Source of the DNA: an uncultured Aliarcobacter sp.
GTDB lineage: Bacteria > Campylobacterota > Campylobacteria > Campylobacterales > Arcobacteraceae
Direction of reading: 5' to 3'
Length of the DNA stretch: 64,000 bases
NCBI GenBank assembly: GCA_963677435.1
Contig: OY781945.1
Coordinates: forward strand, 224,001-288,000
The stretch's first letter is position 1, and every line of letters begins with the position of its first letter. Shown piece after piece: positions 1 to 64,000 of the stretch. A model generated the notes under the pieces. The model saw nothing but the letters and a program-made list of their open reading frames with translations. It made no database searches and was not told where the DNA came from. The position numbers and the translations under genes are program-made.

Positions 1-352
1 GAAAAAACCTTTTTTTATTGATGAACTAGAAATAAAAATAGAAAAACTTTGTAATATTGAAGACAAAAATATCTATTTTGATGAAAATTCATATTTTGAC
101 TTCAAATCAGCTACAGTTGTAATTGATAATAAAGAGATAAGATTAACAAAAAAAGAAAAACTTTTAATGAATTTATTTCTTAGTAAAAAAAATCAAGTTT
201 TAACTTATGAAACAATAGAGAACTATGTATGGGAGGGGAGTTTCGTCTCTTTGGAATCAATACGAAGTTTAATAAGAAGATTGAGAAAATTATTAGATAA
301 AGAGTATATTCAAACAGTAGTTGACACCGGTTATATTTTTAAAATAAGCTAA
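1..352 (+). CDS. OmpR-family response regulator, C-terminal part (5' end outside window)
   Basis: Frame open from base 2: KKPFFIDEL (receiver end), LTKKEKLL, and VWEG...SIRSLIRRLRK...IQTVVDTGY winged helix. Confidence 0.9.
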   Translation, partial: KKPFFIDELEIKIEKLCNIEDKNIYFDENSYFDFKSATVVIDNKEIRLTKKEKLLMNLFLSKKNQVLTYETIENYVWEGSFVSLESIRSLIRRLRKLLDKEYIQTVVDTGYIFKIS

Positions 353-417
353 AATATCATATCATTATCATTCCGTAAGGTTAAAATTTAAAACTAACAA
401 ATCTAAGGAGAAATGAA

Positions 418-1485
418 ATGTTAAAATTTACGACGAAATTACTTGTTACATCTGCACTTATTGCAGGTCTATCAACAGTTGCAAGTGCTGCTGACAAGGT
501 TATTAAATGGAAGCTTGCTACAACATGGGGTTCAACACTTACACCATTTATTGATGCACCGACAAATATGGCTAAACTTGTAGAAGAGATGTCTGATGGG
601 AAATTCCAAATTAGAATTGATGCTGCAAATAAACATAAAGCACCACTTGGTATTTTAGATATGGTAAAAGGTGGTCAATATGAAATGGGTCACTCTGCTT
701 CATATTACTGGAAAGGTAAAGATATCGAACTTTTACCATTTACAACAATGCCATTTGGTATGACTGCACCTGAGCAATATGCATGGTTCTACTATGGTGG
801 TGGAATGGAATTAATGCAAAAAGCATATAAAAAACATGGTGTTTTATCATTCCCAGGTGGAAATACTGGTAACCAAATGGGTGGTTGGTTCAGAAAAGAA
901 ATCAACACACTTGATGACTTAAAAGGTCTAAAAATGAGAATTCCAGGATTTGCTGGAGAAGTTATGGCAAAACTAGGATTATCAGTTACTAATATAGCTC
1001 CAGGTGAATTGTATACATCACTTGAAAGAGGAACTATTGATGCATTGGAATGGGTTGGCCCTGGAATGGATATCAATATGGGATTCCACAAAATTGCACC
1101 TTATTATTACACAGGTTGGCATGAACCAGCAACTGAATTACAATTTATGGTAAATGAAAAAGACTTTAATAAATTACCAAAAGATTATCAACAAATTTTA
1201 TTAACTGCAATGAGAGTAAGTGCATATGATATGTATATTCAAAATTATCATATGAGTAGTGAAGCTTGGGCAACAATGTTAACAGAATTCCCAAATATCA
1301 AAGTTAAAACTTTCCCAAAACTAGTTATGGATGCTATGAAAAAAGCAAATGATGAGTTATTAACTGAACTTAAAGCTGAATCTCCATTATTAAAAGAGAC
1401 TTTAGATTCTCAAGCTGCTTACCAAAAGAAAGCAAGAGAATGGACAAAAATGTCTGATTACTTATATTTAAAAGACAATTTATAA
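418..1485 (+). CDS. dctP: TRAP transporter substrate-binding protein (monocarboxylate/lactate type)
   Basis: Signal peptide, NTGNQMGGWF, KMRIPG, TGWHEP motifs; RBS AAGGAG. Confidence 0.9.
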   Translation: MLKFTTKLLVTSALIAGLSTVASAADKVIKWKLATTWGSTLTPFIDAPTNMAKLVEEMSDGKFQIRIDAANKHKAPLGILDMVKGGQYEMGHSASYYWKGKDIELLPFTTMPFGMTAPEQYAWFYYGGGMELMQKAYKKHGVLSFPGGNTGNQMGGWFRKEINTLDDLKGLKMRIPGFAGEVMAKLGLSVTNIAPGELYTSLERGTIDALEWVGPGMDINMGFHKIAPYYYTGWHEPATELQFMVNEKDFNKLPKDYQQILLTAMRVSAYDMYIQNYHMSSEAWATMLTEFPNIKVKTFPKLVMDAMKKANDELLTELKAESPLLKETLDSQAAYQKKAREWTKMSDYLYLKDNL

Positions 1486-1491
1486 AAACTT

Positions 1492-1517
1492 TCTAACTCT
1501 CTTTTACGAGAGTTAGA
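1492..1517 (+). terminator. Hairpin after dctP (mRNA stabiliser or partial terminator)
   Basis: TCTAACTCTC-ttttac-GAGAGTTAGA, 10-bp perfect stem. Confidence 0.6.
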
Positions 1518-1597
1518 TTATCTAGCACTGAAATAAATCAAATAAATCTACCTTAATATGTTTATTTGAGTTATTTAAAATTACAAAAGGATTATAT

Positions 1598-2209
1598 ATG
1601 CTGTTAAAGCTTGAAAAAGGTTTTGATAAGTTTGCAGATATAATAGGATATTTCACTGCTTTTGTAATGGTACTAATGATATTAAATGTAACTTATGATG
1701 TTGTCATGAGATATTTTTTTAATACAGGTAGCATTGCAATGCAAGAGATGGAATGGCACCTATTTTCTGTGATTATACTATTAGGTATCTCTTACACTTT
1801 AAAAGAAGATGGACATGTAAGAGTTGATATTATTTATGATAGATTAACTGATAAAAAGAAAGCTAGAATAAATATGGCAGGAGTTGTTTTATTTATTCTT
1901 CCTGTTGCACTATTAATTGGAATTGAATCTATTCCTTATGTAGTAGAATCATTTGCATCAAATGAACAAAGTGGCGATCCAGGTGGCTTACCATATAGAT
2001 GGATAGTAAAATCTATGATTCCATTATCTTTTTTCCTATTAATTATCACATCAATTGGATTTTTTATTAAAAATTTAAATGTGTATAAAGGTCTTAGATC
2101 AATGGATGGATACAATTTAAAAGGTGAAATTGAGAATTTAAAAAATGAATTAAAACAACACAAACATCATGTTGTTGATTTAGAAGATACAAAAGGAGAG
2201 AACAAATGA
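1598..2209 (+). CDS. dctQ: TRAP small permease
   Basis: 4 TM segments, GHVRVD motif, lies between dctP and dctM. Confidence 0.9.
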   Translation: MLLKLEKGFDKFADIIGYFTAFVMVLMILNVTYDVVMRYFFNTGSIAMQEMEWHLFSVIILLGISYTLKEDGHVRVDIIYDRLTDKKKARINMAGVVLFILPVALLIGIESIPYVVESFASNEQSGDPGGLPYRWIVKSMIPLSFFLLIITSIGFFIKNLNVYKGLRSMDGYNLKGEIENLKNELKQHKHHVVDLEDTKGENK

Positions 2210-3567
2210 TAGGTATTGTTATGTTCTTCGCTTCATTAGTAATGTTATCTTTTGGTTTTCCAGTAGCATTTACTTTTGCAGCAGTATCTTTATTTTTTGG
2301 AATAATGGCTGGTATTCTTGAAGTTGGTTTTGACAATGGAATACTAGATGGTTTAGTTGATGGTTTAGATGAAGGTCTAGCAATGTTTGACTTTATGCCT
2401 TATAGAATTATGTCTATAATGCAAAATACAATATTAATGGCTGTTCCTATGTTTATTTTCATGGGGATAATCTTACAAAAAACAGGACTTGCTGAAAAAT
2501 TACTTGAATCAATGGCTTTTCTTTTTGGGGAAGTTAGAGGTGGAGTTGCAATTTCTACAGTTTTAGTTGGAACTTTACTTGCTGCATCAACAGGAGTTGT
2601 TGGAGCATCAGTTGTTGCAATGGGTGTTATTTCACTTCCCGTTATGATGAAATATAAGTATAATCTTCCACTAGCAACTGGAACTATTTGTGCTTCTGGA
2701 ACATTAGGACAAATTATTCCACCATCAATTGTATTAATTATTTTAGGTGATGTATTCCAAGTTCCTGTTGGTGATTTATTCTCTGCTGCTGTTTGGCCAG
2801 GGCTTACACTTGTTGCAGCATACATTATATTTATATTAATTGTGTCTTATTTCAAAAAAGATATGGCACCAGCAATTCCAAAAGATCCATCTAGAGGAAA
2901 TAAAACTAAACAAGTAATTTCAGCTTTAATAGCAATTATTCCATCTTTAACACTTATTATAATGGTTTTAGGTTCAATATTTGCAGGTGTTGCAACTCCT
3001 ACTGAATCTTCAGCAGTTGGTTGTATTGGAGCTATGTTACTAGCTATTTTATATAGATCTTTTTCAATAGGTATGGTAAAAGAAGCAGCTTTTGAATCAG
3101 TTAAAATTACTTCAATGGTTTTTGGTATTTTAATTGGGGCAACTGCATTTTCTATGGTATTTACTTATACAGGTGGTGATCAATTAGTTGAACACTTTAT
3201 GATGAATTTACCAGGTGATGAGAAATTCGGATTTATATTATTTACAATGTTAGCAATATTTATTTTAGGATTCTTTATTGATTTCGTTGAGATTTCATAT
3301 ATTATTGTTCCTATTCTTGTACCTATTGCTACAAATTTAGATATTAGTCCTATTTGGTTTGCAATATTAATTGCAATGAATTTACAAACATCGTTCTTAA
3401 CACCTCCATTTGGTTTCTCCCTTTTCTACTTAAAAGGAGTTGTACCTGCTAGTGTTAGAACTGTTGATATTTATAAAGGTGTTCTTCCATTTATTATTAT
3501 TCAAATATTTGTATTAATGCTAATTGTCTTTTATCCAGAAGTTTTTGGAATAAATCCAAAACTATAA
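2206..3567 (+). CDS. dctM: TRAP large permease
   Basis: GTLGQIIPPS, ATPTE, FLTPPFG motifs. Confidence 0.93.
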   Translation: MIGIVMFFASLVMLSFGFPVAFTFAAVSLFFGIMAGILEVGFDNGILDGLVDGLDEGLAMFDFMPYRIMSIMQNTILMAVPMFIFMGIILQKTGLAEKLLESMAFLFGEVRGGVAISTVLVGTLLAASTGVVGASVVAMGVISLPVMMKYKYNLPLATGTICASGTLGQIIPPSIVLIILGDVFQVPVGDLFSAAVWPGLTLVAAYIIFILIVSYFKKDMAPAIPKDPSRGNKTKQVISALIAIIPSLTLIIMVLGSIFAGVATPTESSAVGCIGAMLLAILYRSFSIGMVKEAAFESVKITSMVFGILIGATAFSMVFTYTGGDQLVEHFMMNLPGDEKFGFILFTMLAIFILGFFIDFVEISYIIVPILVPIATNLDISPIWFAILIAMNLQTSFLTPPFGFSLFYLKGVVPASVRTVDIYKGVLPFIIIQIFVLMLIVFYPEVFGINPKL

Positions 3568-3597
3568 TAGTAAAAGAGGGGAAAGCCTCTTTTACTA
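3568..3597 (+). terminator. Intrinsic terminator of the TRAP operon
   Basis: TAGTAAAAGAGG-ggaaag-CCTCTTTTACTA directly after the stop codon. Confidence 0.8.
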
Positions 3598-3782
3598 CAT
3601 AATTGAGAAGTAAAATGAAAACTTGCAAATACTTTTTAGAACTAATCTTCAATATCATATATAAAATCAAAGATAAAATGTTTGCTTTTATATATGATCC
3701 TCAACAAAGAATATACACAGTACCCAGACTAGAGTAACAATTTATTTATTTTTCATAAACAAAAAAATAAAAAAGGATAAAA

Positions 3783-6620
3783 ATGTTAGATAGTAAATAC
3801 CAAAAATTTTACGATGAAATCGTAAAGAAAATTGAAAAAGAAAAAATCTTCACAGATAAACTTCACACACTGGCTTATGGAACAGATGCTTCGTTCTATA
3901 GATTAATTCCAAAAATTGTAATTAAAACAGATAATGCAAAAGAGGTACAAGATATTATTGAATTATCAAATTCAATGAATTTAAGCATAACTTTTAGAGC
4001 AGCTGGAACATCACTATCTGGTCAAGCAATTAGTGATTCAATATTAATCATCACATCAAGAAAATTTTCAGACTTCAAGATTTCACCAGATGCTAGTTTT
4101 ATCTCACTTCAACCAGCACTTACAGGTGCACAAGCAAATGGATTATTAGCAAGATATTCTAAAAAAATCGGACCAGATCCAGCTAGTATTAATGCTGCTA
4201 TGATTGGTGGAATTGCTGCAAATAATGCTTCAGGAATGTGTTGTGGAATTTCACAAAATTCATATAAAACACTAAAATCAATGAAGTTAATTTTTGCAGA
4301 TGGAGCAAAACTTGACACAGGATGTAATGAAAGCAAAGAAGCATTTAGAAAAACTCATGGAGAATTTCTAAAAAGTCTAAAAAGTTTCTCTGATGATACA
4401 AAAAATAATGAAGAACTAAGAGCAAAAATTGAGCGAAAATTTAAAATCAAAAATACTTGTGGTTACTCATTAAATTCATTAATTGATTTTGATGATGAAT
4501 TTGAAATATTAGAGCATTTAATCATTGGAAGTGAGGGAACTTTAGCATTTATTGAAGAGATTACATATTACACAGTTGAAGATTTAAAAGATAAAGCTAG
4601 TTCACTTATTTATTTTAAAGATATGAATGAAGCATGTTCTGCGGTTACAAAATTAAAACTTGCAAAAGATGCAAATAAAATCACTGTTGATGCTGTTGAG
4701 TTAATGGATAGAGCAGGTTTAAAAAGTATTGAAAACGATCCCGCAATGCCAGAGTTTATAAAAGATTTAGATGAAAATGTAACAGCACTTTTAATAGAAA
4801 CAAGAGCAATTAGTGATGCACAATTAGATATTCAAACAGCACAAATTGAAGAGATATTAAAAGAGTTTACAGTTGTAAGAGATATTTATTTCACAAAAGA
4901 TGTAGCAGAATATACACTTTATTGGAAAATCAGAAAAGGTTTATTTCCAGCAGTTGGAGCCGTAAGAGTTACAGGAACAACTGTAATTATAGAAGATGTT
5001 GCATATCCTATTGAATGCTTAGCAGAAGCAACACTTGAACTTCAAGAACTATTTAAAAAACATGGTTACTCAGAAGCTTTAATTTTTGGTCATGCCCTTG
5101 AGGGAAATTTCCACTTTGTATTTACTCAAGATTTCTCAGATCCAAAAGAGATAAAAAGATATGATGATTTAATGAACGAAGTTGTTCACTCAGTTGCCGT
5201 TAAATATCAAGGAAGTCTAAAAGCAGAACACGGAACAGGAAGAAACATGGCTGCATTTATAGAAGTAGAGTGGGGATATGATGCTTATATTATGATGAAA
5301 AAAATCAAATCATTATTTGACCCAAAAGGACTTTTAAATCCAGGTGTTATAATAAATGATGATGCACAAGCTCACTTAAAAAATCTAAAAACACTTCCAG
5401 CAACAAACGAAATTGTTGATAAATGTATTGAATGTGGATTTTGTGAACCAACATGTCCATCAAATGAACTTACTTTAACTCCAAGACAAAGAATTGTAAT
5501 TAATAGAGAAATTTCAAGACTTGAAAGTATTGGAAATAAAAAAGAAGCAAAAGAGTATAAAGATTTATACCAATATGATGGAATAGAAACTTGTGCAACT
5601 TGTAGTTTATGTTCAACTGCTTGTCCTGTAAAAATTGATACGGGAAGTTTAACAAAACATTTAAGAGCTGAACAAATCTCAACTACGGGAAAAGCAATTG
5701 CAAATTTTGTGGCAAATAATTTCTCAACAACACTTAAAGGTGTTAGGTTTGGACTTCATAGTGCAAACTTTATTCATAAAGTTCTAGGAACTCCAAGTAT
5801 GGAAACAATGACTAAAACATTTAGAGGTTTTAGTAGTTCAATTCCTAAATGGAGTGTAACAATGCCTATAGGAACAAATATTGATTTAAATTTTGAACAA
5901 AAAGTAAGTGACAAAAAAGTAGTATATTTTCCTTCATGTCTAAATAGAAGTATGGGACTAAATGCTGTATCAAAAGAAGAAAAACAACTGTTTGAAACTA
6001 CTGTTGAATTATTATTAAAAGCTGGTTACCAAATACTATTCCCTGAAAATTTATCAAACTTATGTTGTGGTATGCCATTTTCATCAAAAGGTTTTGATGA
6101 AGCAGCACACACAAAATCATCTCAATTAGAACAAGCACTATTAAAAGTAAGTAATTCAGGAGAATATCCAGTATTATGTGACACAAGTCCTTGTACTAAA
6201 AAAATGATGGAAAGCTTTACAAAGAAAATTAACATTTATGAACCAATAGAATTTGCTTTAGAATTTTTAACAAAAGAGTTAGAATTCACAGCAATAAATG
6301 AAGCAATTACAATTCATACAACTTGTAGTTCAAGAAAAATGGGATTAGAAGATAAATTCAAAACTTTAGCATCATTGTGTTCAACAAATGTAATAATTCC
6401 AGCAGATGTAAAATGCTGTGGTTTTGCAGGTGATAGAGGATTTAATTTCCCTGAACTAAATAAATCAGCATTAACACATCTAAAAGAGCAAACAAAAGGT
6501 GCAAAAATGGCATTTTCAACATCTAAAACTTGTGAGATAGGACTAAGCGAAGAATCAGGATTAGACTACAACTCAATATTTTATTTAATTAATAAAGTAA
6601 CTAAAACTAAAACTTTATAA
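3783..6620 (+). CDS. FAD-linked, Fe-S D-lactate dehydrogenase (Dld-II type)
   Basis: YGTDASFY, FRAAGTSLSGQA, KAEHGTGR, two CxxCxxCxxxCP motifs, CCG domains; 945 aa. Confidence 0.85.
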   Translation: MLDSKYQKFYDEIVKKIEKEKIFTDKLHTLAYGTDASFYRLIPKIVIKTDNAKEVQDIIELSNSMNLSITFRAAGTSLSGQAISDSILIITSRKFSDFKISPDASFISLQPALTGAQANGLLARYSKKIGPDPASINAAMIGGIAANNASGMCCGISQNSYKTLKSMKLIFADGAKLDTGCNESKEAFRKTHGEFLKSLKSFSDDTKNNEELRAKIERKFKIKNTCGYSLNSLIDFDDEFEILEHLIIGSEGTLAFIEEITYYTVEDLKDKASSLIYFKDMNEACSAVTKLKLAKDANKITVDAVELMDRAGLKSIENDPAMPEFIKDLDENVTALLIETRAISDAQLDIQTAQIEEILKEFTVVRDIYFTKDVAEYTLYWKIRKGLFPAVGAVRVTGTTVIIEDVAYPIECLAEATLELQELFKKHGYSEALIFGHALEGNFHFVFTQDFSDPKEIKRYDDLMNEVVHSVAVKYQGSLKAEHGTGRNMAAFIEVEWGYDAYIMMKKIKSLFDPKGLLNPGVIINDDAQAHLKNLKTLPATNEIVDKCIECGFCEPTCPSNELTLTPRQRIVINREISRLESIGNKKEAKEYKDLYQYDGIETCATCSLCSTACPVKIDTGSLTKHLRAEQISTTGKAIANFVANNFSTTLKGVRFGLHSANFIHKVLGTPSMETMTKTFRGFSSSIPKWSVTMPIGTNIDLNFEQKVSDKKVVYFPSCLNRSMGLNAVSKEEKQLFETTVELLLKAGYQILFPENLSNLCCGMPFSSKGFDEAAHTKSSQLEQALLKVSNSGEYPVLCDTSPCTKKMMESFTKKINIYEPIEFALEFLTKELEFTAINEAITIHTTCSSRKMGLEDKFKTLASLCSTNVIIPADVKCCGFAGDRGFNFPELNKSALTHLKEQTKGAKMAFSTSKTCEIGLSEESGLDYNSIFYLINKVTKTKTL

Positions 6621-6691
6621 TCTTTTTTCCAACAAAACAGATATTTACCATTTTTTTGGTAAAATATCTGCTTTATGAAAAAGGAAAATCT

Positions 6692-7516
6692 ATGTACAAA
6701 CTTTTTTTAACTCTACTTGTAAGTTCAGGAATATCATTTGCAGGTATGATAAATGGTGTTGCTTTAATTGTTAATGATGAACCAATTACATTATATGATA
6801 TTGATAATACTATGTCAGTAAATAAAATAGGTAAAAACCAAGCTGTTGGATTACTAATAGATAAAGCTCTATATGAACAATCTATAAAAGAGAACAATAT
6901 CACAGCAGACATTTTTGAAATCAATGATTATATTGAAAAATTAGCTAATGCTAATGGTATGGATTTATATACATTTAAATCAGTGGTGAAGCAAAAATAT
7001 CCTGATTACTCACAATTTGAAAATGAAGCAAAAGATGCTGTAATTAGACAAAAACTAATTCAAAAAATTGTAAAAGGTCAACTTGCAATTGCTACAGAAG
7101 AAGATATGCAACTTTATTATGAAAAAAATAAAGAACAATTCTCAACTTCAAAATTTTATGAAGTAACACAGTATACATCTAAAAATAAAGCCTCTTTAAA
7201 TAATGCAATAAGAAACCCAATGGTAATTCCTTCTGATGTAGAAAGAACACCTATAAGATTGGCAAGTGATAAATTACAACCTCAAATGCAATATTTATTA
7301 AACGAAACTAAAACAAACAGTTTCACACCAATTTTTACAGCTAATAAACAATTTGTTTCTTTATTTGTTACAAGAAAAGAAGGAACAACTTCACTTAATT
7401 TTGAAAGTGTTAAAGCAAAAATATTTAATGACATGATGAGTTTAAGAGAAAAAAAATATCTAAAAGATTATTTTGAAAAACAAAAATTAACAGCTGATAT
7501 TAAAATAGTAAGATAA
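6692..7516 (+). CDS. SurA-like periplasmic chaperone/PPIase
   Basis: Signal peptide, VALIVNDEPIT, A-x-IK C-terminus; start reset to ATG 6692 after AAGGA. Confidence 0.75.
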   Translation: MYKLFLTLLVSSGISFAGMINGVALIVNDEPITLYDIDNTMSVNKIGKNQAVGLLIDKALYEQSIKENNITADIFEINDYIEKLANANGMDLYTFKSVVKQKYPDYSQFENEAKDAVIRQKLIQKIVKGQLAIATEEDMQLYYEKNKEQFSTSKFYEVTQYTSKNKASLNNAIRNPMVIPSDVERTPIRLASDKLQPQMQYLLNETKTNSFTPIFTANKQFVSLFVTRKEGTTSLNFESVKAKIFNDMMSLREKKYLKDYFEKQKLTADIKIVR

Positions 7517-7530
7517 AGGGAATATGAAAT

Positions 7531-8958
7531 ATGTTTGAAGTAATTATAGGATTAGAAGTACATGTACAATTAAATACAAATAGTAAACTTTTTTGCTCAT
7601 GTGCCACAAGTTTCGGAGAAGAACCAAACACGAATGTATGTCCAACTTGTTTAGGATTACCAGGAGCACTTCCTTCTCTAAATAAGGAAGCAGTTCATAA
7701 AGCAATTATGCTAGGAACTGCACTTAAAGCACAAATAAATCAAAAATCAGTATTTAATAGAAAGAACTACTTCTATCCAGATTTACCAAATGGTTATCAA
7801 ATCTCTCAATTTGAAGTTCCTGTTGTAGGACTTGGTGAATTAGTAATTGATTTTCCAGATGGTAGACAAAAAACTATTGGAGTTACAAGAGCACACTTAG
7901 AAAATGATGCAGGGAAAAATATCCACGCAGGAAGTGTTTCTCAAGTTGATTTAAATAGAGCAGGAACTCCACTACTTGAAATCGTTTCTGAACCTGATAT
8001 GAGAAATGCAGAAGAAGCTATTTTATACTTAAAAAAACTACACTCGATTGTGAGATATTTAGGTATTAGTGATGCTAATATGCAAGAGGGTTCATTTAGA
8101 TGTGATGTAAATGTTTCAATAAGACCAAAAGGTGATAAAAACCTTTATACAAGATGTGAAATAAAAAATATGAACTCGTTTAAATTTATTGAAAAAGCAA
8201 TTGCTTATGAAGTAAATAGACACATGGAAGCATGGGAAGACGGTATTCATTCAACTGAAATTGTTCAAGAAACAAGACTTTTTGATCCAAATAGTGGAGA
8301 GACAAGATCAATGAGAGGAAAAGAAGATGCTGCTGATTATAGATATTTTCCAGATCCAGACCTTTTACCTGTAATTATTACAGATGAAATGCTTGCTAAA
8401 TATTCAGTAATTCCAGAACTTCCTGATGAGAAAAAAGAGAGATTTGTAAAAGATTTCGGCCTTAAAGAGTATGATGCTTCTGTTATTACAGCATCTCTTG
8501 AAATGGCTAAATATTTTGATGAAATGATGTCAGAGGGAATTAGTGCAAAAAATGCTACAACTTGGTTAACTGTTGAATTATTAGCAAGACTAAAAGAGGG
8601 TGCTTCACTTGAAGAATCGATTATTGATGCAAAAACTTTAGCAACTCTTGTAAAAAGAATTGAAGATAATACAATATCTGGAAAAGCAGCAAAAGAAGTA
8701 CTAGATTTCCTAATAGAAAATGAATCAACAGATGTTGATACAGCCATTGAAAAATTAGGCCTTAAACAAGTATCTGATGATGGTGCGCTGTTGGCTATTA
8801 TTGACTCAATACTTGCAGCAAATCAAGATAAAGTAGCTGAATATAAATCAGGTAAAGATAAGCTATTTGGTTTCTTTGTAGGTCAAACTATGAAAGAATC
8901 AAAAGGTAGTGCAAATCCTGCTAAAGTAAATGACCTATTAAAACAAAGATTATCTTAA
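7531..8958 (+). CDS. gatB: Asp/Glu-tRNA amidotransferase subunit B
   Basis: [29 protein letters not shown]. Confidence 0.98.
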
Positions 8959-9854
8959 TGAAAAATAACTCTATTGCAGTAATTGGTGCGGGGAAATGGG
9001 GACAAGCTCTTCATTTTGCACTTTCTCAAAAACAAAAATGTTTAATAAGTTCTAGAACTCCTAGAGATATTGAAAACTTTGTTGATTTAAAAACTGCTTT
9101 AGAGTGTAAATACTTAATCATTGCAATTCCTGCCCAAGAGATTAGGTCTTGGTTAAAAGAAAACTTTGTTTTTTCTGGCCAAAAAATTCTCGTAGCCTCA
9201 AAAGGAATTGAAGCTTCAAGCGGAGAATTTCTAAATGAAATTTATTCTGATTTTGTAGTAGATAAAAATATAGGTTTTATTTCTGGGCCATCATTTGCAG
9301 CAGAAGTTATAAAAGGACTTCCTTGTGCTTTAGTTTTGAATTCTACTTCAAAAAAATTATACAAAGAGTTCAAACCTTTTTTCCCAAGTTTTATTAAAAC
9401 TTATTACAGTTCTGATGTTATTGGAGCAGAAGTTGCCGGTGCATATAAAAATGTTTTAGCAATTGCAAGTGGAATTTGTGAAGGGTTAAATCTTGGTAAA
9501 AATGCTCAAGCTTCTTTAATTGCAAGAGGTTTAGTAGAAATGGAAAGATTTGGTAGATTCTTTGGCTCAAAAAAATCAACTTTTTTAGGTTTGAGTGGAG
9601 CAGGAGATCTATTTTTGACTGCAAACTCTACAATGAGTAGAAACTATAGAGTAGGACTTGGTCTTGCTTCAAATAAAAAAATTGATGAAATTTTAAAAGA
9701 ATTAGGTGAAGTGGCAGAGGGTATTAAAACAGCTGATGCCATATATAACCTATCAATTACACATGAAATATATACACCAATTGCAAATGAAGTGAAACTT
9801 ATATTAGATGGTAAAAATCCAAAAGATAGTTTAAAAGATTTATTAAAACATTAA
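8958..9854 (+). CDS. gpsA: NAD(P)H-dependent glycerol-3-phosphate dehydrogenase
   Basis: GAGKWG, SKGIE, SGPSFA, GDLFLT, SRNY. Confidence 0.95.
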   Translation: MKNNSIAVIGAGKWGQALHFALSQKQKCLISSRTPRDIENFVDLKTALECKYLIIAIPAQEIRSWLKENFVFSGQKILVASKGIEASSGEFLNEIYSDFVVDKNIGFISGPSFAAEVIKGLPCALVLNSTSKKLYKEFKPFFPSFIKTYYSSDVIGAEVAGAYKNVLAIASGICEGLNLGKNAQASLIARGLVEMERFGRFFGSKKSTFLGLSGAGDLFLTANSTMSRNYRVGLGLASNKKIDEILKELGEVAEGIKTADAIYNLSITHEIYTPIANEVKLILDGKNPKDSLKDLLKH

Positions 9855-9863
9855 TTATAAATT

Positions 9864-10574
9864 ATGAATAAATTTATAATTACACTTAGTTTTATTTTAG
9901 TTGCAACAGTTCATTTAATAGTTATCTATCTATTAAAAGCAGATAAAATTGAGCAAAATCAACAGCAATCAAGTACTATTATCTCATTACAACTTTCAAA
10001 TATACAAACAAAAAAAGAAGTATTAAAAGAAGAAATTGTAACTCAAAAAGAGATTATAAAACCAAAAAATGAATCTAAAATAATAAAACAAATAGAAAAA
10101 CCAGTTGAAGCCAAAAAAGAGATTACAAAACATAGTATTACTCCTCTTGTTTCAAAAGAATCAATAAAAGAAAATTCTCAAATGAATATGACTCAAGAAG
10201 TAAAAGAAGTAGAAAATAGTAATTTGCAAGATGAAATTAAAAAAAATCTAATTTCACAAAATCAAATAGATAAAGAAGAAATCTTTATCCAAAACTATAT
10301 GTCAAAATTAAGAGAAGAGATAAACAAAAATAAAAATTATCCTATTATCTCAAGAAAATTAAAAGAAGAAGGTAAAGTAATAGTTAGCTTTAGAGTCCAA
10401 AAAAGTGGCTTATTTGATAATATAAAGCTAAAACACTCGTGTAATATCAAAAGACTAGATGAAGCAGCTTTAAACGCTTTATATGAGACAAAAAAGTATA
10501 AAGCTTTTGATAAAGATATAAATAAAGAGTATCTAGATTTTGATGTTCCATTAGAATTTGTTGTAATAAATTAA
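9864..10574 (+). CDS. TonB-family energy transducer
   Basis: N-terminal TM with His, charged linker, YP...EEGKV...LDEAAL C-terminal domain. Confidence 0.85.
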   Translation: MNKFIITLSFILVATVHLIVIYLLKADKIEQNQQQSSTIISLQLSNIQTKKEVLKEEIVTQKEIIKPKNESKIIKQIEKPVEAKKEITKHSITPLVSKESIKENSQMNMTQEVKEVENSNLQDEIKKNLISQNQIDKEEIFIQNYMSKLREEINKNKNYPIISRKLKEEGKVIVSFRVQKSGLFDNIKLKHSCNIKRLDEAALNALYETKKYKAFDKDINKEYLDFDVPLEFVVIN

Positions 10575-10644
10575 AAATAAATGTTATTTAGCTTTTACAA
10601 TGTTTTAGCTAAAGTACATATACAAATAGTAAAAAGGAATAAAA

Positions 10645-11631
10645 ATGAAAGCTTTTGTAGTTGAAAAAATTGGAGAAAATGAGTTTGTATCAGAAGTACA
10701 AGATATAAAAACTCCAAAATGTGAAGAGAATGAAGTTGTAATAAAAGTAACTTACTCTTCACTAAATTATAAAGATGCATTGAGCTCTATTGGAAATCCA
10801 GGAGTTACTAGAAATTTCCCACATGTTACAGGAATAGATGTAGCAGGAACTGTTTATGAATCAACTTCACCAATATTTAAAGTAGGTGAACGAGTTTTAG
10901 TAACTGGTTATGATATGGGAATGAATTCAGATGGAGGACATGCACAATTTGTAAAAATACCTGCATCTTGGGTTGCAAGAATTCCTGATTCAATTTCAGA
11001 TAAAGAGATTATGACTTTTGGAACAGCTGGATTAACAGCAGCACTAAGTGTAAATGAACTAATTGAAAATGGTATAAAACCTGAAAGTGGAGATATCTTA
11101 GTAACAGGTGCAACAGGTGGAGTAGGTTCAATTGCAATAGCCATTTTAAGTAAATTGGGTTATACAATAACTGCAATTTCAGGGAAAAAAGAGAGGGTTG
11201 AATTCTTAAAAAAAATTGGTGCAAATGAAGTAGTATCAAGAGAAGAGTTCGAAGTTGAGTCTACAAAACCAATGCTGAGTGAAAAATACTCTGGAGTAAT
11301 TGATACAGTAGGTGGAAAAATATTAGCTAATGCACTTAAACAAGTGAAATATGATGGAATAGTTACTTGTTGTGGACTTACTTCTTCTTTTGAATTAAAT
11401 ACAAATGTATTTCCATTTATTTTAAGAGGTGTAAGACTAATAGGAATTGATTCCGTTGAATGTAAATTAGAAAAGAAACAAGCTGCTTGGGAAAAACTAG
11501 CTAGTAGATGGAAAATAAACAGTCTTAATACAATAGTAAATGAGATTTCACTATATGAAATAAAATCTACTTATGAACTTTTATTATCAGGAAAAGCCGT
11601 AGGAAGATATGTAGTGAAAATAACAGAGTAG
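10645..11631 (+). CDS. YhdH/AcuI-family quinone or acryloyl-CoA reductase
   Basis: SSLNYKDAL, GTAGLTA, TGATGGVGS, PFILRGV. Confidence 0.9.
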   Translation: MKAFVVEKIGENEFVSEVQDIKTPKCEENEVVIKVTYSSLNYKDALSSIGNPGVTRNFPHVTGIDVAGTVYESTSPIFKVGERVLVTGYDMGMNSDGGHAQFVKIPASWVARIPDSISDKEIMTFGTAGLTAALSVNELIENGIKPESGDILVTGATGGVGSIAIAILSKLGYTITAISGKKERVEFLKKIGANEVVSREEFEVESTKPMLSEKYSGVIDTVGGKILANALKQVKYDGIVTCCGLTSSFELNTNVFPFILRGVRLIGIDSVECKLEKKQAAWEKLASRWKINSLNTIVNEISLYEIKSTYELLLSGKAVGRYVVKITE

Positions 11632-11639
11632 ATTAAAAC

Positions 11640-12122
11640 TTAATCTACTACAATCTCACCATTTTCTACTTGTAAACTATAAGGTGTATCCTTACCTGAA
11701 TATAGGATTTTAGCTTGTTCAACCCATTGGTTAGCTCTTGCAATACCTGGAAGTAATAAAAACTCTTCAATCCATTCAGAATTTTTATTTGACCATTTTG
11801 AAATTTGTTCAAAATGGTAAATTCCTAAATTATTCAAATCACTTTCAATTTTTTTATCTATACCTTTAATTTTTGTTAAGGCATCTTTACCAGATAACTT
11901 TGGACAACTTAAAATTAGTGGTTTAAAATCTAAAGTTGAATTCTTTTTAAATATAGGATTAATAGAGTGTTTTACTTTTTCATCTCTTGATTCATCGCAA
12001 TTATTATTCCTAATAGATTTAATTTTAGGAGAGTTATTTTTACCAACTAGATAACCTATAATAAATCCTATAATTACAGCAAGCAACAAATTCACAACAA
12101 TTAATGATGCAATTTCAAACAT
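11640..12122 (-). CDS. Membrane-anchored protein with C-terminal helix-hairpin-helix (NuoE-C-terminal-like) domain
   Basis: N-terminal TM; DALTKIKGI...LNNLGIYHFEQISKW...WVEQAK. Confidence 0.7.
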   Translation of the reverse strand: MFEIASLIVVNLLLAVIIGFIIGYLVGKNNSPKIKSIRNNNCDESRDEKVKHSINPIFKKNSTLDFKPLILSCPKLSGKDALTKIKGIDKKIESDLNNLGIYHFEQISKWSNKNSEWIEEFLLLPGIARANQWVEQAKILYSGKDTPYSLQVENGEIVVD

Positions 12123-12124
12123 TT

Positions 12125-13147
12125 TTATTCTCCAATAATATTAAATTCAACTCTTCTGTTAATTTCAGATAATCCATTTTCATCATCTTTAACAAGGGGA
12201 AACTCTTCTCCATAACCAACAGCTGTTAAACGGTCAGCTGATACACCAAGAGATACTAAAACATCTTTAACACTATTTGCTCTTTTTTGTGAAATTTGCT
12301 TATTTAATGCATTTTCACCTCTTGAATCAGTATATCCAGCAATTTCAATTTTAATATTCTGGTTATCTTTTAGTATTTGCGAAATTTTAGTTAAGGTAGA
12401 ATAAGAATCCTCAGTAACTGTAGTACTTCTTCTTTCAAATGTAATCTTTTTATCTGATAAGAGTTTATTAATATTTACTTGTAACTCTTGTTTATTAATA
12501 GTTTTTTTAGTATCTGTACTAGAAACTTTATCATTTGATACTTCACTAGAAATAGAGGTATTATTCTCAAGAGTAGTTGATTCACTTACTAAAGTAGGAT
12601 TTGATATTTTTATATCTTCTGTTATATTAATATTTAATCTTGAGATCATTGATTCTAATAAAGAAGAATAATTTGGATCTTTTAATTCACCAGATAAGAA
12701 AACTTCATTATTAATAATTGATAATTTTGCTCCATCTTCAAAAAAATCTTTTAAAGGTGTTATTAAATTAGCAATTTTACTTACTAAATCTTCATCTATT
12801 ACTATATCTTCTTCATAAGTATATTCACCATCACGATTAATATTTAAAATATCAGATATTATTTTTGTATCTTTTTCACTAGAAAAAATACCATCCATAA
12901 CAAGCATTCCATCCTTTTTTGTTAAGACAAAACTAAAAGGCTTAGTTTGCTTATCATCTGAAGAATCAAACATATTAATAATTTTATCAACAAAGCCTAT
13001 TTCAAAAACTTTATTTTGCTTTTTATCAGAATTTAAAACTACTGTTTTCTCATTTAAAGCTGAATCATAATCAAATGTATAAACGGAATATACTATAAAT
13101 CCAAGTAATAAAACTACTAAGAAAACTACCTTTTTGACAAGAGACAT
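12125..13147 (-). CDS. OmpA-family peptidoglycan-binding membrane protein
   Basis: N-terminal TM; GYTDSRG...NKQISQKRA...GYGE...NRRVEF; start at 13147 or 13153. Confidence 0.85.
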   Translation of the reverse strand: MSLVKKVVFLVVLLLGFIVYSVYTFDYDSALNEKTVVLNSDKKQNKVFEIGFVDKIINMFDSSDDKQTKPFSFVLTKKDGMLVMDGIFSSEKDTKIISDILNINRDGEYTYEEDIVIDEDLVSKIANLITPLKDFFEDGAKLSIINNEVFLSGELKDPNYSSLLESMISRLNINITEDIKISNPTLVSESTTLENNTSISSEVSNDKVSSTDTKKTINKQELQVNINKLLSDKKITFERRSTTVTEDSYSTLTKISQILKDNQNIKIEIAGYTDSRGENALNKQISQKRANSVKDVLVSLGVSADRLTAVGYGEEFPLVKDDENGLSEINRRVEFNIIGE

Positions 13148-13324
13148 CACCATCCTTTTATATAACTATTTTTATTATATTTATTACTTGCTAACTATTG
13201 ATTTAAAATTCATTATTATACATTATAAGTGAAAAAATAACTAGAATTTTAGTTGATATATTGAAATTAATTTAATAAATTAATTAATTTGTTATAATTA
13301 CATAGAAAACAAAAAGAGTATAAA

Positions 13325-14542
13325 ATGCAACACATCATAAATTCAGCTCAAACTTGTCTAGATTGTAAAAAGCCTAAATGTCAAACAGGCTGTCCAGTTA
13401 GCACCCCAATTGCAGAAATGATTAGACTTTTTTTAAGTGGAAATATCAAAGATGCAGGGGAATTAGTATTTAATAATAATCCTTTATCTATTGTTTGTTC
13501 TTTAGTTTGTCCACATGAAAAACATTGTGAAGGACATTGTGTTTTAAATAAAAAATCAACTCCTGTGAATGTGGGTGGAATTGAGAATTATATTTCTACA
13601 TATTATATGAATTATAGAGAGTTTGAAAAAGCACCTCAAAATGGTAGAAATTTAGCAATCATTGGTTCAGGACCAGCAGGAATTAGTCTTGCAATGATAA
13701 TGGCTTTAAAAGGTTACAATGTAACTATGTACGAAGGTAATAATCAAATTGGTGGTGTTTTAAGATATGGTATTCCAGATTTTAGACTTGACAAAACTAT
13801 TTTGGACACAATAGAAGATAAACTAAAAAAAGTTGGTGTTAAAATTAGAAAAAATATCATGATAGGTAAAAACATAACCCTAGATGATTTACAAAGAGAT
13901 GGTTTTGATGCAATATTTATAGGAACAGGAGTTTGGGCTCCAAAGAAACTTGGAATAAAAGGTGAAAGTCTTGGAAATGTTCACTTTGCAATTGATTATC
14001 TAAAAACTCCAAAAGCTTATGATTTAGGTAAAAAAGTTGTTGTAATTGGTGCTGGAAATGTTGCTATGGATGTTGCAAGAACTGCCATAAGAAATGGTGC
14101 AAATGATGTTTCACTAATGTATAGAAAAGGGGAAGAAGATATGCATGCAGAAAAAATGGAAATAGATCATGCAAAAATAGATGGTGTAAAATTTAATCTT
14201 CACAAATTACCTTTAGAATTGACAGAAAAAGGTATTAGATATATGACAACAAACCAAGAAATAGACAGAGAAAGTTTTGAAGAAGCTGATTCTATTTTAA
14301 TTGCTATTAGTCAAACAGCAAGGGATTTAATCGTAAGAAACAATACGGGATTATCTTTAGGTGAAAATGGACTACTTCAAAGTGATGAAAATGGAATAAC
14401 AGCTAGAAAAGGTGTATTTGCTTCGGGGGATGTGGTTACAGGTGCTAGAACTGTTGTAGAAGCCGTTGCATTCTCTAAAAGAGTTGCTGTATCTATTGAA
14501 GAGTTTATTTCTAAACTTCCACCCAAAACAGTAGCTTCTTAA
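13325..14542 (+). CDS. Stand-alone GltD/SudA-like Fe-S flavoprotein NAD(P)H oxidoreductase
   Basis: CLDC...CQTGCP, VCP...CEGHC, GSGPAG, YGIP, GAGNVAMD; no gltB adjacent. Confidence 0.85.
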   Translation: MQHIINSAQTCLDCKKPKCQTGCPVSTPIAEMIRLFLSGNIKDAGELVFNNNPLSIVCSLVCPHEKHCEGHCVLNKKSTPVNVGGIENYISTYYMNYREFEKAPQNGRNLAIIGSGPAGISLAMIMALKGYNVTMYEGNNQIGGVLRYGIPDFRLDKTILDTIEDKLKKVGVKIRKNIMIGKNITLDDLQRDGFDAIFIGTGVWAPKKLGIKGESLGNVHFAIDYLKTPKAYDLGKKVVVIGAGNVAMDVARTAIRNGANDVSLMYRKGEEDMHAEKMEIDHAKIDGVKFNLHKLPLELTEKGIRYMTTNQEIDRESFEEADSILIAISQTARDLIVRNNTGLSLGENGLLQSDENGITARKGVFASGDVVTGARTVVEAVAFSKRVAVSIEEFISKLPPKTVAS

Positions 14543-14799
14543 GCTTCTGTTTTTAAAAGTTCTATCCAGAAATATTTGTTCGCATTTCCTTTTTCAACTG
14601 GTTTCCAACCATAAGTTACAGAGTGTAAATATAAAATATCATTTAATATTTTAAAAGTTATCTCTTTAGATACATTTTTACCTAGAACTTCTGTAAAAAT
14701 TGCATAAATATGATTTTCATCTTCTTCAATTTTATAAATTCCATCTTCTAAATTTTCAAATTGAATATTTATAAACTCTTTAATTCTATCTTTTGACAT
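14539..14799 (-). CDS. Hypothetical protein
   Basis: 86-aa ORF with AAGGA RBS. Confidence 0.7.
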   Translation of the reverse strand: MSKDRIKEFINIQFENLEDGIYKIEEDENHIYAIFTEVLGKNVSKEITFKILNDILYLHSVTYGWKPVEKGNANKYFWIELLKTEA

Positions 14800-14864
14800 A
14801 ATAATCCTTTTAATTTTGAAGTTCGTATTCTAGGATTTTAAAGCTTACAAAACATAAACTAGTA

Positions 14865-14906
14865 TTGATTTGTATCAATGTATCACATCTGTTAAAACCA
14901 TATAAT
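14865..14906 (+). promoter_or_regulatory. Crp/Fnr-family box plus -10 of the hcp promoter
   Basis: TTGATttgtATCAA at 14865-14878; TATAAT at 14901-14906 places the box centre at about -41.5. Confidence 0.8.
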
Positions 14907-14935
14907 CTCTCAAAAATTTAAAAGGATGTTATATT

Positions 14936-16261
14936 ATGAGTATGTTTTGTTATCAATGTGAAATGAGTCAAAAAGGTGGATGTGGAAGCAGTGGTGCAGT
15001 TGTAGGAACTTGCGGGAAAGATGAAAATTTATCAAGATTACAAGATATTATGATTTTTGGTTTAAAAGGTCTTAGTGCATATAGAGAGCATTTAAATACT
15101 TTTAAACCAGAACTTACAAAAGAGATTGATGATGTTATGAGTGAAACTCTTTATTTCACACTTACAAATGTAAACTTCAACTTCAACGACCATATCAATC
15201 AACTAATGAAAATAGGACGAGCTGGAAGTTTAGTAATGGATAGATTATCAAATACTCACACGAACAAATTTGGTATTCCAACTCCTGTAACTGTATCTCA
15301 AAATAAAGTTGAAGGAAAAGCTATCTTAGTTTCTGGACATGATTTAGAGATGTTTGAGCGATTGTTAATAGCAACGCAAGATAAAGGAATCAATATTTAT
15401 ACACACTCTGAAATGTTACCAGCTCATGGTTATCCAGAACTTAGAAAATATAAACACCTAAAAGGAAATGTAGGAAAAGCATGGTTTGACCAAGCAAAAC
15501 TAATGGAAAAATTCCCTGGAACTTTTGTTGTAAATACAAATTGTATTGTTCCTCCAAAGAAAAATTGTGGATATTTAGATAGATTATTCACTTACAAAAT
15601 TGTAGGTGTTGAGGGTTCAACTCCAATTGTTGATGATAACTTTGATGCTTTAATCAAAAGAACTTTAGAGTGCGAAGATGCAAATGGAATTGATTTTAAT
15701 GAAGATACAACATTAACAACTGGTCATCATTATAAAACAGTTTTAACTTTAGCTCCACAAATTTTAAAAGCTTTAGAAGAGGGGAAAATTAAACAATTCT
15801 TCGTAGTTGCTGGTTGTGATGCACCAGGGAAAGGTGGAGAATATTATAGAGAATTAACTTCATCTTTACCAAAAGATTGTGTAATCATCACTTCATCTTG
15901 TGGAAAATTTAGATTCAATGATATTGATTTTGGAGAAATTGAAGGAACTGGAATTCCTAGATATTTAGACTTAGGTCAATGTAATGACTCAAATGGTGCA
16001 GTTGAAATTGCAAAAGCTTTAAGCGGAGCATTAAACACTCCAATCAATGATTTACCAATATCAATTGTATTATCGTGGATGGAACAAAAAGCCGTGATTG
16101 TTTTACTTGCTTTATTCTCTTTAGGTGTACAAAATATCTATTTAGGACCAAAACCTCCGCAATTTGTAAATGAAGATATTTTCAACTTCTTAGCTGAAAA
16201 CTTCAATCTAACACTTACAACAAATGCAAAAGATGATTTAGCAAAACTTCTAATAGCATAA
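14936..16261 (+). CDS. hcp: Hybrid cluster protein (hydroxylamine/NO reductase), short form
   Basis: MFCYQCE, SGHDL, YTHSEMLPAH, GCD, DLGQCND, LSWMEQKA. Confidence 0.95.
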   Translation: MSMFCYQCEMSQKGGCGSSGAVVGTCGKDENLSRLQDIMIFGLKGLSAYREHLNTFKPELTKEIDDVMSETLYFTLTNVNFNFNDHINQLMKIGRAGSLVMDRLSNTHTNKFGIPTPVTVSQNKVEGKAILVSGHDLEMFERLLIATQDKGINIYTHSEMLPAHGYPELRKYKHLKGNVGKAWFDQAKLMEKFPGTFVVNTNCIVPPKKNCGYLDRLFTYKIVGVEGSTPIVDDNFDALIKRTLECEDANGIDFNEDTTLTTGHHYKTVLTLAPQILKALEEGKIKQFFVVAGCDAPGKGGEYYRELTSSLPKDCVIITSSCGKFRFNDIDFGEIEGTGIPRYLDLGQCNDSNGAVEIAKALSGALNTPINDLPISIVLSWMEQKAVIVLLALFSLGVQNIYLGPKPPQFVNEDIFNFLAENFNLTLTTNAKDDLAKLLIA

Positions 16262-16288
16262 AATAAAGGGAATAATTTCCCTTTATTT
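16261..16288. terminator. Bidirectional terminator between hcp and the CYTH gene
   Basis: AAATAAAGGGAA-taat-TTCCCTTTATTT. Confidence 0.75.
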
Positions 16289-16753
16289 TTGCCAATCTTT
16301 AAATGGATGTTTCATAAGATTTGAGTTGTAATATCTAGCATCAGAGCTTACTTCTTCTTTTACCCAAGAAGGTAAAATTATAGTTTCATCTTCGCTACTT
16401 AGTTCAACTTCAACAACTACTAAACCCTCATTATCACCATAAAAAATATCTAGTTCCCAAGTGTGATTTTCATAATCTATCAAATATCTTGTTTTATCAA
16501 TCACTGGTTTTTGACATAATTTATCTAACATCTCATTTGCTTCATCTAAAGGAATTTCATATTCAAACTCTAATCTTGTAACTCCAATATTTGAGCCTTT
16601 TATAGTTAGATATGCTTTATCATTTTTAACTCGAACTCTTACAACTGCCTCTTTATTTGTTGAAAGATAAGCTTGTTTTATTCTAATTCCATTTTCTAAA
16701 GTGCCAAGTTTTTCTAAATCTACAAGATATTTTCTTTCTATTTCTAAAGCCAT
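16283..16753 (-). CDS. CYTH-domain protein
   Basis: EIERKY, RVRV, EFEY, EVEL. Confidence 0.92.
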   Translation of the reverse strand: MALEIERKYLVDLEKLGTLENGIRIKQAYLSTNKEAVVRVRVKNDKAYLTIKGSNIGVTRLEFEYEIPLDEANEMLDKLCQKPVIDKTRYLIDYENHTWELDIFYGDNEGLVVVEVELSSEDETIILPSWVKEEVSSDARYYNSNLMKHPFKDWQK

Positions 16754-16838
16754 AACTTACCTTTTTTATATTTTATTAATTCTATCAAAACAATTTAATA
16801 TATTTAATTTTGTGCTAAAATTTAAAAAAGGAGTTACG

Positions 16839-17327
16839 ATGAGAAAGATAATTTTAACCCTTGCCTTTATAGGCTTTATATTTGCAAATGAATTACCAGA
16901 AGAGTTTGATAGAGAGATGTATACAAATGGTGAAAAAGTTTTTGAGAATAAGTGTATGCAATGCCATGAAAAATCAATGCCAATTCCACTTCTAATGAAA
17001 AATTTCATAGAAGAAAATAACCAAACTTTAAAACTAAAAGCCCCAACTGGAAATGAAATCTCTTTTAGACTAAAACAGCAAATTGGAAGTAAAGATGATA
17101 TAGAATTCCATCTTATGCAAACCACAGCTTTTGTAAAAGATTATATTATTAATCCAAATAAAGCTAAAACAATCTGTCTTGAAGGTGTAATAAGACACTT
17201 TGATACAATGCCCTCAATGAAAGGTAAAATTGATAATACTCAAATAGAAGAGGTTTCTCACTTTTTATACTTTTTAGAGGGATTTAATGGTGTTAATGAG
17301 TTTTATTTTGATGAAACAAAATTTTAA
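16839..17327 (+). CDS. Monoheme cytochrome c
   Basis: Signal peptide, CMQCH, distal MP; start reset to ATG 16839 after AAGGAG. Confidence 0.85.
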   Translation: MRKIILTLAFIGFIFANELPEEFDREMYTNGEKVFENKCMQCHEKSMPIPLLMKNFIEENNQTLKLKAPTGNEISFRLKQQIGSKDDIEFHLMQTTAFVKDYIINPNKAKTICLEGVIRHFDTMPSMKGKIDNTQIEEVSHFLYFLEGFNGVNEFYFDETKF

Positions 17328-17342
17328 AAAAGGAAATATTTT

Positions 17343-18071
17343 ATGAAAAAGTTTATTTTAACAATGTTATCACTAGTAAGTATATCTTTTGCAAATGGTG
17401 ATGTTACTTACAATATAGATGGAAAAGAGTATCAGGGATATTATAGTCCTGTTTCAAAAACTGCACCACTTGTTTTTATGGTACATGATTGGGATGGAAT
17501 TACTGATTATGAAATAAAAAGAACAAAAATGTTAAATGAATTAGGTTATTCAGTTTTTGCAGTTGATTTATATGGAAAAGGTATAAGACCAACAGAACTT
17601 GAAGATAAAAAAGCCTTAACAAAATCTCTATATTCAAATAGAGAAGAAATGAGAAAAAGATTAAATGCAGGATTTGAAGAAGCAAAAAAATTAGGTGCAA
17701 ATGTGTCAAATACACTTGGAATGGGCTATTGTTTTGGAGGAAGTGCAATTCTTGAAATGGCAAGAAGTGGAGCTAATATGAAAGCTTTTGTTCCTTTTCA
17801 TGGAAACTTAGCAACGCCTGAGGGTGAAGATTATAAAAATACAAAAGGTAAAATCGTAGTATTTCACGGAACTGCAGATACAGTTGTACCCTTTAGCGAA
17901 TTTGCTTCTTTAGCTGTTGAGCTTGAAAAAACAGGAATAAATCATGAAATGACAACTTATAGTGGCGCACCTCATGCTTTTACAGTTTTTGGAGCACCAA
18001 GTTATAGGGAAGATGCAGATAAAAAATCTTGGAAAAGATTTACAGAAGTTTTAGAAGAAACATTAAAATAA
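17343..18071 (+). CDS. Dienelactone hydrolase family protein, exported
   Basis: HDWDG, GYCFGG, HGTAD, HAF. Confidence 0.9.
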   Translation: MKKFILTMLSLVSISFANGDVTYNIDGKEYQGYYSPVSKTAPLVFMVHDWDGITDYEIKRTKMLNELGYSVFAVDLYGKGIRPTELEDKKALTKSLYSNREEMRKRLNAGFEEAKKLGANVSNTLGMGYCFGGSAILEMARSGANMKAFVPFHGNLATPEGEDYKNTKGKIVVFHGTADTVVPFSEFASLAVELEKTGINHEMTTYSGAPHAFTVFGAPSYREDADKKSWKRFTEVLEETLK

Positions 18072-18079
18072 ATAAACAA

Positions 18080-19786
18080 ATGATAAAAAGAACGATACTA
18101 ATTTTATTTATTTTTTTAATAACTTTAAATGCAAATGATATTATTGAATTAAATAATAATGCGGTATCGTACTCTAATTTTAATATACAAGAATATGAAG
18201 ATAAATCAGAAAACTTAACTATCCGAGATATACAAGCTCTAAAAGATTTCAAATCAGTTAAAAATAAAATAAGTAAAGGATATACAAATTCCACATTTTG
18301 GTATAAATTAACTATTGTTAATAAAAAAAGTAACGATGAAATAATCTATTTAAAAATGTCAGAATCTTATCTTGACAAAGTTGAAAGTTATATTGAAGTT
18401 AATTCTAACATCACACAAGTAGACAATAAATCTTTTTCTAATAAGCCAATAATTCCTATTAAATTAGAAAAAGATGAAAGTAAAATAATATACATAAAGA
18501 TAAATACAATATATCCATTATTCGTCTCTTTTGATTTATTTGATAAGAACTCTTTGGATAAATCTATGTATGATTATAATATATTTTATGCTTTCATTTA
18601 TGGAGCAATTATTGCTTTAATACTCTATAACTTAGTTATATTTTTATATAGTAAAGATATTGCTTATTTATATTATGTTCTTTATGTTTCTTCTTTTTTG
18701 GTTTGGCAAATTATAATGAATGATATTCCTCCAATAGATAAATATATAAATAAGAATAACTTTTATATTCTCTCATCTTCTATACCATTGATAGTTTTAT
18801 TTATGATTTTATTTTCTAGATCTATTTTAGATACAAAAATTTATTTACCAAAACTTGATAAAATTTTAAGCTATTTATCTATAGTTTATGGACTTTTAAC
18901 ACTATCATCAATTTATGATTTTAAAAATACAATACCAATTACCAATTTATTTATATCATTTACTTTGCCATTTTTACTTTTTATAGGATTAAAAAGTTTA
19001 TACCTTAAAAATAAAACTGCAAAGTTTTACCTTATAGCTCAAATTCCTTATATGAGTTTATCAACAGTTTTTGCAGTAGCTGCATATGGTTATCTTGATT
19101 ATAATCTTTTTACAAGACATGGATTAGCTATTGGCTCTTTATTTGAAATCATTTTATTTTCATTGGCATTAGCCTATAGAATAAAGATTTTAGAAATGGA
19201 AAAATTAACAATCCTTGAAGAATCAAAAAATCAATTAGAACTTAAAATACAAGAAAGAACCAAAGAGCTTGAAGAATCAAAAGAAAAACTTAAATATCTT
19301 GCAAATACCGACCCATTATCTGGATTGCATAATAGAAGATATTTATATGAAACGGCTAAAAGATTAATCTCCATTTCAAAAAGAGAAAATAAACCTCTTT
19401 GTTTAATACTTTTTGATATAGATAATTTTAAAATCATAAATGATACCTATGGACATAATATTGGAGATATGGCTATAAAAGATTTTTCAGAACAATTAAA
19501 ACAGCATAGACAATCTGATATTGCTGCTCGTATTGGAGGGGAAGAGTTTGTTTTATTACTTCCAAATACTACAAAAGAACAAGCTTTTATTCTAGCATCA
19601 AAAATCAAAGAAGAAAGAGAAACAAAGGCTTTTTCAAACTCAAATATAAACTTATACTTCACAGTAAGTGGTGGAATTAGTGCATTAAAAGAAGAGGATA
19701 AAAGCATTGAAGATATTATCTCAAGAGCTGATGAAGCTCTATATTATGCAAAGAATCATGGAAGAAATCAAATTAAAAGTAACTAA
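18080..19786 (+). CDS. 7TM-DISM diguanylate cyclase
   Basis: Periplasmic domain, 7 TM, DIDNFK, RQSD I-site, GGEEF; start probably 18080. Confidence 0.9.
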   Translation: MIKRTILILFIFLITLNANDIIELNNNAVSYSNFNIQEYEDKSENLTIRDIQALKDFKSVKNKISKGYTNSTFWYKLTIVNKKSNDEIIYLKMSESYLDKVESYIEVNSNITQVDNKSFSNKPIIPIKLEKDESKIIYIKINTIYPLFVSFDLFDKNSLDKSMYDYNIFYAFIYGAIIALILYNLVIFLYSKDIAYLYYVLYVSSFLVWQIIMNDIPPIDKYINKNNFYILSSSIPLIVLFMILFSRSILDTKIYLPKLDKILSYLSIVYGLLTLSSIYDFKNTIPITNLFISFTLPFLLFIGLKSLYLKNKTAKFYLIAQIPYMSLSTVFAVAAYGYLDYNLFTRHGLAIGSLFEIILFSLALAYRIKILEMEKLTILEESKNQLELKIQERTKELEESKEKLKYLANTDPLSGLHNRRYLYETAKRLISISKRENKPLCLILFDIDNFKIINDTYGHNIGDMAIKDFSEQLKQHRQSDIAARIGGEEFVLLLPNTTKEQAFILASKIKEERETKAFSNSNINLYFTVSGGISALKEEDKSIEDIISRADEALYYAKNHGRNQIKSN

Positions 19787-20187
19787 AAGTTAATATCTTT
19801 AGAAGTTTTATAATTTGATAGTTCAATCAAATTTTTATCAGGATCTCGAAAATAAATTGATTCAATTTCTCCAAGAGCACCAGTTCTACTTACGATTCCC
19901 TCTTCAATAGAAATACCTAAACTCTCAATATAATTTTTTGCTTCAACTAAAGGGGTATCAATTATAAAACATAAGTCAGCACTACCAACTTTTACATTAA
20001 AAGCTTTTGGTTCAAATTCATGTCCTAATTCATGAAGATTTATTTTTGCATTTCCAAATTTCAAAGCAATTCTTGAACCTTTAAAAACTTCTTTTTCCAT
20101 ACCTAAGATTTTGGTATAAAACTCAACAGTAGCAGTTATATCTTTTACTGTTAATACAAAATGGTCTAATCTATTAATTTTAATCAT
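19783..20187 (-). CDS. VOC/glyoxalase-family protein
   Basis: LDHFVLTV, SIYFRDPDKNLIE. Confidence 0.9.
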   Translation of the reverse strand: MIKINRLDHFVLTVKDITATVEFYTKILGMEKEVFKGSRIALKFGNAKINLHELGHEFEPKAFNVKVGSADLCFIIDTPLVEAKNYIESLGISIEEGIVSRTGALGEIESIYFRDPDKNLIELSNYKTSKDINF

Positions 20188-20205
20188 AAAAAATTATAAC
20201 AAATT

Positions 20206-21090
20206 TTAGACATATTGTATTGGCAAATAATATGTTGCTTCAAAAGTTCTATCTTCATTTAAAAAGTGATTCTTTTTAAATATTACATAAGGGGGATTAG
20301 TTGTTGTTTCAAAACCACTCTTTGGAAGCCACTCTTGATATGCCCATTGGATAAATCTAAGAATATCTCCCGTCTCTCCTTTTATCTCAAAAGTTGCATA
20401 TAAAGCCTCAGGAGTGTCAAAAATGGGAAGACTTGTATTTGATAAATCCACATCACCTTTTGGAATAATACCTGCCACATAAAAACACTCACTATGTGGC
20501 GTTATAGTTGGATTATCATGATAAATACCTATCTCTTCATATTTTGTAATATTGTTTGTATAAACCCAAGCTTGAAGTTTTTGCCATACTCTTGTAACTT
20601 CTTCTTTTAAATAACCCCTTTGTCTTATGTAATAAGTTCGTAGAGGTTTCGATTTTATGATTTTTGGTTCTATATTTTCAAAATCTTTTTTCTCATAATA
20701 AGCCATATTAGAGTTTCTTAAAATATTAGTTGAATACTCTTCATATCCTCCATTTCTCCACACTTTTGGTGTTTGATTAAACCTTTCTTTAAATGCTCTA
20801 ATAAATGAAGTTTGAGAACTATATCCACACATTGAAGCTATTTGAGTGATGGTTGAATATTTATTTGTAAGAAGTAAACTTGAAGCTTTTTGAAGTCGTA
20901 TTGATTTTATTGTTTCATAAATATTTATTCCCATAATATCTTTAAAAAGTTTGTGTAAATGAAACTTACTAATACCAAAATTTAAAGCTAATTCATCTAT
21001 ATTTATATCTGTATCTATGTATTCATAAATATAATACATTGTGTCATTTGCTATTTGTACATTTTTGTTATAAGTAGTTCTTTTTTGCAT
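20206..21090 (-). CDS. AraC-family regulator with GyrI-like effector domain
   Basis: N-terminal double HTH (CGYSSQTSFIRAFK), C-terminal YHDNP...WLPKSG. Confidence 0.9.
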   Translation of the reverse strand: MQKRTTYNKNVQIANDTMYYIYEYIDTDINIDELALNFGISKFHLHKLFKDIMGINIYETIKSIRLQKASSLLLTNKYSTITQIASMCGYSSQTSFIRAFKERFNQTPKVWRNGGYEEYSTNILRNSNMAYYEKKDFENIEPKIIKSKPLRTYYIRQRGYLKEEVTRVWQKLQAWVYTNNITKYEEIGIYHDNPTITPHSECFYVAGIIPKGDVDLSNTSLPIFDTPEALYATFEIKGETGDILRFIQWAYQEWLPKSGFETTTNPPYVIFKKNHFLNEDRTFEATYYLPIQYV

Positions 21091-21227
21091 AATAATCCTT
21101 ATTAGTCATAAGTTTAACATATTTAGGCATATTTTTTAAACAATAATAGATAACTTTTAAACCAATATATGTAAAGAATAAAAAAAAATTAAAAGATAGA
21201 ATTCATAAAAATTAAAAAGGAGTTAAA

Positions 21228-21845
21228 ATGGAAGATTTTTATACGCTAACAATGTTGATTTCTATTGCTGCATTTGCACTAACAGCCACAATAACACCAG
21301 GACCTAATAATGTCTTACTTTTATCTTCTGGGTTAACCTTTGGATATAAAAGAAGTATTCCCCATGTGTTTGGGGTTTTTTTAGGTTTTGCATTGATGGT
21401 TTTACTTGTGGGATTGGGAGTTGGAATTGTATTTGAAAAATTCCCAATAGTATTAAAAATACTAAAAGTTGTGGGACTTCTTTATCTATTTTGGATGGCA
21501 TATAAAATAGGTTCTAGCAAAGGTCATCTAAAAATAAAAGAAAAGCACAAACCTTTTACTTTTATACAAGCAGCACTTTTTCAATGGGTAAATCCAAAGG
21601 GTTGGATTATGTCAATGACAGCTATGTCTATATTTGTAACATCAAAAGACAATAGTATTACTCAAGTAATTATCATTGCTTTTTTGTTTTTAATAGCTGG
21701 AATAATCTCTTGTAATGCTTGGGCAATAGGTGGAGTTGCTTTAAAAAGATTTATAAAAGATGAAAGCCATGTAAGAAAGTTCAATCTAATCATGGCGATA
21801 CTTTTGGTTGTATCGGTTCTGCCTGTGATTCTTGGAAATTGGTAA
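21228..21845 (+). CDS. LysE-family exporter
   Basis: ITPGPNN, FQWVNPKGW. Confidence 0.92.
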   Translation: MEDFYTLTMLISIAAFALTATITPGPNNVLLLSSGLTFGYKRSIPHVFGVFLGFALMVLLVGLGVGIVFEKFPIVLKILKVVGLLYLFWMAYKIGSSKGHLKIKEKHKPFTFIQAALFQWVNPKGWIMSMTAMSIFVTSKDNSITQVIIIAFLFLIAGIISCNAWAIGGVALKRFIKDESHVRKFNLIMAILLVVSVLPVILGNW

Positions 21846-21852
21846 TAAGAGT

Positions 21853-22302
21853 TTAACTCTTATTACTTTTTTCAAACTCTTCAACTTCTTCTAAAGTTCC
21901 CATCCAAGGTATTGAGAAAATATGGGATTCTAGTATTGTTCTAATATTATCAGGGATTCTAACTGCCTCTTTTGTCATAAAATTATAGTGAATAAGAATA
22001 CACTTTCCAGTTGTACAAAGTTTTCCTTCTTGATAAACTGCATGACATAATTCAATAGAAGAGTTACCTAATTTTGTAACACCAGTTTTTACGATAACTT
22101 CCTTACCCCAAAATACCTCTTTTAAAAAATCAAAAGAAGTATGAGCCATGATAAGATTCCACTCTTTTACATTTGCCTTTGGCATAAAGATACGAAATAT
22201 CTCATCTCGTGCGGCTTCAAACCACACCCCGTAAGTGTTGTTATTAATATGCCCAAGTGCATCTGTTTCTAAAAATCTTGGTTTTATTATTTCTGTGAAC
22301 AT
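21853..22302 (-). CDS. Acyl-CoA thioesterase (hotdog fold)
   Basis: ETDALGHINN. Confidence 0.9.
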   Translation of the reverse strand: MFTEIIKPRFLETDALGHINNNTYGVWFEAARDEIFRIFMPKANVKEWNLIMAHTSFDFLKEVFWGKEVIVKTGVTKLGNSSIELCHAVYQEGKLCTTGKCILIHYNFMTKEAVRIPDNIRTILESHIFSIPWMGTLEEVEEFEKSNKS

Positions 22303-22398
22303 TTATTTTCTCCAATTTAAAAGGAGGATAGTTTAACAAATTTGGTTTAGGTTTTATTTAAATATGAATTTTTGAAGGATTATTTTTAATATTCTCTT

Positions 22399-22618
22399 GA
22401 AGAACAAGTTCTTCGCTTTCTTACTTTTTAGTTGTAAAAAGTAAGACAAAAAGCAACCAGCCGAATTGTCAAAGGCGAAGCTTCCCTCCTAGTTTCAAAT
22501 TTGTTTTCTAGTCTGCGGAACTCGCAAAAAAGAGTGAATTTGTCACTCTTTTTTACTCAAACAGTCCTCGACTTTTTCCGAAAAAAATTTAAAACTACTC
22601 GGCTTTGACAAAGGCTGG
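22399..22618. repeat. Large nested palindromic element (MITE-like or structured RNA)
   Basis: Hairpins at 22399-22414 and 22419-22446; rod pairings 22457-22474/22603-22618 and 22490-22508/22580-22597; apical 12-bp stem 22526-22554. Confidence 0.75.
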
Positions 22619-22631
22619 GATTTCTTCGGTT

Positions 22632-23531
22632 TTAGCTTCTAACTAATTCCAAAAGCATCTCATTATTACCAAAGGCCCCATCATTAAAATAAGATAATAT
22701 TTGTAATAATACTTCGGTATGCTCAGTTCTTTTATTAATAATTAAATGCTCAAATAATGCATATTTTTCTATATAATTTTTATATTCAATAAAATTATGA
22801 CTAATACAATTTATTGCTAAAACTTCTAAAAGATGAACATCAATTAAAGCTCTTAATATATTTGTATATTGTTTTCCATTAATTTTATTCTTAATACTTT
22901 GATCGTCTATAAATCTAAGTAATTGATATAATATCATGAAATATTTTTTGATTTTATTTTCTTCTTTATTCTTCTCTCTAAAATTACTAAACACTTCATC
23001 GATAGAAAAAAATTCATATTCGCTAGTTCCCTCCCATGTATTTTCCATAGTTATCCTTGAGAAATTAACTAAAAATTCATTCTTTCTCCCTAATATAATA
23101 TTTAAGAGTTCATTGTGTTTATCAAGTAATTGGAAAAAAGTATTCTCAAACATTTGTAAATTTGTAGCCTCATTTTGGAGTTTTAGAGATTCACTTTGTT
23201 CTTGTTGAGCTATTCTTGAGCCTTTTAATTCTTCTCTTGTAGCTTCAAGTTCTTCTCGTGAAAGTTTTAATTCATCAGTTTGAATTTTAATTGTATAAAG
23301 TAATGCCATAAAACTAAGAAATGCCAATATTGGATTTAATGTACCACCTATAAAATCTCCAAATTGTCCAAAATGGTCAGGACTAGCATCTATTTTAAAA
23401 TCTGAAAAGATATATTCATAATATCCAAATACACTAACTATACAAAATAAGGCGAATAATCCAAATGATATTAAAATCAATGGTAATTTCTTCTTAGTTT
23501 TTTTATTTGATAAAATCTGATTATGTAGCAT
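22632..23531 (-). CDS. Putative phage abortive infection protein (putAbiC-like), membrane-anchored
   Basis: GQFGDFIGGTLNP TM motif, coiled coil, FENTFFQLL, YFMILYQLLRFID, YTNILRA. Confidence 0.75.
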   Translation of the reverse strand: MLHNQILSNKKTKKKLPLILISFGLFALFCIVSVFGYYEYIFSDFKIDASPDHFGQFGDFIGGTLNPILAFLSFMALLYTIKIQTDELKLSREELEATREELKGSRIAQQEQSESLKLQNEATNLQMFENTFFQLLDKHNELLNIILGRKNEFLVNFSRITMENTWEGTSEYEFFSIDEVFSNFREKNKEENKIKKYFMILYQLLRFIDDQSIKNKINGKQYTNILRALIDVHLLEVLAINCISHNFIEYKNYIEKYALFEHLIINKRTEHTEVLLQILSYFNDGAFGNNEMLLELVRS

Positions 23532-23539
23532 TTGAATCC

Positions 23540-23665
23540 TTTTTAATAGTTATTTTATTCAAGGTCAAGGAGGAGTGATTTTTTTGCGAGGGAGCATACA
23601 GTCAGTATGTGACTGAGTAAAAAAATTGCTCCAACGCTGAGATTGGGTAAAAGAACTATTAAAAA
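23540..23665. repeat. ERIC-like 126-bp palindromic element
   Basis: 12-bp perfect terminal inverted repeat, 16-bp inner stem, core GGAGCATACA-gtc-AGTATGTGACTG resembling ERIC GGAGCTTACA..AGTAAGTGACTG. Confidence 0.7.
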
Positions 23666-24678
23666 TCGTCGAAGTCGATGCTTCCTTTTGAGTAGTTTAC
23701 AACATTTCCTTCAAAGAAATTTGTTCTTTGGTCATTGAAACTTGCGTATCCATCAACCCATGGAATAGGGTGTTTTACATTGTATTCTGGTTTATATCCA
23801 ACGGCATCTAATCTTTTATCTGCTAGGTATTGAATATATTGTTTTATGATTCCATCTGTGAAACCTAGGATTTGTCCTTGAGTGATATATGCTCCCCAAG
23901 ATGATTCTAGTTCTACGGCTTTTCTGAACATTCCTCTTACAGTCTCTTCAAGTTCGGCTGTGAATAGTTCTGGTCTTTCTTTTCTAACTGAATTTATCAT
24001 GTTTTGGAAAAGTAAAAGGTGAGTAACTTCATCTCTTTGGATGAATCTAATCATTTGTGAAGACCCAAGCATTTTTCCTGATTTTCCAAGGGCATACATA
24101 GCTGCAAATCCAGCATAAAAATATAATCCTTCTAAAATCTGATTTGCAAAAAGTGCTAAAACGATTTTTTCATCTGTTATTTCACCTGCAAGATTTTTAT
24201 AAACAGCTGCTATGTAGTTGTTTTTTTCTCTTAGTTTTACATCATTTTTCCACATATCATAGATTTGGTCTGTGTTATCAGAAATAGATTCAACCATAAC
24301 TGCATAAGATTTACTATGATTTGCTTCTTCATAAGACTGTCTTGAAAGACAAGCGTTTATTTCAGGAGCTGTGATGTATGGATTTATATTGTCCATTAGA
24401 TTATTTGTTTGTAAAGAATCCATAAAAATAAGTTGAGATAAAACTAAATCATACATTCTTTTTTCAGGCTCAGTAAGATATTTATAATCTTTTGCATCCC
24501 CTGTCATTTGAACTTCTTTTGGAAACCAAGTATTAGCTTCCATTGTATCCCATAAATTTAATGCCCATTGATATTTCATTTTAGTAAAATTAATCATTCC
24601 ATCACTATTTCCACCAAAAATTCTTCTATCGTTTAAACTCTCTTTTGAGTCTGGGTTATATATGGTTTTTCGCTCCAT
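23659..24678 (-). CDS. nrdB: Class Ia ribonucleotide reductase beta subunit
   Basis: [24 protein letters not shown]. Confidence 0.97.
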
Positions 24679-24754
24679 TTGGAAGTCCTCTGCTTTTTTC
24701 TAAAATTTTATTCTATTTTTTTAATTGTTTGTAGTTACGAAATGTAAGGTTATC

Positions 24755-27139
24755 CTATTGACAACCGCTACACTCCATAGATCTATCTTCTACATCATTT
24801 TTTGCTTCTGGTGATTGGCTTCTTAAATAATATGTTGATTTAAGTCCTAATTTCCAAGCTAATGTATAGATTTCATGTAGGTGTTTTCCACTTGCTTTAT
24901 CTAAGCTCATGAAAATATTTGTAGATTGACCTTGGTCTATCCATTTTTGTCTAATTGCGGCTGCTTTAATTACTTGTAATTGGTCAATTTCAAAAGCAGG
25001 AGTATAATAATTCCAAGTCTCAGGACTTAGTTTTGGAACAACAACTGGAATTAATCCTGATAAGTTCTCTTCAAACCATTTTCTTTTATAAACTGGCTCA
25101 ATAGCTTGTGTAGTTCCAACTAAAATAGAAATAGATGAAGTAGGAGCAACAGCCATTAAGTAACCATTTCTCATTCCATCTTTTTTAACTTTTGCTCGTA
25201 ATTCATCCCAATCGTAAGAAGCATCAAATAAATCTTTGTCTACAAGTGCATTTACAGCTTGAGGAGCATGATCATGAGGCATAATACCTTTTGACCAATT
25301 TGAACCTTCATAAGTTGCGTAAGTTCCTTTTTCTATTGCTAAGTTTGAACTTGATTTAATTGCATTATATGAAATTGCTTCCATAACTTTATCAATCTTT
25401 TTGAAGTGATCAGTTGAACCCCAAACAAGTTTATACTCAGCTAACATTTCAGCTTCACCCATAACACCTAAACCAATACTTCTTGATTTTAAGTTTGTAG
25501 CTTTTACTTTTCTTAATGGATAGAAGTTTAAATCAATAACATTATCAAGCATTCTAATAGCTATTGGAACAACTCTTTCAATGTCTTCTTTTGTATTAAT
25601 TCTTGAAAGATTTACAGATGCTAAGTTACAAACTGCTGTATCTCCATCAATTTTCTCTTTTTCAACAATAAATACTCTTTTACCATTAATACTATCAAGA
25701 GCAGAAACTTTATTTGCTTTTTTAGTGATTCCACCATCAACAACAATTAATTCTTCTTCTTCATAAGTAGAAACTGTTCCATCTACAAACTCAAGTCTGA
25801 TTTTGTAATAGTTTGGATTTGTATTTTGGAAAATCTCTGTACAAAGATTTGAGCTTCTAATATGTCCAACATGAGAGTTTGGATTAGCTCTATTTGCTGT
25901 ATCTTTAAAACATAAAAAAGGACTTCCAGATTCAAAATATGAAGTTAGTACTTTTTTCCATAAATCTTTTGCTTTCATCACATTTTTTGTAATAGACTCA
26001 TCATTTTCATAAGCTATATATTTTGCTTTGAATTCATCACCATAACACTCACTTAAGTCTTTTACTTCATAAGGGTCAAATAAAGTCCAATGAGCATCTT
26101 CTAAAACTCTCTCCATAAATAGGTCAGTTATCCAAAGAGCTGGGAATAAATCATGTGCTCTTCTTCTTTCTTCACCAGAGTTTTTCTTTAAGTCAATAAA
26201 ATCCACTATATCCATATGCCAAGGCTCAAGATAAACTGCAATTGCACCTTTTCTTGTACCTAATTGGTCAACTGCAAGTGCTATATCATTTGTGATTTTT
26301 AAAAATGGAACTGTTCCACCAGCAGCACTTTTGTGGTCATCAATAACACCACCTAAAGCTCTGATTTGATTCCAATCCCAACCGATTCCTCCACCAAATT
26401 TAGATAATAGTGCCATCTCTTTGTAACCATCAAAAATTCCCTCGATATTATCAGGAGAACTTCCAATATAACAAGAAGATAATTGGTGTCTATTTGTTCT
26501 TGCATTTGATAAAGTTGGAGTTGCAAGCATTACTTCAAATTTAGAAACTACATCATAAAATTCTTTTGCGCATTGTTGTTTATTAACTTCATCTTGAGCT
26601 AAAAACATTGCAATTGCCATAAACATATGTTGTGGTAACTCAATTGGTTCAGCTTTATTATTTTTTATTAAATATCTATCGTATAAAGTTTTAATACCTA
26701 AGTAGTTAAATAAAAAGTCTCTTGATGGATCAATGTAGTTATCTAAATCATCTAAATCATAACCTTCACCAAGATTTGGGATTAATCTTCCTGCTTCTTT
26801 TCCATATTTCAAATAATCTCTTAAATGGCAATATGGTTCACCCTTTATTCCATGAGTTGCTTTTCCAACTCTGTGATATAAATCAAAAACAAAAAGACGA
26901 GCTGCTACAAATGTCCAATTTGGAACATCTATATCAATTTTCTCAACGGCTGTTTTAATAAGTGCATCTTGAATATCAGAAGAGCTCATCCCATCAATAA
27001 ATTTAATTTGTGCATCAAGTTCTAGTTCACTTTGAGAGACACCATCTAAATCTTCAGTTGCCTCTACAGTCATTTTTTGAATTTTAGTAATGTCTAAAAC
27101 CTCTTTACGACCATTTCTTTTTTTTATCATAATTCCCAT
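24755..27139 (-). CDS. nrdA: Class Ia ribonucleotide reductase alpha subunit
   Basis: ATP cone, ATPT, SNLCTE, APTSSIS, TYY, C-terminal CSGC. Confidence 0.97.
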   Translation of the reverse strand: MGIMIKKRNGRKEVLDITKIQKMTVEATEDLDGVSQSELELDAQIKFIDGMSSSDIQDALIKTAVEKIDIDVPNWTFVAARLFVFDLYHRVGKATHGIKGEPYCHLRDYLKYGKEAGRLIPNLGEGYDLDDLDNYIDPSRDFLFNYLGIKTLYDRYLIKNNKAEPIELPQHMFMAIAMFLAQDEVNKQQCAKEFYDVVSKFEVMLATPTLSNARTNRHQLSSCYIGSSPDNIEGIFDGYKEMALLSKFGGGIGWDWNQIRALGGVIDDHKSAAGGTVPFLKITNDIALAVDQLGTRKGAIAVYLEPWHMDIVDFIDLKKNSGEERRRAHDLFPALWITDLFMERVLEDAHWTLFDPYEVKDLSECYGDEFKAKYIAYENDESITKNVMKAKDLWKKVLTSYFESGSPFLCFKDTANRANPNSHVGHIRSSNLCTEIFQNTNPNYYKIRLEFVDGTVSTYEEEELIVVDGGITKKANKVSALDSINGKRVFIVEKEKIDGDTAVCNLASVNLSRINTKEDIERVVPIAIRMLDNVIDLNFYPLRKVKATNLKSRSIGLGVMGEAEMLAEYKLVWGSTDHFKKIDKVMEAISYNAIKSSSNLAIEKGTYATYEGSNWSKGIMPHDHAPQAVNALVDKDLFDASYDWDELRAKVKKDGMRNGYLMAVAPTSSISILVGTTQAIEPVYKRKWFEENLSGLIPVVVPKLSPETWNYYTPAFEIDQLQVIKAAAIRQKWIDQGQSTNIFMSLDKASGKHLHEIYTLAWKLGLKSTYYLRSQSPEAKNDVEDRSMECSGCQ

Positions 27140-27163
27140 AATTTTACCTTGTAGTATCTTATA

Positions 27164-28495
27164 TTATTTTTTGAATACTCTATTGAAAATTTTATCTACA
27201 TTTTTTGTATAGTATTCGAAGTTGAAACATTCTCTTATTTGTTCTTCTGATAATGAATTTCTTAATTCTTCATCTGCTAAAAGATATTGAAGATATAAAG
27301 ACTCACCTTTTTCATTTGTTGTAGGTTTTCCATGTTGAATCTCTTCCCAAACTTTCATCGCATTTCTTTGAATAATTCTATAAGCATCTTCTCTTGAAAC
27401 ACCAGCAAGTGGTAATTCAAGTAATACTCTTTGAGAAAATACTAATCCACCAGTTAAGTTTAAATTTTTCATCATATTTTCAGGCATTACAGTTAAGTTT
27501 GCAATTACACTATTCATTCTGTGTAACATGAAATCACTTGTAATAAATGCATCTGGTAACCAAAATCTCTCCGTTGAAGAGTGAGAGATATCTCTTTCGT
27601 GCCATAAAGCAACATTTTCCATAGCAGGAATTGCGTATGATCTAATCATTCTTGCAAGTCCAGTTATGTTTTCTGTTAAAATTGGATTTCTTTTATGTGG
27701 CATTGCAGAAGATCCTTTTTGACCAACTGCAAAATATTCTTCACACTCATAAACTTCTGTTCTTTGTAAATGTCTTACTTGAACAGCAAATTTTTCAACA
27801 CTTGATGCAAGTAGTGCTAAAGCAGTTGCAAGTCTTGCATATCTATCTCTGTGAATTACTTGGTTTGAACATGGTTCTGGTTTAAGTCCTAGTTCTGCCA
27901 TTGCATACTCTTCAAGCTCTAAAGGAGCGTGAGCAAAGTTACCCATAGCTCCCGAGATTTGACCAACAGCAATAACTTCCATAGTCTCTTCAAGGTTTTT
28001 AAGATGTCTTGCTACTTCATCGTACCAAACAGCTAAAGTTAAACCAAAAGTAATAGGCTCACCATGAATTCCGTGGCTTCTTCCTACCATTAAAGTATAT
28101 TTATGTTCTTGTGCTCTTTTTTCAATAGATTCCATAAGCATTTTTACATCAGCAATAATAATTTCTAAAGAGTCTCTCATTTGAAGAGCTACACCTGTAT
28201 CAACTGCATCAGAAGAAGTCATTCCATAGTGAAACCATCTTGACTCTTCACCTAAAGATTCAGATACGCTTGTATTAAATGCAATTAAATCATGTTTTGT
28301 AACAGCTTCGATTTCTTCTATTCTTTCTACTGAAAAAGTAGCATTTTTTACTATTTTTTCGCAATCAGCATCTGGAATAAGTCCAATTTTATTCCAAGCT
28401 TTAACAGCAGCTTTTTCTACTTCTAGCCATGCTGCATATCTTGCTTCTTGAGTCCACTTTGAACTCATTTCAACTCTTGCGTATCTTTCTACCAT
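27164..28495 (-). CDS. purB: Adenylosuccinate lyase
   Basis: GSSAMPHKRNP, WHERDISHS. Confidence 0.97.
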   Translation of the reverse strand: MVERYARVEMSSKWTQEARYAAWLEVEKAAVKAWNKIGLIPDADCEKIVKNATFSVERIEEIEAVTKHDLIAFNTSVSESLGEESRWFHYGMTSSDAVDTGVALQMRDSLEIIIADVKMLMESIEKRAQEHKYTLMVGRSHGIHGEPITFGLTLAVWYDEVARHLKNLEETMEVIAVGQISGAMGNFAHAPLELEEYAMAELGLKPEPCSNQVIHRDRYARLATALALLASSVEKFAVQVRHLQRTEVYECEEYFAVGQKGSSAMPHKRNPILTENITGLARMIRSYAIPAMENVALWHERDISHSSTERFWLPDAFITSDFMLHRMNSVIANLTVMPENMMKNLNLTGGLVFSQRVLLELPLAGVSREDAYRIIQRNAMKVWEEIQHGKPTTNEKGESLYLQYLLADEELRNSLSEEQIRECFNFEYYTKNVDKIFNRVFKK

Positions 28496-28642
28496 TTATA
28501 TGTCCCTTATAATCATGTTTCTTGAATTTTTATTAAATATTTTTATTAATTTATGTATGATATGGTATCTAAATTACACCAATATAAACTTAAAAAATCT
28601 GTTAAAAAATATCAGATTTCCAAAAAAGAACAGGATTAGAAT

Positions 28643-29539
28643 TTGCCATTTACACTAAAAAAACATAAAGCTATCAAAGGTAAAAAAATACAAATATTTT
28701 TGATACATGAGTTAGGTCTAGACCCGAAAATAGGGCAAAGGCTTACATCAAAAGGAAGAATTTTTGATGAGAATATGAACACTATAAATACAGGGGAAAC
28801 TATTCCGACTGATTACATTTATATAGCTGTTTTTGAGGGTGTTTCAAGGGGTTTAAAACCTCTTCTTGAGTTTACTGATTTTGCAATTTTTGATAAACCT
28901 ACAAACCTAATGGTTCATCCTATTTCTAAAAGTACCCCTTACTCTTTACTTGATGAAATTAGGTTTCATTTTGGAGAAGATGCAAATTTAATTCATAGGA
29001 TTGATGCGGAAACATCAGGTTTAATTATCGTTGGGAAAAACAAAAAAAGTGAAATAGCTTTAAAAGAGATGTTCCAAGATAAAAAATATCACAAATCATA
29101 TCTTGCCATTGCACAAGGTGAAATAAAACAAGAGATAAGAATAGACAAAGGACTTGATAGAGAAGGACTTGTAATTGGGGTACGAATGAAAGTTTGTGAT
29201 GATGGAAAAGAGTCTGTAACTATTATAAAACCTCTTAAATACAATAAAGAAAAAGATTTAACTCTAATTGAAGCATTACCACTAACTGGACGACAGCATC
29301 AAATTAGAGTTCATTTACACTCAATTGGGCATACAATTTTAGGTGATCCCATTTATGGAGTTGATGATGATAGTGCAGAAAATTATCTAAATAAAACCCT
29401 AAGTCTTGAAGATAGATTTGAAGTTACAAAATCAAGTAGATTATGGCTTCATGCTAATTATTTGGAGTTTACATACAAAGATGTAACTTATAAAATATTC
29501 TCTAAAAACAAAGACCTTTACAATGAATTTTTAAATTAA
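28643..29539 (+). CDS. RluA-family pseudouridine synthase
   Basis: HRIDAETSG, TGRQHQIRVH, GDPIY; TTG start after AGGA. Confidence 0.93.
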   Translation: MPFTLKKHKAIKGKKIQIFLIHELGLDPKIGQRLTSKGRIFDENMNTINTGETIPTDYIYIAVFEGVSRGLKPLLEFTDFAIFDKPTNLMVHPISKSTPYSLLDEIRFHFGEDANLIHRIDAETSGLIIVGKNKKSEIALKEMFQDKKYHKSYLAIAQGEIKQEIRIDKGLDREGLVIGVRMKVCDDGKESVTIIKPLKYNKEKDLTLIEALPLTGRQHQIRVHLHSIGHTILGDPIYGVDDDSAENYLNKTLSLEDRFEVTKSSRLWLHANYLEFTYKDVTYKIFSKNKDLYNEFLN

Positions 29540-29652
29540 TCCATTGTAAAAAATAAAGAAACAAGAACAATTATAAGCTCAAAAGAGACTAAAATAGCTA
29601 AATCTTTTTTATTGAAGTTTCTATTTTGAGCCTTATCTTTATTCTTGAACAC
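29536..29652 (-). CDS. Small 38-aa single-TM protein (not in ORF track)
   Basis: AAGGA-N6-GTG; MFKNKDKAQNRNFNKKDLAILVSFELIIVLVSLFFTMD. Confidence 0.55.
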   Translation of the reverse strand: MFKNKDKAQNRNFNKKDLAILVSFELIIVLVSLFFTMD

Positions 29653-29662
29653 TATTTTTCCT

Positions 29663-29989
29663 TTATTGATTTAAAGAGCAATTAAAACAGTTGCTAATAT
29701 CATCACAAGCTGCACAAGCAGGTGCAGTTTTGCCAATACAATCATACAAATATTTTTTCCATCGTTTATCTTGAGGTTTTAGTTTTGCTAGAGAGGTGAA
29801 ATTTTTGCTCATAAATTTCCCCATTTCTTCTCTACTTTGTAAACCTAAATCTGAATATAAATGTCCCATTTGTAGTGAAGTCTTGGCAATCCAAGGGGCA
29901 AGTTCATCTTTTGCATATTGGTCATTTGCATGACTTTGAAGAAGTTTTAAAATTTCACTTTCCATTGATAAATGTACTAAACTACTCAT
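29663..29989 (-). CDS. nifQ: Molybdenum donor NifQ (compact form)
   Basis: HLYSDLGL..R, WKKYLY, C-terminal C..CxxC-x5-C. Confidence 0.85.
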   Translation of the reverse strand: MSSLVHLSMESEILKLLQSHANDQYAKDELAPWIAKTSLQMGHLYSDLGLQSREEMGKFMSKNFTSLAKLKPQDKRWKKYLYDCIGKTAPACAACDDISNCFNCSLNQ

Positions 29990-29999
29990 GGGATACTCC

Positions 30000-30995
30000 T
30001 TATTTCACATCACAAAATTCTAGTTCTAGTGATTTTGGTTTTTTTAATCCATTATTGTTATCTATAAATAAATTATTCAAATTAGTTAGATTTTTAATTG
30101 AATGGGGAATGAAACTTAATTTATTATCTTCAACATCTAACTCTTGAAGATTTACTAAATCACCTATTAACTCAGGCAACTCTTCTAGTTTATTAGAACT
30201 AACTGACAAGGTACTCAGTTTATTTAACTTACAAATATCTTTTGGAAGTTTTGTTAATAAATTATTGTCCAAAATCAATATTTTCAAATCTTCTAAACGA
30301 CTAACATCAAAATCTAAAGATGTTAAATTATTCCCACTTAAATCAAGTTTTATAAGCATATCATGGGATTCTAAAGACGGTAATTCTTTTAAACTATTTC
30401 CTTCTAAAATAAGAGTCTCTAACTCTTTGATTTTTGATAAAGAAGAGGGTAAAGAAGTTAAGTGATTAAAAGATAAATCTAAATAATATAGTTGTTGCAT
30501 ATTTTCAAATATATCAGGAATATCTTTTAACTCGTTGGTTTCAAGTGAGAGATATAGAAGTTTTGATAATTTTTTAAAATCTTCATCTAAACTCTCAATT
30601 CTATTTGCAGCAAGAGTGAGTCTTGTAAGGGATTTTAAATCATAAAAACCTTTTGGTAAGGCTTTTAATCTATTTACATTTAGATTCAATATCATAAGAT
30701 TTGCTAGATTTCCTATTTCTGTTGGTAACTCTTCTATTAAATTATTTTCACATTGAAGATTTCTTAAGTTTTTTAATTCTCCAATTGCTTTTGGAAGTTT
30801 TCTAAGTTTGTTATTTGATAGTTTTAAAACGCTTAGATTTCTTAAAACTCCAATAGATTCAGGTAAATCTTTTAGATTCTTTTTTGATAAATCTAAATGT
30901 GTTAATAACTCCAAATCATCTTCAACGACTGACATTATAGGTGTTAAATCGTTAGCTCTTATCCATTTTACAAAATGTTCGATATCGTAACTCAT
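30000..30995 (-). CDS. Leucine-rich repeat protein
   Basis: About 12 repeats of ~23 aa, LxxLxLxxNxLxxLPxxI. Confidence 0.92.
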   Translation of the reverse strand: MSYDIEHFVKWIRANDLTPIMSVVEDDLELLTHLDLSKKNLKDLPESIGVLRNLSVLKLSNNKLRKLPKAIGELKNLRNLQCENNLIEELPTEIGNLANLMILNLNVNRLKALPKGFYDLKSLTRLTLAANRIESLDEDFKKLSKLLYLSLETNELKDIPDIFENMQQLYYLDLSFNHLTSLPSSLSKIKELETLILEGNSLKELPSLESHDMLIKLDLSGNNLTSLDFDVSRLEDLKILILDNNLLTKLPKDICKLNKLSTLSVSSNKLEELPELIGDLVNLQELDVEDNKLSFIPHSIKNLTNLNNLFIDNNNGLKKPKSLELEFCDVK

Positions 30996-31240
30996 TCGTC
31001 ATCCTTTAATCTATCATTTTTTGCATCAATTAAAAATGCAATCTCTTCATAGTCGACTTCACCAAACTCTACCATGTTAAATAGAGCCATTAAAGGTCTT
31101 CTACAACAAGTCTGGCTACAGCCAGTAACAAGTTTTTTTGCTTTTTTATATGGTAAATCAGTATCTTCAAATATTTTTTGAGCTTGAATAATAGTCATTC
31201 CACCACATTCACAAATTTGTTTATCTTTTAAATTTTCCAT
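30992..31240 (-). CDS. Bfd-like [2Fe-2S] protein
   Basis: ICEC...TGCSQTCC. Confidence 0.7.
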   Translation of the reverse strand: MENLKDKQICECGGMTIIQAQKIFEDTDLPYKKAKKLVTGCSQTCCRRPLMALFNMVEFGEVDYEEIAFLIDAKNDRLKDDE

Positions 31241-31246
31241 TATATA

Positions 31247-31453
31247 CTACTTTAAGTATGGATGTTGTTCTTGAAACTCATTAACTATTTTCATTGCATT
31301 TTTAATATCTTCGCTTAATTTTGGTAATCTCACATAATCAGTCCAGATAGTGTCTTCAACGATGTCATGAACTTCACCTGCTAACTCAACAACTTTTCTT
31401 TTGTATTTAGCCAGCTCTTTTTTTAACTCTTTTTGCTCCGATGTTAATTCCAT
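31247..31453 (-). CDS. CCE_0567/DUF683-family nif-associated protein
   Basis: Helical 68 aa with EVHDIVED. Confidence 0.75.
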   Translation of the reverse strand: MELTSEQKELKKELAKYKRKVVELAGEVHDIVEDTIWTDYVRLPKLSEDIKNAMKIVNEFQEQHPYLK

Positions 31454-31462
31454 AATTACTCC

Positions 31463-32269
31463 TTAAATTGCGTATAAATTATCTAACACGATGTTTGGTT
31501 TTTCTCTCAAATACATAAGTTTAAAATCTCCATAGATTCTAAACTTATAGCTTTGATATAAATCAACTATCTCTTTTACATTTTTTGGAGCATATCCATA
31601 AATGCTTTTTAATCCACGATAATATAAAACCCCTCGTAAAAGCTTTTCAGCATCTAAAAAGGCTTCATTATCCATAATCCAAGGTGAGATTTTTATAAAT
31701 CTTTTGTTTACCACATAAGAGTGTAAAAATCCATATCCAGTAGAGAGTTTCAAAGAATTAGTAAAAACACAATCTGTTTTTAAATACTCTTCTCTATTTA
31801 AATTGAAAACTTTTTTATCAACTCTTTTTGCAACTTCTGAGTAGTGTTCACCACTTACTTGTTTTGCTGTTGAATTTGAAAAGTTAAAAGCAACAGATTC
31901 GCCTGAGTGCATAAATCTTAGAAAATCACTATAAGTTTTAAATCCTAATTCTTCCAACTGTTTACTTTTATCATTTTCAATTAAAACTAAAATATTTTCT
32001 TCAGGAAAATTTCTAAGCAACAAAGAGATTAATCTTTTTAAAACATCTTCATATTTACTTATCACATCAATCACATTTATATACAAATAGTTTTCAAAAA
32101 TATAAGCACTTAAAATGCCAACTATTTTTGAATCTTCATAGGCTGCAAAACAGTATTGAGGATAAACATGATATGTTTGTTTTAATAGTTCTAAATCAAA
32201 TAGAGGGTTTTCAATTAATAAATCCTCTAATGATTCTTCAAACCCATTTTTTAGATAGCCAATGAACAT
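31463..32269 (-). CDS. GNAT-like acetyltransferase-fold protein
   Basis: CFAAYEDSKIVG, tandem GNAT-like halves, LYQSYKF. Confidence 0.6.
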   Translation of the reverse strand: MFIGYLKNGFEESLEDLLIENPLFDLELLKQTYHVYPQYCFAAYEDSKIVGILSAYIFENYLYINVIDVISKYEDVLKRLISLLLRNFPEENILVLIENDKSKQLEELGFKTYSDFLRFMHSGESVAFNFSNSTAKQVSGEHYSEVAKRVDKKVFNLNREEYLKTDCVFTNSLKLSTGYGFLHSYVVNKRFIKISPWIMDNEAFLDAEKLLRGVLYYRGLKSIYGYAPKNVKEIVDLYQSYKFRIYGDFKLMYLREKPNIVLDNLYAI

Positions 32270-33363
32270 AGGTATAACTCTTTTAATTCATTTGTACTTA
32301 AAACTTTTTTTCTATTCGTTACAATTTCTCGAATTTGTGGAAGAATTTTTTGTACAATATCTATATCTGGATCAATTCCAACAGCTTTTAAATGATAAAT
32401 CAAAGTTGAACTTCCTGAGTGTTTTCCAATAGGAAAGGCTCTTTTTAAACCAACTTCATCAGGAGTAAAAGGCTCATATGCCTGATTTGATTTCATCATT
32501 CCATTTACATGAATCCCTGATTCATGTGAAAATATATTTCTACCAATAATTGGCAGATTTGTATCTATTCTTCTATTTGATGCGTTACTTACTGTTTTTA
32601 TAAGAGATTTTAAAGCTTTTGAATTAATATTAACTTCTTTTCCTAATAATCTCAAAGTCATTAATACCTGTTCAAAACAAGCATTTCCAGCTCTCTCACC
32701 AATACCAATAACTGTAGTATTAGAGCTGTATGCTCCTGCTTCATATCCTGCAATTGCATTTGCAGTAGCCATTCCAAAGTCATTGTGAGTGTGCATTTCT
32801 ATATCTAAAAGATTTGAAGAACTTAAATCTTTGATATTTTCATAAGTTTTATGAGGTGTTAAAATGCCAACAGTATCACAATATCTAAATCTATTTGCAC
32901 CAAGTTCATATCCTAATGTCATAATCTCTTTTAAAAAAGAGTTGTTCGCGCGACTTGAATCTTCTCCACCGATACAAACAAATAAATTTTCTTTTTTGGC
33001 TTGTAAAATTACCGTTTCTAGTTGTTTAAGTAATCTTGTTTTATCTCCACCAAATTTAATGTCAATCAAAATATCTGAAACAGGTATAGATAAGTCAACT
33101 GCTTTTAATCCACACTTTAAAGAGGCTTCTAAATCACTCATCGTAGCTCTATTCCAGCTCATTATTTGAATAGGTAAATTAAGAGCAAGAATCTCTTTTA
33201 AGTCATCTTGTTCTTTTTTACCCATTGCTGGAATTCCAACTTCTAGTTCATCTGCACCAGCTTCATATAAAAGCCTAGCAATTTGAAGTTTCTCTTTAGT
33301 GTTAAAAGCTACGTATGGTGTCTGTTCACCATCTCTTAAAGTTGTATCATTAATAATTGGCAT
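32251..33363 (-). CDS. nifV: Homocitrate synthase
   Basis: DTTLRDGEQ, EVGIPAMG, HTHNDFGMA, HESGIH, GKHSG. Confidence 0.95.
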   Translation of the reverse strand: MPIINDTTLRDGEQTPYVAFNTKEKLQIARLLYEAGADELEVGIPAMGKKEQDDLKEILALNLPIQIMSWNRATMSDLEASLKCGLKAVDLSIPVSDILIDIKFGGDKTRLLKQLETVILQAKKENLFVCIGGEDSSRANNSFLKEIMTLGYELGANRFRYCDTVGILTPHKTYENIKDLSSSNLLDIEMHTHNDFGMATANAIAGYEAGAYSSNTTVIGIGERAGNACFEQVLMTLRLLGKEVNINSKALKSLIKTVSNASNRRIDTNLPIIGRNIFSHESGIHVNGMMKSNQAYEPFTPDEVGLKRAFPIGKHSGSSTLIYHLKAVGIDPDIDIVQKILPQIREIVTNRKKVLSTNELKELYLCSLAI

Positions 33364-33396
33364 TATACTAACCTTTAATTTCGATATTAAAAGTTA

Positions 33397-33412
33397 TGCA
33401 AATAGTGTTCCG
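33397..33412 (-). promoter_or_regulatory. Sigma-54 -24/-12 promoter of the nifV operon
   Basis: CGGAACACTATTTGCA (GG-N10-GC). Confidence 0.85.
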
Positions 33413-33543
33413 AAGTAAGAGTTAAGGAAAAGAATTTGGTGAGGATTAGACTTAAAACTTATAAATTTTAGTTTTTAGACTTTAAGAATATATAAAATTT
33501 AATAAAATAATATTGAGTCATTTGAATAGTATGATAAAAAAAA

Positions 33544-33921
33544 CTATCTGATATCAAATTTTACAACTGGTTTACTACCATCTAAACATGACCAATTACC
33601 ACAAGTACCAATTATTATATTTTTCCTAGGATTAGCGCAATTTTGATTCTTTTTTAAAGTACTATCAATCAATTTCCTAGGTAAATAATCTATAGTTAGT
33701 GAATTCTTTATATAAAAATTTAAATCTTGTTCTTTTAAAAAAAGAAAAATTTCTTTTTGAAGCTCTTTTTTATTTTTATGCTCACAAAAATATTTTTTAG
33801 TTTCAATTGAAAGATTCTGATTATTTAGTTTATATATGTTTATTTCATTTTTCCAATTATCATATGAGAACAGTGAATTTGAAATAAAAGTTATTAGTAT
33901 TATAGATTTAATTAAATTCAT
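33544..33921 (-). CDS. Hypothetical exported protein
   Basis: Signal-like N-terminus, 4 Cys, very AT-rich. Confidence 0.6.
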   Translation of the reverse strand: MNLIKSIILITFISNSLFSYDNWKNEINIYKLNNQNLSIETKKYFCEHKNKKELQKEIFLFLKEQDLNFYIKNSLTIDYLPRKLIDSTLKKNQNCANPRKNIIIGTCGNWSCLDGSKPVVKFDIR

Positions 33922-33980
33922 CCTACTATTGTATATAATTATATATTTTTAATATCTTAAATAATTAAAAAAGGAAAGTA

Positions 33981-34526
33981 GTGAGTAGCAGTTTTAAATC
34001 CAACCTTGTAGTATTTGTGTTATTTTGCGCATTTGTTATTACATTTATATTTTCAAAACACTTTATTGTAAATGAAAATCTTTTTATTTTTAAATGGCAC
34101 TATATCGTTTCGTTTACAATTGGCATATTATTTTTAAAAAGTAGCTTTAAAGAAAATAACGAATTTAATAAAAAATTAAAGAATAAATATATTCAATTAT
34201 TTATATTAAGAGTAATAATGATAACAGGTATTCCATTTGTTATTCTTTTCTATATTGAAAAAACACTTTTTTTTCCTTTACATTTAATTTTTAAGAACAA
34301 AGAAATAATTGAAAAAAATGTAGTTATTATCAACAAAGAAATAATGGGAAGAAGTAAACTTAAATTTTTAGAGATAAATAGGGCAGATAAATTAACATTC
34401 TCAATTAAATTAGGTAGATTTAGTAAAGCCTATGATGATTTGAACATAGGTGATACAATGACATTAAGAGGCGAAAAATCTATTTTTGGATTCAGTGTTG
34501 AGGAAGTAAGTTATAAAAACAATTAA
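33981..34526 (+). CDS. Hypothetical membrane protein
   Basis: 3 TM segments, GTG start after AAGGA. Confidence 0.65.
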   Translation: MSSSFKSNLVVFVLFCAFVITFIFSKHFIVNENLFIFKWHYIVSFTIGILFLKSSFKENNEFNKKLKNKYIQLFILRVIMITGIPFVILFYIEKTLFFPLHLIFKNKEIIEKNVVIINKEIMGRSKLKFLEINRADKLTFSIKLGRFSKAYDDLNIGDTMTLRGEKSIFGFSVEEVSYKNN

Positions 34527-34543
34527 AAGATTTAATCTTCTAT

Positions 34544-34840
34544 TTAAACTATTCTATCTGCCCAATAATTTGGTTTTCTACTGTTATGCATAACTACAAT
34601 TATGAATATTTCTTCATTTGATTCTTTGTATATTATGGAAAAAGGGAATTTATTTAGGACATATCTTTTAAAATCATATTGATAATTAGCCCATGCATTT
34701 GGAAAGTTTTGAATAGCTTCAAAACCATTTTCTAATTCATATAAAAACTCTTTTCCTAATCCTTCAAGTTGCTTTTCATACCAACTATATGAGCCTTTAA
34801 TATCTATCGCAATTTCAGGGTGAAAAGATAATGGTTTCAT
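34544..34840 (-). CDS. RelE/ParE-family toxin
   Basis: FHPE...WYE...LG.EF...KFPFSIIY...VMHNSRKPNYW. Confidence 0.9.
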   Translation of the reverse strand: MKPLSFHPEIAIDIKGSYSWYEKQLEGLGKEFLYELENGFEAIQNFPNAWANYQYDFKRYVLNKFPFSIIYKESNEEIFIIVVMHNSRKPNYWADRIV

Positions 34841-34841
34841 T

Positions 34842-35063
34842 TTAAGATAAAACTTGTTGTTTTATTTGATTCCAATTTAGAGTTTGAACTTTTTTTGACT
34901 CTATTTCTTCAAATCTATTTTTAGCTATATCTGCCCAAAATTTATCAGAATTATTATCATGACTTTCATCCATAGATGCAATAAGAATTTTCATTAAATC
35001 ATTTTTTTCATTTATAGACAATATTTGTATATCTTGTAAAACTCTATTCATGATTTTTGTCAT
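34842..35063 (-). CDS. Putative addiction-module antitoxin
   Basis: LS..EK..L...L...W......R.......W; directly upstream of the toxin; start reset to ATG 35063. Confidence 0.85.
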   Translation of the reverse strand: MTKIMNRVLQDIQILSINEKNDLMKILIASMDESHDNNSDKFWADIAKNRFEEIESKKVQTLNWNQIKQQVLS

Positions 35064-35133
35064 TTTCAAATCCTTATAAAAAGTTAAATGATTCTAACAT
35101 TTTGGAGCAAAATTTGGTATAAAAATCTTTAAA

Positions 35134-35418
35134 TTATTCTAAAATTTCAAACTCATCAGCTTTAATAAACTCTAAATCTTTATCTAGTAATTTCTCATAA
35201 GAAAAAACAAAACAGCATGGTTTTGTAGTGATTTCTTTTTCAATAGTTAAAAATCTATCATAATCTCTTAGTGTCACAACTTTTTGTGCACGAAGATGTT
35301 TTAGTGGGAAACCAATAAAACCGTGTGAAGTGGTAATTGTGATTAGCTCCATTAGTTCATTATTTATTGAAATTGGGCCATTACCTTTTAGAAGTATTAC
35401 TGTAGGTTTTGTTTTCAT
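35134..35418 (-). CDS. Hypothetical protein, probably co-transcribed with nifB
   Basis: 94-aa ORF starting 10 bp after the nifB stop. Confidence 0.7.
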   Translation of the reverse strand: MKTKPTVILLKGNGPISINNELMELITITTSHGFIGFPLKHLRAQKVVTLRDYDRFLTIEKEITTKPCCFVFSYEKLLDKDLEFIKADEFEILE

Positions 35419-35428
35419 AAGTTAGGGA

Positions 35429-36877
35429 TTACCCTAACTCATGTTCAGTTTTTGAATCTTGCGAATAAAAATATTTTTGAACCGCTGCAAATACTGATTT
35501 TTCAATTGGTTGAAGGGCATAAGAATCGTCACAAATCAAGTTAATTGATTTTAATTCATCCATTGGGCATCCACCGATTTTTTCAGTTAATAATAAATCC
35601 ACATCTTTTAAAGTATTTTTAATATCTTCAATTGGATAAGAACCATCACAATCTTCAGGTCCTTTACAATATGGATTTTCAACTTTTCTGTGCATTACAA
35701 ATTTGATTGCTTTATCTCCAGCTTCGTAGATTAAGAACTCTTTAGCATTACCAAAGTGTAAGTTAATAGTTCCCTCACCAGCAGTTGTAACAGCTACAAG
35801 TTTAGTTTCACCTGTTGAACTCAATTGCTCTTTAGATGCTTGTGCAATTTTTACTTTTTCATTTGCAACTTCAAGAGCTGCTCTCCAGTTTTCAATAACT
35901 TGGTGTTTTTGTGCTCGTGCTGCAATATCATATTTTTTAGTTAAAGCATCCCAGTCCATTTTTACAAAAGTATCTTTTGTAAATTCATCCCCTCTATCTT
36001 CACCAATTAGTCCAACAGCATCAGCACGACACTGTCTACAGTGAGACATAAGTTTCATGTCCATTCCACAAGCTTCTTGAGCTGCCATTACTTCTTGGTC
36101 TGTTGCGCTTTCTTGCCCATTTAATCCATAATATGTACCAAATTCAGGTTTAGATAATAGAGGCATAATGTTATGTAAAAATACACCTAACTCTTTTAAT
36201 TTTTTAGCAACATTTGGTAACTCTTTGTCATTAACACCTGGAATTAAAACAGAGTTTGCTTTAACTAAAATTCCTCTTTCTGTTAACATCTTGATTCCCT
36301 CAAGTTGTCTTTGTAAAAGAATTTTTGCTGCTTCTTTTCCAAATACTTTTTTATGATTCCATAAAATCCATGGATATATTTTTGAACCAACTTCACCAGT
36401 TTCATCAACAGAGTTGATTGTAACTGTTACATGGTCAACATTATATTTTTGGATTTGGTCAATATAATCTGGTAACATAAGACCATTTGTAGATAAACAC
36501 ATTTTTAAATCTGGTGCTTTTTCATATAGCATTTTAAATGTTTTAAAAGTTTTTTCAGGGTTTGCTAATGCGTCACCAGGACCTGCGATTCCTACAACAG
36601 AAAGTTGTTGAATTTCTCCACCAACAAATAAAATCTTCTTAACAGCTTCTTCTGGTGATAATTTACCACTAGTTACACCTGGTCTACTCTCATTTGAACA
36701 ATCATATTTTCTATTACAGTAGTTACATTGAATATTACAAGCAGGTGCAACGGCAACATGTATTCTAGCGTAGTGCTGATGAGCACCTTCACTATAACAT
36801 GGGTGATTATTAATCTTTGCCATTACCTCTTCTTGGATTGATTCTTGAGAACTACTTGAAGTACACGAACAACTCAT
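35429..36877 (-). CDS. nifB: FeMo-cofactor biosynthesis radical SAM protein with NifX-like C-terminal domain
   Basis: HPC, CNIQCNYC, ESRPG, AGPGD, CRQCRADA, HFG; start reset to ATG 36877 after AAGGAG. Confidence 0.97.
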   Translation of the reverse strand: MSCSCTSSSSQESIQEEVMAKINNHPCYSEGAHQHYARIHVAVAPACNIQCNYCNRKYDCSNESRPGVTSGKLSPEEAVKKILFVGGEIQQLSVVGIAGPGDALANPEKTFKTFKMLYEKAPDLKMCLSTNGLMLPDYIDQIQKYNVDHVTVTINSVDETGEVGSKIYPWILWNHKKVFGKEAAKILLQRQLEGIKMLTERGILVKANSVLIPGVNDKELPNVAKKLKELGVFLHNIMPLLSKPEFGTYYGLNGQESATDQEVMAAQEACGMDMKLMSHCRQCRADAVGLIGEDRGDEFTKDTFVKMDWDALTKKYDIAARAQKHQVIENWRAALEVANEKVKIAQASKEQLSSTGETKLVAVTTAGEGTINLHFGNAKEFLIYEAGDKAIKFVMHRKVENPYCKGPEDCDGSYPIEDIKNTLKDVDLLLTEKIGGCPMDELKSINLICDDSYALQPIEKSVFAAVQKYFYSQDSKTEHELG

Positions 36878-36909
36878 AGATAACTCCTTATTTAAATTTA
36901 GAAATATAA

Positions 36910-36925
36910 TGCACATATTGTTCCA
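36910..36925 (-). promoter_or_regulatory. Sigma-54 promoter of nifB
   Basis: TGGAACAATATGTGCA. Confidence 0.85.
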
Positions 36926-36935
36926 CACGAATTTT

Positions 36936-36951
36936 AGGAATAGTAAATGCA
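36936..36951 (+). promoter_or_regulatory. Sigma-54 promoter of the 61-aa ORF
   Basis: AGGAATAGTAAATGCA. Confidence 0.7.
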
Positions 36952-36976
36952 AGTTTTTAGTAAAAAAGGATTCAAG

Positions 36977-37162
36977 ATGAGAATACAAGAAGAGATTAAA
37001 AAAGAGCTACTAAAAGAAGTGTATGGAAACATCGATAATATCTATGATTTTGTGAGTTTGAGATTTAGTCTTGACAAGCCATGTGATGAGGCAGTTATAA
37101 AAAAGTTGAATGAATTAAAAGATGTGATTTATAAAGTTTCAAGTTTGAGTGATTTAAATTAA
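36977..37162 (+). CDS. Small hypothetical protein (61 aa)
   Basis: AAGGA RBS, ATG 36977, own -24/-12 motif. Confidence 0.75.
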   Translation: MRIQEEIKKELLKEVYGNIDNIYDFVSLRFSLDKPCDEAVIKKLNELKDVIYKVSSLSDLN

Positions 37163-37234
37163 GATAAATAAGCGATGAGTACATGTTTTAGTTAAACCCC
37201 TGTAAAGTTTTATACTCATCGGTTATTCATCTTA
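37160..37234. repeat. 75-bp element with 22-bp imperfect inverted repeats between convergent genes
   Basis: TAAGATAAATAAGCGATGAGTA / TACTCATCGGTTATTCATCTTA, 20 of 22 complementary, 31-nt spacer. Confidence 0.65.
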
Positions 37235-37235
37235 T

Positions 37236-38474
37236 TTAATTCATATCTAATTCTATCATTTTCCCGTTTACAATTTCCGCAAATTCTCTACCAAATTCGA
37301 AACAATCTTCTAATTCTTTTTTTGTAGGTATTAATTTTATCTTCATAGGTTCAATCGGTGGAACTCTAAAATGTAAAGATTTCATTCTATCAAGAATCAT
37401 ATTAACAGCTTCTCCACTCCAACCATAAGAGCCAAAGGCCATTCCTGTTTTTCCTCTTTTTTCCAAGTACATCATACAAGAGAGCAAATCCCAAACTGGT
37501 TTTGGAGCATCTGCATTTATTGTTGGTGTTCCTATTAATATTCCATCGCTTTCTTCTAGAATATCAATCATGTTTTGTTCTTCAATTGAAGCTAAATCAT
37601 ATAAACTAGCTCTTATTGTTTTTATACTTTCTGCACCATCAAAAATAGCATCTGCCATATCTCTTGTATTTTTATAACTTGTTAGATAAAAAATAGAGAT
37701 AATTTTGTTGTTCTCTTTAATATTTTCAGGTCTAGCTAAACTCCATTTTCTATAAAGTTCAATATATTTATATGGTTTTTCCCTAATAATTGGACCATGT
37801 AAAGTAGCTATCATCTTTATATCTAGTTTATCATATAACTTTAGCGCACTTAAAACATAAGATTTAAAAGGTCTCATTATATGGTCATAGTAATACTTAA
37901 ATGAGTAAGAAAAATCTCCAACTAAATCATCAAAAAGTCTTTTATCATAATAGTGACTTCCAAAAACATCTCCACTAAATAAAAGAGAATCTTCAACAAC
38001 ATAAGAGCTCATTGTCTCTGGCCAATGTAAATATGGAGTTGTTAAAAATCTAATTGTTTTATCACCCAAAGTTAAACTTTTATTTGTCCAAACTGTTTCA
38101 AAATCAATGTTTTCATTGTTTGTAATTGCTTTTAACATTGGTGTTGCTTGGGGTGAGATTAAAACTTTTGCATTTGGAACTCTTTTGATTAACTCAGGAA
38201 TTGCTCCTGCATGATCTGGTTCTAAATGGTGACAAAGTACATACTTTATTTCATCATAAGAACAAAGTTGTTCTATTTTTGAAAAAAATTCTTTTTCAAA
38301 ACCCAACTTTACAGTATCAACAATAATAACACCTTCCGTTGTTTTTATTAAGTAGGCATTATATGAAGAACCATTTGCTGTTTTCATGATAATATCAAAA
38401 GTTCTAATATCAGGGTCAAAAGCACCTATAAAAAATATATTATTTGCTATTTCTATTGGTTTTTTATGATTCAT
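37236..38474 (-). CDS. fprA: Flavodiiron protein (O2/NO reductase)
   Basis: HLEPDH, HWPE, SGDVFG, HG, AFGSYGWSGEA. Confidence 0.93.
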   Translation of the reverse strand: MNHKKPIEIANNIFFIGAFDPDIRTFDIIMKTANGSSYNAYLIKTTEGVIIVDTVKLGFEKEFFSKIEQLCSYDEIKYVLCHHLEPDHAGAIPELIKRVPNAKVLISPQATPMLKAITNNENIDFETVWTNKSLTLGDKTIRFLTTPYLHWPETMSSYVVEDSLLFSGDVFGSHYYDKRLFDDLVGDFSYSFKYYYDHIMRPFKSYVLSALKLYDKLDIKMIATLHGPIIREKPYKYIELYRKWSLARPENIKENNKIISIFYLTSYKNTRDMADAIFDGAESIKTIRASLYDLASIEEQNMIDILEESDGILIGTPTINADAPKPVWDLLSCMMYLEKRGKTGMAFGSYGWSGEAVNMILDRMKSLHFRVPPIEPMKIKLIPTKKELEDCFEFGREFAEIVNGKMIELDMN

Positions 38475-38829
38475 TTTCTAATAACCTTCTCATCCATATT
38501 GGAGGATTAGATCTCATTTTTATAAGTAAATTAAGAATATCTTCAATCTTTTCATTTTCTTTAGCTGATTGCATAGGGAAAATTTTACAAGCTTGAACCA
38601 TTCTTGAAGCCTTTGGGCCAATTTGTTGTACATATAAAATGTCACTATCTTCCAAACATTCTATTTTGTAAGTTAACTTCTCAATTTCATCTGAAATTTC
38701 AATTGAAGAATCAATACTTTTTACAAAATTGTAAGAATCTTCTATGATTTCGTAGACATAAAACTCTTTGCACCAACCAAAATGTTGGTTAACATGAATA
38801 TTATCCGTTGATGCAAATGCGATTTTCAT
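38464..38829 (-). CDS. NifX/NifY-family FeMo-co-binding protein
   Basis: IAFASTD..VNQHFG, IGPKA, NPPIW. Confidence 0.85.
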   Translation of the reverse strand: MKIAFASTDNIHVNQHFGWCKEFYVYEIIEDSYNFVKSIDSSIEISDEIEKLTYKIECLEDSDILYVQQIGPKASRMVQACKIFPMQSAKENEKIEDILNLLIKMRSNPPIWMRRLLENES

Positions 38830-39794
38830 AATACATAAATCCTTACTCTTTTATCTATTACTTGCTCAATTGTACTTTTAATCATTTCATAAGTTCCAGT
38901 TGAAGCAATAGAACAACCAACACAAGCCCCTTGATATGCAAGTCTTAACTCAATTTCTGGCTCATTTAAATAATCAATTAAAATTAGGTTTCCACCATCT
39001 TTTTTCAAAATTGGTCTAATAAATCTCTCAAGAGCATCATTTATAATTTCAAGTTGATCTTCTAACTTTTTTGTTCTAAAGTTTTGATTTAATTCCCCAT
39101 CTTCTAAAGGTTTATCAACACCTGTTAACTGCACGGTTGCCATTACATGACCAGCCTTTGCAGCTTTTAACATACAGTCGAAACCTTCTTTTATTCCACT
39201 TAAATTTGTTCTATCTTTTAGTTGAATTAATGCAAGTCTAAATGCAGCTTGAATATGATCTTTTGCAACTGAGCGTCTGAAATAATCAACAGCTTTTTGA
39301 ATATCTTCTTCAACACCAATTTTTGTTTGGTACATTAATGCTAAATTAAAATTAGCAGAATCATTATCATAAGTACTTGCTTGTTCAAACCACTCTTTTG
39401 CTTTTGTATAATCTTTTTCAACACCTTCACCTTTTAAATACATCAAACCTAAGTTTGTCATTGCTTGGTCATTTTTTAATTTGGCTTCTTCAACCCAAAT
39501 ATCATGTGCTGTTTTAAAATCTTTGTTTTTATATGCATCAAGTGCCGCTCTATGTTCCATAAATCTTGTTCCTTCATTTGGGTTTGGAATTGGATTATTC
39601 AATTCTAATTGTTTTTGTAAATGCTTTTTCAAATACTCTTTTGCTAATAAAACAGCTTCATCATAATCTTCACTAGAAGCTTTTATATCAAAATCAATAT
39701 ATTCAACTAAATATGCATCACCAATCTCATTTTCTCCACTATAAACTTCAAGGGGATAATTTAATGATAAATAATAATCCAAATCTTTTTTCAT
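38826..39794 (-). CDS. HicB-like / Sel1-repeat / NifU C-terminal (Nfu) fusion protein
   Basis: DLDYYLSLNY...EEA-like...PIPNP; NLGLMYLKGEGVEKDY repeats; IRPILKKDGG...GACVGC. Confidence 0.8.
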   Translation of the reverse strand: MKKDLDYYLSLNYPLEVYSGENEIGDAYLVEYIDFDIKASSEDYDEAVLLAKEYLKKHLQKQLELNNPIPNPNEGTRFMEHRAALDAYKNKDFKTAHDIWVEEAKLKNDQAMTNLGLMYLKGEGVEKDYTKAKEWFEQASTYDNDSANFNLALMYQTKIGVEEDIQKAVDYFRRSVAKDHIQAAFRLALIQLKDRTNLSGIKEGFDCMLKAAKAGHVMATVQLTGVDKPLEDGELNQNFRTKKLEDQLEIINDALERFIRPILKKDGGNLILIDYLNEPEIELRLAYQGACVGCSIASTGTYEMIKSTIEQVIDKRVRIYVL

Positions 39795-39812
39795 CTATTA
39801 AAACCTACTTTT

Positions 39813-40193
39813 TTATTTTGCTTTGCAAGTACAAGCACTATTTCCTGAGTCTAAAAGTGTTGAACTATTCTCTTTTGTAACTTCAATACAATCACCAGTT
39901 GATAACTGCATATAAATCTCATCTATACTTAAATGAGTTTGTAAGCAGCTATAAACTTTCAAACCTTTTTCAATTAAATATTCATAAACCTTATCACCCA
40001 TATAATAAAAAATTGTGCTGTCGATATTTTGAGAAGAGACAAATTTTGCAGTATTAATCCCATCTCCACAGGCAGGATTTTCTACAACTTTAAAACTTCC
40101 CGTTTCTTCATCTAAAAAGGCAAAAAAGGCGCTGTTTCCATAAAGTTTAGAAATCTGCGTTGAGTCTTCATTATCCAATGGTATTGCTATCAT
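39813..40193 (-). CDS. NifB/NifX-family dinitrogenase cofactor protein
   Basis: MIAIP...ISKLYG...VVENP...MG. Confidence 0.75.
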   Translation of the reverse strand: MIAIPLDNEDSTQISKLYGNSAFFAFLDEETGSFKVVENPACGDGINTAKFVSSQNIDSTIFYYMGDKVYEYLIEKGLKVYSCLQTHLSIDEIYMQLSTGDCIEVTKENSSTLLDSGNSACTCKAK

Positions 40194-40223
40194 TTTAACT
40201 CCTTTTATTTATATTTTTATGTA

Positions 40224-40239
40224 TGCAAATAGTATTCCT
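40224..40239 (-). promoter_or_regulatory. Sigma-54 promoter of the 40193-fprA operon
   Basis: AGGAATACTATTTGCA. Confidence 0.85.
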
Positions 40240-40247
40240 TAGTAGTG

Positions 40248-40263
40248 AGGAATACAAGTTGCA
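40248..40263 (+). promoter_or_regulatory. Sigma-54 promoter of nifE
   Basis: AGGAATACAAGTTGCA. Confidence 0.85.
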
Positions 40264-40302
40264 TGACATTAATTAATAAAATCCAATTATAAAGAGTCTA
40301 TT

Positions 40303-41649
40303 ATGGTAAATAAAAAATTAATTCGAGAACTCTTGAGCGAAAGCGATTGCTCACATAATAAAACAAAAAAATCTTCATGTGATAAACCAAAACCAGGAGC
40401 AACAAGTGGTGGTTGTGCATTTGAGGGAGCACAAATTTCACTTTTTCCATTTGCAGATGTTATTCATTTAGTTCATTCACCTGCAACTTGTATAGGAGCA
40501 TCTTGGGAAACTAGACAAACTCTTACTTCCCATAAAGGTGAAAATAATACAGTTATGGGTTACACAACTGATGTTAATACAAATGACATCATTTTTGGTG
40601 GAGATAAAAAACTTGAAGTTTCAATTGATTATATAGTTGAACATAAGAATCCAAAAGGAATTTTTGTATATGAAACTTGTGTAACTGCCATGATTGGTGA
40701 TGACATGGACAATGTTTGTGGGAGAATGGAGAAGAAACACGGTATTCCAATTGTTGTTATTCACTCTCCTGGTTTCGTTGGTGGTAAAAATCTAGGCTCA
40801 AGACTTGGTGGAGAATCAGTTCTGCATCAACTAATAGGAACAAAAGAACCTGAAGTTATACACCCTTTTGGAATAAATCTAATTGGTGAATATAATGTTA
40901 CAGGTGATATGTGGCAATACACACCACTTTTAGAAAAAATTGGAATAAAAGTAATCTCAACACTAGCAGGTGATGGAAGAATTGAAAATATTCAAATGGC
41001 TCACACTGCAAAATTAAATGTAATTGTTTGTGCAAAATCATTAATTAGTTTAACTAGAAAAATGCAAGAGAAATATCAAATTCCTTATATTTCTATCTCA
41101 TTTTATGGGAAACGTGACACATCAAATGCAATAAGAAGTATTGTAAACGCCTTTGGTGATGAAGCACTAACAGCTCGAGCTGAAGCACTAATCGCAGAAG
41201 AAGAAGCAAAACTTGAAGAGATATTAATTCCTTATAGAAAAATATTAGAGGGTAAAAAAGCTATTTTAAATACAGGTGGAAATAAAACTTGGTCAATAGC
41301 TTCTGCTTTACAAGATATAGGAGTTGATGTTGTTGCAACTAGCGTTCAAAAAGCTACTTTAGAAGATAAAGAGATTTGTGCACAATATGTAAAAATCTTA
41401 ATAACAAATCCAGGAGTTGAACAAGCTCAACTAATAGATGAACATAAAATTGATATTTTACTTGCAGGTGGAAGAAGTTTATATACAGCTATTAAGAAAA
41501 AAGTAGCCTTTGTAGATGTAAACCAAGAGAAAAAAGTATCTTATGGAGCATATTCAGGACTTGTAAATCTTGCAATTGATGTTTGTAATGCTGTAAATAA
41601 TAAAGTATTTAAAGTAGTTGGTGCACCGGAACCTTGGAGTGTTGATTAA
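40303..41649 (+). CDS. nifE: FeMo-co scaffold subunit NifE
   Basis: GGCAFEGA, TCVTAMIGDD, GKNLG, TGGNKTWS, C-terminal PW. Confidence 0.95.
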   Translation: MVNKKLIRELLSESDCSHNKTKKSSCDKPKPGATSGGCAFEGAQISLFPFADVIHLVHSPATCIGASWETRQTLTSHKGENNTVMGYTTDVNTNDIIFGGDKKLEVSIDYIVEHKNPKGIFVYETCVTAMIGDDMDNVCGRMEKKHGIPIVVIHSPGFVGGKNLGSRLGGESVLHQLIGTKEPEVIHPFGINLIGEYNVTGDMWQYTPLLEKIGIKVISTLAGDGRIENIQMAHTAKLNVIVCAKSLISLTRKMQEKYQIPYISISFYGKRDTSNAIRSIVNAFGDEALTARAEALIAEEEAKLEEILIPYRKILEGKKAILNTGGNKTWSIASALQDIGVDVVATSVQKATLEDKEICAQYVKILITNPGVEQAQLIDEHKIDILLAGGRSLYTAIKKKVAFVDVNQEKKVSYGAYSGLVNLAIDVCNAVNNKVFKVVGAPEPWSVD

Positions 41650-41661
41650 TCAACACTCCAA
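41634..41661. terminator. Perfect 28-bp palindrome spanning the nifE stop
   Basis: TTGGAGTGTTGATT|AATCAACACTCCAA. Confidence 0.7.
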
Positions 41662-41664
41662 AAA

Positions 41665-42813
41665 TTATGCAGCATTATTTAGAATCTCTGATAATACTTC
41701 TTTTGTATAAATAGAGTCTAATCCAAAATGTTTTGCATTTTCATAAGCATTATCTACAATTAGAGGAATATCTTCTTTTTTTATCGAGAATTGTGATAAT
41801 TTAGTTGGTGTACCAATTTTATTAAACCAATTCTCTAAAGCTTCAATTCCCTCTTGAGCAGAATAAACACCAAAAATCTCATTTGCAAATCGTTCAAATT
41901 GAGTTGGATTCTTTTTGTAATACCATTTCATCCAAGCTGGCATTATTACAGATAAACCTGCACCATGGGGAACATTAAAAAGTGCAGATAAAGTGTGCTC
42001 AATCATATGATTTGGATATGAATATCCTGCAACTCCCAAATATGTAGTTCCATTTAAAGCATTTGTAGCAGCCCAAGCAAACTCTGCTCTTGCATCATAA
42101 TTTTCACTATCTTTTAATAAAATCTCCGTTGATTCAATAACAGTTGAAATATTTGCTTCAATATATTTTGAAATAATTGTAGGATGTACAGTTGCAGTAA
42201 AATATCCCTCAATAGAGTGAGCAATAATATCAGCTGCTGAATAAACCAAATAATCTTTTGATACTGATTTTTGTAATTCTGGATTAATTACAGAAACTTT
42301 TGGATAAATAAAAGCTGATGTAATTGAGTATTTTTGTTTTGTTTCTTCATTTGTAACAACTGCAAAAGCATTCATTTCACTTCCCGTTGCTGCCATTGTT
42401 ATAATATCAAATACAGGCAGTGCTTTTGTAATCTCTCTTTTTCCTAAAAAGAAATCCCAAACATCTCCTTCATCTAAAGCTCCAACAGCAATAGCTTTTG
42501 AACTATCAAGAACAGAACCTCCACCAACACTTAAAATTCCATCTACTTTATTCTCTTTTGCTTTTTTGATTCCTTCATAAACTGTCGAAAGAGTTGGATT
42601 ACTGACAATTCCACCTAATTCAACAAACTCAATATCAAACTCTTTTAAACTATTTATTACAGAATCATACAATCCATCTTTTTTAATTCTATCACTTCCA
42701 AAAGTAAGTAATACTTTTTTAACTCCATATGAACTTATATATTTTCCTATATTTTTCTCTTTATCTTTTCCAAATTCTATTTGTGTTGGATTTTTATATG
42801 TAAATTTTTCCAT
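41665..42813 (-). CDS. Iron-containing NADPH alcohol/aldehyde dehydrogenase (YqhD/BdhA-like)
   Basis: NPT, GGGSVLD, ATGSEMN, HMIEH, PHGAGL. Confidence 0.92.
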   Translation of the reverse strand: MEKFTYKNPTQIEFGKDKEKNIGKYISSYGVKKVLLTFGSDRIKKDGLYDSVINSLKEFDIEFVELGGIVSNPTLSTVYEGIKKAKENKVDGILSVGGGSVLDSSKAIAVGALDEGDVWDFFLGKREITKALPVFDIITMAATGSEMNAFAVVTNEETKQKYSITSAFIYPKVSVINPELQKSVSKDYLVYSAADIIAHSIEGYFTATVHPTIISKYIEANISTVIESTEILLKDSENYDARAEFAWAATNALNGTTYLGVAGYSYPNHMIEHTLSALFNVPHGAGLSVIMPAWMKWYYKKNPTQFERFANEIFGVYSAQEGIEALENWFNKIGTPTKLSQFSIKKEDIPLIVDNAYENAKHFGLDSIYTKEVLSEILNNAA

Positions 42814-42886
42814 TTATAATCTCCTAGTTTTTCTACAAATTATAAATGAATTTAAAAAAAGCCAATAGAAAAATAATCCCTTATTC

Positions 42887-42904
42887 TTGCCTATTTCTAC
42901 AAAT
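42887..42904 (-). promoter_or_regulatory. Candidate AraC (YqhC-like) binding site
   Basis: ATTTGTAGAAATAGGCAA on the minus strand; 17/18 copy at 43846-43863 on the plus strand. Confidence 0.55.
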
Positions 42905-42913
42905 TATAAAAAA

Positions 42914-43816
42914 TCAGGCAATATCTTTATTTTTTATTGAATTTGTATGAGCAATTGGTGACATTCCAAACATCCTTGTGTATTCTCTACTAAATTGAGA
43001 AGGGCTTTCATAGCCAATTGCAAAAGCCACTTGAGTAGCTTCGATATTTTGAGATATTAACATCTGTTTAGCTTCTTCAAGTCTAATCTTTTTTTGAAAT
43101 TGTAAAGGACTCATAGAAGTGATTTTTTTGAAGTTATGATATAAAGATGACTCACTAATTCCTACAGTTTTAGCTAAATCCTTCATATTTATATTTTCTG
43201 AAAAGTTGTTTTTTATCTCTGTTATTGCTTTTACTATCTGATTGGTTAAAGTTCCTTCTAAAACATGTTGTTTTAAGAAGTCTCCATTTCTTTCTAATAG
43301 TGTATAAATTATCTCTTTCATAATCAATGAAGATAAAAATTTAATATCATTTGTTGGTTTATCCAAAAGTTTAATTAATCTTGATAAAGGTTCAAGTAAA
43401 CTATCATTTAAATCATCAAAACATAAGCCCTTTACTAGACCTTTTTTTTCGCTAATTCCTGTATTATTGATTTCTTTTAATACTTCATAAATTTGTTCAA
43501 GGGAAAATCTTAGCATAACAGCAACATAAGGAACTTCTTTTGAAGCTCTTTGTATTTTAACATTTGCGGGGATATGTGTACAAGCTAAAAGATATTTTGT
43601 TTCTGAATAACTAAACATCTCATTTGCAAAACCAACTGCCTTTTCACCTTGTAACACTATACATAAAGATGGTTCATAAATAACACTTGTAAATTCAGAT
43701 AAAGAAGTAGTTGTATAAAACTTAAGTGATGGGATTTGTGTAGAAATAATCCCATCATCTTTATATTTGTCTTTTATATAATTTATTAATTCTTTTTGAT
43801 AATTTGATTGATTCAT
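42914..43816 (-). CDS. AraC-family regulator (YqhC-like)
   Basis: YEPSLCIVLQGEK, SPLQFQK, GYESPSQFSREY. Confidence 0.92.
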   Translation of the reverse strand: MNQSNYQKELINYIKDKYKDDGIISTQIPSLKFYTTTSLSEFTSVIYEPSLCIVLQGEKAVGFANEMFSYSETKYLLACTHIPANVKIQRASKEVPYVAVMLRFSLEQIYEVLKEINNTGISEKKGLVKGLCFDDLNDSLLEPLSRLIKLLDKPTNDIKFLSSLIMKEIIYTLLERNGDFLKQHVLEGTLTNQIVKAITEIKNNFSENINMKDLAKTVGISESSLYHNFKKITSMSPLQFQKKIRLEEAKQMLISQNIEATQVAFAIGYESPSQFSREYTRMFGMSPIAHTNSIKNKDIA

Positions 43817-43891
43817 ATTAACTCCTAAAATCTAATTATTACAGAATTTGTAGAATTAGGCAATAGATATAAATAAATTAATAGAAAATAG

Positions 43892-44320
43892 TTATCCTAC
43901 TTTTTCTAATAAAGCTTTCATTAAATCAGCACTATTTTGTAAATCATAACCTCTTTCTTTCAACCAATCATTTATTACATCTTTTTTATATGCCAACTCT
44001 TTTTCTTTATAAGATGCATATTCTGCTTCTTCGTCCCAATTACCATTTTTATCTAAAAATTGATCTTGATATTCCATATTAACTGTAAGTTTAGTTGGTA
44101 TTGCATATGTCTTATCATCTACTTGCTCAAATCTAACTCCATCTATTTCTCGAGTTCGTACTGGATTGTATGGTTCATTATTTACCATTTGCATGGTTCC
44201 TTCAAAATCACCATATTCAGAATCTTTTAGATTATCTAAATTAAGATGCTCTTTATTATTGTTAATTGTTGAAAAGAAACCAATATTAAATTCACTTACT
44301 ACTTCGTTAATTGAGGCCAT
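43892..44320 (-). CDS. Hypothetical protein
   Basis: 142-aa ORF, GGGAG RBS. Confidence 0.65.
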   Translation of the reverse strand: MASINEVVSEFNIGFFSTINNNKEHLNLDNLKDSEYGDFEGTMQMVNNEPYNPVRTREIDGVRFEQVDDKTYAIPTKLTVNMEYQDQFLDKNGNWDEEAEYASYKEKELAYKKDVINDWLKERGYDLQNSADLMKALLEKVG

Positions 44321-44504
44321 AAGAACTCCCTAATTATAATATTATTTAATTATAAATAATAACTTGCTACCCTTAAGATAAAATAAATTTATCTATACTT
44401 TTCTCACTTTTAACTTATTAATTATTTAGATATAATAATTTATGGATTTATTTATTTATTTGAAGAATAGGAATGTAGAATTAAATAATTAAAGGATAAA
44501 TACA

Positions 44505-44888
44505 ATGGAGCAAGAAATAACTTTAAATAGAAACACTATGATTGTTTCAGAAACTGATGAAAAAGGTATCATTGTCTATGCAAATGCAGATTTCTGCTCT
44601 ATTGCAGGATATACAAAAGATGAACTAATTGGACAACCTCACAATATGGTTAGACATCCTGATATGCCAAAAGCTGCATTTGAAGATTTATGGAAAACAA
44701 TTCAATCTGGTAATGTTTGGAAGGGAATAGTTAAAAACAGGACAAAAAATGGTGATTTTTATTGGGTAAATGCAACTGCATATCCATCAAAAACCCATGA
44801 TGGTAAAATAAGATATATTTCAGTAAGAGTTAGTCCAACTCAAGATGAAATAAAAAATGCTGAGACTTTATATAAAACATTAAAATAA
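44505..44888 (+). CDS. Stand-alone Aer-type PAS protein (CetB-like)
   Basis: [29 protein letters not shown]. Confidence 0.9.
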
Positions 44889-44898
44889 GGAGTTATCC

Positions 44899-46161
44899 AT
44901 GTTTTTCCCAAATAAAGGTAATGAAGCTATCTTAAAAGCTTTAGATGATATTGACTCTTTTATAAATAATCACATTAATTCAATGCCTCAAATAGAAGGT
45001 TCCTGTTCAGGTTTTAATTTAGAAATCAAAAAAAGACTTGAAAAAATTTCTTCATCTTTACAAATAAAAAATGACGAAGAACTAAAAGTTTATGGTGAAA
45101 TCATGTTAATTTCAGAGAAATTATCTGATGGAAATATAAACGATAAAATCTATCATACAAAAACTTCAAATGAAAAGCTGAATTATATTGCTAAAACTTT
45201 TAACAATTTAGTTAATCACCTAAAGTTTATGATTCAATCTATTTTAGATATATTGGGAGAGTATTCAAAACATAATTACTTAAAAAAAGTAGAAATTCCA
45301 AATCTAAAAGGCGAGTTTAAACTGCTTACAGAGGGAGTTAATACTTTAAGAGAAACAATTACTTTAATGTTAAAAGAGAATAAAGAAAATGGCCTAACAC
45401 TCGACAGAACTTCAGATATTTTATTAACAAATGTTGATAAATTAAATCAAAGCTCTACTGAAGCTGCAGCAAGTCTTGAACAATCAGCTGCTGCTATGGA
45501 GCAAATGACAAGTAACATTAAAAGTAATACAGAAAATATCTCTAAAATGGCTAAACTCTCAGATGAACTAATCACAGCCACAAATACTGGCGAAGATTTA
45601 GCAAATCAAACAACAGTAGCAATGGAAGAGATAAATACTCAAGTAAATTCAATTAGTGATGCGATTAGTATTATTGATCAAATTGCATTTCAAACAAATA
45701 TTCTTTCTTTAAATGCAGCAGTTGAAGCAGCAACTGCTGGTGAAGCTGGTCGTGGTTTTGCTGTTGTTGCAGCAGAAGTGAGAAATCTTGCTTCAAGAAG
45801 TGCAGAAGCAGCCAAAGAGATAAAAAATATAGTTGAAACAGCAACTGTAAAAGCAAATAATGGAAAAAATATCGCAAATAAAATGATAAGTGGTTATAGA
45901 GAATTAAGTGAAAATATTTCCCATACTACAAATATTATTCAAGATATTCAAGTTGCTTCAAAAGAACAATTAGATGGAATAGTTCAAATTAATGATGCAA
46001 TAAACCTTTTGGATAAACAAACACAAGTAAATGCAGGTATTGCTTCTGAGTCTCACGATGTAGCACTAGTTACAGATAAAATCGCCAAATTAATTGTTGA
46101 AAATGCAAATAAAAAGCAGTTTGAAGGAAAAGATAAAATACAAATAAAAGAAGAGTTTTAA
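44899..46161 (+). CDS. Soluble methyl-accepting chemotaxis protein
   Basis: [28 protein letters not shown]; no TM segment seen. Confidence 0.92.
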
Positions 46162-46164
46162 CTT

Positions 46165-46180
46165 AGGAATAGTTTTTGCA
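46165..46180 (+). promoter_or_regulatory. Sigma-54 promoter of the nifN operon
   Basis: AGGAATAGTTTTTGCA. Confidence 0.85.
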
Positions 46181-46214
46181 TAATCTTCCATAATTATCCA
46201 TTCAAGGAAATATT

Positions 46215-47510
46215 ATGGAAGCAATATCAGCAAAACCTTTACAATTAAATCCAATAAAATTATCTCAACCAATGGGAGCAATGTTATGCTTCTTAGGTAT
46301 AAAAAACTGCATGCCTTTAATGCACGGAGCTCAAGGGTGTGCATCATTCTCAAAAGTATTTTTCACAAGACATTTTAATGACCCAATCGCAGTTCAAACA
46401 ACAGCAGTAAATGATATTACAGCTGTTATTGATGGTGGAGATTATGCCATTAGTGAAAGTATAAAAAACATCACTGCAAAAGTAAAACCAGATTTAGTAG
46501 GACTTTTTACAACTGGTCTTACTGAAACAAAAGGTGACGACATTAAGGGTGCGAGTAAACTTGTTGAAGATATTCAACAAATGGTTTATGTAAATACACC
46601 TGATTTTGAAGGCTCAATTGAGAGTGGATTTTCTAAATCTATTGAAGCAATAATCCAACAATTAGTTGCCTCATCAACAGAAATCGATACAAACAAAGCT
46701 TTAATCATTCCAAATGTAAATTTAAAACCAATAGAAGTGGAAAAAATCAAAGATACAATCTCTTTATTTGGTTATGAAGTTTTTTCACTTCCAGATTTAA
46801 GTGAATCACTTGATGGTCACTTAGGATTAAAACAAGGTGCACTAACAAGTGGGGGAATATGCGTTGAAGATATAAAAAAACTTGCAACTTCTTCACTTGT
46901 TTTTACAATTGGTAAAAGTGTTGAAAAATGTGGTGAAAAAATTCTTGAAAAGAATCCAAATATAAAACTATTTCACTTTGACTCTTTAGGTGGATTAGAA
47001 CAAAGTGATAAATTCTTCAAAATCTTATGCAAGGTAAAAAATATTTCTCAACCACATCCCTCAATTGTAAGATGGAGGAAAAGACACCAAGATGCACTTT
47101 TAGATACTCACTTTGTTATTGGAAGCTCAAATGTTGTAATTGCTCTTGAGCCTGACCAAGCAATAAGTGTAGCAAATACAATCATCGAAGCAGGTGCCCA
47201 TATTAAAGCTATAGTAACCACTCATAGAAATGATTTATTAGATGAAATTCCATGCGACAACCTTTTAATTGGGGATTTTGAAGATGTGGAATCATTTTTG
47301 CATGAGAGTGATTTAGTTATATCAAATTTTCATGCAGAAAGACTTGCTATTAAACACAAAAAAGCGTTGTTAGTTCGTGGTTATCCTGATTTTGAAAGCT
47401 TAGGAAACCAACTTAAAAATGACATTTTATATGAGGGAAGCTCTTATTTGCTTTTCGAATTAGCAAATTTGATAAATCATCATAAATTAGGAGTTGAAAA
47501 TGAGCATTAA
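46215..47510 (+). CDS. nifN: FeMo-co scaffold subunit NifN
   Basis: NPIKLSQPMGA, HGAQGC, RHF, TGLTETKGDD, DLSESLDGH. Confidence 0.95.
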   Translation: MEAISAKPLQLNPIKLSQPMGAMLCFLGIKNCMPLMHGAQGCASFSKVFFTRHFNDPIAVQTTAVNDITAVIDGGDYAISESIKNITAKVKPDLVGLFTTGLTETKGDDIKGASKLVEDIQQMVYVNTPDFEGSIESGFSKSIEAIIQQLVASSTEIDTNKALIIPNVNLKPIEVEKIKDTISLFGYEVFSLPDLSESLDGHLGLKQGALTSGGICVEDIKKLATSSLVFTIGKSVEKCGEKILEKNPNIKLFHFDSLGGLEQSDKFFKILCKVKNISQPHPSIVRWRKRHQDALLDTHFVIGSSNVVIALEPDQAISVANTIIEAGAHIKAIVTTHRNDLLDEIPCDNLLIGDFEDVESFLHESDLVISNFHAERLAIKHKKALLVRGYPDFESLGNQLKNDILYEGSSYLLFELANLINHHKLGVENEH

Positions 47511-47877
47511 TCCAACTTTACAACTGGTTCCATTTACAAGCGTAAAAATGTTAAATGAAACAATGAAATTAATAGGAATGCCAAGACTAAATGCACAAAT
47601 CATCATTACATTACCAAATATTGATGAATTTAATGAGCAAATAAGAAATAGCATTCACTGTTCAAAAAATGATATTGAGTGTTTTATCATAACATCAAGT
47701 TCAAAAGAAGAAATAAAAAATGTTCTAGATAAATTTGAGTTAAATGAAACAATGGTATCTAATGATTTTAAATCATTTGCAAAAATATTTAATCTAAAAG
47801 ACAATGAGAATAAATTAATAAAATCTTTAATAATGATAAATAAAGATTGTCAAATAATACACAAGGAAATTTTATAG
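47500..47877 (+). CDS. Degenerate thiol-peroxidase (Tpx)-fold protein
   Basis: Paralog of the next gene (IITSS, SNDFK.F, I.K...I..KEI); start reset to ATG 47500. Confidence 0.6.
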   Translation: MSINPTLQLVPFTSVKMLNETMKLIGMPRLNAQIIITLPNIDEFNEQIRNSIHCSKNDIECFIITSSSKEEIKNVLDKFELNETMVSNDFKSFAKIFNLKDNENKLIKSLIMINKDCQIIHKEIL

Positions 47878-48399
47878 ATGGAAGTTACATACAAAAATAA
47901 GGCTTATACTCTAGGTAAAAAAGAAAGAGTTGTAGAGGGTGAAGCACCAGCAGTTAGAGTAAAAATGGTTAATAATGAAGATAAAGTAATTGGTTTAATG
48001 GCTCCTGCTGTTCAAGTTATGATTACATTAAATGATATTAGTAAATACAACAGTAAAGTACATGAAGTAATAAATACAACAAAAAGAAAAGTTTATTCAT
48101 ATATTATTACTTCAAGTGATCAAGAACAAATCGAAGATGTTGCAGAGAAATTTGCTTTAGAAAAAGATTTTATTTCAAATGATTTCAAAGATTTTTCACT
48201 TAAATTTGGTGTAAATATTGATGATTCAATGCTTGCAAATTCAATCTTTGTTATCGACAAAGAGGGAGTTATAAAATATAAAGAGATTCCAAGAGATTTA
48301 GAAGAAGATTTTAAAGTAGATGATTTTTCTGTTACTTTAAATGAAGTTGTAAATTTTAAACCAACAGGTCACACTCATGAAAACTGGATGGGTGTTTGA
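47878..48399 (+). CDS. Tpx-like protein with no cysteine
   Basis: VTYK...TL, EAP, DFK.F..KFGV, IFVIDKEGVIKYKEI match the Tpx pattern; ends GHTHENWMGV. Confidence 0.7.
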   Translation: MEVTYKNKAYTLGKKERVVEGEAPAVRVKMVNNEDKVIGLMAPAVQVMITLNDISKYNSKVHEVINTTKRKVYSYIITSSDQEQIEDVAEKFALEKDFISNDFKDFSLKFGVNIDDSMLANSIFVIDKEGVIKYKEIPRDLEEDFKVDDFSVTLNEVVNFKPTGHTHENWMGV

Positions 48400-48400
48400 T

Positions 48401-48844
48401 ATGACAACTCTATTAAAAGAGTGGCTTATACAAAATGAATATCCAATTGATGATTTAAATGCAGTTGGAAAATATGGAAATTCACCACTTATGAAAGCAA
48501 GCAGAGAAGCTAATATCATAATAGTTGATGAATTATTATCTTTAAATGCAGATTTAAATATCAAAAATGTAGATGGAAATTCAGCACTTTGGAATGCCTG
48601 TTTTGGTAACTCTTATGAGTGTTTCGAAGCATTAGTTCGTGCGGGAATTGATATAGATTCACAAAATGTAAATGATGTGACTGCATTAATGTATTGTGCA
48701 AGTGCTGGAAAAGAAGATTTTGTTGAATTACTTTTAAAATATAATGCACGCACTGATTTTGAAAGCTTAGATGGATTTAAAGCAATCGATTTAGCTGTAA
48801 CTCCTAAAATTGTAAAACTACTAAAAAATGCAAATTTATCATGA
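48401..48844 (+). CDS. Ankyrin repeat protein
   Basis: GNSPLMKA, GNSALWNA, TALMYCA; start likely 48401. Confidence 0.9.
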   Translation: MTTLLKEWLIQNEYPIDDLNAVGKYGNSPLMKASREANIIIVDELLSLNADLNIKNVDGNSALWNACFGNSYECFEALVRAGIDIDSQNVNDVTALMYCASAGKEDFVELLLKYNARTDFESLDGFKAIDLAVTPKIVKLLKNANLS

Positions 48845-50081
48845 TCAAACTGATATAAATCAAAAGAAGTTTTTTAATCAAGCAAACTTTATAGATTACA
48901 GAACTCAACCAAGAGCTTATAAAAAATATCCTCATTTTTATCAAAGATTTAATCTTGATGATTATGAGGAGTTAAAATTTATAAAAAACTTTGGAAAAAT
49001 CACCGCAACAAAAGCCTATGGAAAAGAAAAAGTTGATTTAAGAGCAAATCCAAGTGCTGGAGGATTATATCCTTGTGAGATTTATATTCAAATTCGAGCT
49101 GTGAAAGGTTTTGTAAGTGGGATATATCATTATGAAGCACTTGAAAACACTCTTACATTAATCCATGAGTTAAGTAATGATGGAGTTGAATTTTATTTTA
49201 AAGAGAAAGTTCAAAGAAAATTTGTAATTTTAATCTCAAATGCCTATTTTAGAACTGTTTGGAAATATGAAAAACGAGCAATAAGATACTTATTACTTGA
49301 TACTGGTCACCAATTAGGTTCAATTGTTTCTGCTTTAGAATTAACAGATTTAGAATATGAGATTGATTTTAATTTTGATAAAAATAGTTTAAATGAAGAG
49401 TTTTCCTTTGATAATTATGAATCTTTTTATACAAGTATTACTGTGAAATCTGAAAAAACAATAGAAGCAAAAAAATTGCGTACACCAATAATAAATGTAA
49501 GCGCTTGTGATTATCAATTAAAAGAACCGTTTGTTGAAGAGTTTTATAAAAATTGTCAAAAAGATGAATTTGAAAAAATATCTAATGCTAATTTATTAAA
49601 AGATATTACAAATGAAAAACTTCAAAATGCAATAAATAAGAGAAGATCAATAAGAGCTTTTACAAATGAATCTATTTTCGAAGAGGATTTTTTATTTATT
49701 ACAAAAAATATTTTTGATTTTGCAAATAAATTTGGCATTGAAATATATTTTGTTAATAATAATATTCAAGGGATGAGTAAAGGTCTTTACAAAAATGTAA
49801 GCTTATTAAAACAAGGTGATTTCAAAAATAAAATGACAAATCTTGCCTTAAATCAAAAACTCTCAGGCCAAAGCTGCTTTTCACTAATTTTTACAAGTAA
49901 AGCTGGTCACAACTACTTCTATTGCTATATTCTTGCAGGTTTTATTGCTCATATTTTATATTTAAGAGCAACAACTTTGAACTTGAATTGTAGTGGAATT
50001 GGTGCTTATTTTGATGATATTTGTAAAGAGTTTTTAGAGACAAAAAACAATATTTTTTATCTTTTTGCCATAGGAAAATAG
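48828..50081 (+). CDS. SagB/ThcOx-type tandem nitroreductase
   Basis: RANPSAGGLYP, WKY..RA.RY...DTGH, RRSIR, GIGAYFDD. Confidence 0.88.
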   Translation: MQIYHDQTDINQKKFFNQANFIDYRTQPRAYKKYPHFYQRFNLDDYEELKFIKNFGKITATKAYGKEKVDLRANPSAGGLYPCEIYIQIRAVKGFVSGIYHYEALENTLTLIHELSNDGVEFYFKEKVQRKFVILISNAYFRTVWKYEKRAIRYLLLDTGHQLGSIVSALELTDLEYEIDFNFDKNSLNEEFSFDNYESFYTSITVKSEKTIEAKKLRTPIINVSACDYQLKEPFVEEFYKNCQKDEFEKISNANLLKDITNEKLQNAINKRRSIRAFTNESIFEEDFLFITKNIFDFANKFGIEIYFVNNNIQGMSKGLYKNVSLLKQGDFKNKMTNLALNQKLSGQSCFSLIFTSKAGHNYFYCYILAGFIAHILYLRATTLNLNCSGIGAYFDDICKEFLETKNNIFYLFAIGK

Positions 50082-50093
50082 AATTTAATTTTA

Positions 50094-50109
50094 TGGAACA
50101 CTAATTGCA
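50094..50109 (+). promoter_or_regulatory. Sigma-54 promoter of the nifX operon
   Basis: TGGAACACTAATTGCA. Confidence 0.88.
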
Positions 50110-50145
50110 TATATCCTAAAAGAATATAACTTTTAGGATAGTAAG

Positions 50146-50541
50146 ATGAAAAGTATAAAAATACAAACAAACGAACCAACAAGTGGAACTGTTAGAATTG
50201 CTTTTGCTACAAGTGATTTAGAAAATATTGACTCACACTTTGGAAGTGCAAAGCAATTTGCAGTTTATGAAGTAGGTAAAGAGACAACTACTGTTTGTGA
50301 AATCATAAAGATTGAAGATAAAGATACTGATAAAACTGTTGAATTATTAAAAGGTATAGACATTGTTTATTTTACAAATATTGGTGCAATTGCTGCTGCC
50401 AAGATTATAAACAATGGAATATTTCCTATTAAATACAAAGATGTAGTTTCAATTGAAGAAGAAATTAAAAAATTGACAACTATGTTAAATACAAATCCAC
50501 CTCCATTTATTAAAAAAATTATTGAAAAAAAGGCTGCCTAA
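50146..50541 (+). CDS. nifX: NifX
   Basis: IAFATSD..IDSHFG, IGAIAA, NPPPF. Confidence 0.85.
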   Translation: MKSIKIQTNEPTSGTVRIAFATSDLENIDSHFGSAKQFAVYEVGKETTTVCEIIKIEDKDTDKTVELLKGIDIVYFTNIGAIAAAKIINNGIFPIKYKDVVSIEEEIKKLTTMLNTNPPPFIKKIIEKKAA

Positions 50542-50542
50542 T

Positions 50543-50974
50543 ATGGATGCTAAAAAACTATTTATTGAAACTTTAGTAGGACAAGTAAGAGCTTTAGACC
50601 AATTTGGAACTTGGGCAAGTAAAAGCAATGAAGAACTATTACAAGAAAAATATATCAGAACAAAAGAAGATTTAAAAAATATTCCTATTATTGCGGATAT
50701 TGATGAAATGCAAATCAAAGATATAAGACTTATTTTCCAAGCAGTTGCACTTGCATTTGAAAAAATAACAGGTGTTATGGCTTCTGTTGTAATGGAAATG
50801 AGTCATGAAGGATTTGGAAGAGTTGTAGTTTTCGCAGGGAAAATTGTACTTTGTGAAAAATTCTTCAAAGATGCCCACAGATACTCTTTTAGAGAGTATT
50901 CAAAATTAGAAGAAGAGGGTGAAAAATTTCTTCTAAATGCACAAGAAACTTACGAAAAGTATAAAAACATTTAA
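50543..50974 (+). CDS. NifX-associated protein (DUF269-like)
   Basis: RALDQFGTW, MSHEGFGR, DAHRYSF; start reset to 50543. Confidence 0.85.
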   Translation: MDAKKLFIETLVGQVRALDQFGTWASKSNEELLQEKYIRTKEDLKNIPIIADIDEMQIKDIRLIFQAVALAFEKITGVMASVVMEMSHEGFGRVVVFAGKIVLCEKFFKDAHRYSFREYSKLEEEGEKFLLNAQETYEKYKNI

Positions 50975-50983
50975 GGATTAAAG

Positions 50984-51499
50984 ATGTCAAGTATTGGAAT
51001 ATTTTGTGGAACTGCTGGTGGAACTTCAATGGCTATTGCAAAAGCACTAGCAAAAGAGTTTGATGTTGATGAAATCATAAATATGGAAGAAGATTTTGAC
51101 AATGTTGATCAACTTTTGGAATATGATGTTTTATTTTTAGGAAGTTCAACTTGGGGACAAGGTGATGTTCATCACTCTTGGGTTGATCCAATTTTAGAAA
51201 TTGAATCTGATAATGTTGATTTTTCAGGAAAAACTGTTGCATTTTTTGGAGCAGGGGATTGTGTGAAACATGGAGAACATTTCTGTTCAGCACTAGGAAA
51301 ACTTTACAAAACATTCACAAAAGCTGGAGCAAATGCAGTTGGATTTGTTCCATTAGATGGATATAAATATGAGTTCTCTTTATCTCAAATGGATGACAAA
51401 CTTTGTGGTTTAGCAATTGATAACCACAATGAAAAAGCTAAGACTAAAGAGAGAATTAAAAACTGGATTGAAACATTAAAAGATGAAGTAGACTTATAA
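50984..51499 (+). CDS. Long-chain flavodoxin (NifF-like)
   Basis: GTAGGTS, STWGQG, FGAGD, GLAID. Confidence 0.9.
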   Translation: MSSIGIFCGTAGGTSMAIAKALAKEFDVDEIINMEEDFDNVDQLLEYDVLFLGSSTWGQGDVHHSWVDPILEIESDNVDFSGKTVAFFGAGDCVKHGEHFCSALGKLYKTFTKAGANAVGFVPLDGYKYEFSLSQMDDKLCGLAIDNHNEKAKTKERIKNWIETLKDEVDL

Positions 51500-51513
51500 A
51501 AAAAGGATATGAA

Positions 51514-51855
51514 ATGCAAAGTGTAAATGATTTTTATAAACTAAGAGATACAGAAGATTTTTTTAATTTTTTTGATCTTGAATATGATCAAAAGTTAATT
51601 AATGTAAAAAGATTTCATATGATGAAAGAGTATGGAAGTCTAATTAAAAAAGGTCTTGATTCTATTTCAGATGAAAATAAACTTTTAGAATTTCTAAAAT
51701 TCTCACTACTTAGAGTTTATGGTGACTATAAAACTGGTCACTCTCCAAGTGCTGCTGATGTTTGGAATATGTATGAAACTGGAAAGCTAGATGGTTGTTC
51801 ATCATGTGGAACAAGTACTACAGGAACTACTCAAGGAGGAAGTTGTGGGTGTTAA
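51514..51855 (+). CDS. nifW: Nitrogenase-stabilising protein NifW
   Basis: EDFFNFF..YD....VKRFH. Confidence 0.85.
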   Translation: MQSVNDFYKLRDTEDFFNFFDLEYDQKLINVKRFHMMKEYGSLIKKGLDSISDENKLLEFLKFSLLRVYGDYKTGHSPSAADVWNMYETGKLDGCSSCGTSTTGTTQGGSCGC

Positions 51856-52237
51856 TCATAAAGATATAGTTGATGCAGATACAATTTTACACGATAGTGT
51901 AACAGCATCAAGATCAGGTAGAGATGAAGATGAACCAAAATTTGGTATAGGTCAAAAAGTAAAACTTCTTGAAGATATAAAAAATGATGGAACTTATCCT
52001 CACGCTCCTGTGGGAACTATTATGGTTCAAGCAGGTGCCATTGGTTATATCAAATCAATTGGAGAGTTTTTACAAGTAATCAGAGTGTATGAAGTTCATT
52101 TTTTGGATTTAAATGCTCTTATTGAAGTAGTTGGTTGCCGGGAACACGAACTATTAGCAATGGAAGATTATAGAGATGAAGTTAAAGAAGAACTTGAATT
52201 CATGAGACAACATAGAGAAAAGTATTACTCAAAATAG
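51845..52237 (+). CDS. nifZ: NifZ
   Basis: PKF..GQKV, NDGTYP, G.FLQ, VGCREHEL; GTG 51845 after AGGAGG. Confidence 0.9.
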   Translation: MGVNHKDIVDADTILHDSVTASRSGRDEDEPKFGIGQKVKLLEDIKNDGTYPHAPVGTIMVQAGAIGYIKSIGEFLQVIRVYEVHFLDLNALIEVVGCREHELLAMEDYRDEVKEELEFMRQHREKYYSK

Positions 52238-52245
52238 TTTTCATT

Positions 52246-52289
52246 CAAGCCAAGTGAAAGAGTTTAAATGAACCTTTTCACTTGGCTTG
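52246..52289 (+). other. Strong intergenic hairpin
   Basis: CAAGCCAAGTGAAA / TTTCACTTGGCTTG, 14-bp perfect stem. Confidence 0.7.
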
Positions 52290-52341
52290 GTGATCTTATT
52301 TTAGTAAACAAGTCTATTAAAAAGTAGTAAGGAGGAAAAGT

Positions 52342-52686
52342 ATGGCAAAAGTGATTTTTATGCATTTTGACACGGTAACTGATGGGGTATATGATGCCAA
52401 AACTGGTGAACCAATTGTTAGGTTAGCAAAAGAGAAGAATGTACCAATTCCATTTGCAACTGATGGTGATTATTCTAAGTGTTTAATTTATGTTGAAAAC
52501 TTAAGTGAAGAAGAACCAACAAGTTATATGGAAGATGAGGAGTTAGATATTTTAGTTAAACTTGGAGCAATAACTGCAAGTGAAGCTGAACAATGTCAAC
52601 AATTTACAATCAGTCCAAAAGTAAGAATTGCGCCTATGATGTTAATCAAAGGTGATATTTTAGTAAAACCATTTAAATTAAAATAA
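52342..52686 (+). CDS. FeSII (Shethna)-like ferredoxin-fold protein lacking most cluster cysteines
   Basis: VPIPFATDGDYSKCL in place of IPF.C.DG.C..CL; RIAPM in place of RLACQ; long central helical insert. Confidence 0.7.
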   Translation: MAKVIFMHFDTVTDGVYDAKTGEPIVRLAKEKNVPIPFATDGDYSKCLIYVENLSEEEPTSYMEDEELDILVKLGAITASEAEQCQQFTISPKVRIAPMMLIKGDILVKPFKLK

Positions 52687-52696
52687 GGGAAATAAG

Positions 52697-52993
52697 ATGA
52701 CAACAAGAGTAGAAATCGTAAATGACTTTTTAGCAATTAATGTAAAACCAGGAAGTACAATTCAAGATGTTGTTGAAGCATCTGGTTCAGCTTTACCATT
52801 TGGTTGTAGAGATGGTGAATGTGGAACATGTTTAGTTTCAATTGAGCAAGGTATGGAATTTATCTCTGAAATCAATGAAAAAGAGAAAAAAGTTATTGCT
52901 GAAGCTGGAGCTGGGATGAATATAGAAAAAGCAAGATTATCTTGTCAAATGAAAATAGTTAAACCAAACGGTGTAATTAGAATTAAGTATTAA
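52697..52993 (+). CDS. [2Fe-2S] ferredoxin
   Basis: PFGCRDGECGTC...RLSCQ. Confidence 0.93.
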   Translation: MTTRVEIVNDFLAINVKPGSTIQDVVEASGSALPFGCRDGECGTCLVSIEQGMEFISEINEKEKKVIAEAGAGMNIEKARLSCQMKIVKPNGVIRIKY

Positions 52994-53046
52994 AAAATAT
53001 ACTAAGGAATGTCCAAATTCTTTTAGAATTTGGGCAAAATAATATT

Positions 53047-54294
53047 ATGGCACAAACACTTTCAATATCAACTGCTCAAAAGCAGAATTTAAATCTATCA
53101 TTAAAGTTGTGGCTTCCAATGCTACAAACATCTATCCAAGATTTAGAATCGTACTTGACAAATTTGTCATACGAAAATCCTTTTTTGGAAGTAACAAAAT
53201 CAAAAGACTTTTATAGTAACTTTACCTCAAATGGCACAAGTGGAGAGTTTATTGAATCCCTAGCTTTTTATTCAAAATCTTTGAATGATAAAATTAGTGA
53301 ACAAATTGAAAATGAAGCACTATTTCCAACACCAAACTCACAAAAAGTTGCACTTGAAATCTTGTGTGATATCGATGAAAATGGATATTTTGATGGAGAT
53401 ATAGAAAAAATAGCAAATACTTGTAATGTATATAAAGAGTATGTAGAATCAATTAGACAAAGATTTGCAAGATTAGAACCAAGTGGAATTGGAGCTAGAA
53501 ATCTTCAAGAGTCTTTCTTATTTCAATTAGATTCATTTGATAGAAAAATTGATGATGAATTATATAATTTCACAAAAAAAATCATAAAAGATATTGCACA
53601 TGTTGATAAATATGCAGGACATCATAGATTTAATGATGCAAAAGATATTATTAAATATTTTAATAATCCACCCGCAATTGATTATATCAATGATAATGTT
53701 CAAGTTGTTCCTGATTTTTTCATAGAGATCAATGAAGACATTGATATAAAAATAAATAATGCTTATTATCCAGATATAAAAGTAAAAAATCCATTTATTA
53801 CGAAAAATGAAAATATAAAAGAGAAACTAAAAGAAGCAAAAGATTTAGTAAATTTATTGAATTTACGAAAATCAACCCTTTATAAAATTGTTTTAATTAT
53901 TGTTGAAAAACAGATATCTTTTTTTGTTGGAGGAGAGTTAAAACCTTTTTCTATGCAAGAAATAGCAGCTGAATTAGGATTTGCAGAATCAACAATAAGT
54001 AGGGCAGTAGCAAACAAATATGTAGAATGTAACTTGGGAATTTTCCCACTTAAATTCTTTTTTTCAAATGCTGTTGATAAGGATTTATCTTCATCACAAA
54101 TTAAAAGTTATATAAAAAGTCTTGTTGATTATGAAGATAAAGAGACTCCTTTAACTGATGAATCAATATTAGAATTTATTGAAACTAAATTTGGTTTAAA
54201 AATGGTTAGAAGAACAATTACTAAATATAGAAAGATATTAGATATACCATCTTCTAAAGAGAGAAAAAAATTATATAAGGTTGAAAATTTATAA
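53047..54294 (+). CDS. rpoN: RNA polymerase sigma-54 factor
   Basis: ENPFLE, EPSGIGAR, ESTISRA, RpoN box RRTITKYR. Confidence 0.95.
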   Translation: MAQTLSISTAQKQNLNLSLKLWLPMLQTSIQDLESYLTNLSYENPFLEVTKSKDFYSNFTSNGTSGEFIESLAFYSKSLNDKISEQIENEALFPTPNSQKVALEILCDIDENGYFDGDIEKIANTCNVYKEYVESIRQRFARLEPSGIGARNLQESFLFQLDSFDRKIDDELYNFTKKIIKDIAHVDKYAGHHRFNDAKDIIKYFNNPPAIDYINDNVQVVPDFFIEINEDIDIKINNAYYPDIKVKNPFITKNENIKEKLKEAKDLVNLLNLRKSTLYKIVLIIVEKQISFFVGGELKPFSMQEIAAELGFAESTISRAVANKYVECNLGIFPLKFFFSNAVDKDLSSSQIKSYIKSLVDYEDKETPLTDESILEFIETKFGLKMVRRTITKYRKILDIPSSKERKKLYKVENL

Positions 54295-54488
54295 ATTCTT
54301 CACTTAATACATATACACTAAAATACCAATAAAAAAATAATATTTTAATGATATTTAAGATATTAATTATTTTTTTACTATAAAATAAAAAATGATACCA
54401 TTTTAATACACTTTATCACTATTATTTTAAAATAACATTATCATTAAGATGATACTCATTTTAATAATAATAATTCAAGGAGATTATT

Positions 54489-55949
54489 ATGTTTAATATT
54501 GGAAAGACAGAAGAAGAAAAAGCACGATTAGTTGCAATGGATGAAAACTTTGCAATTATTTCATTTAAACCAGATGGTACAATTATACACGCAAATGATA
54601 ATTTTTTAAATGTACTAGGTTATACACAAAATGAAGTAGTTGGTAATCATCATAGAATGTTTTGTAAAAAAGAGTACACAAATTCACAAGCATATAGTGA
54701 TTTTTGGAAAAACTTAGCTGATGGAAAAGCTCAAATAGATGAGTTTGAAAGAATTCATAAAAATGGTAGTTCTGTTTGGATTCAAGCTTCATATACAACT
54801 GTAAAAAATAAAAGTGGAAAAGTTACAAGAGTTGTTAAATTTGCGCAAGATATTACTGAAGCTAAAAAAGTAATTGATGCTGTAAAAAAAGCTATTGAGT
54901 TGGCAAAAACAGGAATTATGAAACAAACAATAATTGAAACAACTAAAAATGAAGGAATAGAAGCACTTAAAAATGGTGTTAATGATTTATTTGGAATTGT
55001 ATCTTCTAAAGTTGATGGTGATTTAAATAAAATATCTGAAGCTTTATCATTTTATCAAAAGTTAGACTTTAGACATAGAATTACAGGAAATAATTTAGGA
55101 GCAGTATCAGAAGGACTAAATAACTTTGCTAATGTTGTAAATGATATGTTAGTAGAAAATAAATCAAATGGATTAACTCTTGATGAGGGTTCAGATTTAC
55201 TTTTAGCAAATGTTGATAAATTAAATATTAGCTCAAATGAAGCAGCAGCATCACTTGAAGAAACAGCAGCAGCATTAGAAGAGATTACTTCAAATATTAG
55301 AAATAATACGCAAAATATTCAAAAAATGGCTACTTATTCAAATAGTGTTACAAAATCTGCACATGATGGGGAAAAATTAGCAAATCAAACAACAGTTGCT
55401 ATGGAAGAGATAAATGTTCAAGTAAATTCAATAAATGAAGCAATTAGTGTAATTGACCAAATAGCTTTCCAAACAAATATTCTTTCTTTAAATGCAGCAG
55501 TAGAAGCAGCAACTGCAGGAGAAGCTGGAAAAGGATTTGCAGTAGTTGCAGCAGAAGTGCGAAATCTAGCAAGTAGAAGTGCAGAAGCAGCAAAAGAGAT
55601 AAAAAATATAGTGGGAAATGCAACTTCTAAAGCGAATCAAGGTAAAGAAATAGCAAATCATATGATAAATGGATATAAAGAATTAAATCAAAATATTCAA
55701 CAAACAATAAATCTAATTCAAGATATAGAGATGTCAAGTAAAGAACAGCTTACAGGAATTGAACAAATTAATGATGCTGTAAATAGCCTTGATCAACAAA
55801 CTCAACAAAATGCAGCAGTAGCATCACAAACTCATGATGTAGCACTGACAACAGACAGTATTGCGAAACTTATTGTTTCAAGTGCAAATGAAAAAGAGTT
55901 TATTGGTAAAAATGAAGTTAAATCAAAAGAAATAAAGTTGAAAAAATAA
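54489..55949 (+). CDS. Soluble PAS-domain methyl-accepting chemotaxis protein
   Basis: N-terminal PAS (HHRMFC, FW..L, WIQASY) plus MCP signalling domain. Confidence 0.92.
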
Positions 55950-55979
55950 AAAGAGAAAGCATTAAGAGCTTTCCTTTTT
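55950..55979 (+). terminator. Probable terminator after the MCP gene
   Basis: GAAAGC-attaaga-GCTTTC followed by a T run. Confidence 0.55.
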
Positions 55980-56089
55980 ATAAAAATTAATTGTAACAAG
56001 AGGAAAAAGCTCAAAAAAATACAAAACATATAAGAAAATAAAAAAATTATAGGATAATTAGTATCTTATTTATATATAATAACGATTAT

Positions 56090-57523
56090 ATGGAAAGGAT
56101 TTCTATGGATACTCAAAAAATAAATCTATTATCTACTTTATTTAATGAATCCCTTGATGCCATTTTAATCTTAGATTTAAAAACACAAAAATTTATCTTA
56201 TCTAATCAAAAAGCTTTAGAATTATATAACTACACAGAAGAAGAGATCAAACAAATCACTCCCAAAGATTTAACTTTAGAATTTATGACAAATGAAGAAA
56301 TGCAAAAAAGACAAAAAAATATTGTAGAAAAAGGCTGGGATAGATTTACAACTAAACATAAAACAAAAGAGGGAAAAGCCCTAGATGTTTTAATCAAAAG
56401 TAAAAAAGTTGAACTTAATCCAGAATCTCCATTATTATATATTACAATTATTAATTTAACTAAAGAGAGAAAAACAGAGCAAGAGTTTGAGACAATATTT
56501 TATAGCTCAAAAGATGGAATTGCAACTATTGATTTAAATGGTAACTTGATAAAATTTAATGATTCATTTAAACAATTAAGTGAATATTCTTACAAAGAGC
56601 TCATTAATATTCCAGTATTTAAGTTATTTCCACAAAATAGTGAAGAAAAAATCAAAGAACTTATAAATCAAGTAATAAAAGAAAAATATATAGAAAATTT
56701 TGAAACTACATTTATTACAAAATATGAAAAATCAATGATTATTTATATTACAATGAATTTAATGCCAAATCAAAAAGAGATTTTATTAATTATCAAAAAT
56801 TTTACTCTTTTAAAGCTTATTGAATTAGAGAAAAAATTTAGATCATTAAATGAATTAATTCAAAATATTTCACATCAATGGAAACAACCATTAAGTACAA
56901 TTTCAATTATTGCAAGTGGAATTAAACTACAAAATGAACTAAATTTATATGATGTTTCAAATATAGATAAAGATATGAACAAAATTGTAGAAATTACAAA
57001 TTATTTATCAAATATCATTAATAATTTTGATGATATGGCTTTTGAAAATCTTGAGAAATCTTATAGTATTTGCCAACTAATCAATGAAGTTTTGCATGAT
57101 ATGAAAAAGGATTTCAATAAAAATGATATAGAAATTATTATAAACAATAAAGTTGATAATAAAATTTATATAGATAAATTTAAATTCTCAGAAGCAATTA
57201 AAAATATTCTAAATAATTCAATTGAAGCATTTATTGAAACTAATGTTGATAATAGAGTAATTATTATAAAAACTGAAGATATAGACAATCATCTTAATTT
57301 GAAAATCCAAGATAATGCAGGAGGAGTTGATGAAAAGATACTTCCTAAAATACTTGAACCATATTTCACAACAAAACATCAAAGCCAAGGGACAGGATTA
57401 GGATTAACAAATGCATATAAAACCATTGTAGAAATGCATAAATACTTATTAACTTTTGATAATAGTGAAATGACCTATGATAATAAAAGATATAAAGGCT
57501 TAACTGTAACTATTACTTTTTAG
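56090..57523 (+). CDS. Soluble PAS-PAS histidine kinase (orphan in this window)
   Basis: Two PAS domains, ISHQWKQPL H-box, DNAGG, PYFTTK, GTGLGL. Confidence 0.9.
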   Translation: MERISMDTQKINLLSTLFNESLDAILILDLKTQKFILSNQKALELYNYTEEEIKQITPKDLTLEFMTNEEMQKRQKNIVEKGWDRFTTKHKTKEGKALDVLIKSKKVELNPESPLLYITIINLTKERKTEQEFETIFYSSKDGIATIDLNGNLIKFNDSFKQLSEYSYKELINIPVFKLFPQNSEEKIKELINQVIKEKYIENFETTFITKYEKSMIIYITMNLMPNQKEILLIIKNFTLLKLIELEKKFRSLNELIQNISHQWKQPLSTISIIASGIKLQNELNLYDVSNIDKDMNKIVEITNYLSNIINNFDDMAFENLEKSYSICQLINEVLHDMKKDFNKNDIEIIINNKVDNKIYIDKFKFSEAIKNILNNSIEAFIETNVDNRVIIIKTEDIDNHLNLKIQDNAGGVDEKILPKILEPYFTTKHQSQGTGLGLTNAYKTIVEMHKYLLTFDNSEMTYDNKRYKGLTVTITF

Positions 57524-57531
57524 TAGGAATT

Positions 57532-58776
57532 CTATAAAAGAAATCCTACTGCTATTGTTAAAACTCCTAAAATCATAAGTAAAACAAAACTTGTGATTGT
57601 TTTATCTTTTCCAAACCACAAAGTATAAATTGATTTTAAAATATTATTACTTCCTGCTGATATGATAATAGCAGATGCGATGTGTGAAGGTTCGATTGTA
57701 TATTTACCTGTTAAAAGAGATAAGATAAATGGGTCAATATCTGTAAAGCCCACAATTGTTGACAAAAACTGCAAACCACTAGTTCCATAATTTTGAATAA
57801 CAAAATTTGTAATCATCATTGTAATAACAAACAAAAATGCAAAAATAAATGCCGTTCCTAATTCAAGTGGGTTTGAATCTTTTATCTCAAAATTACCCAC
57901 AACTCTTGATGCTTTTTTATAATAAACATAAGTAGTAATACCTGTTAAAAGAATAAAAAACAAAAATGGTAACAAAATTGTTTTTGCAACTTCCATATTA
58001 AAAATAGCAGAAATTGCAAGAATTCTTATGTACATCATAGAAGTTGCTGCAACAATTGCCGCAGTTATAATGTGATTTTTTTCTAAAGTTTGAGCTTTTT
58101 TTGATAAAACAACTGTCGTTGCTGTTGAAGAGTATGTTCCTCCAATTAAACCTGTTAAAAAAATACCTTTTGATGGAAATAGATATTTTTGAACAATATA
58201 TCCAGCATATGAAATAGCAGAAATCACAACAACTGTTAACCATATTTTATAAAGAGAGATACCTAAATATGGGATTAATTTATCTTGAGGAAGTAATGGC
58301 AGAACAACAGATGAAAGTAAAACCATTTTCCCTAAAGTTTCAAATTCATAAATATTTATTTTCATATTAAAACTTAAGAACTTTTTCTTTGCATTTAATA
58401 AAAATATCGTTGATACAAAGATTAAAGAAGGAAACCAAAAAGGGAAAAGATTTGATAAAGGACCAAAACTATAAACTAACATTAAAACCAAATATAAAAC
58501 TATACTATGCTTCTTTTCATTTAATGATTTATAATAAAATAGTGTAAAAAGTAAAGAGATTCCAATAAATCCAACAATATAAACAGAAAAATTAATTGGT
58601 TCAATTTTATATAAAACGAATCCTAAAATACCCACAAAAGTGTATGTTCTAGCTGTTCCAAAAAACTCTTTATCATTTGGATGAAAGGTTAATTTATAAG
58701 CTCTTAATTCCAATCCTATTAAAAAACTATATACAATAGTTAAAATAAAATGTGTTAATAAAGAATCTAAAATCAT
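57532..58776 (-). CDS. MgtC/SapB plus DUF4010-type membrane protein
   Basis: IGLE, GTART, GGTYSSTATT, GFTDID. Confidence 0.85.
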   Translation of the reverse strand: MILDSLLTHFILTIVYSFLIGLELRAYKLTFHPNDKEFFGTARTYTFVGILGFVLYKIEPINFSVYIVGFIGISLLFTLFYYKSLNEKKHSIVLYLVLMLVYSFGPLSNLFPFWFPSLIFVSTIFLLNAKKKFLSFNMKINIYEFETLGKMVLLSSVVLPLLPQDKLIPYLGISLYKIWLTVVVISAISYAGYIVQKYLFPSKGIFLTGLIGGTYSSTATTVVLSKKAQTLEKNHIITAAIVAATSMMYIRILAISAIFNMEVAKTILLPFLFFILLTGITTYVYYKKASRVVGNFEIKDSNPLELGTAFIFAFLFVITMMITNFVIQNYGTSGLQFLSTIVGFTDIDPFILSLLTGKYTIEPSHIASAIIISAGSNNILKSIYTLWFGKDKTITSFVLLMILGVLTIAVGFLL

Positions 58777-59531
58777 TTTTTGATTAATCCTTTCTCATAA
58801 CAAATTGGGTCAAATTTACAAACAATATCCCTATCAAAAGCCAAAAGTTTTTCCTCTTTTTTAGCATAATCCATATTTGATAAAAAATGTTTTATTACAT
58901 TTATTCTAGCTTCTTTTTTATCATCAGCATTTACAACATACCAAGGAGCATAACTATATGAAGTTCGTATAAACATATCATCTCTAGCTTTTGAATATTC
59001 ATTCCAATATTCTTCTGCTTTTTGATCAATTGGGCTTATTTTCCATTGTTTTAAAGGATTTGTCTTTCTATCTTTTAATCTTTTCTTTTGTTCATCTTTT
59101 GAAATATCAAGATAATATTTAAAAAATATAATTCCTGAATGATTTAACATTTGTTCAAAATTGCTTACTTCATTAAAAAAAGATTTTAACTGTTTTGGAG
59201 TACAAAAATTCATTACTCTTTCAACACCAGCTCTGTTATACCAACTTCTATTAAATAAAATGATTTCTTGACATGAAGGTAAATGAGGGACATATCTTTG
59301 AAAATACCAAGATTTTTTTTCTTTATCTGTAGGTATTCCAAGAGCTATAGTTTTTACTTCCCTTGGACTTAAATGTTGTAAAAACCTTTTTATAACTCCA
59401 TCTTTTCCAGCTGAGTCTCGACCTTCAAAGATGATACAAACTTGTAAATCTTTTTCAATTACTTCTTTTTGGAACTTAACCAGTTCAACTTGTAAATCAT
59501 ATAACTCTTTTTTGTATTCTTTCTTTTTCAT
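58773..59531 (-). CDS. ppk2: Polyphosphate kinase 2
   Basis: FEGRDSAGKDG, WYFQRY, FNRSWY, WKISP. Confidence 0.95.
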   Translation of the reverse strand: MKKKEYKKELYDLQVELVKFQKEVIEKDLQVCIIFEGRDSAGKDGVIKRFLQHLSPREVKTIALGIPTDKEKKSWYFQRYVPHLPSCQEIILFNRSWYNRAGVERVMNFCTPKQLKSFFNEVSNFEQMLNHSGIIFFKYYLDISKDEQKKRLKDRKTNPLKQWKISPIDQKAEEYWNEYSKARDDMFIRTSYSYAPWYVVNADDKKEARINVIKHFLSNMDYAKKEEKLLAFDRDIVCKFDPICYEKGLIKK

Positions 59532-59774
59532 TTTAAACCTACATTTTATAAATAAACTACATCTATTTTATTTTTATATCTTAATTTTACTACTCTAATA
59601 CTATCTTAAAAATAAATTATTTGACATTTTAGGTATAGATATTTTTCTAAATTTACAAAAATATTTACAAAATTTGTATGAATAAAATCGGATAAAAAAT
59701 GTCTTGAAAATAAATTTCAAAATTTTTTTGCTCATAAAATATCGTATTTTAGGGCTTTCTTAAAAAAATTATAA

Positions 59775-60767
<993 letters not shown>

Positions 60768-60814
60768 TAATTTAGATTTAAAAATAAAATAAAAATAGTA
60801 GTAAGGAGAAAATT

Positions 60815-61174
60815 ATGTTTGTATGTGGATACCACTTTCCAGCGAGTGAAGGTAATAATGTAAGTTTTGAGAAAGTTATTGAAAAAGTAACTGAAGGTAT
60901 TGATGCTGCAGGGAAAACAGTAACTTTAACAAGTGAAACAAGAGAAGGTGTTAAATTAGAAACTTTAGAAGTTCCTGCTGATACTTTTTTACATACTGCA
61001 TTAGTTGATTATTATACAAATACTGAATGTGCAGAAAAAGATGGTTTCAAAATGGTTTATTATACAAATAAATACCAAATTTCTGAAATCTCAAAAAGCG
61101 TAGATGGTGATGTAACTAAAGCTGTTTGTAAAAAATTAGATGACATGAATCTATACAGAGTTAAAGTAGCGTAA
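60815..61174 (+). CDS. Hypothetical protein between nifH and nifD
   Basis: 119 aa; RBS-start AAGGAGAAAATTATG identical to that of nifD. Confidence 0.85.
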   Translation: MFVCGYHFPASEGNNVSFEKVIEKVTEGIDAAGKTVTLTSETREGVKLETLEVPADTFLHTALVDYYTNTECAEKDGFKMVYYTNKYQISEISKSVDGDVTKAVCKKLDDMNLYRVKVA

Positions 61175-61188
61175 GCTACTTTTTCTTT
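61163..61188 (+). terminator. Internal terminator-like hairpin before nifD
   Basis: AAAGTAGC-gtaa-GCTACTTT followed by TTCTTT. Confidence 0.6.
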
Positions 61189-61201
61189 AAAGGAGAAAAT
61201 T

Positions 61202-62659
61202 ATGGGACCAGAAACATTAGAAAGCCTACAAAAAGAGGCAATAGCTGAAGTACTAGAAGCATATCCAGACAAAGCTAAAAAAAGTAGGGCAAAACATTTA
61301 GGTGTAGATTCACCTGAAACAGGAAAAGGTTCTTGTGATACAACAAGAAGTAACAAACAAACAGTACCAGGTGTAATGTCACAAAGAGGTTGTGCATATG
61401 CGGGTTCTAAAGGGGTTGTTTGGGGACCAATTAAAGATATGATTCATATCTCTCATGGACCAATTGGATGTGGACAATATTCAAGAGGTGGTAGAAGAAA
61501 TTATTATATTGGAACAACAGGTGTTGACACTTTTGTTACTATGAATTTTTCTACAGATTTTAATGAAAAAGATATTGTATTTGGTGGAGATAAAAAACTT
61601 AAAAAAGCTCTTGAAGAGATTGATGAGTTATTCCCATTAAATAATGGAATTTCTGTTCAATCAGAGTGTCCAATCGGATTAATTGGGGACGATATTCATG
61701 CAGTTGCAAAAATGCATAAAAAAGAAACAGGTCATCAAACGATTGCAGTTTCATGTGAAGGATTTAGAGGGGTTTCACAATCACTTGGTCACCACATTGC
61801 AAACGATATGATTAGAGATTATATCATGCCAGATACTTCTTATAGAAAAGATTTCGAATCAACTCCTTATGATGTATCAATTATTGGGGATTACAACATC
61901 GGTGGAGATGCTTGGTCAACAAGAATTATTTTAGAAGAAATGGGTTTAAGAGTTATTGCTCAATGGTCTGGGGATGCTACTTATAAAGAGTTAGCTATTG
62001 CTCCTCAATCAAAATTAAACCTATTACATTGCTATAGATCTATGAACTATATTGCTAGACATATGGAACAAGAGTTCAATGTGCCTTGGATGGAATATAA
62101 CTTCTTTGGACCTACAAAAACAACTGAGAGTTTAAGAAAAATTGCTTCATTCTTTGATGAAACAATTCAAGCAAAAACTGAAGCTGTTATTGCTAAATAT
62201 ACTGCTATGACTGATGCTGTTATTGCAAAATACAGACCAATGTTAGAGGGTAAAAAAGTTATGCTTTATGTTGGTGGATTAAGACCAAGACACGTTATTG
62301 GAGCTTATGAAGATTTAGGAATGGAAGTAATCGGAACAGGTTATGAATTCGGACATGGGGATGATTATAAAAGAACTAAAGACGAGATTGAAAGATCTAC
62401 TTTAATTTATGATGATGCTAATGAGTATGAATTAGAAGCATTCGTTAAAAAATTAAGACCAGACTTAGTTGCTGCTGGGGTTAAAGAGAAATATGTATTC
62501 CAAAAAATGGGATTACCATTCAGACAAATGCACTCATGGGATTACAGTGGTCCTTATCATGGATATGACGCTTTTGCAATTTTTGCAAAAGATATGGATT
62601 TAGCAATAAATTCACCAGTATGGAACCACACAAAAGCTCCATGGGAAAAAGAAGCGTAA
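61202..62659 (+). CDS. nifD: Nitrogenase MoFe protein alpha chain
   Basis: [29 protein letters not shown]. Confidence 0.99.
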
Positions 62660-62669
62660 GGAGAAGGCT

Positions 62670-64000
62670 ATGCAAGATTTAGATAATATAGTAAACGGAC
62701 AAAAACTTTTTTTAAAGCCTGAATACCAAGAAGTTTTAAAAAATAAAAAACAATTTGAGAGTGCTACTGGTGCAACATCACCTGAGAAAGTTGCAGAAAT
62801 TGCAGAATGGACAAAATCTTGGGATTATAGAGAAAAGAATCTTGCAAGAGAAGCTATCACTGTAAATCCAGCAAAAGCATGTCAACCTTTAGGTGCTGTA
62901 ATGGTAGGACTTGGTTTTGAAAACACTATGCCTTATGTTCATGGATCTCATGGATGTGTTGCATATTTTAGAACTTATTTCACTAGACACTTTAAAGAAC
63001 CAACTCCTTGTGTTTCTGATTCAATGAGTGAATCAGCAGCGGTATTTGGTGGACTTGCAAATATGAAAGATGGTTTAAGAAACTGTAATGCTTTATATAA
63101 ACCTGAAATGATTTCTGTAAGTACAACTTGTATGGCAGAAGTTATCGGTGATGACTTAAATGCATTCGTAATTGGTGCAAGAGATGATGCTGAGGGTGAT
63201 TTAGATAATACTCTTATTACTCATGCACATACTCCTTCTTTTGTTGGGTCACATATTACAGGTTATGATAATATGATGAAATCAACTTTAGAGCAATTAT
63301 CGGAAGGTGTTGAAAAATCAGTTGATGAAGAGAGAATTAACATAATTCCTGGATTTGAACCTTATTTAGGGTCATTAAAAGAAATTAAAAAAATCTCTAA
63401 AATGTTTGGTGATAAAATCATCATGATTGGTGACCATGAAGAACAATGGGACACAGGAGCTGGAGAGTATAAATTATATGCTGGTGGAACAAAAATAACT
63501 GATGCAAAAACTGCTATTAATGCAAAAGCAACTATAAGTTTACAAAAATATTCTTCAATTTTAACAGCTAAAACTATTAAAAACAAATGGAAACAAACTT
63601 ATGCTACTTGTAATCCAATCGGATTAAGTGGAACAGATGGTTTTGTTATGAAATTAGCAGAATTAACTGGAAAAGAAGTTCCTGAAGAATTAAAACAACA
63701 AAGAGCTAAACTTGTTGATGCAATGCAAGATTCTTATCCATATATGCATGGTAAAAAAATTGCTATCTGGGGAGATCCTGACTTCTTATTAGGAATGGTT
63801 TCATTCTTAGTTGAAATGGGTTCAGTTCCAACTCACATTGTGTGTAATAATGCACCAAGAAAAGGTTGGGAAGAAGATATGAAAGAGATTTTAGCAAAAT
63901 CTGCAAGAGCTGCTGAATGTAATATTTGGGGTGGGAAAGATTTATGGCACCTTAGAAGTTTATTATTCACAGAACCAGTTGACTTTATGATTGGAAATGT
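62670..64000 (+). CDS. nifK: Nitrogenase MoFe protein beta chain (runs off window)
   Basis: Read from ATG 62670: MQDLDN...VNPAKACQPLGA, HGSHGCVAYFR, TTCMAEVIGDD; missing from the ORF track because it has no stop in the window. Confidence 0.97.
   Translation, partial: MQDLDNIVNGQKLFLKPEYQEVLKNKKQFESATGATSPEKVAEIAEWTKSWDYREKNLAREAITVNPAKACQPLGAVMVGLGFENTMPYVHGSHGCVAYFRTYFTRHFKEPTPCVSDSMSESAAVFGGLANMKDGLRNCNALYKPEMISVSTTCMAEVIGDDLNAFVIGARDDAEGDLDNTLITHAHTPSFVGSHITGYDNMMKSTLEQLSEGVEKSVDEERINIIPGFEPYLGSLKEIKKISKMFGDKIIMIGDHEEQWDTGAGEYKLYAGGTKITDAKTAINAKATISLQKYSSILTAKTIKNKWKQTYATCNPIGLSGTDGFVMKLAELTGKEVPEELKQQRAKLVDAMQDSYPYMHGKKIAIWGDPDFLLGMVSFLVEMGSVPTHIVCNNAPRKGWEEDMKEILAKSARAAECNIWGGKDLWHLRSLLFTEPVDFMIGN

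Follow-up and report, generated by a model that had tools for sequence, protein, structure and literature searches.

Introduction

The closest described relatives of the protein studied here are [2Fe-2S] ferredoxins associated with nitrogen fixation. FeSII of A. vinelandii and A. beijerinckii is the nearest of these, and structures from 2025 reportedly show it in conformational protection of nitrogenase, with the [2Fe-2S] cluster as an O2 sensor that releases the N-loop. The accessible part of PMC11754109 states that FeSII works via its N-loop and, together with that of PMC3045800, places its nitrogenase contacts at K14/K15 and at R72, N73 and K76 on hN1. FdxD (FdV, 'Ferredoxin-5') of Rhodobacter capsulatus is, in the accessible part of PMC10936413, a nif-regulated [2Fe-2S] ferredoxin that has been linked to the protection of Mo-nitrogenase from O2 and cannot reduce nitrogenase.

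Here we describe a protein of this kind that lacks the cluster. Its gene, X114, lies in a 64,000-nt stretch of the genome of an uncultured Aliarcobacter sp. (contig OY781945.1, positions 224,001 to 288,000; hereafter the window). A sequence-only reading of this DNA had taken the gene for part of a new nitrogenase protection or switch-off system, with O2 sensing moved to a partner ferredoxin, to a thiol or to expression control.

Results

The X114 gene and its surroundings

X114 is embedded in a run of nif genes on the forward strand, with the following features.

50094..50109, + strand: sigma-54-type promoter-like site (TGGAAC-N5-TTGCA) upstream of nifX, from a regex scan
50146..51855, + strand: co-oriented block of nifX-like, DUF269, flavodoxin and nifW genes, from Pfam and synteny
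51791..52237, + strand: nifZ, the upstream neighbour of X114 (PF04319, E 8.2e-26)
52246..52289, + strand: 14-bp inverted repeat (hairpin) between nifZ and X114, then a U-rich tract (RNA fold -27.8 kcal/mol, z -6.7)
52329..52335, + strand: Shine-Dalgarno-like AAGGAGG, read from the sequence
52342..52686, + strand: X114, gene for a 114-aa cluster-less FeSII-type protein, an ORF with an ATG start whose best PDB relative is FeSII
52697..52993, + strand: gene for an FdC-like [2Fe-2S] ferredoxin of 98 aa, 10 nt 3' of X114 (PF00111, E 1.3e-12)
53047..54294, + strand: rpoN (sigma-54), from Pfam

The promoter-like site at 50094..50109 is the likely start of a nifX-DUF269-fld-nifW-nifZ-X114-fdx unit. 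A regex scan found no sigma-54-type site between nifZ and X114, and a sigma-70 scan did no better than shuffled sequences (11 sites found, 8.5 expected). Searched as an exact pattern, the hairpin matched loci from the window's own genome and none from other genomes. The ribosome-binding site is as strong as had been claimed, AGGAGG (52330-52335) lying 6 nt 5' of the X114 ATG. Across related loci the order nifZ-X-ferredoxin is fixed (80/80), X standing for whatever gene fills the slot, and rpoN follows the ferredoxin in 74/80. The ferredoxin itself, whose best PDB match is R. capsulatus FdC/Ferredoxin-4 (9i2a; E 1e-12, residues 11-88), has all four of its expected ligands (C37, C42, C45 and C83). 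Contigs from wastewater and activated-sludge RNA libraries (4 runs, 2 studies) span nifZ-X114-ferredoxin at 95% identity or above; such contigs may derive from DNA and reveal neither level nor ends, and are thus a weak hint of X114 expression.

Relationship to FeSII

When X114 was compared with all PDB chains by phmmer, 4 sequences were returned at E <= 10, the top three being FeSII of A. beijerinckii and A. vinelandii (E 3.5e-6, 2.1e-5 and 5.3e-5), and this search of the single sequence gave no significant match outside FeSII. The alignment pairs X114 residues 24-108 with FeSII 26-112 and covers the insert that sets FeSII apart. A family profile (A2) matched FeSII over positions 1-112 at E 1.1e-23 to 2.2e-20, the next best non-FeSII protein reaching 6.4e-5 and FdC 6.3e-3. 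Pfam and NCBIfam scans assigned X114 to no family even at E 10, PF00111 (Fer2) included, whereas L127, an orthologue with four cysteines (4-Cys), does match PF00111 (E 2.7e-8; 34.1 bits against a cut-off of 21). X114 is single-copy in its own genome and has 190 database relatives.

The sequence-only reading of the ORF as FeSII-type, not a generic ferredoxin, is thus borne out by phmmer and the A2 profile, and by the structure comparison given below. In our view X114 very probably belongs, as a functional protein devoid of cofactor, to the FeSII (Shethna protein II)/FdxD branch of the adrenodoxin-type ferredoxins. Our literature search, which covered openly accessible articles, met no mention of a cluster-less FeSII or of the X114 gene, including in the accessible parts of PMC4674564, PMC12903952 and PMC12628686.

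Loss of the cluster ligands

Two segments of X114 correspond to the former cluster site.

52447..52482, + strand: former cluster-binding loop, codons 36-47 (A39/T40, Y44, C47), from alignments; the most variable part of X114
52633..52641, + strand: P98-M99-M100, replacing the fourth-ligand motif C-Q-[MT], from alignments

Alignment to FeSII confirms that three of the four ligands are gone: the position of FeSII C42 falls in a gap between A39 and T40, C47 is replaced by Y44 and C102 by P98, leaving C47 of X114, the counterpart of FeSII C50, as the sole ligand equivalent. The loss is common to 120/120 of the database relatives listed and to 85 genome-derived copies. It is also all-or-none, since 29 of 115 family sequences carry both CxxGxCxxC and R[LIV]AC, 85 carry neither and 1 is truncated. 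Among the 85 cluster-less copies, 20 have Ser at the one remaining canonical ligand position and 20 contain just one Cys over their full length. Met99 is found in 70/70 distinct cluster-less sequences and Gln occupies this position in 18/18 close 4-Cys sequences; the bulky Y44, P/S98, M99 and M100 occupy the former cluster site. X114 is, on the evidence of its residues, incapable of cluster-based electron transfer or O2 sensing.

The second cysteine, C85 within EQCQ, had been offered as a thiol to which sensing might have moved. The residue is indeed kept in 84/85 genome-derived cluster-less copies, the exception being the divergent copy L112 with Ala at position 85, and in 120/120 of the database relatives listed. 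It is, however, equally present in 22/22 close orthologues retaining four ligands (counted as rows, not as distinct sequences), so C85 predates cluster loss, and a thiol switch specific to the cluster-less form is rejected. The conservation of C85, and of H8 in 85/85 cluster-less copies, would also suit a protein that keeps a non-canonical metal or cluster, for example one bridging two subunits via C85 and H8, and is still a redox sensor. Both residues, however, are shared with most close 4-Cys orthologues and so do not stand in for the lost ligands; the Ala in L112, the single-Cys copies and the Ser at the last canonical ligand position further argue against this reading, which we judge highly improbable.

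The N-loop and selection

The insert between the third and fourth ligand positions corresponds to the N-loop of FeSII.

52507..52617, + strand: FeSII-type N-loop, codons 56-92, with helices at 65-74 and 79-87, from invariant columns, model helices and alignment to FeSII hN1/hN2

By direct count these ligand positions are 51 residues apart in X114 and 52 in FeSII, as against 38 in the adjacent ferredoxin, so that an insert of FeSII length is present; with two helices in the predicted model, the FeSII-type helical insert claimed earlier stands. The N-loop carries the invariant EEPTSYMEDEELD motif and C85-Q86-Q87, and the 47 columns that are invariant among 23 orthologues spanning families of the phylum are concentrated in it. 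Its mean net charge is -8.4 in cluster-less proteins versus -4.9 in 4-Cys orthologues.

An AF2 model of X114 reached a pLDDT of 87.2 (a run fed with the 23 close orthologues alone gave 47.7 and was discarded). Compared with known structures (VIA), the model lies closest to 9cu1_N, which is FeSII in the MoFeP:FeP:FeSII complex (Z 15.9, rmsd 2.2 Å, 113/114 residues), with Z 10.1-11.4 for other FeSII states and 8-10.4 for generic ferredoxins. Foldseek likewise ranked 9cu1_N first (TMq 0.79), a resemblance to the 'locked' FeSII state that comes from a prediction made with no cofactor. Profile and structure comparison, the checks proposed for the FeSII assignment, therefore both place FeSII above other ferredoxins.

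Purifying selection acts on the cluster-less form, with a dN/dS of 0.127 (794 pairs), and has slackened in the former cluster loop alone (0.44 versus 0.10 for the remainder; 4-Cys orthologues, 0.11). It has preserved the beta-grasp core and, more than anything else, the two-helix N-loop peculiar to FeSII, which is invariant and strongly acidic here. Pseudogenisation, for which the earlier reading had asked that signs be sought, has left no trace of decay in these values. Lost ligands, the nil Pfam/NCBIfam result and a slot lost or disrupted in a few lineages would be expected of a ferredoxin relic with no present function. Such a relic is very hard to reconcile with this dN/dS (0.10 outside the old loop), with the 47 invariant columns across phylum families, with a strong ribosome-binding site and with intact reading frames in 33/35 strong-match genomes (21/22 for cluster-less ones); the RNA-library contigs of two studies across X114 add weak evidence on the same side.

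Distribution in Campylobacterota

Strong X114 matches were found in 35/401 sampled Campylobacterota genomes, all 35 of them among the 51 that are nifH-positive, and in 0/350 nifH-negative genomes of the phylum. Together with its place behind nifZ in 80/80 loci, this makes the linkage of X114 to nif strict, as the nitrogenase-related reading had led one to expect. A strong match is absent from 16/51 nifH-positive genomes, and in some (G273, G182, G344, G352) the slot is deleted, cut to a 25-aa remnant or frameshifted. It follows that nitrogen fixation as such can do without X114.

These observations bear on a role in nitrogenase maturation or stability alongside NifW and NifZ, possibly as a chaperone of the immature MoFe or Fe protein, which would have made a cluster unnecessary. 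The strict nif linkage fits such a role, as does the position of X114 directly behind nifW-nifZ in one co-oriented block, where the one sigma-54-like promoter found lies 5' of nifX; in Azotobacter and Klebsiella the post-nifZ position is occupied by nifM, an Fe-protein maturation factor. Against it, X114 has no homology to known maturation factors, its nearest relatives are protective, not assembly, proteins, and the gene is gone from several nifH-positive genomes, and we think a maturation function rather unlikely.

A search for fusions among longer proteins gave one match, P0163 (491 aa), in which residues 1-96 are X114-like and the rest resembles a membrane glycosyltransferase. It stands on a single 2.6-kb contig; we read it as a chimera or rearrangement and rejected it as an informative fusion.

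Two exchangeable forms of one gene

The slot gene comes in two forms, with four Cys or none, that are about 65-70% identical, and the 4-Cys orthologues occupy the identical slot position in other nif clusters. No genome with both forms was seen among the sampled genomes of the phylum. Between clusters whose X forms share just 66-68%, the flanking proteins are 93.5-94.6% identical, and DNA identity drops across X alone. On the tree of the flanks, an AU test rejected a single clade for the cluster-less state (p 5e-6); on the tree of the X gene, a single clade was not rejected (p 0.63). The two forms have thus been exchanged in a cassette-like manner. Repeated independent losses of the cysteines as the source of the scattered distribution are disfavoured, given that E66 and M99 are common to all 70 distinct cluster-less sequences and that the gene tree allows one clade. 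We accordingly see in X114 one of a pair of ancient forms of the same Campylobacterota nif-cluster gene.

The FdC-like gene trails the slot whether this contains X in either form, just a remnant of it or no X at all, which speaks against the suggestion that the ferredoxin is the sensor relocated from X114.

Discussion

The partner of X114

Two further features of the window enter into the question of what X114 binds.

59853..60767, + strand: nifH, encoding a candidate partner of X114, then a 119-aa ORF, nifD and nifK
37239..38474, - strand: flavodiiron-type gene, found in the same nif region

Our best explanation of the data, to which we give a probability of roughly 40%, is that X114 is a cofactor-free FeSII-type protein directed at nitrogenase through its N-loop. 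As for the partner alone, a nitrogenase component (the Fe protein and/or the MoFe protein) is the most likely candidate, though we put this forward tentatively. X114 would act purely through protein binding by the N-loop, giving conformational protection or switch-off in a form that does not respond to redox. How strongly it acts would depend on how much of it is present and on the state its partner is in, not on its own redox state; a dependence on amount is suggested by the location of the gene in a sigma-54 nif operon.

Any such binding would have to differ from that of FeSII. The FeSII residues that contact nitrogenase are unconserved in X114, K14/K15 being replaced by G15/V16 and R72, N73 and K76 by L68, D69 and V72. 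Of the FeSII dimer contacts (R61, R92 and D93-K53'), R92/D93 align to F88/T89 and K53 to a variable position. The local NifH retains E69, N108 and E112 as counted on the alignment. FeSII-style salt bridges cannot form, and a complex of X114 with nitrogenase must therefore use another mode. No NifH column tracked the X form in a small sample of 7 cluster-less and 4 close 4-Cys genomes.

It is possible, if somewhat doubtful, that the cluster-less form is a new nitrogenase-binding regulator derived from FeSII, with a permanently 'armed' N-loop, that parks or modulates the enzyme with no redox cofactor. On this view it arose once and then moved between nif clusters of several Campylobacterota families as a cassette of one gene, taking the place of the O2-sensing 4-Cys form. 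Were this so, these lineages would have gained a cluster-independent, iron-free logic of response to oxygen or energy state.

Alternatively, X114 may serve, with no redox role of its own, to adapt or regulate the FdC-like ferredoxin or a partner of the latter, such as the flavodiiron O2-reducing protein of the nif region. As heterodimer partner or docking competitor it would steer electron flow to O2 scavenging and leave nitrogenase untouched. The two genes adjoin on the same strand in 80/80 loci, 10 nt apart here. Both proteins are adrenodoxin-type, FdC (9i2a) is among the top structural matches of X114 (Z 10.4), and BLASTP between X114 and its neighbour gives E 3e-4. The docking surface of a ferredoxin is typically an acidic helix, a point in favour of X114 as an adaptor. 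R. capsulatus FdC is suggested, in the accessible part of PMC10936413, as donor to the nif-related flavoprotein FprA, and a flavodiiron-type gene is present in the window. However, the FdC-like gene is unchanged where X is deleted or broken and beside either form, indicating that it does not depend on X, and X is far nearer FeSII than FdC (profile E 1e-23 versus 6.3e-3). We consider this alternative unlikely and retain nitrogenase as the preferred partner.

Significance

X114 provides a natural control for the mechanism of FeSII, as a selected, nif-only protein of this type that has dispensed with the cluster and whose cluster-bearing form occupies the same slot in sister genomes. Contrasting the two forms would reveal where in the FeSII mechanism the cluster is required, and X114 could point the way to protectors without cofactors for use in engineered nitrogen fixation. 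The swap of a single gene, cassette-like, within otherwise conserved nif clusters is an unusual evolutionary pattern. Should its partner prove to be something other than nitrogenase, X114 would still be an undescribed, conserved component of the nif operon in microaerophilic diazotrophs that are common in wastewater and sulfidic habitats.

Comparison with known systems

Set against what has been described, X114 is a cluster-less relative of a known type, FeSII, and its function is inferred. FeSII (PDB 5ffi, 8rho, 9cu1, 9iey) shares with it full-length homology, the beta-grasp fold with a two-helix N-loop, a similar size (122 versus 114 aa) and an association with nitrogen fixation. X114 differs from FeSII in lacking the [2Fe-2S] ligand set and the conserved contacts, in its strongly acidic N-loop and in the placement of its gene inside the nif operon behind nifZ. 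FdxD is likened to X114 by its description and differs in carrying a cluster. The 'Ferredoxin-5' cluster was third-nearest to X114 in the ESM Atlas (score 0.89), which we note as a lead only. The neighbouring ferredoxin gene, not X114, has FdC (FdIV, 'Ferredoxin-4'; PDB 9i2a) as its closest known relative.

Our literature search met no study of the Campylobacterota 4-Cys slot orthologues (L127, L130, L131, L128 and the Sulfuricurvum-type P0139). These have the same nifZ-X-ferredoxin(-rpoN) position as X114 and share with it the motifs EEPT[ST]Y[MI]ED, CQQ and a C-terminal KGD-L-KP, the close ones being 59-72% identical to it. They differ in keeping CxxGxCxxC...RLAC and in matching PF00111; the 4-Cys form has K70 and K80 on the N-loop, a variable position 66 and Q99, whereas the cluster-less form has invariant Glu66 and Met99.

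Results

The host, an Arcobacter/Aliarcobacter-like bacterium, is AT-rich. The Pfam and ORF lists place X114, a 114-aa cluster-less FeSII-type protein, in its nitrogen-fixation region, within a co-oriented block running from the nifX-like gene to rpoN.

Features of the nitrogen-fixation region (window coordinates, strand)
32254-33363, -, nifV (Pfam/ORF list)
35432-36988, -, nifB (Pfam/ORF list)
37239-38474, -, flavodiiron-type gene within the nif region, with ODP/metallo-beta-lactamase and flavodoxin domains (Pfam)
40303-41649, +, nifE (Pfam/ORF list)
46215-47510, +, nifN (Pfam/ORF list)
50094, +, sigma-54-type site TGGAAC-N5-TTGCA, before nifX
start 50146, +, nifX-like, first gene of the co-oriented block
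start 50522, +, DUF269, same block
start 50984, +, flavodoxin, same block
start 51514, +, nifW, same block
start 51791, +, nifZ, same block, directly before X114
52342-52686, +, X114, 114-aa ORF, same block
52697-52993, +, 98-aa [2Fe-2S] ferredoxin, same block, after X114
start 53047, +, rpoN, end of the block
start 59853, +, nifH, further downstream, followed by nifD and nifK

An AGGAGG lies 6 nt upstream of the X114 ATG, and our scan found no sigma-54-type site directly before the gene; putative control of X114 by expression, one of the options raised by the sequence-only reading, would be compatible with this operon structure. The stretch between nifZ and X114 holds an inverted repeat of 14 bp without mismatch, with a loop of 16 nt and U-rich sequence behind it (52246-52289, +; RNA fold -27.8 kcal/mol, z -6.7), which could be an attenuator or a terminator and whose exact sequence was seen in the window's own genome only. 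Contigs that run across nifZ, X114 and the ferredoxin gene with at least 95% identity come from RNA libraries of two studies of wastewater and activated sludge (one contig, of 747 nt, covers 52165-52911), but are just a hint of transcription, since such libraries may include DNA.

Elsewhere in the region, a 119-aa ORF without a Pfam match at E 0.01 separates nifH from nifD (60815-61174, +), where nifHDK operons do not usually have a gene. Immediately upstream of nifX (47494-50081, +) are genes for two peroxiredoxin/redoxin-like proteins, a protein with ankyrin repeats and a member of the nitroreductase family of 417 aa, a set kept only in one Arcobacteraceae subclade (e.g. loci L001-L022) and missing from other loci. 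For the 98-aa ORF between nifV and nifB (34547-34840, -), Pfam gives a weak match of ParE-toxin type (E 2.8e-4), which at 21.8 bits is slightly below the cut-off of 23.

Searching X114 against all PDB sequences gave four matches at E <= 10, the top three being FeSII, the Shethna protein II of Azotobacter (E 3.5e-6 to 5.3e-5), in an alignment that spans X114 residues 24-108 and includes the FeSII-specific insert, or N-loop. At the ligand positions of FeSII, X114 has a gap between A39 and T40 (for C42), Y44 (for C47) and P98 (for C102), so that its C47, equivalent to FeSII C50, is the sole ligand left; its second Cys is C85. The sequence-only reading had described an FeSII-like protein with the insert, three of four ligands lost, a second Cys and a ribosome-binding site, and on all testable points it was correct. 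Pfam and NCBIfam scans assigned X114 to no family even at E 10. For family-level comparison we built A2, an alignment of 23 close orthologues and 13 distant relatives, the latter drawn from an HMM search that covered all of 1.84 billion representatives and returned just 18 matches at E <= 1e-3. Its profile matched FeSII of A. beijerinckii and A. vinelandii over the full length at E 1.1e-23 to 2.2e-20, and all other solved proteins at E 6.4e-5 or worse. The AF2 model built from A2 (pLDDT 87.2, pTM 0.78; 47.7 pLDDT with close orthologues alone) has two helices in the insert and ranks FeSII first in Foldseek (9cu1_N, TMq 0.79). By VIA-align it superposes on FeSII in the MoFeP:FeP:FeSII filament with Z 15.9 (rmsd 2.2 A, 113 residues), against 10.1-11.4 for other FeSII states and 8-10.4 for generic adrenodoxin- or plant-type ferredoxins, although the model was predicted without cofactor and its resemblance to bound FeSII may stem from a bias of the method towards compact forms. 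Since profile, Foldseek and VIA-align all favour FeSII, X114 is not nearer to generic ferredoxins.

In a word-indexed protein search X114 had 190 relatives; the best 120 listed (111-142 aa, 68-98% identical) belong to Arcobacter, Aliarcobacter, Halarcobacter, Marinarcus, Sulfurospirillum and unclassified Campylobacterales and are named 'hypothetical protein' or 'ferredoxin'. Loss of the Cys ligands holds across these orthologues, with the ligand motif in 0/120 of the matches listed and CQQ in 120/120. A relative is encoded in 94 stretches of species-representative genomes; 80 were kept, all with the order nifZ - X - ferredoxin and 74 with rpoN behind. X114 could, as an alternative, be a maturation helper acting with NifW and NifZ. 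Of 401 genomes sampled evenly across the phylum, 35 have a strong match (E < 1e-25); all of these are among the 51 with nifH (the other 16 have none), and the 350 without nifH have none. X114 is single-copy in the window's genome, where no second FeSII-type gene was found. This genome (G000) is 3.12 Mb in size, compared with 1.9-2.4 Mb for nine other sampled members of the genus, none of which has nifH or X114, and this lineage may for these reasons have acquired the nif region as an island.

Translation of the slot between nifZ and the ferredoxin in all loci gave 115 sequences: 29 with CxxGxCxxC and R[LIV]AC (4-Cys), 85 with neither (cluster-less), one truncated pseudogene and no intermediates; rows overlap across two genome collections, and there are 70 distinct sequences of the cluster-less form and 18 of the close 4-Cys form. 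Close 4-Cys orthologues are 59-72% identical to X114, share its EEPT[ST]Y[MI]ED and CQQ motifs and occur even within the window's own family (G177); one matches PF00111 at E 2.7e-8 and FeSII at 1.4e-12, more strongly than X114 does. Distant 4-Cys relatives (29-40% identical, e.g. the 127-aa Sulfuricurvum type) also lie in nifZ-X-ferredoxin(-rpoN), with one exception (G130). No sampled genome has both forms. At locus L129 (G187) two tandem NifZ-like matches (4030-4738) lie upstream of a 4-Cys X.

By the Nei-Gojobori method, dN/dS is 0.127 for cluster-less X (794 pairs with 0.2 < dS < 1.5) and 0.096 for the close 4-Cys form (85 pairs), and on these selection data a decaying relic is unlikely. 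Selection is relaxed on codons 36-47, the former cluster loop (0.44 cluster-less vs 0.22 close 4-Cys), whereas outside it constraint is equal (0.10 vs 0.11). Columns without variation are concentrated in the N-loop (E58-L68, L71, V72, A82, C85-Q87, T89, S91, P92), and R95, M99 and M100 are invariant too. E66 is present in 70/70 distinct cluster-less sequences and the position is variable in 4-Cys sequences; it aligns with FeSII K70, which according to PMC11754109 fastens the N-loop to the loop around the cluster when FeSII is reduced. K70 and K80 of the 4-Cys form are absent from the cluster-less form, position 96 is I/V vs L, and position 99 is M in 70/70 vs Q. Mean net charge of the N-loop segment is -8.4, compared with -4.9 in 4-Cys orthologues. 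Cluster loss was thus accompanied by changes in the N-loop that made it more acidic, and by bulky residues at the former cluster site.

The flanking-protein tree (NifX, DUF269, flavodoxin, NifW, NifZ and ferredoxin; 86 of 93 rows, 785 columns) requires seven changes of ligand state, at least four of them forced by well-supported branches, and an AU test on it rejects a single cluster-less clade (delta lnL 446, p 5e-6). The X gene tree, built without the trait's columns, requires two changes, and a tree constrained to keep the cluster-less rows in one clade is as good or better (AU p 0.63). Between locus L056 and loci L077 and L066, flanking proteins are 93.5-94.6% identical and X just 66-68%; DNA identity is 84-95% in nifW and nifZ, 70-78% within X and 86-93% in the ferredoxin gene. 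The simplest reading would be a single origin of the cluster-less form, followed by repeated swaps with the 4-Cys form, in either direction, by recombination confined to X. The slot has also decayed, by clean deletion (G273), to 25-aa remnants (G182 and G344), by frameshift (G352) and along with nifH (G296). A second, separate cluster-less lineage, metagenomic P0124, has the loop deleted. In metagenome contig protein P0163 (491 aa), an X114-like N-terminus of 96 residues is in frame with a membrane glycosyltransferase-like protein, a join that probably stems from chimeric assembly or from rearrangement at the site.

Discussion

X114 cannot hold a canonical [2Fe-2S] cluster: 20 of the 85 cluster-less copies have a single Cys in the whole protein, and in 20 of 85 the remaining ligand position is Ser. 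One rival possibility is a metal site of a non-canonical kind. Because no canonical cluster is possible and the constrained surface is the N-loop, the contact element in FeSII (hN1 to NifH and hN2 to NifD; PMC11754109), we infer instead a protein-binding role through this loop, in which binding would be redox-insensitive and nitrogenase the most likely partner. The suggestion that sensing had moved to a thiol finds no support: each of the 22 close 4-Cys rows has C85, which is therefore older than cluster loss. Nor does its transfer to the partner ferredoxin, a neighbour that is present whatever the form or presence of X.

This ferredoxin (52697-52993) does, as had been noted, have all four ligands, and it matches PF00111. 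Among solved proteins it is closest to Rhodobacter capsulatus FdC (Ferredoxin-4; E 1e-12), which PMC10936413 proposes as electron donor to FprA; since FprA is related to the window's flavodiiron-type protein, the FdC-like ferredoxin may feed an O2-reducing route via the product of 37239-38474. On the same ground, a rival role for X114 would be that of an adaptor to the ferredoxin and this route. Many relatives of the ferredoxin (loci L082-L106 and others) have an additional Cys pair, C-x-G-T-C, before the fourth ligand, where the window's protein reads A-G-A-G-M.

Against X114 being a simple copy of FeSII, the window's NifH retains E69, N108 and E112, as counted on the alignment, and we found no NifH columns that track the form of X. 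Relative to Azotobacter-type NifH PDB chains it has a 12-residue insertion (residues 85-96; 60105-60140, +), and 19 of 20 other Campylobacterota NifH sequences examined have one of 9-12 residues.

In the openly accessible article texts that were searched we found no mention of this gene or of any cluster-less FeSII-type protein. Compared with FeSII itself, the NifH contacts R72, N73 and K76 are replaced in X114 by L68, D69 and V72, which argues against a simple FeSII copy; K14/K15, described in PMC3045800, correspond to G15/V16, and the dimer contacts are not kept. X114 is homologous to FeSII and nif-linked, but without the cofactor that defines the family and without its contact-residue features, and its role is putative.
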